A DNA stretch of 61,029 nt, counting the filler. It is 7 parts of 7 records of this genome, joined end to end, with 100 filler letters (N's around TTAATTAATTAA, not from the genome) between each part and the next. Parts side by side here need not be neighbours in the genome. Positions count along the whole stretch, not along the records: positions 55,233 to 61,029 come from DRR723986_61016; 6 more parts are not named here. One strand, given 5' to 3'. This document shows positions 1 to 61,029 of this stretch, in pieces. How positions within the stretch are numbered: the first letter of the stretch is position 1; each line of letters begins with the position of its first letter. The notes under the pieces were generated by a model. The model ran no database searches and was not told the origin of the DNA. It saw only the letters and a list, made by a program, of their open reading frames with translations. Position numbers and translations under genes: made by a program.

Positions 1-215
1 TACACTTACACACTTAATGGGATGCTGCCACTGCACTGGGTAGGATTTGTAATTCCACCCTGCTATTCATCTGAAATAAAGACTTTTTTTTTAAACCCAA
101 AATCACCCTTTGTTTTTCCATTGAATTAGCCATTTCTTTAACCTTAGTTATCTGTTTTATTAATTCTATTTTTCCTCATCTCTAAATCTAATTTTATTTC
201 AGCATCGAGATTATT

Positions 216-566
216 TTATGACTTCCAAATTGAAGCAGCAGTCAATCTTATAACTCGTGTATTATTCTTGTTATTAAATTCTTTATTGTAAGCTAAAACA
301 AATAGAGGGAGTTTAACACTATATGTTGATTTAATCGTGCCAACAACTGTTTGCTGAAAGCCAAAACTCTCGATTTGCTTTTTGTAAATGTGTACCACAC
401 CACCATCTTTATCTTCTCCTAAAAAATTTCCTGAAGACGTCCAATTCCCATTAATAACTTCTATAAATTCAAGTATCCGTTCGCTCATAATTGTTTTTTT
501 AACACTCAATGACCTTTCCAGGAAAATTTCTCTAGAACTCATTTTATAAAGAACTCCTCCCCACAA
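216..566 (-). CDS. hypothetical protein (start uncertain)
   Basis: 116-aa ORF in AT-rich DNA; no recognisable motif. Confidence 0.45.
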   Translation of the reverse strand: MWGGVLYKMSSREIFLERSLSVKKTIMSERILEFIEVINGNWTSSGNFLGEDKDGGVVHIYKKQIESFGFQQTVVGTIKSTYSVKLPLFVLAYNKEFNNKNNTRVIRLTAASIWKS

Positions 567-695
567 TAGATTAAGGATTTGAATCCTGATAAATTTCTCT
601 TGACCTGTCTAAAAACTAACCCATTAATGAGTAATTTTGAACTACCAATTCAAGCAAACAGCTTCCTTTACTTGATTATTAATCATGAATTGAAT

Positions 696-1334
696 ATGAT
701 TTTGAAAAAGCACCTAATTTTTCTTGTTTTCCTATTTCTAACTTCCTTTAGCTACGGGCAAAGTAAGGAAGAATTGGTTGCCCAGAGCTTTGAAAGATAC
801 AAAAATTGCATACTTGAAAATCGAGGAGCAGATGCTGCAGAACTTGTTTCAATAAGGACTTTAGATTTTTACCAATCAACAATTAAACATGCTATTGAAT
901 CTGATAGTTCTACTGTCGATAATCTACCATTTTTTGATAAATTCAATGTGCTTTTGATTAGGCATCTTTTTCCTAAGGAAGAGATATTAAAATTGGATCC
1001 TAAATCATTTTTCAAATATGCCTCAGAACAAGATCTTTTTGGAAAGGAAAGTATTTTAAAATCTCACCTAGGGGAAGTGAAAATCAATGGGAAATTTGCA
1101 ACTGGACCTATGCTGATCGGAGATAAAGAAATGCCCCTTTCTTTTCATTTCTATGAAGAGGAGATGATGTGGAAGTTTGACCTTGTTTCATTAATGAGAA
1201 AGTCAACAACTTATATTACAACCTTTATCAATTCATCTGAATACACATTAAATGAATACATTACGGAAACTTTATTCATGTCAAACGGCATTCAGCCAAG
1301 AATCAATATCTGGGACCCAATTAAAGGCTTATAA
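696..1334 (+). CDS. secreted hypothetical protein
   Basis: ATG at 696 gives a signal-peptide-like N-terminus MILKKHLIFLVFLFLTSFSYG-Q. Confidence 0.7.
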   Translation: MILKKHLIFLVFLFLTSFSYGQSKEELVAQSFERYKNCILENRGADAAELVSIRTLDFYQSTIKHAIESDSSTVDNLPFFDKFNVLLIRHLFPKEEILKLDPKSFFKYASEQDLFGKESILKSHLGEVKINGKFATGPMLIGDKEMPLSFHFYEEEMMWKFDLVSLMRKSTTYITTFINSSEYTLNEYITETLFMSNGIQPRINIWDPIKGL

Positions 1335-1362
1335 TGCAGTCACCAATTTTCAATTGGTTTTA

Positions 1363-1800
1363 CTACCTCACCCTGTCCTTCTTCCTAATAGCATAGCGTA
1401 TCAAGAGTAAGGATGAGGCAGTAGTATGACCAGGCGGATATCCTTTTATCTTCCTTATCACCTCTCCTATATCATCTATTACCTCTTCATTCTTGAAACT
1501 TAGGATCTGGATCCCAAATTCCTGGATCACTTGATCTCTGTTAAGATCATGTTCTTTTTGTTCCAATCCATCATGCACACCTCCATCCAGTTCTATAACT
1601 AAACTTAATTCGTGACAATAGAAGTCAGCAATGTATTTGTATATAGGATGCTGGCGACGAAACTTAAAGCCATCCAGTTGTCTGTTTTGAAGAATGGCCC
1701 AGAGCTTTCTCTCGGCAGGTGTTAAGCTGTTCCTCAGCTCTTTTGCTTTTTGGTGTGTGGCTGCTGACGCACCGTAGAAGAGGTTGGAGGAGTAGAGCAA
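1363..1800 (-). CDS. DUF559 / Vsr-like endonuclease domain protein
   Basis: AKELRNSLTPAERKLW, KFRRQHPI, YIADFYC, LVIELDGGVH motifs. Confidence 0.9.
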   Translation of the reverse strand: MLYSSNLFYGASAATHQKAKELRNSLTPAERKLWAILQNRQLDGFKFRRQHPIYKYIADFYCHELSLVIELDGGVHDGLEQKEHDLNRDQVIQEFGIQILSFKNEEVIDDIGEVIRKIKGYPPGHTTASSLLLIRYAIRKKDRVR

Positions 1801-1801
1801 A

Positions 1802-2482
1802 TTAAATGGTTGAAATTCTATTACAGTTGGATTCTATGTTATCAAAATCTTTGAAAAACTTGTTCAATTCTGGGTTTATCCAATCTAAAAGTTTATATAA
1901 AACTGTTCTTATCTCAAGTGCCTCTGTACAATCAATAGTATGTCCAGAGAAACAAAGTGGTTCGCAATGGTTTACCCGATTCCGAAAATTTTTTATGGTC
2001 TCTAATTTTGCATGGATTGATGCCCTATTTTCAGAAGCTAACTTAAGTGGGAAGACATGGATGGGACTGCCAGACACCAGTCCATAATGATGAGGAATAA
2101 AAAATGAAACCCAAAATCCAAAAGTTTGATCAGCAATTAGCTTTCCCGATGTGATTGGAATACCCCTTAGATGCAGTTTTCTCTCTGTTTTTACTAAACA
2201 AGTCCTCAGAAAAAAGTGCGAAGTTCTTAATGAGGAATGCGACATAAAACCAGTTTTTTGATTTATTATCCAATCTGAGTCCGAAAAATTAGAAATAAGT
2301 ACTTCATTCAAACTATTTCTAAAAATCACCTCAAATTGACTTAGCAAGGGATGAAATGCCTGTGCTAATCTCATATTGGCTCGATATAGCCTCTTGGCGG
2401 ACACAAGGTTATTTCCAGTTGCTAATAGGTATCTATTGTACCTTGCCCTCGATAAGTATTTGTTTCTAAGAATAACTTTCAT
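1802..2482 (-). CDS. Abi family (Abi_2, AbiD/AbiF-like) HEPN RNase
   Basis: LSRARYNRY, LYRANMRLAQAF, FEVIFRN, TFGFW and HEPN R-x4-H motif RNRVNHCEP. Confidence 0.85.
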   Translation of the reverse strand: MKVILRNKYLSRARYNRYLLATGNNLVSAKRLYRANMRLAQAFHPLLSQFEVIFRNSLNEVLISNFSDSDWIINQKTGFMSHSSLRTSHFFLRTCLVKTERKLHLRGIPITSGKLIADQTFGFWVSFFIPHHYGLVSGSPIHVFPLKLASENRASIHAKLETIKNFRNRVNHCEPLCFSGHTIDCTEALEIRTVLYKLLDWINPELNKFFKDFDNIESNCNRISTI

Positions 2483-2632
2483 TTATCTGAGTTTTTGGAG
2501 TTTCACTACTGCTCCATGAGCTGAAATTAATATCCGGTACTTTGACAGAAAATATAGAAAAATTGATAAACCTCTTTTTATAAATTTATACAAAAACACA
2601 AAATGACTTTTAACTAAGTTAGATAATTCACG

Positions 2633-2640
2633 TATATTTG
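2633..2640 (+). promoter_or_regulatory. Bacteroidota -7 promoter element (TAnnTTTG)
   Basis: TATATTTG matches the consensus; it points away from the abi gene and no ORF follows. Confidence 0.6.
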
Positions 2641-2645
2641 TACTG

Positions 2646-2721
2646 TTAGGTCTGATCAAGCCTCTTTCAGAAATGAAACGTAATCAGATAAAAGAATTGG
2701 CCCCTTTTTAGGGGCCTTTTG
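2646..2721 (+). ncRNA. candidate small structured RNA divergent from the abi gene (possible antitoxin)
   Basis: Upstream promoter element; TCTGAT 2651-2656 pairs with ATCAGA 2683-2688 and encloses a TTTCA-GAAA-TGAAA hairpin; ends in an intrinsic terminator. Confidence 0.55.
2699..2721. terminator. intrinsic terminator, possibly bidirectional
   Basis: GGCCCCT-TTTT-AGGGGCC followed by TTTT on the + strand; lies downstream of the minus-strand HNH gene. Confidence 0.75.
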
Positions 2722-2765
2722 TATTTAAAATCTAAAGAGGATATTTTTCATCTTCCACTAAGCTT

Positions 2766-3713
2766 TCAACCCAAAAACATCCCTCTGTGCCTTTCCAAAT
2801 TCTCTTGACTTGGCCATAGGTGTTTTTCACTGGGAAGTATAATTTTCCTCCCCTTAAGCTTAGCTAATCCATAAGGATGGCATAGATCTTCAATTACCTG
2901 ATCTGAAACCATGACTCTATAATCTTGATCTATAGCAACGAGTCCGCTATCAAATGCTCGATGCAGATTAGGACAAAGAGCAATTCCGTTGCTGACACGA
3001 TCATCCTGAGTACGACTAAAAGGAACAATATGGCAGGCATCAATCAGAGATCTTCCATTAATCGTACTCACTTTCATTCCTGTTATAGCACAGGTGCTTT
3101 GATAGATTTTGGGCACCACCTTTTTAAAAGTACAATTTCTAACATATACCACTTCTTCCTCTGCTACTTGCAGGCGCATTACTTTGGGCACTTCATTGAG
3201 GACGTATTGCTGCACTTCTTTCAAGTATTTTCCTTGTTCCCTGTTCGATGTAAAATAGTGATCAGTTGAGCCAGGAAAATAATGTTTGACTAGTATTTTC
3301 CTAAGCTCTTCTCTACTCTCCTTCACAGTTAAAATCTGAAAAACTGGTTCAAAAAAGAAAGCATATTCAACCAATTCTGAGAGGGTCTGAATACTTCTAA
3401 TATGCTTGGTTAACTGAAATCCAGGAAACGTCTTCAAAAACCAGAAAGAAGTGCTATCTACTTTATCATTCTGTAGGTGGTAGAAAGGAAGGGTGAAATC
3501 TTCTACAAAGCCAGCTGAGGCTAATATTTCCCAATTTTCATGAAAGGTAGAAACAAAGATATCATCGATATAAAACCTATTATCAGCACCGTACCCCCTA
3601 TCTAGCAAATCTAGAAGTGTCAATAGCAAAATGGGCTTATGGGGAGCAAGTCCATAGGGAGTAGAGCCTCTATTAAGTTTGGTTAAGCCAATAAAAACTC
3701 TTTCTATATTCAT
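2766..3713 (-). CDS. SBD-HNH putative modification-dependent restriction endonuclease
   Basis: N-terminal APHKPILLL and PFYHL resemble the sulfur-binding domain; C-terminal CAITG...DACHIVP...NGIALCPNLHRAFD is an HNH domain. Confidence 0.8.
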   Translation of the reverse strand: MNIERVFIGLTKLNRGSTPYGLAPHKPILLLTLLDLLDRGYGADNRFYIDDIFVSTFHENWEILASAGFVEDFTLPFYHLQNDKVDSTSFWFLKTFPGFQLTKHIRSIQTLSELVEYAFFFEPVFQILTVKESREELRKILVKHYFPGSTDHYFTSNREQGKYLKEVQQYVLNEVPKVMRLQVAEEEVVYVRNCTFKKVVPKIYQSTCAITGMKVSTINGRSLIDACHIVPFSRTQDDRVSNGIALCPNLHRAFDSGLVAIDQDYRVMVSDQVIEDLCHPYGLAKLKGRKIILPSEKHLWPSQENLERHRGMFLG

Positions 3714-3876
3714 CTATGAAATATCTTCGAATACCAAACTAACTAGAATTTACGATTTCACAAGTCAGGTATAGGTGAAAGAAATAGTACGAAAGCAAGT
3801 CTACCTTTTGCTTAAATCGAAAGAATTAGTCTATTTCAGGATACACAACAGACTTCTCCCAGCTAACTTTTTCAAT

Positions 3877-6800
3877 ATGCAAGAAGGAATTTATGAATCT
3901 CTGATATCCAAGCTCGTGCAATCAAAGCTTGATGAGTTGGATCAAGAGGTATTTTTTGTAGATCAAAAACCCATCGATAAAGCTGAAGCCAAGGATGTGC
4001 TTTCACAGTATTTCTCGGTAGTGCTCAAAAGGGCGCTTTCCTATCTATCAGGTGATGATGCAGTATTGAAGCAGATCGAATTGGTCAACAAACTAATCTT
4101 CTTAATCAAACAAGAACTAGATGAAGAGGATTTTGAGCAAGATCTACTAGCCCTGAATACTAGTTTTCTGACTGCTATCTATTCAAAACTAGACCTTGGA
4201 GTTTCAGACTTCCAATTGTTTCTCAAAAGCATCACTCCAGAATCAAGGTTGATCTTCAGTTCACTGATCACCGGAGGCGGTGGCCCCAAGAAACTCCAAA
4301 TGGACGGGGAATTACAAAAAGAAATCAGTTCCTCGGATCGCATAGATTTTTTGGTGTCTTTTATCAAGTGGGAAGGACTTAGACTTCTGATGCCGCAATT
4401 GGAAGAGTTCACTAAAAAAGGTGGAAAGCTTCGATTAATTACCACCACCTATGTGGGTGCTACAGATGCTAAAAGCGTGGAATTTCTAGCTAATCTTCCC
4501 AATACAGAAGTCAAGGTTTCCTACAATACCAAAAATGAGCGGGTACACGTCAAGGCGTACCTATTTTATAGAAATACGGGTTTTCATACTGCCTATATAG
4601 GATCTTCCAATCTTTCTAAATCTGCATTAACCAAAGGCTTAGAGTGGAATGTGAAGCTTAGCAATAAGGAAATACCTCAGGTGATAGAAACGGCTCAGCA
4701 TACCTTTGATACCTACTGGAATAGTAAAGATTTTGAAACTTATGACCATACTCGGCACTCTGAAAAATTGAAAGAGGCGCTTAAAGAAGGTCGATTTGGA
4801 GGTGGAGAAGGTATTGAAATCAATCTGGGATATTTTGATCTAAAGCCTTATACCTTCCAAGAAGAAATACTCGAAAAGTTGGAAGTAGAACGTTCAGTTC
4901 ATGGGAGGTTTAGAAATTTGTTAGTAGCCGCTACTGGAACAGGTAAGACGATAATTTCTGCTTTTGATTTCAAACGATTTTATCAGAAAAATCCAGCTGC
5001 CAAACTGCTATTTGTGGCTCATAGAAAAGAAATTCTACAGCAAGCTATGGGTACATTTCGAGGTGTTTTAAAGGATAATAATTTCGGTGAACTCTGGGCA
5101 GATGGTGAAGAGCCTACACAATACAAACAGGTCTTTGCATCGGTGCTAACACTGAATAATAGATTAGAGAATCTAGAATTATCTGCAGGCTACTTTGATT
5201 TCATAATTGTAGATGAGGTGCATCACATTACTGCCAACAGCTACCGTCCTATTCTTCATAAGTTTAAACCTCAGATATTGCTAGGACTTACTGCTACTCC
5301 TGAACGAATGGATGGGGCAGATATTTTGGAAGATTTTTGCGATCATATTGCTGCAGAGATCAGGCTTCCGGAGGCATTAAATCAAAAGTTGCTCTGCCCA
5401 TTCAATTACTTTGGAATCTCTGATACTGTAGATCTATCTAATGTTTCCTGGTCAAGAGGTAGGTACATGCCTTCTGAACTCAGTAACCTATACACTAGTA
5501 ATGATCAGCGAGTTGGGAATATCATTGGATCACTGGATAAGTATGTGACCGATATTCAAGAAGTAAGGGCTTTAGGGTTTTGTGTCAGTCAAGAACATGC
5601 TCAGTTTATGGCTGAAAAATTCAAACTAGCAAAGTTAAAAGCAGATTACTTAGTGAGTGGGAGAAATGATAACCGTCAACACATTCGAAATAGATTACGG
5701 AATAAGGAAATCAATTATTTGTTTGTAGTGGATATTTTCAATGAAGGTGTTGATATCCCAGAGATTGATACTGTGCTATTTTTAAGACCTACGGAGAGTT
5801 TAACAGTATTCTTGCAGCAGCTCGGAAGAGGACTTCGATTAGCTGATGGGAAGGACTGTTTGACTGTGTTGGATTTCGTGGGTAATGCTAGATCAGAATA
5901 TGACTTTGAAGGGAAGTATCGGGCGATGATAGGAAAGACAAACACCTCCATTAAAAGTGAATTAGAGCATAATTTCCAACATGTTCCCTTGGGGTGTTCC
6001 ATCATTCTAGAAAAGCAAGCTAGAGAAACGATCTTGAATAACATCAGGGCTTCTATTAGTCCAAATAGGAATCAGTTGATCCAGAAGATTAAGAACTTCA
6101 AACACCAATCTGACCTGCCCTTAACTCTAAAGAACTTTATACAGCTTTATCAATTTCCATTAGAAACTATTTATAAACGCTGGGTTTGGCAGAGTCTAAT
6201 TTTTGAAGCTCAGGTATCAACTAAGCCTGATTCAACCAATGAAAAACAATGGCAAAGCTGTGTTAATAAGAAATGGCTTTCTACAGAATCCTATTCCTAT
6301 TTTAAGTTTATCCTTGGGCTAGCTAAGAAAGACTTTCAAGTAGTGATGGGTGATTTGTCAGAAATTGAAAAAAGCATGTGCCTGATGCTTCACTATGATT
6401 TTTGGCAGAATGCTGGAGGTTTCAAGTCTTTAGAAGCAAGTATTAAGGCAATTGGGAAGAACCAAGGGCTGGTTAAAGAGATGATTGAAGTCTTGGAGAT
6501 CAGAATGGATCAGATTGGTTTTATGGAATTAGAAATTGATCTTCCATATGAACAGCCATTGAAGGTGCATAGCAGATACACTAGAGATCAAATACTGGCG
6601 GCATTCGGGTTCAGTACTTTTGAATCTAAATCCTCTAATCGAGAAGGAGTAGCTGATAATAGCGAACTGAATACAGAACTTATATTTATTGATCTGAATA
6701 AATCTGATGAGCACTACTCTCCCACGACCATGTATGAGGACTATGCTTTGAATGAAACCTTATTTCACTGGCAGTCTCAAAATTCAGCCCGTCCAGATTC

Positions 6801-7029
6801 AGGTAAAGGACTGAGCTATATTCAGCATAAAGCTAGCGGCAAGAGAATCTTACTTTTCGTTCGTGAGGAGAGGCAAAACCAATATAAAAACACTATGGGT
6901 TATGTGTTTATAGGAGAAGGAAATCTTCAGGATCATTATGGTTCGAAGCCGATGAGTATTAATTGGGAGTTGAATGAACCCATACCCCCACTCCTTTACC
7001 AGGCATCGGCAAAGCTATCGGCGGGGTGA
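3877..7029 (+). CDS. PLD nuclease-SF2 helicase-DUF3427 protein (SauUSI-like)
   Basis: HVKAYLF...GSSNLS (PLD), ATGTGKT, DEVH, TATPER, QQLGRGLR, C-terminal YEDYALNETLFHWQSQ. Confidence 0.9.
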   Translation: MQEGIYESLISKLVQSKLDELDQEVFFVDQKPIDKAEAKDVLSQYFSVVLKRALSYLSGDDAVLKQIELVNKLIFLIKQELDEEDFEQDLLALNTSFLTAIYSKLDLGVSDFQLFLKSITPESRLIFSSLITGGGGPKKLQMDGELQKEISSSDRIDFLVSFIKWEGLRLLMPQLEEFTKKGGKLRLITTTYVGATDAKSVEFLANLPNTEVKVSYNTKNERVHVKAYLFYRNTGFHTAYIGSSNLSKSALTKGLEWNVKLSNKEIPQVIETAQHTFDTYWNSKDFETYDHTRHSEKLKEALKEGRFGGGEGIEINLGYFDLKPYTFQEEILEKLEVERSVHGRFRNLLVAATGTGKTIISAFDFKRFYQKNPAAKLLFVAHRKEILQQAMGTFRGVLKDNNFGELWADGEEPTQYKQVFASVLTLNNRLENLELSAGYFDFIIVDEVHHITANSYRPILHKFKPQILLGLTATPERMDGADILEDFCDHIAAEIRLPEALNQKLLCPFNYFGISDTVDLSNVSWSRGRYMPSELSNLYTSNDQRVGNIIGSLDKYVTDIQEVRALGFCVSQEHAQFMAEKFKLAKLKADYLVSGRNDNRQHIRNRLRNKEINYLFVVDIFNEGVDIPEIDTVLFLRPTESLTVFLQQLGRGLRLADGKDCLTVLDFVGNARSEYDFEGKYRAMIGKTNTSIKSELEHNFQHVPLGCSIILEKQARETILNNIRASISPNRNQLIQKIKNFKHQSDLPLTLKNFIQLYQFPLETIYKRWVWQSLIFEAQVSTKPDSTNEKQWQSCVNKKWLSTESYSYFKFILGLAKKDFQVVMGDLSEIEKSMCLMLHYDFWQNAGGFKSLEASIKAIGKNQGLVKEMIEVLEIRMDQIGFMELEIDLPYEQPLKVHSRYTRDQILAAFGFSTFESKSSNREGVADNSELNTELIFIDLNKSDEHYSPTTMYEDYALNETLFHWQSQNSARPDSGKGLSYIQHKASGKRILLFVREERQNQYKNTMGYVFIGEGNLQDHYGSKPMSINWELNEPIPPLLYQASAKLSAG

Positions 7030-7040
7030 TCTTTGAATTT

Positions 7041-7091
7041 GGCTAAAGCCGGGGTTAGGGGGAGAATCGAAAATAGGAATGGGCTAAAGCC
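7041..7091. repeat. pair of short palindromic REP-like units
   Basis: GGCTAAAGCC at 7041-7050 and 7082-7091, next to the contig end. Confidence 0.45.
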
Positions 7092-7095
7092 ACAT

Positions 7096-7195
7096 NNNNN
7101 NNNNNNNNNNNNNNNNNNNNNNNNNNNNNNNNNNNNNNNTTAATTAATTAANNNNNNNNNNNNNNNNNNNNNNNNNNNNNNNNNNNNNNNNNNNN
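7096..7195. other. artificial contig linker
   Basis: N run with central TTAATTAATTAA (stops in all six frames). Confidence 0.99.
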
Positions 7196-7225
7196 TAAAC
7201 AGAGCTAAACAGAGCTAAACAGAGC
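7196..7225 (+). repeat. 10-bp tandem repeat x3
   Basis: (TAAACAGAGC)3 at the contig start. Confidence 0.85.
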
Positions 7226-7491
7226 ACCACGGTGCACCCACTCCGTCAGGTTGAACACTTTACTAACAGTACGCTTTTTCGCTTTCGACACGCAGGATGC
7301 GACGGGCGAGTTGGAAACAGGGACGCTAGACGAGTAGAGATGTCGCCCGAAGTCCATGAGTGCAGCAGAATCTCAATTCACGACTTCAGACGCCGCAGGT
7401 ATAAGTCCCGGGCTGACGCCCGCAACCGCAGCGGATTAGAATCTTGGATCAAGTTAGATCACCTAATCGTGCACAATCGAATGGACTCGCA

Positions 7492-7947
7492 ATGATTCGG
7501 CCGACCAAAGAAACTGATTTTGACGGATTGCTTGGCCTGGCGACTGCTTCAGGGCTATTCGAGCCGGACCAGACAGAGACGCTTGATCAAATGCTTCGAT
7601 CCCCCGAAGACAATGATGTTTGGTTCACGGACGAGATCTCAGGTGCTCCCGTTGGCGTAGCCTACGTTGCGCCGGAGAAAATGACTTACGGAACATGGAA
7701 CCTCTATCTGATTGCTGTGGAACCGCAGTACCAGCGTCAAGGCCGGGGCGCGGCGATACTTGGGCACGTTGAGACCTGGCTAAGAGAAAGACAACAAAGG
7801 CTTCTGCTCGTTGAAACTGCGGGAGTCGCAGAGTTCGAGCATGTTAGGAAGTTCTATGCTAAGCATGGTTTTGAGGAAGAGGCTCGAATCCGCGACTTCT
7901 ACGAGTCGGGTGTTGATAAAGTGGTTTTTCGCAAGCTGCTAAGCTGA
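7492..7947 (+). CDS. GNAT family N-acetyltransferase
   Basis: IAVEPQYQRQGRGAAIL acetyl-CoA motif; RKFYAKHGF. Confidence 0.9.
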   Translation: MIRPTKETDFDGLLGLATASGLFEPDQTETLDQMLRSPEDNDVWFTDEISGAPVGVAYVAPEKMTYGTWNLYLIAVEPQYQRQGRGAAILGHVETWLRERQQRLLLVETAGVAEFEHVRKFYAKHGFEEEARIRDFYESGVDKVVFRKLLS

Positions 7948-8271
7948 TCGCGGTCCAGCGACGACAGGTTGAGTCGATCGACGAGCTAGTCGACAGTTTT
8001 GCCCCAGCAGATTCGGTAGCAAGTAATGCGCATGCTCGCTCGCGTTCCAATTTGCGCTCTAGTTCATGGACGAGACCAAGCCTTTGCTGCCAGTCTTGAA
8101 CGTCTTCGGCTCGGCATATCGTGAAGTTAAAGCTCGAAAAGGCCAACTCAGGCTCAAATTCTGGGAAAATTTCTTTGGCGTGTGAAAGATTCGGGATCGG
8201 TGGTCGTGTAGCTTTGTGAATGGCGAGATCAGACGGACGATCGGCAAGCCAGGACACTAGCGGAAACGAGC

Positions 8272-8847
8272 ATGAATTTACCCGATACCAGAGTCACTTT
8301 GCTAAATCGCCTGCGAAACCCCGCAGATACGACAGCATGGACTGAATTCTGTGCAATCTACGAAAGAGCCATATACCAAACGGCTCTCAAGCGTGGATTG
8401 CAGGATGCGGATGCTCGCGAAGTCTCGCAAGAGGTGCTGCTTTCAGTTAGTCGGAGAGTTCACACGTTTGATCCCTCTCGTACGGAACGTTTCCGCGCCT
8501 GGTTAGGAACCATTGCTCGCAATGCGACGATCGACCACCTTCGCAAAGCGACTCGCCAGCCCGAGGGGCTTGTTGACGAGGGGAAGTGCTTGGCCGATGA
8601 CGATGATTCGCTGTTTGATCTAGCCGCCAAACGTGAAATTTTTACCTGGGCCGCCAAACAGGTGCAGACCTCGGTTACGGATGTCACCTGGCAAGCATTC
8701 TGGCTGACCAGTGCCAAGAACGTTCCGGCCGCCGAAGTTGCTCGCCAGCTTTCGATGACAGTTGGCAATGTCTACGTAGCGAGATGCCGCGTACTTTCCA
8801 AGATTCGTGAAATCGCAAATCAATACCGCCAGGAGGCAGAATCATGA
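8272..8847 (+). CDS. ECF RNA polymerase sigma factor
   Basis: AWTEFCAIY, DAREVSQEV, FRAWLGTIARN, region 4 AEVARQLSMTVGNVYVARCR. Confidence 0.93.
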   Translation: MNLPDTRVTLLNRLRNPADTTAWTEFCAIYERAIYQTALKRGLQDADAREVSQEVLLSVSRRVHTFDPSRTERFRAWLGTIARNATIDHLRKATRQPEGLVDEGKCLADDDDSLFDLAAKREIFTWAAKQVQTSVTDVTWQAFWLTSAKNVPAAEVARQLSMTVGNVYVARCRVLSKIREIANQYRQEAES

Positions 8848-10412
8848 TCGCTCGACTTTCCTCCTGCGACGACAACCTATTGCGTCAGATGCTCAGCGGT
8901 ACTTTGCCACAGGATAGCGAGCACGCTGTGGCCGAACATCTCAATGAATGCACCAATTGCCAAGTCCGCTTAGAGACGTTGACCTCCGTCGACGCGGCTT
9001 GGCAAGATACAAAAGAGGCTTTGTCGGCTGCCCCAGCGGAAGTGCAGAGCGATTTTGCGGAGCCGTTTATCGCTGGCGACTCGAACAGAAGCGAGGACAA
9101 GAGGCCTTCGGATCTCGATGCCAACGAGGCAACTGCGCATGATATAGGTAGTTCAAAGCAGTCTGTTGCCCCTGAGCTTTCGGAGCACTGGGTTCAGAAA
9201 CACTTGGAGACAACAGAAGACGCTCGTTTTCTTGGGCAACTGGATGGCACACCAATTCGATCTGTGGTCGGCCAAGGCGGCATGGGGGTCGTCCTGAGGG
9301 CGCATGACACAGCGCTGAACCGCGAATTGGCTATCAAGCTTCTGTCCCCGATGCTTGCCAGCAACGGGACGTCGCGACAGAGATTCTTCCGAGAAGCCCA
9401 GGCGGCGGCCGCTGTCGTTCACCCCAATATTGTTCCGATCTACGCAGTTGCTGAAGACAGTAAGCTACCCTATCTGTCGATGCCATACGTCAGCGGCGGC
9501 AACTTGCAGCAGTTGATTCAACGCGATGGACAGCAAGAGATCGGACGCGTACTTTCGATCGGTCTGCAAGTCGCGGAGGGGTTGTCAGCCGCTCATGCAC
9601 AAGGAATCGTGCACCGTGATATCAAGCCGGCGAACCTGATGCTCGATGGCGGAGGCTTTCGAGTCATGTTGACAGATTTCGGTCTCGCCCGTGCCCTGGA
9701 TGACACTACACTCACGTGCAGCGGCATGATCTCCGGAACACCGCAATACATGAGCCCCGAACAGGCCAACGGAAAGTCCGTAGACCACAGAAGTGACATC
9801 TATTCGCTCGGAGCGGTGCTGTATGCCCTGGCGACCGGTCGTCCGCCTGTGACCGGCGACTCATCAATTGAGGTGCTTCGCCGGGTTGGTGATACCAAAC
9901 CGACGCCGGTGGTCGAGCTCAATGAGTCTTATCCAGTATGGTTTGACAACTTGCTGGCGAAGTTCATGAGCCCTGATGCGACAGACAGAATTCAATCCGC
10001 GAGCGAATGCTGTTCGCTGCTCCGCGAGGTGCTCGCCCACGTCCGCAGTCCCGCTCGCGTTGCACTTCCCGCCGAACTTCTGCCACAGCCCAAATGGGAA
10101 TGGAAGCAACTGGTTGCTTGGCCCATTGCAGCCGTAGTCTTCACTTGCCTTGGGTTCTTGATCGCTGACGGTCTCCGGCAAAACAATTCGAACGATGAAG
10201 CCGCCCCCAAGTCAGCACGGTCATCCAATGCAACGTCCGCCGATTCGGATAACGCGTCTGATGACCAGGGAAGTTTGCAAGGCAGCTTTCGCGGAGCGTC
10301 TTCAGGCGAACACTTGCCCCTCGCCCAAACGCCTAACCAGAACGAAATCGATCGAATGCTGTACGAATTGGAAGGCGATATCCGGCGACTACAATTCGAG
10401 ATCGATCAATAA
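8844..10412 (+). CDS. Ser/Thr protein kinase with N-terminal HxxxCxxC zinc motif and a TM helix
   Basis: HLNECTNC; GQGGMGVV, AIK, HRDIKPAN, DFG, SPE; start overlaps the sigma stop (ATGA). Confidence 0.95.
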   Translation: MIARLSSCDDNLLRQMLSGTLPQDSEHAVAEHLNECTNCQVRLETLTSVDAAWQDTKEALSAAPAEVQSDFAEPFIAGDSNRSEDKRPSDLDANEATAHDIGSSKQSVAPELSEHWVQKHLETTEDARFLGQLDGTPIRSVVGQGGMGVVLRAHDTALNRELAIKLLSPMLASNGTSRQRFFREAQAAAAVVHPNIVPIYAVAEDSKLPYLSMPYVSGGNLQQLIQRDGQQEIGRVLSIGLQVAEGLSAAHAQGIVHRDIKPANLMLDGGGFRVMLTDFGLARALDDTTLTCSGMISGTPQYMSPEQANGKSVDHRSDIYSLGAVLYALATGRPPVTGDSSIEVLRRVGDTKPTPVVELNESYPVWFDNLLAKFMSPDATDRIQSASECCSLLREVLAHVRSPARVALPAELLPQPKWEWKQLVAWPIAAVVFTCLGFLIADGLRQNNSNDEAAPKSARSSNATSADSDNASDDQGSLQGSFRGASSGEHLPLAQTPNQNEIDRMLYELEGDIRRLQFEIDQ

Positions 10413-10478
10413 TAGAACACACGTGTGCGTCCTCTCCCAAATTGCCTTAGTATTACAAACGTTGAATCGGAGCATTTC

Positions 10479-11723
10479 ATGCCAAAGAATATTTTCAAAG
10501 TCATGTTGGTCGGTGGTGGCGCGGCGATGGCCCTGTCGCTGGGTGCTTGGCAAGCGTCGGAATCCAACGCCTTAGCACAGGATATTCAGTACCAGCGTGC
10601 TCAGGCCGGACAGGCTCAGTACACGAATCGCCCCGTGTGGACCCCGCAGCAGGGTGATGCCAAGCCTACCACTGCGCGAGTGTACTCCGGACAAGCCGCT
10701 CCTGCCCAAAGCTATTCGGCGATCGGAAGGTTCCCTACCTCTGCAGCAACTACCTCAGCCGGCAATTTCTTCACTTTCGAGGCTCGTAGAAACACGGAAG
10801 CAGAACGCAAAGCCGACGTCCAGATTAGAAAGCTGTTAGAGCGTGCGAAGGCCAGCAACGAAGAAGAAGCCGCAGAAGTGACTCAGGAAATCAAGGCAAT
10901 CGTCGCGTCACAGTTCGATTCTCGCCACGACGAGCAGGTCGCGAAACTCAAAAAGCTGGAAGCTCAGCTCGAGAAGACTCGCACCGCCTTGGCCAGCCGT
11001 GAAGACAACCGCGATGAAATCATCGATCGCCGAGTTAAGGAATTGCTCGGGCAATCCAATCCGTTGGACTGGAACTACGAACCGGGATCATCGAACACGT
11101 TTAGTCGCAGGTTCTCCGGCAGCAGTCAGTTCTTCCCTTCGGCTCCAGTAGCGCCGGCTTCGCCAAAGTTGTCGCCTCCAACAGGCTTGCCACCAGCTTG
11201 GCCAGGAGTGAGCACTGGTCCCGCACGCCTGCCTGTCCAAACGACGACATCGAAAGATCTAATCGGGATTGCTCATGACGCGGCCCGTGCCAAGACGAGC
11301 ATCGAACAAACAAGACGTCTCGTCGAAAAGGGCGTGGTATCCGCCAGCGAACTACGCGAAGCAGAACTATTGGTTTCAGAGGCGAACGCCCGTTTCGAAG
11401 CATCAAAGCGAAATCTTCAGCGTAAGCTTCGCGAGGCTCAGGCTCAGATGGAAGCCAAGCTGGCCGAACTCGAGTTAGCCAAGACTCAACTCGCAAGTGC
11501 GGAGGATCAGGCCGAGCGTGAAGCAACGCAAGCCAAGGTCCGAATCGCGGAAATCCTGGCCAAACAGGTCCAAGGTCAGCTCGAGGCGGTCGCCGAAGAC
11601 CTGAGCTGGATTCAGTCTTTCGAAGACGAACAGGCGGAGGCAAGAGAAGCCGAAACGAAAGCAAAGCAGGATGCAGAGAAGGAAAAGGCTAACGCAAAGA
11701 AGAGCAGCGGATCGCGAAACTAG
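10479..11723 (+). CDS. secreted coiled-coil hypothetical protein
   Basis: Signal-peptide-like N-terminus; long E/K/A/Q heptad-rich segments. Confidence 0.75.
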   Translation: MPKNIFKVMLVGGGAAMALSLGAWQASESNALAQDIQYQRAQAGQAQYTNRPVWTPQQGDAKPTTARVYSGQAAPAQSYSAIGRFPTSAATTSAGNFFTFEARRNTEAERKADVQIRKLLERAKASNEEEAAEVTQEIKAIVASQFDSRHDEQVAKLKKLEAQLEKTRTALASREDNRDEIIDRRVKELLGQSNPLDWNYEPGSSNTFSRRFSGSSQFFPSAPVAPASPKLSPPTGLPPAWPGVSTGPARLPVQTTTSKDLIGIAHDAARAKTSIEQTRRLVEKGVVSASELREAELLVSEANARFEASKRNLQRKLREAQAQMEAKLAELELAKTQLASAEDQAEREATQAKVRIAEILAKQVQGQLEAVAEDLSWIQSFEDEQAEAREAETKAKQDAEKEKANAKKSSGSRN

Positions 11724-11862
11724 CCCGCTTTCGTTGCTTCGTTGAATCGCCACTCGTCTGCCTTAAACTGAATCAACCGCCGCAAACCCGTTTGTGTTTG
11801 TTGGCGGTTCGCAGCTTGCCCGCTGACGACAGACAACACGAGCATCGGCCTATCTCAGTTTT

Positions 11863-14478
11863 CTAGTCGATAAAGTTCAGCTCGTTGCTGATCATCAGCG
11901 CTTGGCAAAGGACTGCTTGTGATGAAAGAGCTTCTGGCAACGGCTCGGGAAGCTGCTTCTCGCTGCGATATTCTCTTGTTCCAGGATTGTAGAATACTCG
12001 CACTTTCCACTCGAACGAATCGTGGTTCACGCCGCCAAAGCAATCTGTGACAAAGTCGATCGTGTCGCCCGCCTTGACGCGGATCGTCGGAACAAGTGTG
12101 TCGGCGCGTGAATTGTGGACCTGCCACTGCCCATGCTGTTCTGCGGTCTCACCAATTCCATGGATAATCGTAGCTCTAACTCCATCGCCAGGCTCGTTCT
12201 TGTGGATCACGCGTCCCGCGATAGATACGGAACCATCTTCAGGAGCAACCCAACGTCTAACGACGGCGTGCTCCAAATCATTGCCTGGATGCCCGCCGAT
12301 GTCATTGATGGTGCACCAACCTAGTTGCGTGTCCGGGAGATCTTTTCCGCCTTGCCAGGCAGCCCCAGTAAAATGCGGTAGCGGTGTGAATTGTTCTAGG
12401 CGTGATGTTTCCACATTGAAGGGACCGTAACCACAGATCCACTGCTCCGACACAACATCATGCCTAGGCTCATGTGAAAGTAGATCTAGTGCACCTTTTA
12501 GTTCACTTTTTGAAGGCGGTCGGCGTAAAATCTGCTTGAATACAGCTCTCGCCCAGCGTTCCCGATCTTCCATGGGCACTTCGGCTGAAATCTTCTCTGC
12601 AAGTCCGATCGCTAGCTCCGCCACGAAGGGACTGTTCATGAGAAACAGACCTTGCTGAGGTACACTGGTCTCGGCACGCCTAGCGGAGTGGGCATCGGGG
12701 CTAGCTAGGTCAAAAGTGCGGAAGACTGAGGGTAAATTTTGCCGATCGATGTACGCATAAACACTGCGGCGCCGGCTAAAATCTTTAGATTCAATTCTCT
12801 CACTGGGACCGAATAGCTTTGAATCCAATTGATCAGCAACTAGAAGCAGCGTGTCACGGGATGCTTCAAAGTCTAGGCGTCTGATGTTCATCCGCCAAAA
12901 CAACTCGTTGGCCGGATCCGCCTCCTGGCCGTGAAGCGTGTGACTCGACTGTTGATATGCTTCCGACGTGACAATATGTTTAATGAGGCTCTTGAGGCTC
13001 CAGTCGTTCGCAATCAGGTAGCTTGCCAAATGGTCGAGCAATTCGGAGTGAGCAGGTTCAGGGCAACGCAGCCCTAGGTCACTCGGCGACTCGACAATCG
13101 AATGACCGGTCAAATGCATCCACACTCGATTCGCGATCACTCGGGCCGTAAGTGGATTCTCCGCCGAAGCAATGCGTTCGGCAAGCTCAAGACGGCCGCT
13201 GCCTTGCTGAAAATCGGTTGCTGTACGATTGAGGAAACTCACGAACCGTCGCGGAGCCTTCTCGCCTCGATTTCCACGCTGCCCCCGAATCAAGACAAAT
13301 GACGGAATAAGCTCTTCCCGATCGACCAATCGATGCGGCCAAGGCTCACCGCCCGGTTCCTGGGCATTCAAGAAGACACCGTAGAGCCCATAGTAATCTT
13401 TTTGTGTCACGGGATCGTATTTGTGGTCGTGACATCTGGCACACGAAACCGTTAACCCCATCAGCCCCCTTGAGACGACGTCGATTCGATCATCGATGAT
13501 GTCGTTCTGATTGTTCAGGAACCTTCGTCCGAGAGTTAAAAATCCCAAAGCAGGGATATTGTCAGGCGTTGCATCAGGAATCACATCAGCGGCTATTTGG
13601 TGCTTCAGGAACTCGTCATAGGGCATATCCTTGTTCAGCGACCGTATCAACCAGTCACGATACTTGTATGCTTCGGGGTACTCGCGATCTTCGCGGAAGA
13701 CATAGCCCTTGTTATCTGCATACCTAGCGACGTCCATCCAGTACCGTGCCCACCGTTCACCGAATTGTTCATTGGCGAGTAGTTCATCACAGACTGCCCC
13801 GACGTCAATCGTTCCGGAGTTATGTGTACTCGCCAAAATTTCTGCAGAAGGCGGTAGACCAATCAAGTCGTAATGAAGACGCCGCATCAGGCTTGTTGGC
13901 ACTGCTCGGCGTGATTGTTTTAGGCCGTGGCCTGTGAGGACTTTGTTGATCAGAAAGTCGACGGGGTGTCCAGTCGCAGGCGTCTCCTGTGAACTGATCG
14001 GTTGAAACGCCCAATGATCCTCGCCGGAGATACTCGCGGCCTCCTTTGCTGGGGCAGTGCCGACAAAGGAATCGGGAACGGGCGTACCCGCGTCAATCCA
14101 TTCGCGAAGTATCGCAATTTCTTTGTCGTCCAGCTTCCCGTCGGGCGGCATCTGCAACCTCGAGACGTCGTACGAAATGGCCTTCAACAGCAAAGACTTC
14201 TTACCGCCAGCGAGAACGTTGCCTCCAGCGCCGCCAGCTTGCATGGACGACAGGCTGTCCAGCACGAGTCCACCTTCGGCTTCGCCGCTTGCATGCGAAT
14301 GGCATTCGAAGCAACGCGATTGCAAAACTGTAAGAACTTTCTCAAACGACTCGTCTGCTCCGGCAGAACAAGTGCATGCTATCCAAGATGCCAGTATCAA
14401 CGCGATATTGGCTGCCAGACGCACAAACGCCGGCTTGCTTCGAATCAGGTGGACATCGCTTTGGTTGGTAACGCTCAT
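11863..14478 (-). CDS. planctomycete cytochrome c / DUF1549-DUF1553 (PSCyt2/PSD1) protein
   Basis: Heme motifs CFECH and CARCHDHKYDP; FGERWARYWMDVARYAD; NPLTARVIANRVW. Confidence 0.92.
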   Translation of the reverse strand: MSVTNQSDVHLIRSKPAFVRLAANIALILASWIACTCSAGADESFEKVLTVLQSRCFECHSHASGEAEGGLVLDSLSSMQAGGAGGNVLAGGKKSLLLKAISYDVSRLQMPPDGKLDDKEIAILREWIDAGTPVPDSFVGTAPAKEAASISGEDHWAFQPISSQETPATGHPVDFLINKVLTGHGLKQSRRAVPTSLMRRLHYDLIGLPPSAEILASTHNSGTIDVGAVCDELLANEQFGERWARYWMDVARYADNKGYVFREDREYPEAYKYRDWLIRSLNKDMPYDEFLKHQIAADVIPDATPDNIPALGFLTLGRRFLNNQNDIIDDRIDVVSRGLMGLTVSCARCHDHKYDPVTQKDYYGLYGVFLNAQEPGGEPWPHRLVDREELIPSFVLIRGQRGNRGEKAPRRFVSFLNRTATDFQQGSGRLELAERIASAENPLTARVIANRVWMHLTGHSIVESPSDLGLRCPEPAHSELLDHLASYLIANDWSLKSLIKHIVTSEAYQQSSHTLHGQEADPANELFWRMNIRRLDFEASRDTLLLVADQLDSKLFGPSERIESKDFSRRRSVYAYIDRQNLPSVFRTFDLASPDAHSARRAETSVPQQGLFLMNSPFVAELAIGLAEKISAEVPMEDRERWARAVFKQILRRPPSKSELKGALDLLSHEPRHDVVSEQWICGYGPFNVETSRLEQFTPLPHFTGAAWQGGKDLPDTQLGWCTINDIGGHPGNDLEHAVVRRWVAPEDGSVSIAGRVIHKNEPGDGVRATIIHGIGETAEQHGQWQVHNSRADTLVPTIRVKAGDTIDFVTDCFGGVNHDSFEWKVRVFYNPGTREYRSEKQLPEPLPEALSSQAVLCQALMISNELNFID

Positions 14479-14754
14479 GAGAACACCAAGAATCCGAGAG
14501 GCGGGAGAACGAACCGATGGTCGGGTCGTTTGAGGCGGGAGGGAAGGAAGCAGGTGAAGGCTAACCATTCCGAAGTATGGATACTCTTCGTGCCGACGCA
14601 GCAGATCAACGATCATGCTGACTTCCAGGGCCCATTATCGCTGGAAGCGGTGAGGAACACAACAAGGATCGTTACGCGCTCGCAGAGCTCCAGCTCTCGG
14701 ATCCGGCCCAGGGGGCTGTGAGTCAGGCGACCGGCTGACTCTAGGCCCAAAGAG

Positions 14755-15243
14755 CTAGCCGTCAATTTCGTGGCGTAGATACTGCTTCCAGGTGATGTGC
14801 GTCTGTTTTTCGTCAACGCCTCGGGTGATCACAAGCGTCGTTGAGCGGTTTCTAGAATTGACAACTATCAAGTGGAACGCGAATGGTCTCCCGTCGGATT
14901 CATCGCTAAAGACGACGCTGCGACCCGCGTCCGCAGCAATTCCAAGTTTCTTGTCGGTCGCTCGCCGGCGTTTAAGCAGCGTCCTGTAGAACGCGACGAC
15001 TTTTTCCACTGAGTCGGGCGTTGTCATCGTGGTCTTGAGCACCGTCGATGGTGCGGTCCGATCCCCTTTGGCATCGATGGTTGCCGCGTCAGACATGTTG
15101 GATTTGCCAATCTTTGCATCCGGATATCGCCACTTTACTATCGTGCCAATCAAGGTGACCGGTTCTTCGCCGTCTGCGGCAAATGATGTGGGGATTCCGA
15201 GAAAGAGGAAAGCAAGCGATGCATTCAAACTAATTCGTCGCAT
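14755..15243 (-). CDS. secreted hypothetical protein
   Basis: Signal peptide ending SFA-A; 162 aa. Confidence 0.7.
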   Translation of the reverse strand: MRRISLNASLAFLFLGIPTSFAADGEEPVTLIGTIVKWRYPDAKIGKSNMSDAATIDAKGDRTAPSTVLKTTMTTPDSVEKVVAFYRTLLKRRRATDKKLGIAADAGRSVVFSDESDGRPFAFHLIVVNSRNRSTTLVITRGVDEKQTHITWKQYLRHEIDG

Positions 15244-15310
15244 GTTGTGACCTGCGTTTGGAGTTGAAGTCCTGTCCGAAAGTGCGACACGGACGAGCCC
15301 AATTTCTTAG

Positions 15311-15490
15311 CTAAATTCTGAAGTATTCATACAAGAAGCTGACGCCACAGCAACACTTGGCACCCAACATGGCGTCTGACCGCTGGGGATTGACCGAATA
15401 CTCCGACGTGGCGCTATCGGGTGCAAAGAACTCCTGCGCCGACCAGCTCGTCCAACAACCTGTAAGCCGTCGGTTTGGAGATACGCTGAT
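15311..15490 (-). pseudogene. possible remnant of a C-terminal HTH (Fic-like) coding region
   Basis: ISKPTAYRLLDELVGAGVL and FLYEYFRI lie in different frames; no intact gene. Confidence 0.3.
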
Positions 15491-15579
15491 CGCTCGGCAC
15501 CGCATTCGCGAATGCAGCAAACTTTTCAGCGGCAAACTTAGTTGAAGGGAAACAACACACGGTCATGCGTGCGACTCCC

Positions 15580-16563
15580 CTACTCTTTGTGTTCAACAAA
15601 GAACTGAACGGTGCGTCTGATGATCTCTTCTCGTGATGGTTCGATCTGTTCCGCAACCTTCCGCCAATTGTGTCCAGCGCCGTTGACGATCAAAGTTTCG
15701 ACCGGCGCCATCACGCGCTCAGCTTGGCGCCGCATGTAATGTGCGTGCTTGACCGGAATCGTCGTATCTTGATCCCCCTGAATCATCAGGAGTGGCGGAC
15801 TGTCCTTGCTCAGGTAGTTTACCGGACTAACTTCGCGATACCGCAGGAGTTTGTCTGCCGATTCGTTGTCATCGGAACCAAGAATCCGGGCTGCAAAGCG
15901 GTCTCGGAAATCGGTGCGGTTATCGTGGTTGAACAGATCGATTCTCTCGAAATCGCACGGCCCGTACCACGAAACGCCTGCGACCATCGCATAAGCAACA
16001 TCGGCCAATTCTCTATCTCCGGGCAATTCACTCGGCGACGTTAGCAAGAGCATCTGCGCGATATGGCCTCCTGCAGAGTCCCCCATGACATAGAATCCCG
16101 TCGCATCAATGTGCAGCAATTCTCTGTGCTTGGCCAGGTAACGTATCGCATCCTTGCAGTCGATAACACAGTCACGCATCGTAACGCCGCTGTCTTTCTT
16201 GGCGAGTCGATAGGAAACTGGCGCAATCGCGAATCCTTGCTTCAGTAGTTCTTGAAAAACAGTGGCGAAGGAACCGCTCGCTGCCTTATATCGACTGCCC
16301 GCCGCCCAACCTCCTCCGTGGGTGAAGACTACCACAGGATATGGCTTGTTCGATTCCTTCACTGGGTAGTACAAATCAAGTCGCAGTTGCCGTCGCCCAA
16401 CCGACTTGTAAACAACCTCAAGCTTGGATTGCCCGCTGGTCTTCAGGTACTTCGATTTCGGTGCAGAGCCCTTAACAGCCCGGTCAGGCGACGCCTCCTG
16501 CGCGAAACTCAGATTCCACTGCATCAATGCAATCAAGACGGTGATGATAGCGATTCTGTTCAT
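15580..16563 (-). CDS. alpha/beta hydrolase (carboxylesterase/lipase-like), secreted
   Basis: HGGGW, GDSAGG, GDQD, GAGH catalytic motifs; signal peptide. Confidence 0.92.
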
Positions 16564-16625
16564 TGTTCGAACTCATTGCGACAGGAACGATTCTGGAGAA
16601 AGGACAACAGGCACTTGCTCGTTCG

Positions 16626-17597
16626 CTACAGGACGGTCGTGGCGTAGAAGTTGCTGACCGAGAAGTACAGAAAGACTGCGACGGCGATGCTCGCAGCAAT
16701 GACGACTGCGCCGATCTTTCGTGTGCGTTTGATCTGCCACCACATCACGAGGCCTGTCGCACCCCAGACGACCATCGCCACGGCCATCGCGTCGAGGATG
16801 ATTGTCCAGAAGAGTCGCCCGTTCCAGTGGGGACCTTGGCCATGCGTGGTGTGCAGCCGCATCAGGAAGCCACGCCATGTCATGCCGTGACTTCCGTCGA
16901 ATTCATTGGCCTCAACATGACCATCCCGTAGTACATAGGTAATCCGTGCGGGTTGGTCATCGACGGTGGCGACAAAGTTCAGCTTTATGTATGCATGCGG
17001 CTTCGGCTCACTGGCACCGGACAATCCACCGGCGTCGATCACAGCTTGCGCGGTATCTCTTTGTGCGGCAAGCGGATTCGTTTCCAAGGTTATGTTCTTA
17101 ATGTCGCGAAGTATCTTCTTCGGCTTGATGTCGTCAGCGGGCAATCGTGTGAGGCTCGAAGTGTGCGTTGTTGGGTTGATGGCGACTACGTATTTTTGGC
17201 CATCGACAACCGTCTGAAACATCATGTCGTTGGAATATTCTGGGGAATACTCAGGATCGACTGCAATGGATTGGCCGCTGGTCGATGACAGTTCCGCTGC
17301 AACTTGTTCTGCCAGCGCTGCTGGCGCTGGGAAGTTAGATATGTTGGTTTTGGCAAGTTGTTCGGCACCGAAGTGTTGTATGTTGACGTCCGGAAGAAAC
17401 CAGCGGTGGTTATACATAGCGCCCGTGATGCCATACAGAAAGACCCACGGAAGAAGGAACAAGCCGGCGTACAAGTGGATGCGTCGCAATATGATCAGCG
17501 CTTTGGTCCACCGCGCTCGACCGGAGCGAGGCTTCTGCTCCTGTGAACTTGGTTGAGAGGCATTGGAGTCAGTGGTGGCTTCGTTGGAAGATTTCAT
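16626..17597 (-). CDS. PepSY-associated TM helix protein
   Basis: RRIHLYAGLFLLPW...GITG; LMRLHTTH; ATGLVMWW. Confidence 0.8.
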   Translation of the reverse strand: MKSSNEATTDSNASQPSSQEQKPRSGRARWTKALIILRRIHLYAGLFLLPWVFLYGITGAMYNHRWFLPDVNIQHFGAEQLAKTNISNFPAPAALAEQVAAELSSTSGQSIAVDPEYSPEYSNDMMFQTVVDGQKYVVAINPTTHTSSLTRLPADDIKPKKILRDIKNITLETNPLAAQRDTAQAVIDAGGLSGASEPKPHAYIKLNFVATVDDQPARITYVLRDGHVEANEFDGSHGMTWRGFLMRLHTTHGQGPHWNGRLFWTIILDAMAVAMVVWGATGLVMWWQIKRTRKIGAVVIAASIAVAVFLYFSVSNFYATTVL

Positions 17598-17859
17598 CTC
17601 TGATTGCTTCGTATTAGTCGCGGTATTCTTAGGAAATCAGTTGTACCGGAGTGGCAATGACTCTTTCGGGAAGGCCGCCGATGTGCGGTACGGTTTGAGC
17701 CCGTTGGAATCAAGACTTGAGGCGAACCATATTAGCCTATATGGGACTCATCGGAACTGCGTCCGGCTGCTCGCCCTTCGCGATGTATCCTCGCTACCCT
17801 TGCAGCAGCGTTGGCTGAGGAGCGTGGCCTGATCGAATCAAAGCCCGATCGAGGGCTAC

Positions 17860-18370
17860 CTAGTTTCTAGCCGCGTCATCCGCTTGGAAGGCGGCTTTCC
17901 AAGCAGGTGGCAGTAATTCTGAGTAGATTCCAGCAGATTCGCGGAGAAGGTTTTCAATTTGCCGAACGCACTCGGCCGGCAAGCCAGCGAAGTACTCTGG
18001 GCTGATTCGACGCTGGATGATCCGGTCCCTAAACTGGAATCGAAGACAGTCAGTCGCCAAGAGCAACTGCAGCGAGGCCTCTGGCACGTGAGCGCCAGTG
18101 CCGAGTGCGGAGAGTGGCCACGGAGCTAAGGTCTCAAGGAGAGTGTTCAGCAATGCTTCCTCGTCGGCCCACTTGCGGATTTGCCGAATCACACTGAACA
18201 GGTGCTGTAGCCCAATGTCGACGGACCAGTGGTTCGCAGCGGTGACGGATGGCACGTTCCTCGACAAGCTCGTTGGTAACGCGGTGTTCTCTTCGGAACG
18301 ATTTAGCAGAATCCAACTGCTCCAGTGAAAGACTCGGCATCCCCATATTGCCGCATCGATTTGCAAATCG
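17860..18370 (-). CDS. hypothetical protein, 5' truncated by the contig end
   Basis: Open frame runs to the contig edge. Confidence 0.55.
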
Positions 18371-18470
18371 NNNNNNNNNNNNNNNNNNNNNNNNNNNNNN
18401 NNNNNNNNNNNNNNTTAATTAATTAANNNNNNNNNNNNNNNNNNNNNNNNNNNNNNNNNNNNNNNNNNNN
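18371..18470. other. artificial contig linker
   Basis: N run with TTAATTAATTAA. Confidence 0.99.
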
Positions 18471-18740
18471 TGCCGGCTTCAGCCGGCCAATTGCTGACAC
18501 ACCCGGCATAACATCTCCGCCTAAAGGTGGTACAACGAACGCGCACGCGACACGCAGTTTGTAGTACCGGCTTCAGCCGGCCAGTTCCGCACTCGCCCCG
18601 TCAGGTTTCCGCCTAAAGGCGGTACTACAAACGCACACACGACACGCAGTTCGTAGTACCGGCTTTAGCCGGCGGTTTTCTCAGGCTCCCGCGTGACTTG
18701 CCCGGCATAACGTTTCCACCTGAAGGTGTTACTACTAGCA
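18471..18740. repeat. BIME-like cluster of six alternating GTAG-type REP palindromes
   Basis: GTAGTACCGGCTT(C/T)AGCCGG alternates with inverted CCGCCTAAAGGCGGTACTAC; repeated linker ACGC..ACGCAGTT. Confidence 0.85.
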
Positions 18741-18804
18741 AATCAGCACCAGCAGAGGCGAGGGCGCCCGCTGCATCGTCTACTCACTTGGATTGCGATT
18801 CTTC

Positions 18805-19245
18805 ATGGCTCATGTTCACCTGTCGAAGTTGTAACTTCGTATTTGCGGCGACTTGCTAGAGCCGGCAGAAATTTCCGAGCTACTCTGTGGACAGCCCACG
18901 TTTTGCCACACTAAGGGTGATAGGATCGGCGGCAAGCGTATGGAGGCGGTACGCATCGCGCGATCCGGAATGTGGCAGCTTTCCGTGGAAAAGCGTACGC
19001 CAGAGAATTTGGACGGCCAACTGCGAGAGATGTTTGGTCAGCTAACAGACGATCTACAAGTTTGGCGTCAAATCAATGAATCCTATTCAGCAGATCTGTT
19101 CGTCGGCATCTTCATGCAAGGCTGGAATGAAGGTTTGACTCTATCGGGCAGCGTCGTCAAGATGATAGCTGAACGCGGGCTCGAAATCGGATTCGATATC
19201 TACGGCCCTAGCCGAGATGATGCGAATAACACGAGCGCGGTATAA
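18805..19245 (+). pseudogene. DUF4279-like protein with an early in-frame stop
   Basis: MAHVHLSKL*LRICGDLLEPAEISELL...GLEIGFDIY; TAA at 18832-18834. Confidence 0.6.
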
Positions 19246-19351
19246 GTAGCTCGTTGACGAGCCGCCTGGTGTTTGTAACTGACTAAGAAAGACCGTCGGT
19301 AGCGGATACGCATTACATCGAGCTCAATCGTGGTGGTTTAGGTGCAAGTCG

Positions 19352-19768
19352 ATGATTTGTTTGCTTGTGTGGGGCGTGGGACTGATGTTGCACGTGTTAA
19401 TTGGCATTCTGCATATCTTCGTGCGACAACGCGATGAAAAAGTTACCTTGGCGGATTGGATCAATGCCGCCCTAATTGTTGCGAACTCGTGCGTTGCAGT
19501 GATTGCATGTGGCAATCTTTCAAAAGGCCATCCGACTGCGCAGTTCAATGCACATAGCAAGGATGCGATGGCTGCGTGGATGACCTGGATGGAGATCTGG
19601 CCAACGCTTTTTATGATTGCTCAGGTGTTGGCGGGAGCGAACGTTGTTGCCACAGGTTTGCTGTACCTCGTCATTGGTAGAAAGAAAGACACAATCATTG
19701 GAGTCGCCGGGATAGTGACGGCGATCGCGGCCGTTATGTTTCTTGGCATTGCAAGCCCGCGAGCGTAA
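19352..19768 (+). CDS. hypothetical membrane protein
   Basis: About four hydrophobic segments. Confidence 0.55.
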   Translation: MICLLVWGVGLMLHVLIGILHIFVRQRDEKVTLADWINAALIVANSCVAVIACGNLSKGHPTAQFNAHSKDAMAAWMTWMEIWPTLFMIAQVLAGANVVATGLLYLVIGRKKDTIIGVAGIVTAIAAVMFLGIASPRA

Positions 19769-19819
19769 ATCGTGGCGGCAACCTAGATGCCGTAACAACG
19801 ACCTTGTCGAACCTGTGGG

Positions 19820-20881
19820 TTACACGCCGACATCTCGAAGCGCTGCGGCCGCATCCTCCGGACGAAGCGGATTGATATAACAATCGCTTCCCCATTCAAA
19901 CCCAGCTACCTTGGTCAGTCGTGGGAAGAGCTCAATACGCCAGTGGAAATAGTCTCTATTTTCTTCGCAGCCAGGAGCAGTGTGAAGCACAAAGTTATAG
20001 GCCACGTCCGGGTAGCAGTTCTCGATTCGCCGAACCATTCGATGCGTGAGCCATGACAGTTGTTCTAGCTCAGAATCAGGCAATCGTTCGAAACGTGGGC
20101 TGTGCTTCTTTGGGAAAATCGACACCAACGAGGGAAGGCGACTGGCGAAGGGGCAGAGTGCGACGAAATCGGGCGTTTCCTCCACGACTCTCTCTCCCTG
20201 CTCAAGTTCACCGCGAACAAGGGAGCAAAACAGGCACTCGCCTTTCTCCTGAAGAAACTGTTCCATCCGTTCGCTCGCCCGCTTAACATCGGGAGGCAGG
20301 ATGTTGGTCGAGATCAACTGCGAATGCGAGTGGGCGAGTGAGGCGCCGGCGTCCTGCCCAACGTTCTTAAACACGACCGCATAGCAGACCTTTCGATCTT
20401 CAATCCAAAACCGCAACCGATCACGGTAGGCGGTAAACACCAACCGAGTTTCTTCGGGGGCAAGTTGGGAGATCGAGTGGATGTGCAGGGGACTTTCGAC
20501 AATGACTTCATGGCCGCCGCTCAGGTCACGTCGTCGGAATAGGTCAATCTTCTCGGCGTGTGGCAAGGCGTCTTCAGTGTGAATGCCGGACAAGTTCTCT
20601 TGGCCGAGATCAGACACGGCCGGAAACTTGTTCGGTACTACACGGACGACCCAGTCTCGCGGTTTGTCTTCACCACGACGGAAATAGTTGGCGACCGCCT
20701 TGGGCGTTTCAGCTTCTTGGCCACGACAGAATGGACAGTGCTGGATCTCGCGCGGGACATCCACGTACTTTACAAAGTCGAATGGCCTTTCGGTGCGTTG
20801 CGGTGCTATGATGACCCAACGATCTGCAAGCCAATCGTGTCTCAGTTCACTGCTTGTGGCATCTTCTCGCCTTGCCGTCAC
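19820..20881 (-). CDS. galT: galactose-1-phosphate uridylyltransferase-like (GalT/HIT) protein
   Basis: RWVIIAPQRTERP, CPFC, VPNKFPA, GASLAHSHSQ, AGFEWGS. Confidence 0.88.
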   Translation of the reverse strand: MTARREDATSSELRHDWLADRWVIIAPQRTERPFDFVKYVDVPREIQHCPFCRGQEAETPKAVANYFRRGEDKPRDWVVRVVPNKFPAVSDLGQENLSGIHTEDALPHAEKIDLFRRRDLSGGHEVIVESPLHIHSISQLAPEETRLVFTAYRDRLRFWIEDRKVCYAVVFKNVGQDAGASLAHSHSQLISTNILPPDVKRASERMEQFLQEKGECLFCSLVRGELEQGERVVEETPDFVALCPFASRLPSLVSIFPKKHSPRFERLPDSELEQLSWLTHRMVRRIENCYPDVAYNFVLHTAPGCEENRDYFHWRIELFPRLTKVAGFEWGSDCYINPLRPEDAAAALRDVGV

Positions 20882-20983
20882 AGTTCCAACCCCCGCAGTT
20901 TTGCGTCCGAAGTCAATCGCAGGACGCTACATCCAAATCAGATCGTATCACTTCTCTAAAACTTGGTACTCTTGCAACTCTGT

Positions 20984-22459
20984 TTAGACTTTTCCATTCA
21001 ATCCTTCGAACAAATCGATATAGCATCTTGCACTTTGGCTCCATGACCAATCTGCTCGCATGCCAGTCTCGACGATATTGGCCCAGGCGTCTTTGTTGAA
21101 GCCGAACAGGTCGACAGCGCTACCAAGAACCTGAGTGAGTTCATCTAGGGCATAGTCGCCGACTTGGAAACCGGTTGCGGTCCCAGCGGCTCGATTCTCT
21201 TCAGATGCGTGAATCACAGTGTCTTTCAGCCCTCCCGTGGCGGTAACTACGGGCACCGCACCATAACGTAAGCTGTAGAGCTGGTTGAGGCCACAGGGTT
21301 CGTAACGGCTAGGCATCAAGAACATATCGCTAGCGGCTTCAATACGGTGCGCAACACCTTCGGAGAAGGCGAGCCGGAGTCCAATCTTGGAGGGAAATTT
21401 CTCAGCCAGCTCGGCGAGGTCGCGTTCGTAGTTCGGATCGCCCGTACCAAGAATGGCCCACTGAACGTTGCGATGTTCCGCCCAAGAGTTCAGCAATGGG
21501 ATGATCAGATCCCATCCTTTCTGGTCCGCAATCCGGCTTACGATTCCGATCAGCGGTGTTTCGCTGTTCCGAGGCAAACCGAGCTCTTCCTGCAGGGCTG
21601 ATTTACAAGCCGCTTTGCCCTCTCGCCAATTTTCCACGGAAAAATTCTTCGGAATATGAACGTCTACCGCTGGATCCCACTGTGAGTAGTCGACGCCGTT
21701 GACGATCCCGACCAGCGCATCGCCTCGTGAAGCAAGGATGTCGTCGAGCCCGCATCCCAGCTCCGGCTCAGTGATCTCCTGCGCATATGTGGGGCTGACG
21801 GTCGAGACAGCGTCGGCGAACACGATCCCGGTTTTGAGCAGATTCAGGTCCCCGTGAAACTCCATCTGTTGGTAATTGAAGAACCGCCAATCGAGGCCTG
21901 TAAGCGGCATGTCGTGATGCCAGAAACGCCCTTGGTAGGCCAAATTGTGGATAGTGTGAACGCTCTTCGCCTGATCCATCCAGTTGTAATGGCCGAAGCG
22001 AGTCTTCAGGTAAGCTGGTAAGAGGCCGGTTTGCCAATCGTGTGTGTGCAGAATGTCGACGTGAATGCCAAGGCGGTCGATGGCTTCGGCAACGCTTCTC
22101 GAAAAGAACGCAAAGCGCTCGCAGTTGTCCTTGTATTCACCGTGTGCATCAAAGTAGAGCCCATCGCGGTCGAAATACTGCGGCTGGTCGACCAGATAGA
22201 TGTCGACATTGGAATCAGGAAATCGGGTCTTCAGTAGCCGGCAAGTGACGTGTGAGTCATTGATATAGATTGTGAAGGTGTGTGGCGTCTGTTCGATCGG
22301 AAAGCCGCTCTTGATAACACTTCGGTACGCTGGAAGGAACGCGGTGCACTGGCAGCCAAGTTTCTCTAGCTCTACCGGCAGCGCGCTACATACGTCTCCC
22401 AAACCACCGGTCTTGGCAAGAGGAACAATTTCACTGGAAGCGGTAACAATATTGAGCAT
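20984..22459 (-). CDS. glgA: glycogen synthase
   Basis: KTGGLGDV, HDWQTG, TIHNLAYQG, MPSRYEPCGLNQ. Confidence 0.97.
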   Translation of the reverse strand: MLNIVTASSEIVPLAKTGGLGDVCSALPVELEKLGCQCTAFLPAYRSVIKSGFPIEQTPHTFTIYINDSHVTCRLLKTRFPDSNVDIYLVDQPQYFDRDGLYFDAHGEYKDNCERFAFFSRSVAEAIDRLGIHVDILHTHDWQTGLLPAYLKTRFGHYNWMDQAKSVHTIHNLAYQGRFWHHDMPLTGLDWRFFNYQQMEFHGDLNLLKTGIVFADAVSTVSPTYAQEITEPELGCGLDDILASRGDALVGIVNGVDYSQWDPAVDVHIPKNFSVENWREGKAACKSALQEELGLPRNSETPLIGIVSRIADQKGWDLIIPLLNSWAEHRNVQWAILGTGDPNYERDLAELAEKFPSKIGLRLAFSEGVAHRIEAASDMFLMPSRYEPCGLNQLYSLRYGAVPVVTATGGLKDTVIHASEENRAAGTATGFQVGDYALDELTQVLGSAVDLFGFNKDAWANIVETGMRADWSWSQSARCYIDLFEGLNGKV

Positions 22460-22920
22460 GATTGTGGACTGTTGTGTCTCAAGTATTCTTGGGAGCGCAG
22501 GAGCGTTGCGGCAATCGATTACGCTTGACAGAGTTTAGCCGATTCACCTTCTGACTCAGCCTACGAGCCGCTTGAATCGAGCGATTCTCGGCTGATAGCG
22601 GACGCATGACCACTGCAATCGTCAAGCTTGTTGTGGCAAAAGTACTAGAGCATGGGTTCAATTCTCAGCCCAGGGACGCGTTATTCGCCGAGGAAATAGA
22701 ATTCCGTGCTCCAAATTGGAGTACTAAGCGCGAGTGGCTGACGGGCAGCCGCAAACTTTCATTCCCAGCGCTTTTCGACACCGGACTTGGTCTAGACCGC
22801 TCCTAACGACTATAATCGACTTCCTCCCGCGATCGGATTTTGGGGCGACCGAAGGATGTAGTCTCCCCACCAAGCTTGTTTAGTCCTCTTAGCGGTTCAA
22901 TTCACCTGAGACGTATTGCC

Positions 22921-23466
22921 ATGGATGTTTCAACAGTTCGCCCGAAAGTTGCTCAGCTTGCATTGCAGCTACTCGGGAGGAGCGTACATCCAGAGCTTTT
23001 CGCTAGCTACAAGACTCAGCGGCTAGAACGAAAAGCTTACACGGCAGCTCTTCATATCACCTCCGATGGTCATGTTATTAGTTGGCGGCACGGCAAGACG
23101 ACTCTGACCGAGGTCGCTGCATCGACACACCAATTGCTCCCCGAGGGCCGCCGTCTACTGCACCAATCGCTGCATGGCGCTCACAAGGAAGAAATCGACT
23201 ACACGGGCGGAATTCGCTACACTTGCGAATTCTCGACGGAGCGCGTTCAAGCCGAATTGTTTTGGATGATTCAAAAGCAGTTGGGCGATTCCCGCCGCGA
23301 TCATGAAATGATCCACGAATTCGATGCCAGCGGACGAATCGCAATTGGCGGACTGAGCTTTGTGCATGCCGAGACGCGATTAAAAAGCCTACACGTTCAA
23401 GCGATCCATACCTTCCCAGACGATTTGACACTGCTCAAAACGGAATCAGTCTTTACTGCACCGTAA
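22921..23466 (+). CDS. DUF2617-like protein
   Basis: RPKVAQLALQLLGRSVHPELF; HTFPDDLTLLKTESVF. Confidence 0.75.
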   Translation: MDVSTVRPKVAQLALQLLGRSVHPELFASYKTQRLERKAYTAALHITSDGHVISWRHGKTTLTEVAASTHQLLPEGRRLLHQSLHGAHKEEIDYTGGIRYTCEFSTERVQAELFWMIQKQLGDSRRDHEMIHEFDASGRIAIGGLSFVHAETRLKSLHVQAIHTFPDDLTLLKTESVFTAP

Positions 23467-23625
23467 TTTAACTAGTACTGGCTGGGACCGAAGCAAATCC
23501 CGTTCCGTCTGTATGCGGTGGAAGTGGCTGTTAAGCAGCGGTAAATCGAACTGGGCGCGAGATCGGTTCAATTCACACGAGTTCGCACTCCGCTGCTCGC
23601 CCGCCAGATTGACAGGAGCCAAGCA

Positions 23626-24999
23626 ATGTTTCGATCTCAGAATCCAAACGACCACCGAATTACACGCCGGCGACTTTTGCGTGGCGCAGGCGTCGCGGTC
23701 ACCCTGCCCCTGTTCTCGGCCACGAATAAAACCGCTGCGGCAATGGGCAATCTGCACGGTGTTGCCGCCGGAACCACGGCTTCGGGCGCACCGCTTCGCG
23801 TCGCATTTATGTCGATCCCCAACGGTGTCCAGCAGAAACATTGGTTCCCGGATTCAGATTTCAATCTGAACACCACCATGCAGCCACTTGAGGGACTCAA
23901 AGAGCATTTCCAAGTGATCTCGGGGCTGGACCACGAGAATGCAACCGCTGGGCCCGACGGTGCCGGTGATCATGCTCGTGCAAACGCAACCTTCCTAACA
24001 GGCAAACGCGCTCGAAAGACAGCGGGACGCGATATTCAAATCGGTACGTCAGTTGACCAAGTCATGGCTGAGGCCGCAAAGGGGACAACCCGCTTTCCTT
24101 CGGTCGAGTTGTCGTGTGATTCAGTTCGTACGTCCGGGCGCTGTGATTCGGGATACGCGTGCGCCTACCAATACAACCTTTCATGGAGCTCGTCGTCGAC
24201 GCCTGTCACGCCCGAGCCCAATCCGCGTTTGGCGTTCGAACGTTTGTTCGGCGCTGGCAAGCCTGGTGAGCGAAAGGCAAACCTCCAGCAAAGGCAGCAA
24301 TCGGAACGCTCAATCCTGGATTTTGTTCTGGAAGATGCGAACGACTTGAAGCGCGACCTGGGTCGAACGGATCACAGAAAACTCGATCAATACCTGGATA
24401 GCGTTCGTGCGATTGAGAAACGCATCACTGCATCAGAGGACCTTGGTGAAGTTCGCATTCCCGGCGTTGCAACGCCGGCGGGCATTCCCGATTCCTACGG
24501 CGAGCACATGGATCTCATGTATGACCTGCTCGCGACGGTTTTCGAATCCGATGCCGCTCGAGTCGGCACGATACTACTGGCTCACGACGGCAGCAATCGC
24601 ACGTTTCCGGAAATCGGTATTCGCGAGGGCCATCATCACTTGTCACACAACCAGGAGAAGGCGCCACTGGCTCAGAAGATCGCCGAAATTGACAAGTACT
24701 ACATCACACATCTCCGCCGCTTCTTGCAACGCCTCAATGATACGACTGACGTTGATGGCAACTCGATCCTTCACAATTCGATGATTGTCTACGGAGGAGC
24801 AATTGCCGATGGAAACCGCCATACGCACCACAACTTGCCGGTCATTCTGGCTGGTCATGGCGGCGGAGCGATCAAGACGTCTCGCCACTTGCAGACTCAG
24901 AGTCAGCCAATGAGCAACTTGTTCGTATCCATGTTGGAGGAATTTGGTGCTCCGACGGATCAGTTTGGCGACAGTGACGGGCGGCTAGAGCTGACGTAA
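23626..24999 (+). CDS. DUF1552 domain protein (Tat signal)
   Basis: TRRRLLRGAG; PNGV; CDSGYACAY; HHHLSH; DGNRHTHHNLP. Confidence 0.9.
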   Translation: MFRSQNPNDHRITRRRLLRGAGVAVTLPLFSATNKTAAAMGNLHGVAAGTTASGAPLRVAFMSIPNGVQQKHWFPDSDFNLNTTMQPLEGLKEHFQVISGLDHENATAGPDGAGDHARANATFLTGKRARKTAGRDIQIGTSVDQVMAEAAKGTTRFPSVELSCDSVRTSGRCDSGYACAYQYNLSWSSSSTPVTPEPNPRLAFERLFGAGKPGERKANLQQRQQSERSILDFVLEDANDLKRDLGRTDHRKLDQYLDSVRAIEKRITASEDLGEVRIPGVATPAGIPDSYGEHMDLMYDLLATVFESDAARVGTILLAHDGSNRTFPEIGIREGHHHLSHNQEKAPLAQKIAEIDKYYITHLRRFLQRLNDTTDVDGNSILHNSMIVYGGAIADGNRHTHHNLPVILAGHGGGAIKTSRHLQTQSQPMSNLFVSMLEEFGAPTDQFGDSDGRLELT

Positions 25000-25079
25000 G
25001 CTTGCCGGTTGTTCCGTAGATTCGTTACAAGCGCATCGATTTACGGCTTGTGAACTGACCTTTTGTTCTTCTTCGCTCC

Positions 25080-25415
25080 ATGGACGGACAGAGAATCCCA
25101 CAATGGGATGACCTTTTTCCGGCCACGCTGCGAGAGACAAGTATGAACATCGACTGGGAGCAGTTCTCCAAGCAAGAGCTCATCTCGATACTGCGTGCTA
25201 TGGAAGAGCGAGCTTGGATCGTCGAGCCGTTGGATCTGGAACAGCCCATGACTGCGATCAAAGAATGCAGTTGCGATCCAGTGGATTCAGATGCACCATT
25301 ACCGATCCAGGAGTTGTGCAGAGTCAAGCTAGAGCGTGCGAATCGCGACAGTCCGCTCAAGCGACTACTGAGAAGTCCCCGTCGACTCGGCTCCCCACAG
25401 CGACGGCAGGCGTAG
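25080..25415 (+). CDS. hypothetical protein
   Basis: 111-aa ORF convergent with the next gene. Confidence 0.45.
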   Translation: MDGQRIPQWDDLFPATLRETSMNIDWEQFSKQELISILRAMEERAWIVEPLDLEQPMTAIKECSCDPVDSDAPLPIQELCRVKLERANRDSPLKRLLRSPRRLGSPQRRQA

Positions 25416-25442
25416 CTCAGGGAATTGCCGACTGGCTGCCAA

Positions 25443-25766
25443 CTAAGATGCAGCAGCGGACGGGAATTTGAGTATGTCCGAGCCGCTGTCGACCTTCATG
25501 CGAAGCTTCGTTGTTCGGCAAGCGTTACTCTCGGTCGCGCCGAGCGCAGATCTCATTGCCACCATTTCTTCGCGAGTCATCTCGATCTCGCTCTGCGAAA
25601 ACCATCCGACATCCCTGCTGAACGACTGCCGCTTCAAGACAAAGCTACCAACCCCGTCCTTAGACTTGAGCACGAACACAAGCCGGCTCAGATCGTTCTC
25701 GCCCGGAATACACGCAAGCTCGAATTCCACCGAGTCATCCGTGAGCGTCGAAGTTGGTAGTGACAC
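25443..25766 (-). CDS. hypothetical protein
   Basis: 107-aa ORF with GTG start; globular composition. Confidence 0.5.
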   Translation of the reverse strand: MSLPTSTLTDDSVEFELACIPGENDLSRLVFVLKSKDGVGSFVLKRQSFSRDVGWFSQSEIEMTREEMVAMRSALGATESNACRTTKLRMKVDSGSDILKFPSAAAS

Positions 25767-25940
25767 GTGACTTTATCCCTAGAATTCTGTCATAAACATC
25801 TCGTGTTGATGATATCCAGTCTCAATAGACCGCTCAAGCCTCTGGATAGGAATTCCACAAACTTTACTGGCTAAACGTAATCTCACGCCCTCTGAGCAGT
25901 GGAGTGGAGATCGCGAACTGAACGAGCGGAACGGCCGCAA

Positions 25941-27830
25941 CTAAAACATTCCGCCTCCCATTCCGCCCTCTCCGCCGTAACCGCTGCCACCAACCATGCC
26001 TCCCATGCCACCACCAAAGCCTCCCATACCTCCACCCATCATTCTGTAGGGTGACGATGGCATAGCGTTTTGGCGCGCGTTCTCGGGATTCATGGCTCGA
26101 ATTTTGATTAGGAAACTCTCAATCTTCGAGTGAGTGGAGTAGGGGGCAGCAACTACCATCATGGATCCGACCAGATTCATACTGCTTTCGCCGCCTGCCG
26201 CTAGCCAGTTGTCAGCATCGATACTCTGCTGAAGCGAACTAAGCAGTGCATCTGCATTTGAAGAATTCGGTAGAATATATGACAGGTCGTAGCACCTGAT
26301 CTCCGGCTCCGCATTGAGTGCATCGATAGTCGTTACCTCAATCACTTCCCCCACACGGACCCCGAGCTCGAGTGGTCCCAGTGCCAGTCTCAAAAAGGTC
26401 TTCACCCGAATCGGGCCCGCAATTTGGACGTCTATCGGTGTATCAACGGTGAGCCCAATCGCGTCTAACTCAGCTTGATTGATCCAAAATGGCGCATCTA
26501 GATCGTCCGCCAGTGCGGTGATAACATCGTTGAGCGGCATGCCTGGAAAGTCGGCGCTAATTTTCTGAACCAGTTTTTCACGATTCGCAGCGATAGCGGC
26601 CTCGAGCGGATCTTGAGCTGACAACCACGGCGGCAACTCAGCGTCGCTGGGCGTTCGCCATTCAACTTCTTTGGGACCCTGCGGCTTTGTCATTCCTATG
26701 GCTGCGGGCCGGTTGGCTGCAACACCTTGTCCGCCCGCAACAGTCATCGAGGCTGGGGCATTGCCACCGCCGCCGGTGGTCGCCTGCGGAACAACAGGTC
26801 CCAACTGCGCGAGCGTCTGCTCGTCGCGAGCCCCCCCGGGCATTGAATTCAAACCAAGGTTAGCCGTCTCCCCGATTGCCTGCGCGGAAGCGTCTTGCGA
26901 AAGTCCGTCACCCTGTTGAGCCACTCCGGTACTGGATAACGTGAAGACGGTAACTCCCGCGGCTAGCGCTACGAGAGACAAGACGGCAACTTTGCCCGTT
27001 ACTGCTGATAACATAGAAACTTCCTTAGAGACGAGAGAAGAGACGGTCGAATTTGTAGTAGCGGCATCCAAACTCAAATCACCACTTTGAACAAGGTCTG
27101 GAGTAGATGAAATAATTTGTTCGATGGAGCGACCTGCCACCCAGTTGCTCTCACCGGCGGCTACGCTTTTCTGCAAGTATCCGCATGCTGCGACGACGAT
27201 CGACATGCTAACGCCCCGCTGAGCAAGGCGCTTGCGAAGGGACCGGCGCCCTCGCTTGAGACGGCCCTCAACCGCAGCGGTCGAGAGATCCATGGCTTCG
27301 GCAATCGATGGGGCCGACCGTCCAAGCAAGTAATGCTCTACGAGTACACTTCGCAAATTTTCCGGCATTCGCTGCAATTCGTTGGAAAGCGTCTCCAACT
27401 CGATTTTGCGGGCGACTTCGTATACTGGGTTATCTGCTTTATTCACCGTTTCAGCGCGATCGTGGAGGTCTTCGGCCAAATGCACCTGCGATTGTCGAAC
27501 TTGCCTCCGCACTCTGATAGCAGTGCGATAAGCGACGCCGTATAGCCATGAGCCCAAGCTATCGCGTTTCTTGATCCGCCCCGCAGACTTGATTAGTACT
27601 AGGAACGTTGCCTGGAATGCATCCTCGGCAGCTTGCGTGTCAGACACAGTAGCCTGGCATACGGTCGCCACCATCGCTCCATAGCGATCGATGATCTGCG
27701 TGAGTGCCCCGCGACTCCCCGTTGCCACGTACAGCTCTACGAGTTCCTGGTCTGGCGCATCGGCCAGCGAGAGTCCGAATTGCTCGGCTCCACGACTACA
27801 GGGCTCGTTGTTCTTTGCGTCAGTTGTCAT
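25941..27830 (-). CDS. ECF sigma factor with long C-terminal membrane-anchored extension
   Basis: AEDAFQATFLVL, SWLYGVAYR, VEGRLKRGR; TM segment; secretin-N-like region and G/M-rich tail. Confidence 0.9.
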   Translation of the reverse strand: MTTDAKNNEPCSRGAEQFGLSLADAPDQELVELYVATGSRGALTQIIDRYGAMVATVCQATVSDTQAAEDAFQATFLVLIKSAGRIKKRDSLGSWLYGVAYRTAIRVRRQVRQSQVHLAEDLHDRAETVNKADNPVYEVARKIELETLSNELQRMPENLRSVLVEHYLLGRSAPSIAEAMDLSTAAVEGRLKRGRRSLRKRLAQRGVSMSIVVAACGYLQKSVAAGESNWVAGRSIEQIISSTPDLVQSGDLSLDAATTNSTVSSLVSKEVSMLSAVTGKVAVLSLVALAAGVTVFTLSSTGVAQQGDGLSQDASAQAIGETANLGLNSMPGGARDEQTLAQLGPVVPQATTGGGGNAPASMTVAGGQGVAANRPAAIGMTKPQGPKEVEWRTPSDAELPPWLSAQDPLEAAIAANREKLVQKISADFPGMPLNDVITALADDLDAPFWINQAELDAIGLTVDTPIDVQIAGPIRVKTFLRLALGPLELGVRVGEVIEVTTIDALNAEPEIRCYDLSYILPNSSNADALLSSLQQSIDADNWLAAGGESSMNLVGSMMVVAAPYSTHSKIESFLIKIRAMNPENARQNAMPSSPYRMMGGGMGGFGGGMGGMVGGSGYGGEGGMGGGMF

Positions 27831-27873
27831 AAAACGTCGGTTGCCAGAAACGTTGCAGGAGACCCAGAAACGT

Positions 27874-27973
27874 NNNNNNNNNNNNNNNNNNNNNNNNNNN
27901 NNNNNNNNNNNNNNNNNTTAATTAATTAANNNNNNNNNNNNNNNNNNNNNNNNNNNNNNNNNNNNNNNNNNNN
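27874..27973. other. artificial contig linker
   Basis: N run with TTAATTAATTAA. Confidence 0.99.
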
Positions 27974-28005
27974 AAGATTCCATGGAATCTTTGGTTTTAA
28001 ACAAT

Positions 28006-28037
28006 AAAAAAGGCGCAATTTTCATTGCGCCTTTTTT
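28006..28037. terminator. bidirectional intrinsic terminator
   Basis: AAAAAAGGCGCAAT-TTTC-ATTGCGCCTTTTTT. Confidence 0.85.
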
Positions 28038-28053
28038 ATTACTTGTTATTTAA

Positions 28054-29133
28054 TTAGTCTTCCAATTTTTCGTTTTCTTCTTTTACTTCTTTAATAAGAT
28101 AAACATAGACTGGGAAATGGTCGCTAAAACCACCTGTAAAGCCTCCATCAGCAAAACTTCTAAAAGGATACCCTTCATATCTACCACGTTTATTAAACAT
28201 GTAAGACGGATTATAAATACCTGCTTTCCAAAATCTAAATGTAGAATAATCGTCTTCAATCAATGGTTTTGTCATCATTATTTGGTCAAATAAACTCAAC
28301 GCATCTCTATATGCCGTAGTTCCCCAACCCTTTTCAGTAAACATTTTTTCGTACGGATTGTAAATTCCTTTTAGAGGTACATCCTTCTTTTCTTTCTTTG
28401 CCTTTAAAACTTTCTTTACACTTTCATTAGTTGGGTCATCATTTAAATCGCCCATTGTAAAAATCTTAGCATAAGGATCTTTAGATTGTATTGAATCAAT
28501 TATACGTTTATTCAACTTTGCTGCACCTACACGCTTAGATCTACTTCTTGCTTCACCACCACTACGAGACGGCCAATGATTAACAATAATATGGATAAGA
28601 TCACCATCTAATTCTCCACTAACCAATAATTGATCTCGTGTATACACTCTTTTTCTCGTAACATCATCATAGATTAATAACTCATGAGAACTAGAATCAA
28701 TTGGTTTAAATAGTGCTTTCTGATATAACAAAGCAACATCGATACTTCTTCGGTCTGGACCATCAAAATGAATGATGCCATAATCTTTTCCTAAAAGCAA
28801 TGGATCATTAACTAAATCTTCTAAAACATCTCTATTTTCTATTTCACATACACCAATTACTGCAGGTGAATTGTTCGCCATATCAGCACCAATATTTGCG
28901 ATAACCCGTGCCATGTTCTTAATCTTCTTTTTGTACACTTCAGAACGATTAGCTTTCATCTCCATGATAGGACTAGCCTCATCATACTTTAATGGATCAT
29001 TGATAGTGTCAAATAGATTTTCTAAATTGTAAAACGCTACAGTATGTATTTTAAAACGTTTTTCTTCTTGTGCCTCAACGTTTAATATGCTTGCTAAAGC
29101 AAACAAAACTATAAGGGATTTTAATAATTTCAT
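28054..29133 (-). CDS. secreted endonuclease/exonuclease/phosphatase (EEP) family protein
   Basis: FYNLENLFD, GVCEIEN, NHWPSR, GDLND, SDHFPV; signal peptide. Confidence 0.93.
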   Translation of the reverse strand: MKLLKSLIVLFALASILNVEAQEEKRFKIHTVAFYNLENLFDTINDPLKYDEASPIMEMKANRSEVYKKKIKNMARVIANIGADMANNSPAVIGVCEIENRDVLEDLVNDPLLLGKDYGIIHFDGPDRRSIDVALLYQKALFKPIDSSSHELLIYDDVTRKRVYTRDQLLVSGELDGDLIHIIVNHWPSRSGGEARSRSKRVGAAKLNKRIIDSIQSKDPYAKIFTMGDLNDDPTNESVKKVLKAKKEKKDVPLKGIYNPYEKMFTEKGWGTTAYRDALSLFDQIMMTKPLIEDDYSTFRFWKAGIYNPSYMFNKRGRYEGYPFRSFADGGFTGGFSDHFPVYVYLIKEVKEENEKLED

Positions 29134-29206
29134 TTTGGTTATATTATCTAATTATTATATCCTAAGCAAATTGCTTGCCAAAAGTATGTATTTATTATAA
29201 ATAATG

Positions 29207-29214
29207 TACATTTG
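29207..29214 (+). promoter_or_regulatory. Bacteroidota -7 promoter element
   Basis: TACATTTG about 56 nt upstream of the receptor ATG. Confidence 0.6.
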
Positions 29215-29270
29215 CACGCCTTAAATAACTAATTATTTAATGTATAACAACAATTAATTTTAATATAGGC

Positions 29271-32132
29271 ATGAAAAAAAGTTTTTTACTCTTTCTGTTC
29301 TCAATTGCCTTTACTTTAGCAGGTTTTGCACAACAGACCATTGTTAAAGGAAGCGTTTTGGACGGAACTACAGGAGAACCAATTCCTGATGTAACCGTTA
29401 CTATTGAAGAAACCGGACAAACACTTAAAACTGACGCCAAAGGTGAATTCAGTTTTACTGAAAATGTTCCACTTGGCGAACAAGTTTTAAAGGTTGAAAA
29501 AATAGGCTATGTTACAAAGCGTTACCCAATTATTGTTAATGAAGGACAAACCGTTGATATAAGCGGAATGACTTTAGACTTTGATTCGAGTGACAAAAAA
29601 GATTTATTTATTATTTCAATTTCAGATGCAAATTTAAATAGTGAAGATGATGGTTTAACAGATAACATTTCTGGTTTATTACAAGCCTCTAGAGATGTAT
29701 TCTTAAGTGCAGCAGCATTTGACTTTAGCGCAACATTTTTTAGACCTAGAGGTTTAGACAATGCCAACGGTAAAGTTTTAATTAATGGTGTAGAAATGAA
29801 CAAACAGTTTAATGGAAGACCACAGTGGGCAAACTGGGGAGGATTAAATGATGTTCAACGAAACCAGGAGTTTTCCATGGGTATGTCTGCTAACGATTAC
29901 AACTTTGGTGACTTAGCAGGTACTAATAATATTGTAATGCGCGCTTCTAAATACAGAAGAGGAGGTCGTATTTCTTATGCCTCTGCAAATAGAAGTTATT
30001 CTGGTAGAGTTATGGCAAGTTATAGTTCTGGACTATTAGAAGGAGGGTGGTCTTACTCTGTGTTAGGATCTCGTCGTTTTGGTGAAGAAGGATTTATTGA
30101 TGGAACGCTTTACGATGCTAATTCTTTTTTCGTAGCTGTAGAAAAGCAAATAAACGAAAAACATGCACTTAACTTTACAGGTATTTATGCGCAAAATAGA
30201 CGTGGGCGTTCAACTGCAATCACTCAAGAGGTCTATGACCTTAAAGGAAGGAGCTATAATCCGTTTTGGGGAGAATTAAATGGTGAACAACGCAATTCAA
30301 GAATGCGAGAAACTGATGAGCCTATCCTAATGTTAAATCATTATTGGGATATTTCTTCAAAAGTAAGGTTAAATACAAATGTTGCTTATCAATTTGGTGA
30401 GATAGCAAACTCTAGAATAGATAATGGTGGTACGCGCCTAGTTAATATAAACGGTGAAAGCGTTTACTTAGGTGGCGCTAGAAATCCAACACCAGAGTAT
30501 TATCAAAACTTACCTAGCTATCACTTACAAGATCCTAATCCTACAGCATACGATTATCAGCTGGCTTATTTAGCTGAACAGGCATTTATTAATGATGGTC
30601 AGTTAAATTGGAATGCTTTATACGAAGGTAATGCAGCACTTAGAGCTCAAGGTGGTAACTCACTATACGCGCTACAATCTGATGTAGTCAAAGACAAACA
30701 ATTATCATTTAATACAATTTTAGATGCTGAATTAGCAGATAATATTAGACTAAATGCAGCACTTAACTATAGATCTTTAAAAAGTGAAAATTTTGCAAGG
30801 GTAGATGATTTATTAGGAGGAACAGGATATTTAGATGTAGATTTCTTTGCAGAAGAAACTCCAAATACTGTTGGTGGTAATTTAGAAGATGTTGCTCAGA
30901 GTGATCTAAGAAATCCAAACCGAATTGTTGGTGAAGGTGATCGATACAAGTATAATTATGATATGGATGCTGATGTGATCAGTGGATTTGCTCAAGCACA
31001 ATTTAAATATAATAAAGTAGATTTTTATGTTGGAGCAAATGTATCTCAAACAACCTATCAGAGAACTGGAAAATATGAAAATGGAAATTTCCAAGGAGGA
31101 GGAAATGATGGTTCATTTGGTAAGAGTGATAAATTAGAATTCTCTAATTATGGAATTAAAGGTGGTTTTACATATAAAATAACAGGTAAGCATTTATTAG
31201 ATGTTAACGGAAGCTATTTTACAAAAGCACCAACTCTTAGAAACTCATTTAGCAATGCAAGACAGACAAATGCTAAAGTGATTGGCTTAGAAAGTGAAAA
31301 AGTTCAATCTGTAGATGTAAGCTATATTTTTAGATCTCCAAAAGTAAAAGCAAGACTTACTGGTTTTTATTCTGGCTTTCAAGATGGAAGTGATATCGGA
31401 TTTTATTTTACTGAAGACCTTGCTGGTTTAGGTGTAGATAATGGCGATGCTTTTGTTCAAGAAATTTTAACGAATGTAGAAAGACGACATGTTGGGTTAG
31501 AATTTGGTATTGAAGCACAAGTTACACCAACTATTAAATTGAAAGGTGCAGCTTCAATAGGACAATATACTTTCCAAAACAATCCTAATCTTTATGTTAC
31601 AAGTGTAGACATAGATGGTCCTTTAACATTTGGTGATGGGACAACTCAGATAAAAGATTACCATGTTGCTGGTGGCCCAGAGCGCGCTTACCAAATAGGT
31701 TTTGAGTATAGAGATCCTGATTTTTGGAATATAGGTGTAACAAGTAACTTCTTCTCAAATGCTTATTTAGATATGAGTAACTTGGCGAGATCGGCAAACT
31801 TTACATCAGACTATGACGGTAATACATTTAACGATTACGATCCTGTATTAGCTAAAGAATTACTTAAGCAAGAGCAGTTTGATGATTATATGTTAGTAAA
31901 TATTATTGGTGGTAAATCTTGGAAAATAAATGATTACTTCGTTGGTTTCTTCGCTACAATAAACAATGTATTTAATGAAGAATACAGAACAGGTGGTTTT
32001 GAACAATCACGTTTAGCAAATTTCCGAAGACTACAAGAAGATAAATCTAGAGATAATGGTCCTGTTTTTGGCCCAAGATATTTCTTTGGAAATGGAACCA
32101 CATACTACCTTAACGTATACGTAAGATTTTAA
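29271..32132 (+). CDS. TonB-dependent receptor-like outer-membrane protein with carboxypeptidase-regulatory-like N-domain
   Basis: Signal peptide; KGSVLDGTTGEPIPDVTV; plug-like FRPRGLD; C-terminal YLNVYVRF. Confidence 0.88.
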   Translation: MKKSFLLFLFSIAFTLAGFAQQTIVKGSVLDGTTGEPIPDVTVTIEETGQTLKTDAKGEFSFTENVPLGEQVLKVEKIGYVTKRYPIIVNEGQTVDISGMTLDFDSSDKKDLFIISISDANLNSEDDGLTDNISGLLQASRDVFLSAAAFDFSATFFRPRGLDNANGKVLINGVEMNKQFNGRPQWANWGGLNDVQRNQEFSMGMSANDYNFGDLAGTNNIVMRASKYRRGGRISYASANRSYSGRVMASYSSGLLEGGWSYSVLGSRRFGEEGFIDGTLYDANSFFVAVEKQINEKHALNFTGIYAQNRRGRSTAITQEVYDLKGRSYNPFWGELNGEQRNSRMRETDEPILMLNHYWDISSKVRLNTNVAYQFGEIANSRIDNGGTRLVNINGESVYLGGARNPTPEYYQNLPSYHLQDPNPTAYDYQLAYLAEQAFINDGQLNWNALYEGNAALRAQGGNSLYALQSDVVKDKQLSFNTILDAELADNIRLNAALNYRSLKSENFARVDDLLGGTGYLDVDFFAEETPNTVGGNLEDVAQSDLRNPNRIVGEGDRYKYNYDMDADVISGFAQAQFKYNKVDFYVGANVSQTTYQRTGKYENGNFQGGGNDGSFGKSDKLEFSNYGIKGGFTYKITGKHLLDVNGSYFTKAPTLRNSFSNARQTNAKVIGLESEKVQSVDVSYIFRSPKVKARLTGFYSGFQDGSDIGFYFTEDLAGLGVDNGDAFVQEILTNVERRHVGLEFGIEAQVTPTIKLKGAASIGQYTFQNNPNLYVTSVDIDGPLTFGDGTTQIKDYHVAGGPERAYQIGFEYRDPDFWNIGVTSNFFSNAYLDMSNLARSANFTSDYDGNTFNDYDPVLAKELLKQEQFDDYMLVNIIGGKSWKINDYFVGFFATINNVFNEEYRTGGFEQSRLANFRRLQEDKSRDNGPVFGPRYFFGNGTTYYLNVYVRF

Positions 32133-32162
32133 GCAATGACACAACAAAATAAAATTTATAAA

Positions 32163-33584
32163 ATGAAAACTTTAAAAATTAACAAATTCATATTACTACT
32201 AGTAGGCCTGGTAGTATTCAACAGCTGTGTTGAAGATGATGACTTCAATACACCTAACACTTCTGTAACAGAGCCAGTTCTTGATGGACCAGAAGTATCG
32301 ATAGGAGCAATCGCAGGTCGTTTAGCACAAGAACAAGATAATGGAGGAACTCTAGACTATACAGATGAAGATACTGTATTAACATTTGACTTCAGTGAAG
32401 TTAACGAATACATGGTTGGTTATGTGGTATCTTCTGACGAAGGTGGTAATTATTTTGAAGAATTAATTCTTCAAGACAAAGCAGAAAATCCAACAATTGG
32501 AATAAAATTATTACTAGATGTTAACCCATTATTTGTAAGATATGAAATAGGTAGAAAAGTCTACATTAAACTAAATGGATTAGCCGTAGGAATGACTAAC
32601 GGTGTGTTTACCGTTGGTACTTTAAATGGAAATGAAGTTGACAAAATTTCTTCTGCTGCTGAAAATGATTTCGTTCTAAGGTCTGCAGAAGTAGCGACAA
32701 TGGTGCCAATGCCTTTAGAGTTTGGAGATTTTGCTGATGATAAAACAAACTTACTAATTGAACTTCAAGATGTACAGTTTAACAGAAACCAAGCAACGGG
32801 TGATAATCCTTTAAGCTTTGCCTCTGAAGCATCTGACGAGTTTGATGGAGAACGTAATTTAGAGAGTTGTGCTTCTGCATCTTCTGTAATTTTTAGCACA
32901 AGTACTTTCGCAGATTTTAAGAGCTTGACTTTACCTTCTGGAAGAGGAAATATGACAGCAGTATTAACTAAGGATTTCTTTGGTGAAGTATATAATGTTG
33001 TAGTAAGCTCACCTGAAGATATTAATTTTAACAGTGCTGATCGTTGTGATCCAGACTTTTTAGAATGTACTGGAGCTTCAGGTGGAGGTTCTGCAATTTT
33101 CTTAGAAGACTTTGAAACATTCGGAACGTTTGCATCTGAAGGTTGGACTAACGTAAATGTTAGTGGTGGAAGTACACAGTGGGTAGAAGGTAGCTTTAGT
33201 GGAAATGCTTATGCTCAAATCTCTGGTTTTAACAGTGGAGATGATGAAATCAACGTTTGGTTAGTTACTCCATCAATAAACATGGATGCAACTACAGGAG
33301 AAGAGCTTTCATTTGACATCCAGGCTAATTTTGATAATGGGACCATTTTAACTGTATTAGTTTCTAATGACTTTACAGGTGATCCTACAACAGCAACATG
33401 GCAACTCTTAGATGCTTCTATACCTGTTGGTCCTAGTGGAGGATTTGGAAGTTTTGAAGGTGTTGGCCCAATAAATGTTTCCTGTGTAGATGGTGACGTT
33501 AATTTTGCCTTCTTCTATGAAGGATCAGATCCTAGTGGAACTACAAGATATCATGTAGATAATGTAGAGGTTACAGGTAACTAA
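32163..33584 (+). CDS. DUF5689-like surface lipoprotein
   Basis: Lipobox FNSC; GYVVSSDEGGNYFEELILQD; YEIGRKVYIKLNGL; C-terminal beta-sandwich WLVTP. Confidence 0.8.
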   Translation: MKTLKINKFILLLVGLVVFNSCVEDDDFNTPNTSVTEPVLDGPEVSIGAIAGRLAQEQDNGGTLDYTDEDTVLTFDFSEVNEYMVGYVVSSDEGGNYFEELILQDKAENPTIGIKLLLDVNPLFVRYEIGRKVYIKLNGLAVGMTNGVFTVGTLNGNEVDKISSAAENDFVLRSAEVATMVPMPLEFGDFADDKTNLLIELQDVQFNRNQATGDNPLSFASEASDEFDGERNLESCASASSVIFSTSTFADFKSLTLPSGRGNMTAVLTKDFFGEVYNVVVSSPEDINFNSADRCDPDFLECTGASGGGSAIFLEDFETFGTFASEGWTNVNVSGGSTQWVEGSFSGNAYAQISGFNSGDDEINVWLVTPSINMDATTGEELSFDIQANFDNGTILTVLVSNDFTGDPTTATWQLLDASIPVGPSGGFGSFEGVGPINVSCVDGDVNFAFFYEGSDPSGTTRYHVDNVEVTGN

Positions 33585-33601
33585 TTCTCATTTATATCAA
33601 T

Positions 33602-33641
33602 AAAAAGCCACATCTTTGTAATAGAAGATGTGGCTTTTTTT
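33602..33641 (+). terminator. intrinsic terminator
   Basis: AAAAAGCCACATCTT...AAGATGTGGCTTTTTTT. Confidence 0.85.
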
Positions 33642-33656
33642 ATACCATCATACCTT

Positions 33657-34019
33657 ATGTTAGATTCGTTTTATATTTCTGTTTTTAATTACTATAAGAA
33701 ATCTGTTGGCAAACGTAGCTTGACAATTTCTTTAGTATATATAAACTTTTTAGAGCTAAGTATTTTTTTAGCTCTAGCATCATTCTTTATGGCATTTGCC
33801 GTACAAATGAAAATGATTGTAATGTCCTCGTTAAAATTCTGGGTTTTATTTGGACTCATCGCAGTGTTTGTAATTTTCAAAAACTGGATGAGATATAATG
33901 GCAAGAAACGGAACGTGTTAAATGCTAAGTCAAAATCTAAAACACATTCTATTTTCTTAATATGGCTTATGCCTATAGGATTTTTATTAATTGCATTAGT
34001 GCTTCTGCAGGCACAATAA
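33657..34019 (+). CDS. hypothetical membrane protein
   Basis: Three TM-like segments; FKNWMRYNGKKR. Confidence 0.7.
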   Translation: MLDSFYISVFNYYKKSVGKRSLTISLVYINFLELSIFLALASFFMAFAVQMKMIVMSSLKFWVLFGLIAVFVIFKNWMRYNGKKRNVLNAKSKSKTHSIFLIWLMPIGFLLIALVLLQAQ

Positions 34020-34049
34020 AAAAAGCTATTCCGTGAAGAATAGCTTTTA
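34019..34049. terminator. bidirectional terminator between convergent genes
   Basis: AAAAGCTATTC-CGTGAA-GAATAGCTTTT. Confidence 0.8.
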
Positions 34050-34071
34050 AGTTTATGAGTTTACTGAGTAA

Positions 34072-34587
34072 TTACTCAGCTTTCTTTTCAGTATCACAAC
34101 ATGCCTTTTTACAATCTTCTGCACAAGCCTTCTTTTCTTCTTCAGTCTTTTCAGCACAACATGCTTTATCGCAATCTTTATCACATCCTTTTTTAGCATC
34201 ACCAAAGTCTTCAACTTTCTTCATGTCTTTTACGGTGTATACATCACCTACCTTCGAAACTGCTTCTTCCAAAGATTTTGGCGTTACTTTGGCTTCATCA
34301 TATTCTACCATAGCTAAACGTTTGTCAAAATCTACTTTTGCAGATTTTACGCCTTCCATTTTAGCCATTTTCTTTTCAATGGTTTTTGCACAACCCATTG
34401 CGCAAGTCATTCCGTCAATACTAAATTCTACTTTGGCATAAGTTGCATTTGGATCTAAAGTTTCAGAAACTTCTTTCTTAGTCACTTCTACATCTACTGT
34501 TTTAACTTCTGGTTGAGTTTCATTTTTACAAGATGAAAAAACCAAAGTCATTAATGCAACGATACATATGTTTTTAAATGTTCTCAT
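34072..34587 (-). CDS. heavy-metal-associated (HMA) domain lipoprotein with Cys-rich tail
   Basis: Lipobox FSSC; GMTCAMGC; tail KGCDKDCDKACC...KACAEDCKKACC. Confidence 0.9.
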   Translation of the reverse strand: MRTFKNICIVALMTLVFSSCKNETQPEVKTVDVEVTKKEVSETLDPNATYAKVEFSIDGMTCAMGCAKTIEKKMAKMEGVKSAKVDFDKRLAMVEYDEAKVTPKSLEEAVSKVGDVYTVKDMKKVEDFGDAKKGCDKDCDKACCAEKTEEEKKACAEDCKKACCDTEKKAE

Positions 34588-34683
34588 AGGTACAAATTAT
34601 TAAATTTTCGCTAAATCTAATAAATATTGGTGTTTCTTGAGCAAGAATTAACGATTTTTGTGATTCCTTATCAAAACACTTGT

Positions 34684-35562
34684 ATGAAAAACCCTAATAT
34701 TAAGTGGATTCATCTTATAATTCTCTCTATAATATGGGGCAGCTCATTCATTTTAATTAAGAAATCTCTTCTTGGATTAACACCATACCAGTTAGGTGCA
34801 TTAAGAACCATTATTACAGGTATTATTCTACTTGCTGTTGGCTATAACAGGCTTAAAAATATGCCAAAAGACAAATGGAAATGGCTCATTCTGTCTGGTT
34901 TTTTAGGATCTTTTTTTCCTGCTTTTTTCTTTGCCATTGCAGAAACTGAAATTGACAGTGCAGTTGCCTCAATACTTAATTCTCTAGTTCCTCTAAATAC
35001 AATTTTACTTGGATTCGCTGTTTTTAAAATCGCTTCAACCAGAAGACAAGTTCTAGGTGTCATAATTGGTTTTATAGGCACTGCCATTTTAATTTTAAAA
35101 GGGTCTGAACTAAATCCTAATCAAAACTATTTATATGCTGGCTTTGTAATAGCTTCTACACTAATGTATGCTACAAACATTAATATCATAAAACGCCATT
35201 TGCAAGATGTAAAACCTCTAGCCATTGCCGCTGGGAACTATGTGTTTATAATTATACCTGCACTTGTTGTATTAATTTATGACGATTTCTTTTCACGAGA
35301 AACCTTTAATAATCCAATGCTATTAGAAGCCATTTTGTATGTCACTATTTTATCTGTATTCGGTACTGCTATTGCAAAAGTTATATTTAATAAACTGGTT
35401 CAGATATCAACTCCGGTATTTGCATCATCAGTAACTTATATTATGCCAATAGTGGCACTCATCTGGGGAGTTTTAGATGGTGAAGCATTTAGTCTTTTAC
35501 AAGCACTAGCTGCTTTATTAATTTTATTTGGTGTTTATCTTTCTCACAAGAAAAGGGTATAA
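34684..35562 (+). CDS. DMT/EamA family transporter
   Basis: IWGSSFILIK; about ten TM segments; VTYIMPIVALIWG. Confidence 0.92.
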   Translation: MKNPNIKWIHLIILSIIWGSSFILIKKSLLGLTPYQLGALRTIITGIILLAVGYNRLKNMPKDKWKWLILSGFLGSFFPAFFFAIAETEIDSAVASILNSLVPLNTILLGFAVFKIASTRRQVLGVIIGFIGTAILILKGSELNPNQNYLYAGFVIASTLMYATNINIIKRHLQDVKPLAIAAGNYVFIIIPALVVLIYDDFFSRETFNNPMLLEAILYVTILSVFGTAIAKVIFNKLVQISTPVFASSVTYIMPIVALIWGVLDGEAFSLLQALAALLILFGVYLSHKKRV

Positions 35563-35590
35563 AAAAACCGAAGTTTTCACTTCGGTTTAA
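35561..35590. terminator. terminator hairpin between convergent genes
   Basis: AAACCGAAG-TTTTCA-CTTCGGTTT. Confidence 0.75.
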
Positions 35591-35610
35591 TTATTTTGTG
35601 TTATTGAACT

Positions 35611-37689
35611 CTAGTTAAAATCTTCAGCAGTAACGCCTTCGTTAATTTTAGCTTCTTTTGTTTCAAAAACAAATGATTGAGGACCTGTAGTTACCTTCAT
35701 TGTATAAGGCATCATTACACCATCAACCTCTTGATAGTTTTCGTAATCTGTTACTGTTGTAATAGATTGTCCTTGTGCTTCATTGGTTTCTTCAGTTCTT
35801 ACTAAATAACCAGTTTTAGCATCATAATATCTAAATGATGTTTTATCATCTTTAGTTACTGCTATTTTGTAAACATCAGTACCGTCAATAGTTGTTAAGC
35901 TTTCTAATTTTAGCGTAGAAGGCTCCATGAATAATTCTTCAAATAATCCTTTTGAAGATTTTCTCGATGACAATGTAGCGTCATCCATCGGAATTTTTCT
36001 TCCTTGTTGTTCCATGTAACCATTCTCACCATCAAAATTTTGCTTCATTAATGTACCCATACCTTCAGCAACTAATTCCATAGAGAATTTATTTGGTGAC
36101 ATTTGCTTTATAATTGCTTCTGGCTTAAATGGTGCACCAGGAATTGTAACATCTGCTTTCATCATCGTTGAATTCACTTTTCTCAAGTTGTCTTCACCTC
36201 CAATTGCTTTTACATAATTCTTTACAACTGTTTCTGCTGTTAAACCATCTGGCAATGGTTTTGAAAAAACTGGCTTCTCTGTAGGATTAGCGTAAGCATC
36301 ATAATACTTAATTGGAATTCCTGTTTTTTCAAGATTCTCTAATACTTCACTTCCTTTACCTACAACTATAACGCGTGCATTTTCAGTTTTGAAATACTTA
36401 TTTGCAACACGCATTACATCGTCTTTTGACACTGCATTAATTTTTTCTAAATATGTTGCATAGAAATCTTCTGGTAAATCATTTAATTTAATGTTTAATG
36501 CATATCGTGCAATTGTCTGTGGACTTTCTAATGCTAAAACAAAATCACCAACATACTTAGCCTTAGCATTTGCTAAATCTTTAGAATCTACTGGTTCTGT
36601 TTTAATACGATTTATTTCCTTCAATGTTTCTACTACAGCACTGTCTGTAACCGCATTTCTTACTGCCGCACCTGCTGTAAATCTAGAAGCATTCCATCTA
36701 CTTGTACCAACACTAGAGCGCGCACCATAAGTATAGCCATGCTCCTCACGAAGATTCATGTTTAAGTAACTACCAAAGCCACCACCAAGAATTTTATTAG
36801 CAATTAAAACTTTGTGGTAGTCTTCATCTTTCATTTTTAAATCAACGTTATTCGTCAATGAAATATTAGACTGAACTGCATTTGGCATGTCAACAAAATT
36901 AATCTGCGTATACTGTGCATTTGCCTTTGGTTCTGGTATTGTGATATCTATTTCAGCAGATTTCTCCCATGAACCAAAATGCTTTTTTAGTTGTTTTTTT
37001 ACATCACTCATTTTTACATCTCCTACAACTACGATATACGCATTATTAGGATTAAAGTATTTTCCGTAAAACGCTAAAACATCACCAAACTCAATATTGT
37101 TTACCGTTTCTTCTGTTACAAACTCACCTCTTGGATGAGTTGTACCATATGATAATGCTCCACCAACTCTACCAGCAACAGCGTCAACACTTTTTTCTTG
37201 TGATTTTAAGTTTTCTAAAAGCTTTTCTTTTTCTTTTTCAAACTCTTCTTTTGTCAATAGTGGATTAATAGCTGCATCTGCCATTAATTCTATAATTCTA
37301 TCGGAATATTTAGATAAAGAACTTGCAAAACCTCCCTGAGCACCAAATCCTAAACTCGCGCCTAAGAAATCTATTTCGTCATTGAATTCATCTTTAGGAA
37401 TATTCGTCGTTCCATTTCCAAGCATTGCAGCCAAAATACTAGATACACCAGCTTTTTTACCTTCTGAAATTGGTTTATTATCTATGGTTAATGAGTAAGA
37501 TACTCTTGGCAGTTTGTTGTTTTCTACAACTAGTACTTTAATACCATTTTTTAATTCAAATTCACCTGGCTTTTCTAAAGTAATCTTAGGTGCAGGACCT
37601 GGCTCTGGCATTTTAGAGCGATCTATTTGTGCATTTACACCCATTGCCATTAAAAACAATACGACAAATGCAGATATTTTAGTTTTCAT
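35611..37689 (-). CDS. M16 family peptidase, non-catalytic subunit with C-terminal extension
   Basis: LKNGIKVLVV, NLREEHGYTYG; HxxEH absent. Confidence 0.9.
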   Translation of the reverse strand: MKTKISAFVVLFLMAMGVNAQIDRSKMPEPGPAPKITLEKPGEFELKNGIKVLVVENNKLPRVSYSLTIDNKPISEGKKAGVSSILAAMLGNGTTNIPKDEFNDEIDFLGASLGFGAQGGFASSLSKYSDRIIELMADAAINPLLTKEEFEKEKEKLLENLKSQEKSVDAVAGRVGGALSYGTTHPRGEFVTEETVNNIEFGDVLAFYGKYFNPNNAYIVVVGDVKMSDVKKQLKKHFGSWEKSAEIDITIPEPKANAQYTQINFVDMPNAVQSNISLTNNVDLKMKDEDYHKVLIANKILGGGFGSYLNMNLREEHGYTYGARSSVGTSRWNASRFTAGAAVRNAVTDSAVVETLKEINRIKTEPVDSKDLANAKAKYVGDFVLALESPQTIARYALNIKLNDLPEDFYATYLEKINAVSKDDVMRVANKYFKTENARVIVVGKGSEVLENLEKTGIPIKYYDAYANPTEKPVFSKPLPDGLTAETVVKNYVKAIGGEDNLRKVNSTMMKADVTIPGAPFKPEAIIKQMSPNKFSMELVAEGMGTLMKQNFDGENGYMEQQGRKIPMDDATLSSRKSSKGLFEELFMEPSTLKLESLTTIDGTDVYKIAVTKDDKTSFRYYDAKTGYLVRTEETNEAQGQSITTVTDYENYQEVDGVMMPYTMKVTTGPQSFVFETKEAKINEGVTAEDFN

Positions 37690-37705
37690 ATTAAAATTTT
37701 TCATC

Positions 37706-39025
37706 TTATTGATCATCTTTTTTTGGTAAATACTCAAGTATTAATCTTTGGTTAGAATTTAAATACTTCTTAGCTACATCTCTTATTTCTTCTCTTGTTA
37801 TTGAACGATAAATGTCAATTTCGTTATTTATTAAATTGATATCATCATACAACATATAGTAGCGTGCTAATGAATTTGCTATACCAGAAATGCTAGAATT
37901 TGAGTTTACAAATTGATTCTCAAATTGGTTTTGAAGTTTCTGATAATCACGTTCAGAAATTAATTCTTCTTGCATTTTTGCAACTTCTTCATCCATTTCC
38001 GTAATTAATGTATCTAAAGAAACATCACCCAATGGTAAACCGAATAATGCATAAATACCATAATCTTCCTGACTGATATTTACAGCTTGAACAGCAAGTG
38101 CTTGTTTTTGCTCATCTACTAACTTTTTGTACAATACTGAACTTTTACCTCCACTTAAATAACTTGATATCATATTTAAAACATAAGAATCTCTACTCTT
38201 AAATGATGGGGTTCTGTATGCTGCTATAACCGCTGGTATCTGAATATTAGGATCATAAGCCTTATCTCTCATAGATTCTGTTATTTGCTGCTCTCTAGGC
38301 AGGTCTCTAACAACATCTTTACCTCGAGGAATAGGACCAAAATAATCTTGAATCATTCTCTTTACCTCAGCCTTATCTATATCACCAGCAACAACTAATA
38401 CAGCATTATTTGGCACATAGTACTTTTTATTAAATGCTTGAAATTCTTCTAAAGTAGCAGCATCTAAATGCTCCATTTCACCAATTGTAGTTCCTTTGTA
38501 AGGGTGAACCTTAAACATGCGTTTTTTAATTTCAGCAAGTATATTTCCATATGGTTGATTATCTACACGGAGACGCTTTTCTTCTTTTACGACTTCATTC
38601 TGAGTATCAACGCCTATCTGGTTAATAACAGGATGTAATAAACGCTCGGACTCCATCCATAAACCTAACTCAACACTGTTAGAAGGAAATACTTCGTAAT
38701 AATAAGTTCTGTCGTCTGTTGTATTTGCATTATTACTTCCTCCATTAGAAGTTACTATGTTAAACCATTCTCCTCGTGGAATGTTTTCAGTACCTTCAAA
38801 TAGTAAGTGCTCAAAAAAGTGTGCAAATCCAGTACGCTCAGGATCTTCATCTTTCGCACCAACATGATACATAACTGATACAGTGACTACGGGAGCCGAA
38901 TTATCTTGATGCAAAATCACATGCATACCATTGTCTAAATAGTACTCCTCAAATTCTACTTTCTGCGCATTGGAATGAAACCCAACAAGCAATAAAAGCG
39001 CTAGAGTAAATAAGCTTTTTTTCAT
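37706..39025 (-). CDS. M16 family zinc peptidase, catalytic subunit
   Basis: GFAHFFEHLLF (HxxEH), NANTTDDRTYY. Confidence 0.95.
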   Translation of the reverse strand: MKKSLFTLALLLLVGFHSNAQKVEFEEYYLDNGMHVILHQDNSAPVVTVSVMYHVGAKDEDPERTGFAHFFEHLLFEGTENIPRGEWFNIVTSNGGSNNANTTDDRTYYYEVFPSNSVELGLWMESERLLHPVINQIGVDTQNEVVKEEKRLRVDNQPYGNILAEIKKRMFKVHPYKGTTIGEMEHLDAATLEEFQAFNKKYYVPNNAVLVVAGDIDKAEVKRMIQDYFGPIPRGKDVVRDLPREQQITESMRDKAYDPNIQIPAVIAAYRTPSFKSRDSYVLNMISSYLSGGKSSVLYKKLVDEQKQALAVQAVNISQEDYGIYALFGLPLGDVSLDTLITEMDEEVAKMQEELISERDYQKLQNQFENQFVNSNSSISGIANSLARYYMLYDDINLINNEIDIYRSITREEIRDVAKKYLNSNQRLILEYLPKKDDQ

Positions 39026-39222
39026 TATTAAGTGTGTTTAAATTTTAATTTTGTTTTAGTGTATGTCTTTACTATATGTACATTGTTACATAAAGCCTCA
39101 CAAAAATAAGGAATGATTTACCTTTTTAACATAATAAAATGTGAAAAGTGTAGTAATAATCGGACTAACAAAATAATTGATAAAGACAGATATCTAAAAT
39201 GTTCTTGAAATCGCTCAAAACG

Positions 39223-39253
39223 TTTGTAGATTAAGAATTTAGAAGTATATTTG
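39223..39253 (+). promoter_or_regulatory. Bacteroidota sigma-A promoter of rplU
   Basis: TTTG (39223-39226), 19-nt spacer, TATATTTG (39246-39253). Confidence 0.8.
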
Positions 39254-39313
39254 CATCCGCTTTCTGAGAAAAGCATATTAAATTAATAAACAAATTAATA
39301 AAAACGTTACGCT

Positions 39314-39994
39314 ATGTACGCAATTGTAGAGATAGCAGGGCATCAATTTAAAGTTGAAAAAGACCAAAAAGTTTTTGTTAACCGTTTATCTACTGAAGAA
39401 GGTAAGAAAGTTTCTTTCGATAACGTTCTTTTAATAGGAAATGGTAAAGACATTACTTTAGGCGCCCCAGCTATAGACGGAGCACAAGTTAGTGCTAAAG
39501 TCTTAAAGCACCTTAAAGGTGACAAAGTAATCGTTTTCAAAAAGAAAAGACGTAAAGGTTACCGTGTTAAGAACGGTCACAGACAAGCCTTAACTGAAAT
39601 CGTAATTGAAGGCATTACTGCTTCTGGAGCAAAGAAAGCTGCTCCGAAGAAAGAAACTAAAAAAGCTGAACCTAAAGCTGCTGCACCAAAAGCAGAAGCT
39701 AAAAAGGCAGCACCAAAAGCAAAACCAGCTGCTAAAAAAGCAACAGGTAAAGCTGATGATTTAAAGAAAATTGAAGGTGTCGGACCAAAAATTGCTTCTA
39801 CTTTAGTTGAAGCTGGTGTTGCTACTTTTGCTGAATTAGCTAAAACTAGTCCAGAGAAAATTTCTGAAATCATTGCAGGAGTTCGTGGTAATCATGTTAC
39901 TGACACTTGGCCAAAGCAAGCTGAATTAGCTGCTGAAGGAAAGTGGGACGAGCTTAAAAAATGGCAAGACGAATTAGATGGTGGTAAAGCATAA
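39314..39994 (+). CDS. rplU: 50S ribosomal protein L21 with Ala/Lys linker and C-terminal HhH domain
   Basis: MYAIVEIAGHQFKV...KKKRRKGYRVKNGHRQ; DDLKKIEGVGPKI. Confidence 0.97.
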   Translation: MYAIVEIAGHQFKVEKDQKVFVNRLSTEEGKKVSFDNVLLIGNGKDITLGAPAIDGAQVSAKVLKHLKGDKVIVFKKKRRKGYRVKNGHRQALTEIVIEGITASGAKKAAPKKETKKAEPKAAAPKAEAKKAAPKAKPAAKKATGKADDLKKIEGVGPKIASTLVEAGVATFAELAKTSPEKISEIIAGVRGNHVTDTWPKQAELAAEGKWDELKKWQDELDGGKA

Positions 39995-40034
39995 TTGCAA
40001 CCACTTAAGTTTAACAATATAAAACCTTAAGACA

Positions 40035-40097
40035 ATGGCTCATAAAAAAGGAGTTGGTAGTTCTAAAAACGGTAGAGAATCAGAATCGAAACGATTA
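40035..40097 (+). CDS. rpmA: 50S ribosomal protein L27, 3' truncated
   Basis: MAHKKGVGSSKNGRESESKRL. Confidence 0.97.
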
Positions 40098-40197
40098 NNN
40101 NNNNNNNNNNNNNNNNNNNNNNNNNNNNNNNNNNNNNNNNNTTAATTAATTAANNNNNNNNNNNNNNNNNNNNNNNNNNNNNNNNNNNNNNNNNNNN
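40098..40197. other. artificial contig linker
   Basis: N run with TTAATTAATTAA. Confidence 0.99.
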
Positions 40198-40199
40198 AG

Positions 40200-41636
40200 G
40201 ATGTCCTGGAAGTAATCCACGCCGAATCCCAGAGTGGGACGCTGCTGGGGGTATTGGTCCAACTCGGTGGCCAAACTGCTTTGGGCCTTGCCGAAGGTCT
40301 GCAGGCAGCCGGAGTTCCCATTTTGGGCACCAGCCCCGAGGCGATCGATCTTGCTGAGGAACGCGGGTCCTTTGCTCGCATCCTCGATGAGGCGGGGCTA
40401 GTCGCGCCCAAGAATGGCACTGCCACGAGTCTCGCTGAAGCCTCAGCAATCGCCCAGGACATTGGCTTTCCTGTCTTGGTCCGTCCCAGTTATGTCCTCG
40501 GTGGACGTGGGATGGAGATTATCTATGATGCCGAAACGCTCGAGGGCTATTTTGACCGCATTGGTGAATTCGCCATTGTGGGGCCAGACGCACCGCTGCT
40601 TGTCGATCGCTTCTTAGACGATGCTGTCGAGATCGATGTGGACGCCCTCTATGACGGCACGCGCCTGTATGTCGGTGGGGTCATGGAGCACATTGAGGAA
40701 GCCGGAATTCATTCCGGAGATTCCGCTTGCACTCTTCCTCCGGTGACCCTGGGCCGTGATGTCGTGGCCGAAGTGTGTGAGGCAGTAGAGAAGCTTGCCG
40801 CAGGAATAGGCGTGCGGGGACTGATCAATGTGCAATTCGCTGTAGCGGCGGGAGTCCTCTATGTGTTGGAGGCAAACCCTCGGGCCAGCAGGACAGTTCC
40901 CTTCGTGTCTAAGGCTCTGGGAATTCAACTGGCGCGGGCAGCAGCGTTGGTGATGACGGGCTCGAGCGTGGATGAACTGGTCGAAAGCGGCGTTCTTCCC
41001 GCTCTAGACGGCCGTCATGTGCCTGCCAACTCGCGCATTTCAGTCAAAGAAGCGGTGTTGCCCTTCAAACGCTTCCGGACGCCCTCGGGCGATATTGTGG
41101 ACTCCATTTTGGGACCAGAAATGCGCTCGACGGGAGAGGTGATGGGCATCGCCTCCTCCTTCCCGAAAGCCTTTGCTAAGAGCCAAGATGCCGCCTACGG
41201 TGGTTTACCGCGCAGCGGCACGGTCTTTGTCTCCGTGGCTGATCGGGATAAGCGCAGCGTTATCCTGCCGATGTTGCGCCTGAGCCAACTGGGATTCCGA
41301 CTAATCGCCACCGAAGGTACTGCTGAGACGCTCGCGCGCTACGGCATAACTGCCGAAGTCGTGCGCAAACACACGGATGTATCCGGTGAAGGCGAGGGAC
41401 CCAGCATCGTCGACCTGATTCACGCTGGCGAGATCGACATCGTGATTAACACCCCCCGAGGCCGCAGCGCGCGAGCCGACGGATACGAAATTAGGACCGC
41501 CACCGTGGCCGCTGACAAAGCGCTATTCACCACGATCGCTCAGGTGGGTGCTGCGGTGGCGTCTCTGGAAGAGCGCCCCGAACATCCCGAGGTGAAAAGC
41601 CTGCAAGATTACGCAGCCGAGCGGATCACGGCATGA
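40200..41636 (+). CDS. carB: carbamoyl-phosphate synthase large subunit, 5' truncated
   Basis: [50 protein letters not shown] domain. Confidence 0.98.
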
Positions 41637-42457
41637 CGTTCGCCTCCGCGCTCAGCGAGATGCGGGTCGATCGGGTTTCTCTCTGCATCGGCGTGGACCC
41701 TCATGCCCACATTCTCGATGCGTGGGGTCTGGAGGATACGCCACGTGGGTTAGATCGCTTCGTTGACCTCGTGGTGGAACAGCTGGGGGACACCCGGGTC
41801 GTGGTCAAGCCTCAGGTTGCCTTCTTTGAGCGACACGGTGTCGCGGGCATGACTGCACTGGCGAAGTTCCTCGGCTCGTGTCGCGCTCACGGCATAGCGA
41901 GTATTGGCGATGCCAAACGCGGAGATATTGGCTCCACCATGGCGGGCTACGCCGATGCCTGGTTGACACCCGGTAGTGATTTCGAAGTCGATGCGCTCAC
42001 CCTGGTCGGTTATCAGGGCGTCGGTGCGTTGGAACCGGCTCTGGATCTAGCTTTGAGCCACGGTAAGGGCGTATTTGTTCTCGCGGCAACGTCCAACCCC
42101 GAAGCATGGCCCACCCAGAGTGCTCGACGCAGCGATGGCCTGACTGTTGCCGCAGGGGTCATCGCGGACATGGAGAGTTGGCGCGAACGCAATCCTCTAG
42201 CGCAAGGCTCCCACGGCATCGTGATTGGCTCCACCGTGTCCCAGGAGCAGCTCGGATTGGACCTCAGTGCCCATCCCACCATGCCGGTATTGGCCCCGGG
42301 GTATGGCGCTCAAGGAGCTAGCCTGGCTGCTGTGCGAGAACATTTCCCCCACAGTGCCAGCGTCATTCCTGTCTCAGCCAGGGCGATTCTTGATGGTGGT
42401 ATCGACGAATTTGGTCCTCGGATTGAAGCCGCTAGGCAGGAAAGTATGTCCGCGTGA
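41633..42457 (+). CDS. pyrF: orotidine-5'-phosphate decarboxylase
   Basis: [31 protein letters not shown]. Confidence 0.96.
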
Positions 42458-43365
42458 GCCCATTTTCACCACAGGAGGCTTCTCCGCAAGGGGTGGCGAT
42501 GAGACGCAAGCGAGCGGCGCTCAAGCACCTCATCGCCCAAGGACACACCAACATCCTCGATCTCTTTGACCAGGCGTCCGATGATTCCGCACCCTGGGAG
42601 CTTCGAGGCCTTCGCGTAGATTGGTTTCTCAAATCGATTCCGGGTGTAGGCGCAACCAAATGCGAGCGCATCCTTACGTCACTGGGTATTCGGCCTACGG
42701 CTCGCCTGGGCGGGTTGAGGGTAAGACAACGCTCTGCTTTGCGTGTTGAGGTCATCCAGCTCTTGCGTCATTACCTGCCGCATCTACGCGGTGTGTTAAT
42801 TGCCCTGGTCGGTCCTTCGGGAGTGGGCAAGGGCACCATCGTGTCGTGGATTCTTGCGAACTTCCCACAGTTCGTCGTTAGTGTCTCTGCCACCACCCGG
42901 AAAGCTCGAGCTGGTGAAGTGGAAGGGGAGCACTATTTTTTTGTCTCTGAAGCCGAGTTTGACCGCCTCATTGCCGAGGGCGGGCTCATCGAATGGGCCG
43001 TGGTTCATGAAAAGCACCGTTATGGCACCCCTAGCGCACCGGTCCAGGACCAGCTTGATCGGGGAACAAACGTGATTTTGGAGATCGACATTCAAGGGGC
43101 CCGCGCAGTGAAAAAGAAGGCCAAGGATGCCCTGACCGTGTTTGTGGCGCCACCTACCTTTGAGGAGTTGACCAGGCGCTTAGAATCTCGAGGTACTGAG
43201 GATGAGGAAGAAAAACAACGTCGTTTGCGCACAGCCCGCCTCGAACTTGCTGCTCAAAATGAGTGCGACGCGCTTGTGGTCAACACTCACGTCGAGCAAG
43301 CAGGCCAATTCATCGTAGACTTAGCACTTGGTGCACGTACCGATAAAGCTTCCAAGGAGAAATAA
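42454..43365 (+). CDS. gmk: guanylate kinase fused to an N-terminal actinobacterial IHF (mIHF, H2TH) domain
   Basis: [11 protein letters not shown]...[10 protein letters not shown] then [22 protein letters not shown]. Confidence 0.93.
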
Positions 43366-43619
43366 TGTCCCTTCACCGCGATGGAATCATCAAGCCGCCT
43401 ATTGACGAACTGTTGACTACGGTCGATTCGAAGTACCAGTTGGTCATTTTTGCGGCTAAGCGTGCTCGCCAAATCAACGCGTATTACTCCGATCTGGGCG
43501 ATGGCAACATCTACGATCACGTAGGCCCTTTGGTGCCTTCGACGATGGATGAAAAAGCCCTCAGCATTGCGTTGCGCGAAATTAACGAGGGCAAGCTTGT
43601 CCTCTCACACAACAGCTAG
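43365..43619 (+). CDS. rpoZ: RNA polymerase omega subunit
   Basis: PPIDELL...[25 protein letters not shown]. Confidence 0.97.
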
Positions 43620-43626
43620 GTAACTG

Positions 43627-44859
43627 GTGGCCACAGCCAAGGCCAACGTGGGGGATACCCCGCCCAACATTGTGGTGGGTGTCGCCGGAGGGATTGCAGC
43701 CTACAAGGCTGTGTCTTTGGTGCGAGAGCTGGTTCTGCGCGGTGCGACTGTGACAGTCATTCCCACGGCCTCAGCGTTGAAGTTTGTCGGAGTGCCGACG
43801 TGGGAAGCGATTTCTCGTAATGCGGTTCCCACAAGCCTTTTTGATGCGGTGGCCGAGGTGCGCCACGTTGCCTTGGGACACAACGCCGATCTTGTGATTG
43901 TGGCGCCCGCTACCGCACACACCCTGGCCTCCATGGCGGCAGGTTTAGCACCGGACTTACTGGGGACCACGTTATTGGCTACCAGGGCCCCTGTGTTGGT
44001 GGCTCCTGCCATGCACACAGAAATGTGGGAACACCCCAGCGTGGTGGCAAATATGGCCACGCTGATGTCTCGAGGAATTCACGCGGTGGGTCCAGAATCT
44101 GGGGCCCTCACCGGCCAGGACGTCGGGTTGGGCCGCATGGCCGAGCCCGAAGACATCGCTGAAGCAGCCTGGAATTTACTGGGCGCCGCGGTGGTGAGTG
44201 ATTCCCCGTGGGCAGGCAAAAACGTGGTCATTTCTGCCGGGGGCACTCGTGAATACCTCGACCCGGTGCGCTTTATTGGAAACCGGTCTACGGGCGAAAT
44301 GGGCGTGAGCCTTGCCCGCGCTGCTGTTGCTCGCGGTGCCACTGTCACCCTGGTCGCTGCCAACCTTGAAGTGGCCCTACCGGGTGGTATCGAGGTTGTG
44401 CACGCCCCTGACGCTGAGTCTATGGAGCGCGAGATGGTGTCCCGCAGCACCGAGGCGGACGTCGTGATCATGGCGGCTGCTGTGGCCGACTGGATCCCTG
44501 TGGAGAGTCACAGCGAGAAGCTCACGAAATCTGAGACGGGGGAGACCTGGAGTCCCGAGCTTCGCCAAGCTCCCGATATTCTGGCCACCCTAGGTGCCCA
44601 CAAACCCTCTGGTCAGCTTCTGGTGGGCTTTGCCGCCGAAACCAGCGACGATGTTGCCACCCGCGAATCCCATGCCCGAGACAAGTTGGCGAGAAAAAAC
44701 ACCGATGTGATGGTGTTAAATCAGGTGGGACCTCAGGTAGGATTTGGACCAGTAGAAACGGCAGTGACACTGTTTTTCACCGCGAGCCCGCAGTCACGCG
44801 CCATTGAAGGAATGAAATCTTCCGTTGCGGGGCGGCTACTGGATGCCCTGCTTGAGTAA
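43627..44859 (+). CDS. coaBC: phosphopantothenoylcysteine decarboxylase/ligase
   Basis: GGIAAYK, APAMHTEMW, GGTREYLDPVRFIGNRSTG, VGFAAET. Confidence 0.97.
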   Translation: MATAKANVGDTPPNIVVGVAGGIAAYKAVSLVRELVLRGATVTVIPTASALKFVGVPTWEAISRNAVPTSLFDAVAEVRHVALGHNADLVIVAPATAHTLASMAAGLAPDLLGTTLLATRAPVLVAPAMHTEMWEHPSVVANMATLMSRGIHAVGPESGALTGQDVGLGRMAEPEDIAEAAWNLLGAAVVSDSPWAGKNVVISAGGTREYLDPVRFIGNRSTGEMGVSLARAAVARGATVTLVAANLEVALPGGIEVVHAPDAESMEREMVSRSTEADVVIMAAAVADWIPVESHSEKLTKSETGETWSPELRQAPDILATLGAHKPSGQLLVGFAAETSDDVATRESHARDKLARKNTDVMVLNQVGPQVGFGPVETAVTLFFTASPQSRAIEGMKSSVAGRLLDALLE

Positions 44860-44872
44860 TTGAGGTGGGCTT

Positions 44873-46051
44873 GTGAGGTACTTCTCTTCCGAATCTGTGA
44901 CCGAGGGTCACCCGGACAAAATGTGCGATCAAATTAGTGATGCACTCCTCGATGCGTTTCTCGCGGGGGATAAGGGGACGCGGTGCGCGATCGAATCCCT
45001 CAGCGCTGGAAACATGATTCATGTCGCCGGTGAGGTTACTTCGACAACCACCGTCGACGTCGAGAAAGTCGTTCGCGATCTCGTACGCTCGATTGGTTAC
45101 ACGCAGCAGTCCTTTGGCATTGACGCCGATGGTTTTGATTGGCACCTCTCACTGGGCCAACAATCACCCGATATTGCCCACGGTGTCGATCAGTCACTCG
45201 AACAGCGCACTGAGGGCTCCACCGACCCCTACGACACCTTGGGTGCCGGCGACCAGGGAATTATGTTTGGGTATGCCACTACCGAGACGGAGGCCTATAT
45301 GCCGATGCCGCTGTGGCTCTCCCACCGGTTGGCGCAGCAGCTTTCTGTAGCCCGCAAAACGGGGCTGATTGACTATCTGCGCCCGGATGGGAAAACGCAG
45401 GTGACCATTGGATACGACGATGGCAAGCCCGTCGAGTTGAACACCGTCGTGATTTCGACCCAGCACGACCCCGGTATTTCCCAACCCCAAATTGAGGCTG
45501 ACCTCAAGAAGCATGTCATTGCCCCAGTTCTCGAATTAGTCGACCTCGATGCGTCCCACACTCGGTATTTGATTAACCCCAGTGGCGAGTTCGTGACCGG
45601 TGGTCCTGATGGCGACGCGGGCTTGACCGGTCGCAAAATTATTGTTGACACCTACGGTGGAGCGGCTCGCCATGGTGGTGGAGCCTTTAGTGGCAAGGAT
45701 CCGACCAAGGTCGACCGCTCGGCTGCGTATGCACTGCGGTGGGTCGCAAAGAACGCTGTGGCTGCTGGATTTGCCGACAAACTCGAAATTCAAGTCTCCT
45801 ACGCTATTGGTACGGCAAGGCCAACCAGCATGTTTATTGAAACCTTCGGTACCGAAAAAATCGGCACGGATCAGATCGAAAAAGCAATCACTACCGTCTT
45901 TGACCTGCGACCCAGCGCGATTATCGAAGAACTCGATTTGCTCAATACTCCGTTCTTGCCCACCGCTGCTTATGGGCACTTTGGGCGCACGGATCAAGAT
46001 TTCCCCTGGGAGCGGCTTAACAGAGTGGAGCAGTTACGCCAAGCTAGTTAA
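44873..46051 (+). CDS. metK: S-adenosylmethionine synthetase
   Basis: [26 protein letters not shown]. Confidence 0.99.
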
Positions 46052-46053
46052 CT

Positions 46054-47539
46054 GTGAGCAACAGTTATCCCATAGCGCGCGTTGTTCTCGATACCCGTCT
46101 GCCCCAGCTCGATCGGCTTTTTGATTACGCCATCGAGCCTGGAGCCAAAGTCACTCCGGGGGTTCGAGTCAAGGTCCCACTGCGCTCGAGTGCGCGCTTC
46201 GCACCTGGATATGTCCATAGTGTGGTCGACAACTCAGAGCACAAGGGGAAACTGACCCCGCTTGCCGAGGTCGTCTCACAAGCTCAGGTCATGCCGGAGC
46301 GACTCTATGACCTGTGTGACGAGGTAGCCCGCCGGTGCGCGGGCAGTACCTCCGATGTGTTGCGTTTAGCGATTCCCCCACGCTACGTCCGGGTGGAAAA
46401 GGCCTGGCTGTCAAGGGAAGAATCGCCAGTGCCTGCGGGGGGAGAAGCAGACCCAGCGGCCTCACTGGAGGTTCCGACATGGGAGGGCTACGCCGGGAAA
46501 TCCGCTGAGGACATGCTGGAGCCTGGAACTCGGTGGTCGCTCTCGACACCCTATGGGGTGGTGGAGGTGCCCCAGGGTGCCACCGTGCCGAGATCTACGA
46601 TGCCCATCGTGTCCTTAGCGGCCACAGCGCTCTCTCGGGGGCAATCCACGATTATCGTGGTGCCCGATTGGCGCGACCTTGAGAGCTTCCAGAAGGCTCT
46701 CGAATCTTCCCTTGCGCCCGAAGGGCTGGCTTTTCTCCACACTCAGCAGCCCCCAGCCCAGCGCTATCAGAATTATCTTCGGACTCTGCAGCCACAGCCC
46801 GTCGTTGTGCTCGGCAGTCGTCATGCGATCTATGCACCGGTGTCGAACCTGGCTGCGATTGTCGTTCTCGAGGATGGGGACGAGGCTCACCGCGAACCGC
46901 TGGCTCCCTATCCCCACACACGGGACATCGCCACGATTCGTGCTGGGCAGGATAACGCGGCACTCATTTTTGCCAGCATGACGCCGAGCTATGCGGTGCG
47001 CCGTTGGATAGACATGGGCTATGTGTCGCCCGTCGCTCCCACACCATCGTCACGGGCCAAGGTTGTCCCGACCGCTTTGACCACGTCGCACGATAGTTTT
47101 AGCTCGCCAGCTCGATTGCCCTCGCTCGCTGTCCTCGGTGCGAAAGAAGCGCTAACTCGTGGGCCGGTCTTGATTCAGGTTTTCCGGGCGGGGTACTCCT
47201 CGGGCCTTGCGTGCGAGGCGTGTGGGGAGCGAGGTATGTGTCGTGAGTGTCATGGCCCTCTGAGATTGCCCGGACAGGGCTCGTCGCCCTCGTGTGCCTG
47301 GTGCGGGGTCACCGTCAGCGCGTGGAGTTGTCAGGAGTGCCGCGGCTCTCGTTTAGTTCCCCGAGGCCAGGGGATTGGTCGCACCGTCGCAGATTTCGGC
47401 AAAACCTTTCCCGGCGTGACCATAATTCGCTCTGATGGCGAACACCCGGTGGCCTCGGTGGGGGCGCAACCCGCGCTGGTGGTGGCCACCAGGGGCTCGG
47501 AACCTATCGCCCAGGGGGGCTATTGCGCCGCGCTTTTAC
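46054..47539 (+). CDS. priA: primosomal protein N', 3' truncated
   Basis: LDRLFDY, zinc-finger CxxC array (CEAC, CREC, CAWC, CQEC), position after metK. Confidence 0.92.
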
Positions 47540-47639
47540 NNNNNNNNNNNNNNNNNNNNNNNNNNNNNNNNNNNNNNNNNNNNTTAATTAATTAANNNNN
47601 NNNNNNNNNNNNNNNNNNNNNNNNNNNNNNNNNNNNNNN
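47540..47639. other. artificial contig linker
   Basis: N run with TTAATTAATTAA. Confidence 0.99.
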
Positions 47640-47797
47640 GTGCTGTGAGCCGTAAATCCACGGGTCTTCCAATCATCAGAGTTGTATATAAAGAGCTGTT
47701 AGTCCCATGGTCAACTTTTAGGGCCTGTGAGCCGTGTTGATTTTTTTGGAGTTCAGAATTTTGACCGTTTAGCCAGATTAGTGAGCCCACTAATCTG
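47640..47797. repeat. IS-terminus-like motifs and a perfect hairpin
   Basis: GTGCTGTGAGCCG 47640-47652; TTA|GGGCCTGTGAGCCG 47718-47734; CAGATTAGTG-AGCC-CACTAATCTG 47774-47797. Confidence 0.5.
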
Positions 47798-48290
47798 AAA
47801 ATCCAACCCATTCAAACTTTAGCACTTGTATCTCCCAACTATTTGGCAGACTGATAAATGGCGTTTTATCGAGCTATTCTACATCTTTGTGATCCGGGGT
47901 TAAAAAACTAGTACAAGGTTTCTCGGGCCAAACAGCGATCAAGCGAGATATAGTCGTATAGTAGATTCTAGATAAGACTGCTATCCATACGTGTAGATAC
48001 GAAGCAGGCCTCGTCTCTGATCCACGTGCGTCAAACCCAAAAACTCCACGCCAAACCCCAAGCTCAACCCCAGGCCACCGTGCCGGCCACCCGTCGCCGA
48101 GAATTTAGTGTGGAGAAGCGGCATGGCACATCTCCACCTGCATGCCACGGTGTCGATTTTTCGGCGCAATGTGGCGCTACGGTTGTATCTTTAGAATGAA
48201 GAAACATGTGTCTGGACCACCCGGCACTGAGTAGCGGTCAAACCCAATTCCCCGAGCAAATTGTACCACACAAACACTATCGTTGCCCCA

Positions 48291-49325
48291 ATGCTTATCA
48301 CAAGTACAAGCGCCGCATTGCCCAAAATGATTGAGTCTCTGGCCAAGGCCCTGAAAGTCGAAATGCAGGTTGATTGTGATGAGTATTTTCTGGAGCTGCC
48401 GCAAGAAATAGGCGAAGGCAGTATTCGTGGAATTGACTTCAGTTGTGGCCTGGGGCTGCTGCAGTTTGCATGCACCCTCAAAAAAGAACTGCAGTTGCAT
48501 TTCGATCACAAGGGGCAGCATCGTTTGCGGATGGCATATTGTACCGAGGGAGTGATAACACATACCCTGGCGGGCAACCAGATAAACTATGAACTAAAGG
48601 CTCTGCAGGGCTCAATTTCTGCCAGTACGGACCAAAACAATTTGACATTAACCTTTTTACCTGGGCCGCGCATTCGTTTCACCACACTGGAAATCAATCG
48701 GGGCGACTATTTAGATAAAGTTGAATGTAATCTGAGCGATCTGCCTAAACCACTGGCTAATACTCTTACCGATGTTGAGTCACACGCCGCGTTTTTGTAC
48801 CAGCGCGATTTCAGCATTGCAATCTCCGAAACACTGACAGATATCGCCAATACCGAATATTCCGGGCTGGCGCGTAAAAGTTTTCTGGAGGGCAAGGCGC
48901 ATGAGCTGCTCGCTCAGCAGATTCGACAGTTTGAAGCCGATGCCGGAGATCCCGAAGATCGACGAATCGTCATTCGCAAGGCCGATGTAGAGCGCATAAA
49001 ACAAGCACGCAAAATTTTGTTGGACCATCTTGAAGAACCACCGAAAGTACCTGAGTTGGCACGCCAGGTTGGAATTAATATTAACAAGTTGCAGCAAGGG
49101 TTTAAGTCGGTATTTGATACTACGATCTCACAGTATATACTCGCGCAACGCATGGACCGCGCCAAACTGCTTTTGATGGAAGGTAGTTTGTCAATCGGCG
49201 AAATTGCCGAAGCTATCGGCTACACAAATGCCAGCCACTTTACGCGTCGCTTCAAAGAACGATTTGGAGCTGTGCCGCGCGAATTTGTTAAGAATTTGAA
49301 ACTGGAAATCGATGAGATTCGCTAG
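48291..49325 (+). CDS. AraC family transcriptional regulator
   Basis: ELARQVGININKLQQGFK, IGEIAEAIGYTNASHFTRRFKERFG. Confidence 0.95.
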   Translation: MLITSTSAALPKMIESLAKALKVEMQVDCDEYFLELPQEIGEGSIRGIDFSCGLGLLQFACTLKKELQLHFDHKGQHRLRMAYCTEGVITHTLAGNQINYELKALQGSISASTDQNNLTLTFLPGPRIRFTTLEINRGDYLDKVECNLSDLPKPLANTLTDVESHAAFLYQRDFSIAISETLTDIANTEYSGLARKSFLEGKAHELLAQQIRQFEADAGDPEDRRIVIRKADVERIKQARKILLDHLEEPPKVPELARQVGININKLQQGFKSVFDTTISQYILAQRMDRAKLLLMEGSLSIGEIAEAIGYTNASHFTRRFKERFGAVPREFVKNLKLEIDEIR

Positions 49326-49920
49326 GCCGCGTACACCGCGTAGTTCAGCCGCCGGCACGATCCAAATAAGGCGCGTTTTTGCTTGCTGCTTAGCGGAAAA
49401 AAAATCGTGGTAATCAGGACAATATTAGAGGTAATCACATTATTCCACCTGAGGCAAAAATCACTATTTTTGTAACCTGACTGCGCGTGATTCTGGTAAT
49501 ATAGTGCTGTATATCTTGTTCCCCGGCGGGCAGGCAGCGCTGCTGCGCCAGAGGTAGAACTCATACAAACTACACTAATTGCAACGGCACGCGCGGGAAG
49601 CACATTCACACACACTCTGATGGTATTCTAAGGTTTCGGATGGCATCTGCTCATGCGTCCGATGACATTTTTATTGCATGCCTGCCTCAGGTTCTACTGA
49701 ATCTGAGCAGGGTGTTTATGTAGCGCGAAGACTGAACTTGACAGTCTATTCTGATTTGTAGCACTCTGCTCTAGTAACGCAATTTGTCAGGCGACTTCCC
49801 CGATGTTGTAGTTGGGGGAGTAGTCAGGCTGTGCCTTGAACTATTTGATACTTGCAGCACGACAGCTAAGCAGAATAGACAAACTTTATAATTGTAAAAC
49901 TCCGAGAAAAGGGAATTGTT

Positions 49921-50367
49921 ATGACCCGCAAGAGTCGGACCTGCCGCGTGCCAAATACATCGGCGCGTCTTGTTAAGTTTTTTTCCACGTTTGGCCTTGC
50001 ATCACTGTGCCTGCTGTCTTCGATCGTATTGCTGCCCGCCTGCAGCAGCGAGCCGGAATCCGCTAAGCAGGAAGTCAGCCAGGATTTCGAACAAACCAAA
50101 CGAGCCTTTAAGCGTGAAACTGGCCAGGCAATCGATGAAATTGATCGGAAGATCAATGAATTGGAGGCCTCAATTGAAGATGGTGCCGAAGAGACCAAAG
50201 AAGCCAGTGAACCGGCACTTGAAGGACTAAAAAACATGCGCTCAAAACTGGCTGACAAAATGGATGAAATCGGTGACACCAGCGAAGATGCCTGGGACGA
50301 TTTCACGTCCGAAACATCAGATATGATTGATGACATAGGCAATGAAATTGAAAATGCGTTTGACTAA
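49921..50367 (+). CDS. helical acidic lipoprotein
   Basis: Lipobox LLPAC; amphipathic helices; EDAWDDF. Confidence 0.7.
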   Translation: MTRKSRTCRVPNTSARLVKFFSTFGLASLCLLSSIVLLPACSSEPESAKQEVSQDFEQTKRAFKRETGQAIDEIDRKINELEASIEDGAEETKEASEPALEGLKNMRSKLADKMDEIGDTSEDAWDDFTSETSDMIDDIGNEIENAFD

Positions 50368-50451
50368 CTCCACAGTAATTCCTTCGCAATTTGTGTGTGC
50401 ATTTCTCCTTGAAATACTCACGAAACAAACGCTTAAACTACAAAGGAGCAC

Positions 50452-51177
50452 GTGATGTCAACTCAAATAAATACCAAGATTTTTCCGCTTGTGAACAATC
50501 TTTTTGCCCGGATCGTTTGCCTCATTGTGTTAAGTCTGGCTGCACACGCTGAACCCCGTGCGCAGGATTCTGACGTAGATGTTAATATTGAGGTGCAGGA
50601 TGAAGACCAGGACGCCGCCGCCGATGATGATGAGCGCCTGGGGCTCGGTGCCGGTCTGCTCCTGGGGCACTATAAAAGTGGTGATGCCGACGAAGGTAGC
50701 TCGGTATATGGCGGTATCGTGCGAATGCGTCCCGGCCCCACTTTTGGCGTCGAAGGCAGTGTGCTGTTCGGCGGTGAACAGAAATTTGACTTTGGAACAG
50801 TCGCCGGAATTGATGCCGGAGCAACTGAACAAAGTGTCGATATCACTGCCGCGCTGCTACTGTATTTTCCGGTTGAAGAAATTAACATCGAACCCTATGT
50901 GTCTGCCGGCGTCGGCCTCTACTTTTCCTCCGTTGCATACTCGGCGGACCTCAAAAATTTGGGGACGGCTGGGTTTGAGGACGAGACGAATGTAACACCG
51001 GGTTACCATTTGGGTTTTGGAGCTGAAGTTCCTATCAGTGAGGCCTTGCGCATCACAGGCGGCTATCGCTACGTCTTTCGCGATGGTGACTTTAAGGAAG
51101 GTGACGAATTTGACTTCAGTTCCAAAAACTTGAGCGGAAACCTGTTTTCGATTGGTTTTATCGTGTACTTCCAATAA
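50452..51177 (+). CDS. outer-membrane beta-barrel protein (8-stranded type)
   Basis: RBS AAGGAG; PYVSAGVG, GYHLGFGAE, C-terminal IGFIVYFQ. Confidence 0.82.
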   Translation: MMSTQINTKIFPLVNNLFARIVCLIVLSLAAHAEPRAQDSDVDVNIEVQDEDQDAAADDDERLGLGAGLLLGHYKSGDADEGSSVYGGIVRMRPGPTFGVEGSVLFGGEQKFDFGTVAGIDAGATEQSVDITAALLLYFPVEEINIEPYVSAGVGLYFSSVAYSADLKNLGTAGFEDETNVTPGYHLGFGAEVPISEALRITGGYRYVFRDGDFKEGDEFDFSSKNLSGNLFSIGFIVYFQ

Positions 51178-51225
51178 TCAATAAACCACACATATTTTTG
51201 AATTTTCACAACCTTGGAGTTTAAC

Positions 51226-51429
51226 ATGGATAAGTATCAAATCAAAGGCAACTGGAACGAAATTAAAGGCAAAATGAAGCAGCAATACGCTGACCTTACC
51301 GACAATGATCTACTCTATGTAGAAGGTAAGGAAGATGAGCTGATCGGACGCCTGCAGCAAAAGCTCGGAAAAACGCGAGAGGAAGTTCAGCAGACTCTAA
51401 ACCAGCATGGTGCCAACCTGCACGTTTAA
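51226..51429 (+). CDS. CsbD family stress protein
   Basis: [24 protein letters not shown]...[14 protein letters not shown]. Confidence 0.95.
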
Positions 51430-51538
51430 GTTTGTTGAACCTACGGTAGTTACGCTCCGACACAGAGTCGGAAGTCGTTGATGTTTTCTGTGGGTGGATT
51501 CATCTTCTACGCCGATGTATATTACGGTGCGTAACAAG

Positions 51539-51578
51539 AAAAAGGCTGTTCCCTGTGTACGGGGAATGGCCTTTTTTG
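51539..51578 (+). terminator. intrinsic terminator
   Basis: AAAAGGCTGTTCCC...GGGAATGGCCTTTTTT. Confidence 0.8.
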
Positions 51579-51591
51579 TTAAGCGGACCTT

Positions 51592-51666
51592 AGGTTAACA
51601 GAAATGTCAGGTTAACAGAAGTGTCAGGTTAACAGAAATGTCAGGTTAACAGAAAGGTTAAGTGTC
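51592..51666 (+). repeat. 17-bp tandem direct repeat (3 full copies plus partial)
   Basis: AGGTTAACAGAA(A/G)TGTC at 51592, 51609 and 51626; partial copy at 51643. Confidence 0.9.
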
Positions 51667-52395
51667 CTTCGTGCCTGGCCAACGTCATTGCCGGCCAGAT
51701 TATTCATTGGTGTTGAATTGTCACTTATAACTGTAGTCTGGTATTTTTTCTGCCTTTGAACTTTCTGCCTGTTTGACTGGAGCTTGTGAACTCCCACCTG
51801 AGCACCCTTGAGCCCTCACACTCATCCCTCACAGTCATCTATCACACTCATCCATCACACTGGGTTCGGTCTCGGGTTTTCTGACCTTCTTGTTAAGCTG
51901 TGAGACCAGAGCCGCAAGCATCACAGTCCGCCTCAAATCTGGAAGCTGCGAGACTTGAGCATAGTTGTACGTCTTCCGGTTGCTGAATGCAAAACTAGCA
52001 TAAAACAAAAGCAAGCCACTGACCGTAGAGAAGGGGCGAAGCACTCATGCGCCAGGTGTAGCGCTGTAATCCAGGTGCGTACGCGCCTTTATGCCATTGA
52101 CGATATTATAAACTATACTTTAAACAACAATGCCGGAAACGGACTGTTATCCGCCTCCGGCACAACTGAAATGCTCCAACCGATTTGCGTATTCGCGAGA
52201 CTTTCCAGCAGCAGGGCAGCCCAGCTCTAAACGCCCAGTGGTGTCTCCGCACCATCAACCTACTATCCGGCAAATCAGTGCATAAGAATATTCAATCTTA
52301 AGGGAAATACGCTCAACAAAATAACGGACCACGTTGCATTGTACTTCGGGGATTAGTTTCAATACATCATGGCCCGTTGCAATTTTTAGCGCGTC

Positions 52396-52563
52396 CTAGA
52401 AACTTGCTCCAGTGAAGTCAAAAACCAGTGAGAGCAGGAAGAGTACCAAAAAGATAAAGAAGATCACTTTGGCGATGCCTGCGGCAGCACGTGCCACGCC
52501 TGTGAATCCAAAAACAGCTGCTATAATCGCAACCACCAGGAATACTATTGTCCATGCCAACAT
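52396..52563 (-). CDS. DUF1328 (YtjA-like) small membrane protein, missed by the ORF track
   Basis: 55 aa: [55 protein letters not shown]. Confidence 0.92.
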
Positions 52564-52678
52564 AGTTGTAGGTCCTTCCAGAAATTGATGTGTTGATACC
52601 TTCCATTATTTATTGATATTCTGGCAGATATTAACACCATAATTTGAAAACATGTTTACTGTTGTGCTAACATTCGGC

Positions 52679-54685
52679 TTAGCGTTTAACCAACTCAATA
52701 ATTACCGTGCGGTTATAGAACCGACCCTCCGGCAGGGAGTTGTCAAAATTAAAGCGCTGATCCGACTCGCCATATGGAATCGTCTCAATCTCGGCTTTAA
52801 CACCACGACTGTTAACCGCCTTGCGTAATACGTCGCGAACTTCCGTGGCGCGCTGCTGTGAAATTTCGTAGTTGGCTTCCCGTGTACCGATAACATCAGT
52901 GTGACCATACAGCAGGACTTCATAATTTGTGCTAATTAATGGAGCCACTTCATTTCGTAGGAACTTGTCATAGGTTCTGACTGCATCGTCCGCGCCAAAG
53001 GGGAAGACGATAGAGTAGCGTACGCCTTCAAGAACAACGTCGTCTTTAACCTTGCGGCGCAGGCTAAACTTCTCTTCGTGGCGCTGGACCGATCCATTAC
53101 GCATTTCGATTTCAACCTTGGCGGTGTAGCTGCCTGAACGCGCATCGCCCATAAAGCTGACTGGATCGATACGCTGTACGGTACGGCGCAATGGTCCGTA
53201 ACGTTTTGTGCCATTACTACCTTCAACCGTCACAAACCAGCGGCGGACATCCACGATTGAGCTCAGGCCCACCACGATGTCATTGCTGATATTGGCGTCG
53301 CGAACCTGTTCAATTTTTACGGGTTTACGCAGAGCGGGGTCGCTGCTAACAATTTCTACGCGGCGATTTTCCTGAGCCACGAGGTCCAGGTCTTTCTGCG
53401 GTGTACCGGCGGATCCGGATGGATCGCGCGGCATTTTACGTCCTTCAACTTCAATGCGGCTAGTTTCGATGCCGAACACCGAATTCAGGTAATCGCGCAC
53501 CGAGGTCGCCAGTTCCGCACCATTGTTTTCAGCAGGCGCCGAACCGATCAGTTTAACCTTAGTGGCAGGATTATCGCGCATGCGCGCACCGAGAACGTTG
53601 AGCACATTGTAGTAGGATTTCATCTGCTGACTGTAGCGCTCGGAGCTGTTAAGTTCGCCGATGCGGCTGTCTTTCATCAGCTTGTCTTCCACAAAACTCT
53701 GCGCATCGCTTTTGTTTAAGCGAACGTATCGCGCCGGAATTGCTGTCCGGCCCGGCTCAAAAAATACCTGTGGAATCAGCGGGAAAAACTCTTCGACGCG
53801 CTGCTGGCGAATCAGGCCGTCCAGCGGCGTAAAAACGCGCGCATTGATGCTGCTAAGGGGTGCCTCGGGTTCACTAAATGAGATGCCGGGCTCCTTTTTT
53901 GCCGCTGGTTCGCCGCCAAACTGCATCGTAAGCGCCAGACCGGCACGTACGCTGACCGTACTCCAGATATCGTCAATTGCGTCCTGTTCATCACTTGCCG
54001 GGAGTTTACTCTCGCGCTGATTGACCATCCAGCTGCCTTCCAGGAAGGGGCTGAGCACCCAATTAGTTGCCGCCGGTTCGCCGAGGACAAAGTCCATACC
54101 AACGCCGCCGGATATGCCATACGTGGGGCTGTTGGCCTGATCTAACTCCACGTCACTGAAGCGTTCGGTTTCTGCCGGGCCAACTTCAAGGTCAAATTCA
54201 GCAGCAGTATTAAACGCCAGGAGGGGGCCAACCGTGAAAAAGGGGGCATTTCTGTCAAAAGGGGCTATGCGCAGCAGTGTTTCGATGCTCACATATTCCA
54301 TTTTGGCATCAAAGGTCTGCTCCGGTGATTTGTTTATCTCCGTAGCATCGCCGGAACGTGAGTCATAACTCACACGCAATTGCCCGCCCCACCAACTTTC
54401 GGAGAGATATTCGGCACGCAGGCCACCATAGATTCCAAGGCCACTGCCATCATTTAATTCAAAGCTTCTAAAGTTTACAGCATCTGTGCCCGGAACAGGT
54501 AAGTCCTGGAAGCCCAGCCCAAGGAAATTCAGATTGGCACCCGCATGCACGCCAAAACGCCACAGGCCTTCCGCATTGGAATCTTGCTTGTTTGACTGAG
54601 AAAAAGCCGTCGTGGCTGGTAAAATGAGCAAAGCAGTTGCATACAGCAGAGACATATGTATCTGCCGCGTTCGGAATTCACGCAT
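52679..54685 (-). CDS. OmpA family protein (N-terminal beta-barrel, two OmpA-like domains)
   Basis: Signal peptide; LIGSAP...NRRVEI; GHTDVIG...NYEISQQRA...NRTVII. Confidence 0.88.
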   Translation of the reverse strand: MREFRTRQIHMSLLYATALLILPATTAFSQSNKQDSNAEGLWRFGVHAGANLNFLGLGFQDLPVPGTDAVNFRSFELNDGSGLGIYGGLRAEYLSESWWGGQLRVSYDSRSGDATEINKSPEQTFDAKMEYVSIETLLRIAPFDRNAPFFTVGPLLAFNTAAEFDLEVGPAETERFSDVELDQANSPTYGISGGVGMDFVLGEPAATNWVLSPFLEGSWMVNQRESKLPASDEQDAIDDIWSTVSVRAGLALTMQFGGEPAAKKEPGISFSEPEAPLSSINARVFTPLDGLIRQQRVEEFFPLIPQVFFEPGRTAIPARYVRLNKSDAQSFVEDKLMKDSRIGELNSSERYSQQMKSYYNVLNVLGARMRDNPATKVKLIGSAPAENNGAELATSVRDYLNSVFGIETSRIEVEGRKMPRDPSGSAGTPQKDLDLVAQENRRVEIVSSDPALRKPVKIEQVRDANISNDIVVGLSSIVDVRRWFVTVEGSNGTKRYGPLRRTVQRIDPVSFMGDARSGSYTAKVEIEMRNGSVQRHEEKFSLRRKVKDDVVLEGVRYSIVFPFGADDAVRTYDKFLRNEVAPLISTNYEVLLYGHTDVIGTREANYEISQQRATEVRDVLRKAVNSRGVKAEIETIPYGESDQRFNFDNSLPEGRFYNRTVIIELVKR

Positions 54686-55103
54686 TATAATACCTGAGAA
54701 AATGAATAAATCAATGCAGTGTGGGTGGTTGGCAAGTTGTGCATTTAAGTCTGGTTTCAATGATCAGAATACATGTAAATTTACCGCGATTACCACTATT
54801 TAGTTTTATGGGTACCGGCATCTTTTCGACAGGATCGTTCTCAAGGGTTTCACGGTATTTACGGTTTTCATGGTTGTCGTGGAAGTGATGGTTTTTAAGG
54901 TCGTCATTGGGTAGAGACGAGGCATGCCAAGCCTCCCATACTTTGCAATTCTCGACGATGGATAAAAAAATTGTAGCGCTGTCGGTAGTCATCAATTGAT
55001 GAATTGCCGTCTTGATAATTGGCACTATCTCTGGGTTCGTTGCTTGTTTGCTGTTGGGTGCAGCGGTGTTAATCATTGCAACTCTTGGCACTGCGGGATA
55101 GTA

Positions 55104-55130
55104 GCTCACAGCCCTAAGTGCTGTGAGCCG
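55104..55130. repeat. TAA-centred inverted pair resembling abutting IS termini
   Basis: GCTCACAGCCC-TAA-GTGCTGTGAGCCG; the right half is identical to the start of the contig. Confidence 0.55.
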
Positions 55131-55132
55131 AA

Positions 55133-55232
55133 NNNNNNNNNNNNNNNNNNNNNNNNNNNNNNNNNNNNNNNNNNNNTTAATTAATTAANNNNNNNNNNNN
55201 NNNNNNNNNNNNNNNNNNNNNNNNNNNNNNNN
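55133..55232. other. artificial contig linker
   Basis: N run with TTAATTAATTAA. Confidence 0.99.
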
Positions 55233-55259
55233 TATTTTCCTGATCCTGACAGGCTTGTT
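55233..55259 (+). repeat. terminal direct repeat, left copy (27 nt)
   Basis: TATTTTCCTGATCCTGACAGGCTTGTT is identical to 61003-61029. Confidence 0.97.
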
Positions 55260-55332
55260 CCTCGCTCTTGTCGCCGCGCTCTATTTCGTGGAGCGACCGA
55301 AACCGGCACCTGCCGGTGGTGGCGGTCATTGA
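55234..55332 (+). CDS. 3' end fragment of a probable DHA2/EmrB MFS transporter
   Basis: IFLILTGLFLALVAALYFVERPKPAPAGGGGH*: a final TM helix plus P/A/G-His tail, as recalled for alphaproteobacterial EmrB. Confidence 0.6.
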   Translation: MFLILTGLFLALVAALYFVERPKPAPAGGGGH

Positions 55333-55374
55333 TTTCAAGATAGTGGATCATCCGGACGAGCACTGCCGTGTCGA

Positions 55375-57429
55375 TCAGGCCTTTCTGTCCGGTCCGAAAC
55401 GAATTCTTCGTTGCATCCGGCCGCCGCCAATTCGCGTATTGGCCGGTCTTGACGGTGGCGGATGATCGTCAAATGCAGCCTGTGCACTGACGTCACCCTT
55501 CGTTGCGGTTTGGCCTTGTGCAAGCCTGTCGGCCATCCATCGGGCAACCTGAGGCGTCGCGACACTGGTTCCGTCGAGAGACACAAGCGATCCGCAGCGT
55601 GATCCGGCACTCAATATGCCTCGCAGGACCGGTGTGTCGTCGCTGACCGCGGCCGCATCCGGACCGTTTCTCGTCGGACCGGTTGCATTGAATGCCGTTG
55701 TTACCGGACCGGCGGCAGAATAGCCGGCCAGATCGTTGCGGGTTTCGACATATCCAGCAAGAACGGCGGGAAACTCGCCGCAGGCAAAGCCGCTTATGGT
55801 GCCGCTGCGTTTGACCAGGCAATCGGATCCGGGCGGATCGATCGGCAAGGGGGCACCAAAGCTGTCGAAACGCTGATAGTCGTCATTGTCGAAATAGGAT
55901 TGACGTCCCAATGCCGGGAACCCGGGCAAGGTTTCGTCGCGCCGGATCCAGACCTGAACCCGATCGGCTTCGGTCAGGGCAACATTCTCGATTTCGATTT
56001 TCCAGACACCGGAAGGTGCCAAATCATCCGTGACGTCGTGATGAAAGGTCGGGTGAACGCCGACGACAATGCAACCGCGCCAGGTTGGCGCGTGGGGAGG
56101 TGTGTAGAGGATCCGGCCGAATTCCACGTTGTCTCCGGAATGGAGGATCGCAGTCTCTCCAGGCACTGTTGAAACCGGCGTACTCCTCGGTCCCACGGGC
56201 GGCGTAACGCGCACTCTCACAAGGTTGTCGGGGTTCTCCTTCGGCGGCATCCAGATCTCGACGTAGCTCGCGCTGCGGTCGTCAGGCTGAATGCGCCAGT
56301 CGAGGCTTGCGGGCCTGACGTTACCCGTATCCTCATCCGTGAAGGTAATCTCCGCGTGGGTGCGCGCCAGATTGCCGTTCCCGGCAGGAAGAGTTACCTG
56401 AATTTCACGCTGGGTGGTCGAGTGAAGCTCGTGATCGATCTTCGCTTCGATCAGACCGGTACCATCGTGCGGTCCTGCAAAATTCCCGAAACTGAAATTG
56501 ACCACCAGCGGGATCCGCTTGCCGTGATCGGTATCGAGCCGGAAGCGTTCCGCGTGTATCTTGATGAAGTCGATCGCGCGTCCCAGAGCTGGCAGGATCT
56601 GCGCTCCGCTGACATCCATGGTGAGATCGGTTGGCAACTGCACGCAGATGATGGGGCGCGTGTTGTCCTTCGTGCCGGGTTGGTAACCGGCGGCAAGTCC
56701 CATCACATGGGTGCCGTGGGACACGCGCATGGCGGCCGGCTTGAGCCCGGGCCAGCTGTAGTCGATCAATCCGCACTGACTGTAGAAGCGGTTCTCATCG
56801 AGGAGCCCGCTGGCCGTGTTCGCGGCAAGCAACCCGTCGATTTCGCTCCTGGCAAGGGCGTGTCCCTGCGGGACGACGAGGGTGCCGGTCCGCGGTTTGG
56901 CGTCCATGATCCAGGCAAAGGAAACGCGTGACGCATTTGGGTCGGTTTTCCGGAAAAGTTCATGGCCGAACGCGATGCCGTTGTCGATGACAGCGGTAAC
57001 AACGGAACCATCCTCGACAAATATTTCCGGCAGATTGCCGGGCATGATCTGCGTGCTCGTGTCGAGCTGTCCAACCGGAACGACAGTCCCAAGGATGATG
57101 CGTTTTATGCCGAGTTGTCCCGCGTTCCTCGTCGCTTCCTGCAAGAAGATGTCTTTTGCGTAGAGTGAGGGATACAGGATCGCTTCTTTGGCCGCCCGCT
57201 CTTGCGCGGTATAGAAATTCGGGATGAGGACTGCGTCCTCAAGCCCGTTGCCACCGCCGATATCCTTGGCCCTGGCGATCAGATCATCGAGTGAGATGTC
57301 ATCGAGCTCGACGAGGATGTCCCACCAAGTGTCTTCTTCTCCGGATCCGAACTTTGCTGCAACAGCCAGCCGCCAGTTCGTGACCGGATCGATTGAAAAT
57401 TCATCAAGGGTTCCGTTGGTATCCGACAT
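55375..57429 (-). CDS. S8 family subtilisin-like serine protease, no signal peptide
   Basis: AVIDNG (Asp), HGTHVMGLAAG (His), PAGNGN (oxyanion Asn), GTSVATP (Ser); RBS GGAGG. Confidence 0.92.
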   Translation of the reverse strand: MSDTNGTLDEFSIDPVTNWRLAVAAKFGSGEEDTWWDILVELDDISLDDLIARAKDIGGGNGLEDAVLIPNFYTAQERAAKEAILYPSLYAKDIFLQEATRNAGQLGIKRIILGTVVPVGQLDTSTQIMPGNLPEIFVEDGSVVTAVIDNGIAFGHELFRKTDPNASRVSFAWIMDAKPRTGTLVVPQGHALARSEIDGLLAANTASGLLDENRFYSQCGLIDYSWPGLKPAAMRVSHGTHVMGLAAGYQPGTKDNTRPIICVQLPTDLTMDVSGAQILPALGRAIDFIKIHAERFRLDTDHGKRIPLVVNFSFGNFAGPHDGTGLIEAKIDHELHSTTQREIQVTLPAGNGNLARTHAEITFTDEDTGNVRPASLDWRIQPDDRSASYVEIWMPPKENPDNLVRVRVTPPVGPRSTPVSTVPGETAILHSGDNVEFGRILYTPPHAPTWRGCIVVGVHPTFHHDVTDDLAPSGVWKIEIENVALTEADRVQVWIRRDETLPGFPALGRQSYFDNDDYQRFDSFGAPLPIDPPGSDCLVKRSGTISGFACGEFPAVLAGYVETRNDLAGYSAAGPVTTAFNATGPTRNGPDAAAVSDDTPVLRGILSAGSRCGSLVSLDGTSVATPQVARWMADRLAQGQTATKGDVSAQAAFDDHPPPSRPANTRIGGGRMQRRIRFGPDRKA

Positions 57430-57461
57430 GACTTGACCTCCGGTTCGACTTTGCTATGCGA

Positions 57462-58760
57462 TCACGAGCCGTCGTCTTCCAAAGGCGAGGCACCATCACC
57501 ACCATCCTCGAGTGTTCCGCCACCGCTGCTGCCACCGGCACAGGGTTCCCTCAGGTCCAGCCATTCCTGCTTTGCGCGGTTCCACAGCCAGGCCAGCGGC
57601 CTGGATTGAATGGTCGTGCCGGTGAGGGACGTTGTGGTTTCGTCGGCCCAGGCTCCCGGGTCCTTCTGAGTGTGGGTTGCCGGATCGTAGAGCTGTGTCC
57701 AGTCGAAATCCCGGCTGTCAGGGTACTGGTCGCCGTGGAAAGCCCATCCCTTGATTTCATTGGAACCCTGGCACCGACCCGCGAAATAGGCGCCGAGCGT
57801 AAGTCCGAGAATTGCGCCGGCCTCGCTGTCTACCGGAAAATGTACACCCGCGACGGTGCGGTTTACTGCAATGCGCGAGGCCTGGCGCATGAACATCTTG
57901 CCCCAGATCGTGTCGTCATAAGGCACGACACCGGCATCCCTCAGGAGGAGCCAAAGGACCCGGGCCAGCGTGAAGGCTTCCGTCGAATGACCGCTCGGCA
58001 GGGTGCCATGCGTGGGCGTCAGGATCATCGGCTGGATCTGCGGGGAGAATTCTATCGGACGCTTGCAGGCCAGGGCATACTTGATCCGCATCTCCACCAG
58101 GTTGGCGAGACCCTGCGCAGTTGCCAACAGCTCGATCGTATATGGTGTTCGAGCCGGTGCGATGAATGCGATTGACCGCAGAAATTCAACAGGTGTGCTG
58201 AGTTGGGCGATAATTTCAGCCGCACGATCCTGCCGCAGGTCTGCATAATTTGCCACGAGATCGAGCTGCTTCTTGAAGATCGCCATGGTTGGGCGAGACA
58301 TCCTGGCGAGCATGGCATAAGCCGCGAGTGGCGTATCGGTCCCGTCAGGGTTGCTGGTCACGTTCAGGTGCCATACCTGAGCCGTTCCGGAGCACGTTCC
58401 CTCAAACTTGAAGGTGAAGCCGAGCCTCGATGCCAGTTCAAGTGTGTAAATGCTTTGCCGGACTTCCGGAGAGAGGCGGCCTAGAAAAGCATCGTATTCC
58501 GGGCAGTTTTCCTGGATGGCCGCCGTAACAGTCTGCCAGGTTCCGGCAATGCCATCGTGATTGGTGATCAGCGCGTTCACGATCAGCGGTGCATCGAAGG
58601 AAGGGGCGCCGCCAAACCCGCCAAAACCACCAAATCCCCCGAAGCCTCCAAACCCTCCGAACCCGCCAAATCCCCCGAAGCCGCCGAAGCCCCCAAATCC
58701 TCCAAAGCCTCCGAAGCCTCCGAAGCCGCCTGCCGGATATGCTGTTTCCCTAGGTGTCAT
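57462..58760 (-). CDS. PAP2 / vanadium-haloperoxidase superfamily enzyme with N-terminal (GGF)13 tract
   Basis: K-x6-RP (KYALACKRP), PSGH, R-x5-H-x3-D (RTVAGVHFPVD). Confidence 0.9.
   Translation of the reverse strand: MTPRETAYPAGGFGGFGGFGGFGGFGGFGGFGGFGGFGGFGGFGGFGGFGGAPSFDAPLIVNALITNHDGIAGTWQTVTAAIQENCPEYDAFLGRLSPEVRQSIYTLELASRLGFTFKFEGTCSGTAQVWHLNVTSNPDGTDTPLAAYAMLARMSRPTMAIFKKQLDLVANYADLRQDRAAEIIAQLSTPVEFLRSIAFIAPARTPYTIELLATAQGLANLVEMRIKYALACKRPIEFSPQIQPMILTPTHGTLPSGHSTEAFTLARVLWLLLRDAGVVPYDDTIWGKMFMRQASRIAVNRTVAGVHFPVDSEAGAILGLTLGAYFAGRCQGSNEIKGWAFHGDQYPDSRDFDWTQLYDPATHTQKDPGAWADETTTSLTGTTIQSRPLAWLWNRAKQEWLDLREPCAGGSSGGGTLEDGGDGASPLEDDGS
58608..58730 (-). repeat. coding tripeptide repeat (Gly-Gly-Phe)13-Gly-Gly
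   Basis: 9-nt units GGN-GGN-TTY with mixed synonymous codons. Confidence 0.95.
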
Positions 58761-58805
58761 GACTAACTCTCCCTACCTTTTTGATTGGCCGGTTCCGCTC
58801 CATTC

Positions 58806-60605
58806 TCAGGGCGGCAGTCCGGCTTGCCTTAGGGTTTCGGCGAAGTCCTTCCCAACCTGAAACTGCGCACTTGGCGAATTCTTCAGCCAGCGGCTTACGG
58901 TCAGATCCGGCTGACGCTCGCGCAGTTCGCTGATGGTCTGAGCTGCCAGTTCGGTGTGTCCAAGGCGCATTTCCGCGACAGCCTTGGCACGCAGCGTCGA
59001 GGTGTGCGCGCGGTTGGAGCGAAGCGACTGGTTGGCGAACTCGAGAGCGCGGTCATATTTTTCGGCCGTAACGCAGGCGGATGCCGCAAGCGACAGGAAA
59101 AAGTACCTGTAGGGATCGATGGGAGACAGGCGGAGGGCCAGTTCCGTGTCCTTGACAGCTTCCTCGCCAGCTCCCTTGAACGCGAAGAGAGTGCCGCGCA
59201 GCAGGCGACCCATGGCGTAATTCGGATTGTACTCGAGGGCCATGTTGTAACGCTGTTCAGCTTCTTCGAGCTTGTGCGCGAGATTCGTGAGGGCAAATCC
59301 TTCGGACACAAGGGCCGTGACATTTGTCGGGTCGTGGTCGAGCGCGGTTTGCGTGCAGCTCAAGGCAAGGGATTTTTCGCGCTCGGGCGAATCCGTCCAC
59401 CCCTGTTGAACCGCCAGAACGTGCCATTTTGCCTTCCATGCCAAGGCCATTGCGGGTTGGCGCGACGAACGGTGAATCAGTTCGTCAAGAAGTTCGGCGG
59501 CGTATTCGAAATGATGGCGCGAGAGCCTGTAGATCAGTCCGATCGCGCTCATGAGAAGCGAATAGGCATCGAGTGTCTGCATCGGGCAGGAAAGTGCCTG
59601 TTGCACCTCGCTCCGGAAGATTGCCGCGTGGCAGTCCTTGGCGAACTGATAAATGACGGATGAATCGCTAAGGAGGGTAGGAACCTCCTCGCTCAGGCGA
59701 TCCGACCAGATCACGCGACCGGTTTTTGCGTCGGCGAGTTCCGCGTCAAGAATTACGTGGTTCGCATCACCGCTATAGGTCCCCGACAGGACAAAATCCG
59801 CCTGAAGCGTCTCCGAGATCTTGGCAAGGGAGATGTTCCGCATGCGAAAACCTGTCGTCGAAAGGCGGGAAATGACATTGAGTTCCGAGGACCGCGACAG
59901 TGCGACGATCAATTCCTCTGCGAGCACTTCACCGAGCACGTAATTGTCTCTTGATCTGCTGCGTGGCGTGAAGGGAATAACCGCGACGGTGGGGAACAGG
60001 TCTTCGAATTGCTGTAACGGGAAAATGCTCGGGTGAGTTCCCACGGGATGAACCCTGAAGGCCCGCACCGTCTCGGCGACATTCTTGAGGTGGCAATCCC
60101 CAAGATCCTCGAATTCCGCGTCGAGTTCGCTTGCCAATGCATCCCTGACCTCCGCGGAGGCAACGATCTCTCCGGGGCGGGCAAGCGACATGAGACGGGC
60201 GGCAATGTTGACGTGGTTGCCATAAATGTCGTCATCGCCGGTGGTGAGCACGTCGCCGGTGTCGATACCGATGCGTACCTGCAACCGGTTCACGGCAGGG
60301 AGTTGCTCGTTGATCTTTGCCAGTTCCGCTGTGAGACGCATTGCAAACCGGACTGCGCTTGTTGCGTGCTCGATTTCAGCCAGAATGCCGTCGCCCAAGG
60401 ACTTCACGAGCCTGCCATCGTGTTCCGGCAGAAGGTCATCTTTCAGGTAGGCGACAAAGGAGAGCCAAGCTCCTATGGATGCATTGTCGGCGGTCGTAAA
60501 CAGCCGCGCAGATCCAACTACGTCGGCAAAAAGTATTACTTTCTGCCGATTCTCCCATTTTTCGAATAGCCGTACGGGCTTTCGGTATTCAGCGGCTGCC
60601 TGCAT
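58806..60605 (-). CDS. class III adenylate cyclase with TolB-N-like and TPR domains
   Basis: LFADVVGS, VKSLGDG, RIGIDTG, DIYGNHVNIAARL; PTVAVIPF; TPR repeats (ALEYNPN, ALRLSP). Confidence 0.93.
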   Translation of the reverse strand: MQAAAEYRKPVRLFEKWENRQKVILFADVVGSARLFTTADNASIGAWLSFVAYLKDDLLPEHDGRLVKSLGDGILAEIEHATSAVRFAMRLTAELAKINEQLPAVNRLQVRIGIDTGDVLTTGDDDIYGNHVNIAARLMSLARPGEIVASAEVRDALASELDAEFEDLGDCHLKNVAETVRAFRVHPVGTHPSIFPLQQFEDLFPTVAVIPFTPRSRSRDNYVLGEVLAEELIVALSRSSELNVISRLSTTGFRMRNISLAKISETLQADFVLSGTYSGDANHVILDAELADAKTGRVIWSDRLSEEVPTLLSDSSVIYQFAKDCHAAIFRSEVQQALSCPMQTLDAYSLLMSAIGLIYRLSRHHFEYAAELLDELIHRSSRQPAMALAWKAKWHVLAVQQGWTDSPEREKSLALSCTQTALDHDPTNVTALVSEGFALTNLAHKLEEAEQRYNMALEYNPNYAMGRLLRGTLFAFKGAGEEAVKDTELALRLSPIDPYRYFFLSLAASACVTAEKYDRALEFANQSLRSNRAHTSTLRAKAVAEMRLGHTELAAQTISELRERQPDLTVSRWLKNSPSAQFQVGKDFAETLRQAGLPP

Positions 60606-61002
60606 GAATTTCCTCGCAGCGACAAAAACGTACCACCTGAAAACAGTCTAAAATCAAAGATCAGGCACCAATTTTTCCCAGAAATAATGATATGACGAAT
60701 AATGATTGTTTCGCATAGACAGGTTTTCATACGCGTTTTCAACGCGAGCTACGCTACGGCCAGGCGAAATCGCTCTGTGTCCACTTGCGTGTTCGATAAT
60801 ATCTTTCTTTTTGCCGCTTCTAGCTTGCCTTCAATCTAGTCATCTGTAAAGCAATACCGTTATTACGCTAGGGAAGTTTTCCTTAAATATTTAAATTTGA
60901 TTGTTTTGGGTGCGCATTTGCACTCGATCGTCGGAAAACAGGGAGGCGATGTGCTCTCGGTGCAATTGGCACTCGTGAAGCCTTCCGGCTGTCCTTCTTG
61001 GA

Positions 61003-61029
61003 TATTTTCCTGATCCTGACAGGCTTGTT
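61003..61029 (+). repeat. terminal direct repeat, right copy (27 nt)
   Basis: Identical to 55233-55259. Confidence 0.97.

Follow-up and report, generated by a model that had tools for sequence, protein, structure and literature searches.

The three genes described here form a cassette that is a widespread bacterial signalling module, so far undescribed, in which a TPR sensor most likely has as its ligand a tandem tripeptide repeat carried by the neighboring PAP2 enzyme, and the protease is the probable switch. The cassette lies in a window of 61,029 nucleotides (the whole stretch of DNA analyzed), which strings together seven unrelated contigs, separated by N...TTAATTAATTAA...N linkers and ranging in GC content from 0.34 to 0.59. 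The trio fills the whole of the last contig (55233-61029), a 5.8-kb contig of its own whose DNA resembles Roseibium, so no other gene in the window is its physical neighbor. An imperfect direct repeat of ~125 bp brackets the cassette, the right flank being one arm; the left flank starts with a 27-nt sequence that recurs at the opposite contig end, and in run X8 the right-flank repeat is spanned by a contig of 25 kb.

As a preliminary description of this DNA had it, the genes are intact and co-directional (all on the minus strand) with gaps of 45 and 32 nt (Table 1), and the RBS-like sequences it mentioned agree with Shine-Dalgarno-like GGGAGAG, GGAGG, and GAGGAA preceding the three ATGs. Its observation of no evident signal peptide also holds: we found no signal-peptide-like N-terminus among the three proteins, and no 19-residue window in any of them reaches 1.6 on the Kyte-Doolittle scale (no membrane segment). 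The proteins are predicted to be cytoplasmic, and the cassette to be self-contained.

Table 1. Positions of cassette features, counted along the window
Feature	Positions	Strand	Basis
Gene 1, cyclase-TPR transducer, 599 aa	58806..60605	-	ORF; Pfam Guanylate_cyc, FlgO, TPR
Cyclase catalytic domain, residues 23-175	60081..60539	-	Pfam PF00211, E 1.9e-17
FlgO/TolB_N/LpoB-like alpha/beta domain, residues 206-299	59709..59990	-	Pfam PF17680, E 6e-6
TPR sensor and conserved C-terminal segment, residues about 320-599	58809..59648	-	Pfam TPR families; invariant columns
F437 codon, tracks unit position 1	59295..59297	-	Co-variation scan and held-out set
V584 to F588 codons, track unit position 3	58842..58856	-	Co-variation tables, both sets
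Gene 2, (GGF)13-PAP2, 432 aa	57462..58760	-	ORF; Pfam PAP2; AlphaFold2 model
(GGF)13 tail, residues 11-49	58614..58730	-	Codon table; pLDDT
PAP2 catalytic core, residues about 160-335, three PAP2 motifs	57756..58283	-	Conserved residues; Foldseek and VIA-align
Gene 3, Csp-like S8 subtilase, 684 aa	55375..57429	-	ORF; Pfam S8; AlphaFold2 model
Left flank, 3' end of MFS-transporter gene	55233..55335	+	Homology to MFS 3' end in L001, L161
Right flank, degenerate second copy of same MFS 3' end	60974..61029	+	Alignment; G096 chromosome

Domains and folds of the three proteins

Gene 1 matches Pfam Guanylate_cyc at 63.9 bits (cut-off 21.9), together with FlgO and TPR families. Cyclase residues D28, K68, D72, D126, N133, and R137 are present, and none of them is conserved in fewer than 34 of the 36 cyclase-type homologues; the catalytic motifs reported earlier as intact are indeed all present and conserved in the cyclase, PAP2, and S8 proteins. 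All invariant columns of the gene 1 family lie from F366 onward in the TPR sensor region (including N531, H534, S536, and R539), and TPR families are matched in up to 71/76 homologues, FlgO in 10/76, and LpoB in 4/76. The N-terminal output is a class III cyclase in 42/73 relatives and a winged-helix DNA-binding domain in 31/73 (by Pfam, Guanylate_cyc in 41/76 homologues and Trans_reg_C in 32/76), and a single change on the tree suffices between the two types. Both class III cyclase and OmpR-type winged-helix outputs typically need pairing for function. As judged from its domains, gene 1 encodes a transducer whose FlgO-like and TPR sensor part is constant and whose N-terminal output is exchangeable, predicted to be a class III adenylate cyclase here and, in the sister clade, a DNA-binding winged helix of the OmpR type. 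Because the cyclase is so often swapped for a winged helix, cAMP is one output out of two and does not make up the system's core. The sensor-to-protease signalling module suggested in the preliminary description comes close to the reading we favor, except that the cyclase is not a fixed part of it.

Gene 2 matches Pfam PAP2 at 45.7 bits (cut-off 27.2). Among 31 sequences, its motifs K227/R234/P235, P255-S256-G257-H258, and R301/H307/D311 are invariant or nearly so (K227, R234, H258, R301, and H307 invariant; P235 and D311 nearly invariant). VIA-align places the core of the AlphaFold2 model (mean pLDDT 80.9) on class A acid phosphatases 7f17, 2a96, and 8yc1 with Z of 17.3-17.7 and rmsd of 2.3-2.5 A over 198-203 residues. 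Of the earlier assignment to a PAP2/haloperoxidase-fold enzyme, the PAP2 part stands, but vanadium haloperoxidases are less close to the modelled fold than class A acid phosphatases are. The non-specific acid phosphatases of class A (PhoN, PhoC, EB-NSAP, and the P. aeruginosa enzyme 7f17) share the core fold with gene 2, which has all three PAP2 motifs; they are secreted to the periplasm, whereas gene 2 lacks a signal peptide and carries an extra alpha/beta module (modelled strands at residues 113-155 and 336-379) and the repeat tail. Gene 2 is predicted to be a cytoplasmic, soluble PAP2 enzyme resembling a class A acid phosphatase.

The tail is predicted to be disordered and apart from the folded core (pLDDT below 50 for residues 1-55). 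The (GGF)13 array is exact in the protein, yet its codons are scrambled (Gly codons GGC 12, GGA 8, GGG 6, GGT 2; Phe codons TTC 6, TTT 7), which means that protein-level selection, rather than slippage of the DNA, maintains it. Tails across loci have 4-17 exact copies of a lineage-specific tripeptide, with exact arrays in 76/80 genome loci (two of the others are imperfect, one cut, and one ambiguous) and in 75/80 metagenome loci. The 73 loci compared use 34 different units, which follow a pattern of small, small, then mostly hydrophobic or aromatic. The segments flanking the array on both sides are similar across loci. Where a genome has two cassettes, the units differ between them in 8/8 cases, which are not independent of one another. 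A reading of the repeat tract as a sensor ligand was absent from the preliminary description.

Gene 3 matches Pfam Peptidase_S8 at 24.1 bits (cut-off 21.8), and none of its catalytic residues D149, H238, N351, and S622 varies across 73 sequences. It comprises an N-terminal prodomain-like module, the catalytic domain, and an inserted beta-sandwich. Foldseek matches its AlphaFold2 model (mean pLDDT 90.6) to CspA, CspB, and CspC at E of 1e-24 to 1e-22, with the next family at 1e-7, making Csp subtilases the best structural match by a wide margin (TM about 0.7 on the target), and the likeness extends to the extra domains that distinguish Csp proteases. By its model, gene 3 is a subtilase with intact catalytic residues and a fold matching the clostridial Csp germination proteases. 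According to PMC3567191, the prodomain of CspB stays bound and this subtilase activates a partner proenzyme, pro-SleC, by one cut. Gene 3 differs from Csp proteases in sequence (identity only 14-18%; 22.7 bits on the NCBIfam CspBA model, cut-off 1250), in lacking a sporulation context, and in its partner, which is a repeat-tailed phosphatase rather than a cortex hydrolase.

Conservation and distribution of the cassette

The trio is a strongly conserved unit. The preliminary description had set co-location in other genomes beforehand as the test of its proposal, and the three genes occur together in the same order and strand in 79/80 genome loci, the 80th being cut by a contig end; a gene 1 homologue likewise lies upstream of the PAP2 gene in 79/80. 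All three genes are in the same order in 58/80 metagenome loci, and most remaining loci are cut by contig ends. Where at least 2100 nt of upstream sequence is available, a same-strand transducer is present in 38/40 metagenome loci (one is divergent and one absent), and where at least 2300 nt is available downstream, S8 is present in 49/49; locus L111 is without a transducer despite 4 kb of upstream sequence. Both trio and tail are kept in 4/4 loci of a subfamily at only 35-39% identity. We found no conserved fourth gene: the commonest family in the flanks, an ABC ATPase that can lie on both sides and both strands, reaches 16/80 loci. The hosts are Proteobacteria. Literature searches found no published description of the module, no NCBIfam model reaches its cut-off on the trio proteins, and PADLOC gives only generic PycC matches to the cyclase domain, in keeping with the earlier view that the trio corresponds to no named system.

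A role in defense, also raised in the preliminary description, would have infection trigger a nucleotide signal from the cyclase, with the protease or phosphatase as effector and the tail varying through an arms race. Such an anti-phage or conflict system is consistent with the weak matches to PycC (Pycsar cyclase) models (best E 1.2e-8), with the patchy spread of the cassette (32/121 genomes of the family sampled around G001), with its presence on 35 plasmid records, and with the bracketing direct repeats, as after insertion. We nonetheless found little support for it and consider it highly unlikely. No PADLOC model fits the S8 or PAP2 protein, neither contains a cyclic-nucleotide-binding domain (Pfam), a DNA-binding output replaces the cyclase in 31/73 cassettes, the flanking genes belong to ordinary metabolic and transport families, and no homologue was found among 50,697 phage records. 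The tail also co-varies with its own partner (below), as would be expected if it were matched within the cassette and not to a target outside.

Co-variation between sensor and tail

We tested 1353 alignment columns for association with 4 traits. The strongest association was that of unit position 1 with transducer residue 437 (P = 3.9e-7, or about 2e-3 with Bonferroni correction), the co-varying columns and their binary groupings having been picked after the scan. G units have F or H at residue 437 in 45/45 loci and other units in 0/28. Of the 19 changes at residue 437, 14 coincide with one of the 19 branches that also carry a change at unit position 1 (3.6 expected), and 13/13 phylogenetically independent pairs agree. 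In a held-out set of 40 non-redundant metagenome loci outside the scan, where Fisher tests ignore shared ancestry, the 2x2 counts for G unit versus aromatic residue at 437 were 19/0/2/19. Small residues at unit position 3 (V/I/A/T/M/G) accompanied W588 in 19/19 held-out loci and other residues in 0/21 (2x2 counts 19/0/0/21), and side-chain volumes in this set gave Spearman correlations of -0.82 and -0.76 for two residue-unit pairs. Across these alignments, residues 437 and 588 co-vary size-complementarily with unit positions 1 and 3. The first-set rule pairing unit Y with T/N/Q at 584 lost its exclusiveness in the held-out loci, where T584 also occurred with small unit residues.

PAP2 residues 62-120, which are encoded next to the tail, are not enriched for co-variation (1-2 of 51 columns), whereas transducer residues 480-600 are (11-12 of 100), which argues against simple genetic linkage. 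The TPR register and i/i+4 spacing would place residues 437, 584, and 588 in one groove. Because few sensor columns co-vary, and not one per TPR repeat, the sensor does not step through the array one unit at a time over the full superhelix, and it probably reads one or two units. Designed helical repeat proteins that recognize tandem-tripeptide peptides similarly have few side chains per unit setting specificity, but these are man-made and, according to PMC10115654, hold four to six units in register with the superhelix, whereas few cassette sensor positions co-vary and binding here is presumptive.

These patterns also bear on plain proenzyme activation, in which the tail would be a propeptide keeping the phosphatase inactive or unfolded, the subtilase its maturase as CspB is for pro-SleC, and the transducer either a regulator of operon transcription only or a chaperone holding the proenzyme. 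The Csp-like protease fold, the N-terminal extension on the protease's partner, the disorder of the tail and its separation from the folded core, and the similarity of the segments around the array all fit this scheme. We regard it as decidedly improbable, however, since a propeptide needs neither an exact repeat nor 34 unit changes, and the tail co-varies with the transducer, not with the adjacent phosphatase core. Furthermore, Pfam finds no DNA-binding domain in the cyclase-type transducer, which excludes a role for it as a simple regulator of the operon.

Several peptide natural products are matured by S8 proteases, and the preliminary description had suggested such a role. The tail would then be a precursor with many cores, joined to the enzyme that modifies it as borosin precursors are, with the subtilase releasing the products. 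A repeated core fused to an enzyme and adjoined by an S8 protease is what this would predict, but there is little to modify in units like GGA, SGA, and GGL, PAP2 phosphatases are not known to modify peptides, and there is no conserved exporter or immunity gene among the loci. The unit co-varies with the regulator, neither with the enzyme core nor with S8. The suggestion thus gains little support, and we think it extremely improbable.

Cell-to-cell quorum sensing resembling RRNPP systems seems unlikely. Here free tripeptides or short oligomers made by the subtilase would exit the cell, return, and be sensed by the TPR protein, with the units as pherotypes. RRNPP receptors (Rap-Phr, NprR-NprX, PlcR-PapR, PrgX, AimR-AimP) are likewise cytoplasmic TPR proteins encoded beside the gene for their peptide ligand, vary together with that ligand between lineages, and have transcription or enzyme activity as output. 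The cassette matches them in its TPR receptor adjoining the gene for its presumed ligand, in receptor-ligand co-variation, in its 34 units, and in the differing units of two-cassette genomes. Subtilases commonly favor a hydrophobic residue before the cut, which suits the hydrophobic unit position 3. Conversely, the three proteins all lack signal peptides and membrane segments, there is no conserved nearby transporter (the ABC ATPase is in just 16/80 loci), a GGF or GGA tripeptide carries little information and would be common in any cell's peptide pool, and the repeat unit does not co-vary with S8 (by region and trait, 0-3% of columns reach P < 0.05). The cassette also departs from RRNPP systems in having its ligand as a tandem array on an enzyme N-terminus rather than in a small secreted propeptide, in its class III cyclase or OmpR-type winged-helix output rather than an Xre-type HTH, and in including a dedicated subtilase. 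Its hosts are Proteobacteria, while RRNPP systems are described only in Firmicutes and their mobile elements, according to PMC10075063.

A proposed tail-sensing switch

The reading we favor, to which we give about an even chance, is that the TPR sensor binds the tail and the subtilase cuts it, switching cAMP synthesis or transcription. The analysis itself shows that the genes are linked, that their active sites are intact, what folds they have, that the tail is universal yet variable, and that sensor and unit co-vary by a code; we infer that the sensor physically binds the tail, that the tail is cleaved, which way the switch works, and what triggers it. The sensor would bind the tripeptide unit directly, with residue 437 contacting unit position 1 and residues 584 and 588 of the C-terminal helix contacting unit position 3, and each lineage, or each cassette where one genome has two, would have its own matching sensor-unit pair. 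By analogy with CspB activating pro-SleC, the subtilase would cut the tail, probably recognizing the constant flanks or cutting after the hydrophobic third residue. Processing of the repeat tract by S8 is plausible, with no co-variation tying the protease specifically to the tail. Cutting would alter how much tail is tethered to the enzyme versus free in the cytoplasm, and this altered state would switch the transducer's output and perhaps free or activate the phosphatase. Many repeats may gather several transducer molecules or, alternatively, give many identical ligands per protein.

TPR receptors for C-terminal tripeptides or short tails are familiar from PEX5 with the PTS1 signal and Hop with EEVD, and a groove of this type reads a short motif ending in a hydrophobic residue. 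A tail cut after unit position 3 would expose a hydrophobic end like these PEX5/Hop-type motifs.

A conserved three-gene cassette with a tripeptide-repeat tail

The operon of the preliminary description is borne out as a conserved gene neighborhood. A search of genomes, with each species represented once, used an alignment of PAP2 homologues and gave at least 600 matched stretches, at least 549 of them encoding a relative; we retained the best 80 loci. Metagenomes likewise gave at least 600 stretches with at least 498 relatives, and 80 loci were retained. Homologues of all three genes, a transducer with cyclase, FlgO and TPR parts (gene 1), a PAP2 enzyme with a (GGF)13 tail (gene 2), and an S8 subtilase (gene 3), are collinear and co-directional in 79/80 of the best genome loci; in the 80th the contig starts inside the PAP2 gene. 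The complete ordered trio is present in 58/80 retained metagenome loci. Where metagenome loci extend 2100 nt or more upstream, the transducer is on the same strand in 38/40, and where they extend 2300 nt or more downstream, S8 is present in 49/49. Locus L145 has a divergently transcribed transducer (1367-3784, minus strand), and L111 has no transducer homologue within 4 kb upstream (1-4000). In a divergent subfamily with 35–39% identity, gene order and tail are both kept in 4/4 loci examined. There is no generally conserved fourth gene around the 80 genome loci, where the commonest flanking families, ABC ATPases (16/80) and short-chain dehydrogenases (8/80), are generic and have no fixed side. 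Fused forms were absent among the longer proteins searched, which the tool rates as weak evidence.

In 14 loci the transducer is immediately preceded, on its own strand, by a conserved ~215-aa gene that matches no Pfam family (L037, at 4981-5661, and L043, L044, L046, L047, L049, L050, L059, L061, L065, L066, L068, L074, and L075); most of these loci are Rhodobacteraceae by record title. The L037 transducer is of the winged-helix type by Pfam, and in the other 13 loci the cyclase query aligned only from residue 126 on; the gene is a possible fourth component of that cassette subtype.

Hosts of the cassette are marine and soil Alpha-, Beta-, and Gammaproteobacteria (Rhodobacterales, Hyphomicrobiales, Rhodospirillales, Burkholderiales, and one member of the Chromatiales), with a match in 32/121 genomes of the family sampled around genome G001. 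The PAP2 gene is found on 35 plasmid records, 21 of them from Phaeobacter, including the model organism Phaeobacter inhibens, and no carrier was found among phage records. One P. inhibens plasmid (hit H6) annotates the genes only as "winged helix-turn-helix domain-containing protein," "phosphatase PAP2 family protein," and "S8 family serine peptidase."

The (GGF)13 tail at the N terminus of gene 2 is exact as protein and is encoded by a scrambled mix drawn from four codons for Gly and both for Phe, which points to selection on the peptide and not to DNA slippage. Homologues with an intact 5′ end all begin with a few residues (often ...G-P-E), followed by an array of a single tripeptide and a conserved segment of the SPL...ALITNRDGIVG type. 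Arrays hold at least four exact copies in 76/80 genome loci; among the others L025 and L044 have imperfect arrays, L008 is cut, and L063 is without a clear array call. A unit was found in 75/80 metagenome loci, and contig ends cut 3 of the other 5. Across 73 loci the unit takes 34 forms, including GGF, GAF, GSL, SSL, GGL, SGF, AGI, GAY, GGV, GGI, SGH, NSF, SSY, NAY, DAL, NGL, and NAH, and metagenomes contain further ones (GGT, GGM, GGA, SGW, AGF, QSF, and others). The common pattern is small, small, mostly hydrophobic or aromatic. A collagen-like tail was ruled out, since many units have no Gly (SSL, NSF, NAY, DAL, NAL, and RAQ). Where a genome has two cassettes their units differ in 8/8 cases, several of these genomes being related, so that the cases are not independent.

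Copy number differs among near-identical strains, with 13 units in the window versus 12 in genome G096 (432 versus 429 aa), and a 9-nt deletion in the GGF tract at window position 58705 in sequencing runs X4, X8, and X13 is exactly one repeat unit. The closest named protein to gene 2, P0001 of Roseibium aggregatum ("phosphatase PAP2 family protein," 99% identity), has 372 aa versus 432 aa in the window. Annotation begins this phosphatase after the tail, so the key feature is hidden in databases. In L166, on P. inhibens plasmid pP72_b, a gap of about 360 nt (5537-5899) separates the transducer gene from the annotated PAP2 start, and L052, a close relative, has an NSF tail at the position of this gap; the L166 tail was probably missed by annotation, as in R. 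aggregatum.

Sensor residues that change with the unit

Residues in the TPR sensor of gene 1 change along with the tripeptide in gene 2. Using a tree built from conserved parts of the three proteins, minus tail and output domain, with changes placed by parsimony, we scanned 1353 alignment columns (5412 tests) for changes falling on branches where the unit changes. The top result paired residue 437 (numbered as in the window protein) with unit position 1: 14/19 residue changes fell on the 19 unit-change branches, versus 3.6 expected (P = 3.9e-7, about 2e-3 corrected for 5412 tests). When position 1 is G, residue 437 is F (37) or H (8); when it is anything else, residue 437 is L, I, M, V, N, Q, A, or C, with F or H in 0/28. 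This rule holds in 13/13 phylogenetically independent pairs (P = 2.4e-4). Unit position 3 goes with residues 584 and 588 (table below), and the residues show size complementarity, bulkier unit side chains facing smaller sensor ones and vice versa.

Sensor residues according to the third residue of the tail unit
Unit position 3	Residue 584	Residue 588
F	V/I	F (mostly)
Y	N/T/Q/H	F (mostly)
V, A, T, G, M, I	I/T (mostly)	W (mostly)
L	M/I/L/V	F or A (mostly)
W	I/V	I/V

Because these columns had been picked after the scan, we turned to a held-out set of 40 metagenome loci with less than 90% identity in the TPR region to the scanned loci and to each other. In these tests, which ignore shared ancestry, unit G against an aromatic residue at 437 gave counts of 19/0/2/19, a small unit position 3 against W588 gave 19/0/0/21, and side-chain volumes correlated at −0.82 and −0.76. 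A further rule, pairing unit Y with T, N, or Q at 584, had agreed in 15/15 cases of the first set and in 6/6 independent pairs (P = 0.03); it was not exclusive in the held-out set, where 17 non-Y loci also have T, N, or Q.

Linkage alone fails to explain the signal: PAP2 residues 62-120, encoded beside the tail, are not enriched (1–2/51 columns at P < 0.05), and transducer residues 480-600 are (11–12/100). The possible reading of the S8 protein as a tripeptidyl-peptidase is not supported: by region and trait, 0–3% of S8 columns reach P < 0.05 against the unit, which is no enrichment, and the protein thus lacks co-variation with it. Solely from the TPR register and the i/i+4 spacing of 584 and 588, we infer that residues 437, 584, and 588 lie on one groove; in that register, with P461 at motif position 32, residue 437 falls on the eighth or ninth position of helix A. 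A complex prediction of sensor residues 200-599 with tail residues 1-75 scored 0.00, a result which, obtained without controls, weighs neither way on binding.

The three proteins and their genomic setting

In gene 1, Pfam finds Guanylate_cyc (PF00211) at 63.9 bits (cut-off 21.9) over residues 23-175, FlgO, and several TPR families. D28, D72, K68, D126, N133, and R137 are each kept in at least 34/36 cyclase-type homologues; from alignments to Rv1625c and mammalian cyclases, we take these to be the metal-binding Asp pair, the Lys/Asp substrate pair, and the Asn and Arg of the transition state. The N-terminal domain thus has both the profile match and the residues of a class III cyclase and is predicted from sequence to be such an enzyme. 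Across 76 homologues this N-terminal output is Guanylate_cyc in 41 and Trans_reg_C in 32, both types (cyclase and winged helix) typically working as dimers or oligomers. All columns invariant across the 76 homologues fall within the FlgO-like and TPR portion, past residue 205, and a single change on the cassette tree separates 42 cyclase-type from 31 winged-helix-type loci; therefore, the sensor is constant and the output module was swapped once.

Gene 2 matches Pfam PAP2 at 45.7 bits (cut-off 27.2). Its motifs KxxxxxxRP (K227...R234-P235), PSGH (P255-S256-G257-H258), and R301...H307...D311 vary little or not at all across 31 sequences, and the first residue of motif 3 (SRxxxxxHxxxD) is N300, not S. 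Its AlphaFold2 model has a mean pLDDT of 80.9, with residues 1-55 below 50, and the tail is predicted to be disordered. In the model the catalytic core has the fold of class A nonspecific acid phosphatases (Foldseek E 3e-7, TM 0.64–0.68; VIA-align Z 17.3–17.7, rmsd 2.3–2.5 Å over 198–203 residues), with lower scores against vanadium haloperoxidases (VIA-align Z 10.5–13.8, Foldseek 4e-3). Active-site residues are common to phosphatases and haloperoxidases, so the sequence fits either chemistry. Class A acid phosphatases are secreted periplasmic enzymes with a signal peptide. Unlike them, gene 2 begins with MTPRETAYPA and then (GGF)13, has no hydrophobic segment, and is probably not secreted.

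The Pfam match of gene 3 to Peptidase_S8 is just over the cut-off (24.1 versus 21.8 bits), and all 73 sequences compared keep its triad and oxyanion Asn (D149, H238, N351, and S622). Its structure model (mean pLDDT 90.6, pTM 0.93) has its best Foldseek matches in the clostridial germination subtilases CspA, CspB, and CspC (E 1.3e-24 to 4.8e-22, 557–696 aligned columns), the next family following at E 1.7e-7. CspB keeps its prodomain bound, carries an inserted jellyroll domain, and activates the proenzyme pro-SleC (PMC3567191). Judging by the model, gene 3 shares this architecture, with a kept prodomain and a jellyroll insertion; the likeness is in fold only, and by sequence it is not a Csp orthologue (NCBIfam CspBA, 22.7 bits versus a cut-off of 1250).

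The gene layout in the window agrees with the preliminary description. The ORFs run head to tail with gaps of 45 and 32 nt, a Shine-Dalgarno-like stretch precedes each of the three ATGs, and the catalytic motifs reported as intact were all found (cyclase D28/K68/D72/D126/N133/R137, the three PAP2 motifs, and S8 D149/H238/N351/S622). As had also been stated, none of the proteins has a signal peptide, there being no hydrophobic segment or signal-like N terminus in any of the three, and all are probably cytoplasmic. A consensus scan for promoters and terminators gave nothing above chance. Short contigs from two transcriptome studies (X4 and X13) span both gene junctions and cover the tail, and 14-kb and 25-kb contigs are present in runs X1 and X8. 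Since the bridging contigs are assembled and DNA carry-over is possible, they are no proof of co-transcription.

Features of the window and of related locus L161 (window positions unless L161 is named)
Feature	Position	Strand	Basis or size
Gene 1, transducer	58806..60605	-	ORF, 599 aa
Gene 2, PAP2 with tail	57462..58760	-	ORF, 432 aa
Gene 3, S8	55375..57429	-	ORF, 684 aa
Linker motifs	7140, 18415, 27918, 40142, 47584, 55177		
Imperfect direct repeat, MFS 3′ end	55233-55335 and 60974-61029		about 125 bp
Same repeat in L161	7190-7370 and 12985-13135		about 125 bp
ORF on neighboring, unlinked contig	52679-54760	-	693 aa

Six N...TTAATTAATTAA...N linkers divide the window into seven contigs (GC in order 0.37, 0.54, 0.54, 0.34, 0.59, 0.48, and 0.58), and it is a mixed bin or pseudomolecule; gene neighborhood across a linker is therefore meaningless. 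The trio occupies all of the last contig (55233-61029) and has no physical neighbors elsewhere in the window. By its sequence this contig is from a Roseibium-like organism, with 96.6% identity over its full length to the complete chromosome G096 and 97.7% to metagenome contig L081. In G096 an MFS-transporter gene lies on one side of the cassette and a degenerate repeat of roughly the final 125 bp of this gene on the other, and the 25-kb contig of X8 runs through the same arrangement. These two show that the assembler stopped at the MFS-derived repeat, which is why the contig ends in a direct repeat. An exact 27-nt repeat at both contig ends could point to a circular plasmid, which was ruled out by the chromosome layout of G096 and the X8 read-through contig. 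The bracketing direct repeat looks like an insertion scar, yet there is no integrase or transposase within the cassette. In Roseibium locus L001, a second cyclase-TolB_N-TPR gene (11575-13455) lies directly 3′ of S8, between the cassette and the MFS gene.

Proposed working and relation to known systems

The most likely ligand of the sensor is the tripeptide repeated in the tail that its own cassette encodes. By analogy with CspB, the subtilase would cut the tail; as S8 does not track the unit, it would more likely read the constant flanks or accept any hydrophobic residue before the cut. Cutting would change the state of the ligand, tethered to the phosphatase versus free, and so switch the output, and the array could gather several transducers. 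Alternatively, a cut after each third residue would release many identical ligands. The specific reading of a cell-internal proteolytic switch, in which the array is cut after its hydrophobic third residue and the tripeptide is read via residues 437, 584, and 588 to give cAMP or transcription, is one that we find possible and, on balance, rather doubtful. Were it true, one protein molecule would give many ligands with the same terminal tripeptide, a peptide "second messenger" from a tethered store; lineages and paired cassettes would be kept apart simply through different units with pocket residues to match; and the whole would be a natural, programmable peptide-TPR recognition code, a counterpart to designed tripeptide-repeat binders.

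Binding of the unit by the sensor of its own cassette would recall the RRNPP family, the Firmicutes TPR peptide receptors. In both, a TPR receptor adjoins its cognate peptide sequence and the two co-vary, the peptide here being a tail on an enzyme. In contrast to RRNPP systems, the carrier is a 432-aa enzyme and not a short secreted propeptide bearing an export signal, the outputs are Guanylate_cyc or Trans_reg_C and not an Xre-type HTH or Rap-type, and the hosts are Alpha-, Beta-, and Gammaproteobacteria and not Firmicutes or their mobile elements. The nearest structural idea is that of designed proteins that bind tripeptide repeats (PMC10115654). The cassette also lacks the pairing that defines Pycsar and CBASS defense, a defense-type cyclase with a nucleotide-sensing effector: PADLOC gave only generic PycC matches to the cyclase domain (best E 1.2e-8), none of its models matches the S8 or PAP2 protein, and Pfam finds no nucleotide-binding domain in either. 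The earlier suggestion of an undescribed system withstood comparison with defense models, with no system-level match in PADLOC and likewise in NCBIfam, and literature searches found no published description of the trio among the matches listed. We regard the module as categorically new in kind, and we infer binding and cleavage of its tail.

The module is common, yet its genes bear only generic names. It would add a mode of bacterial signaling in which the ligand is stored as an enzyme-borne array, a protease is the gatekeeper, and the output is a second messenger or DNA binding. Its size-matching code, a tripeptide against two or three sensor residues, could supply orthogonal peptide-receptor pairs for synthetic biology.
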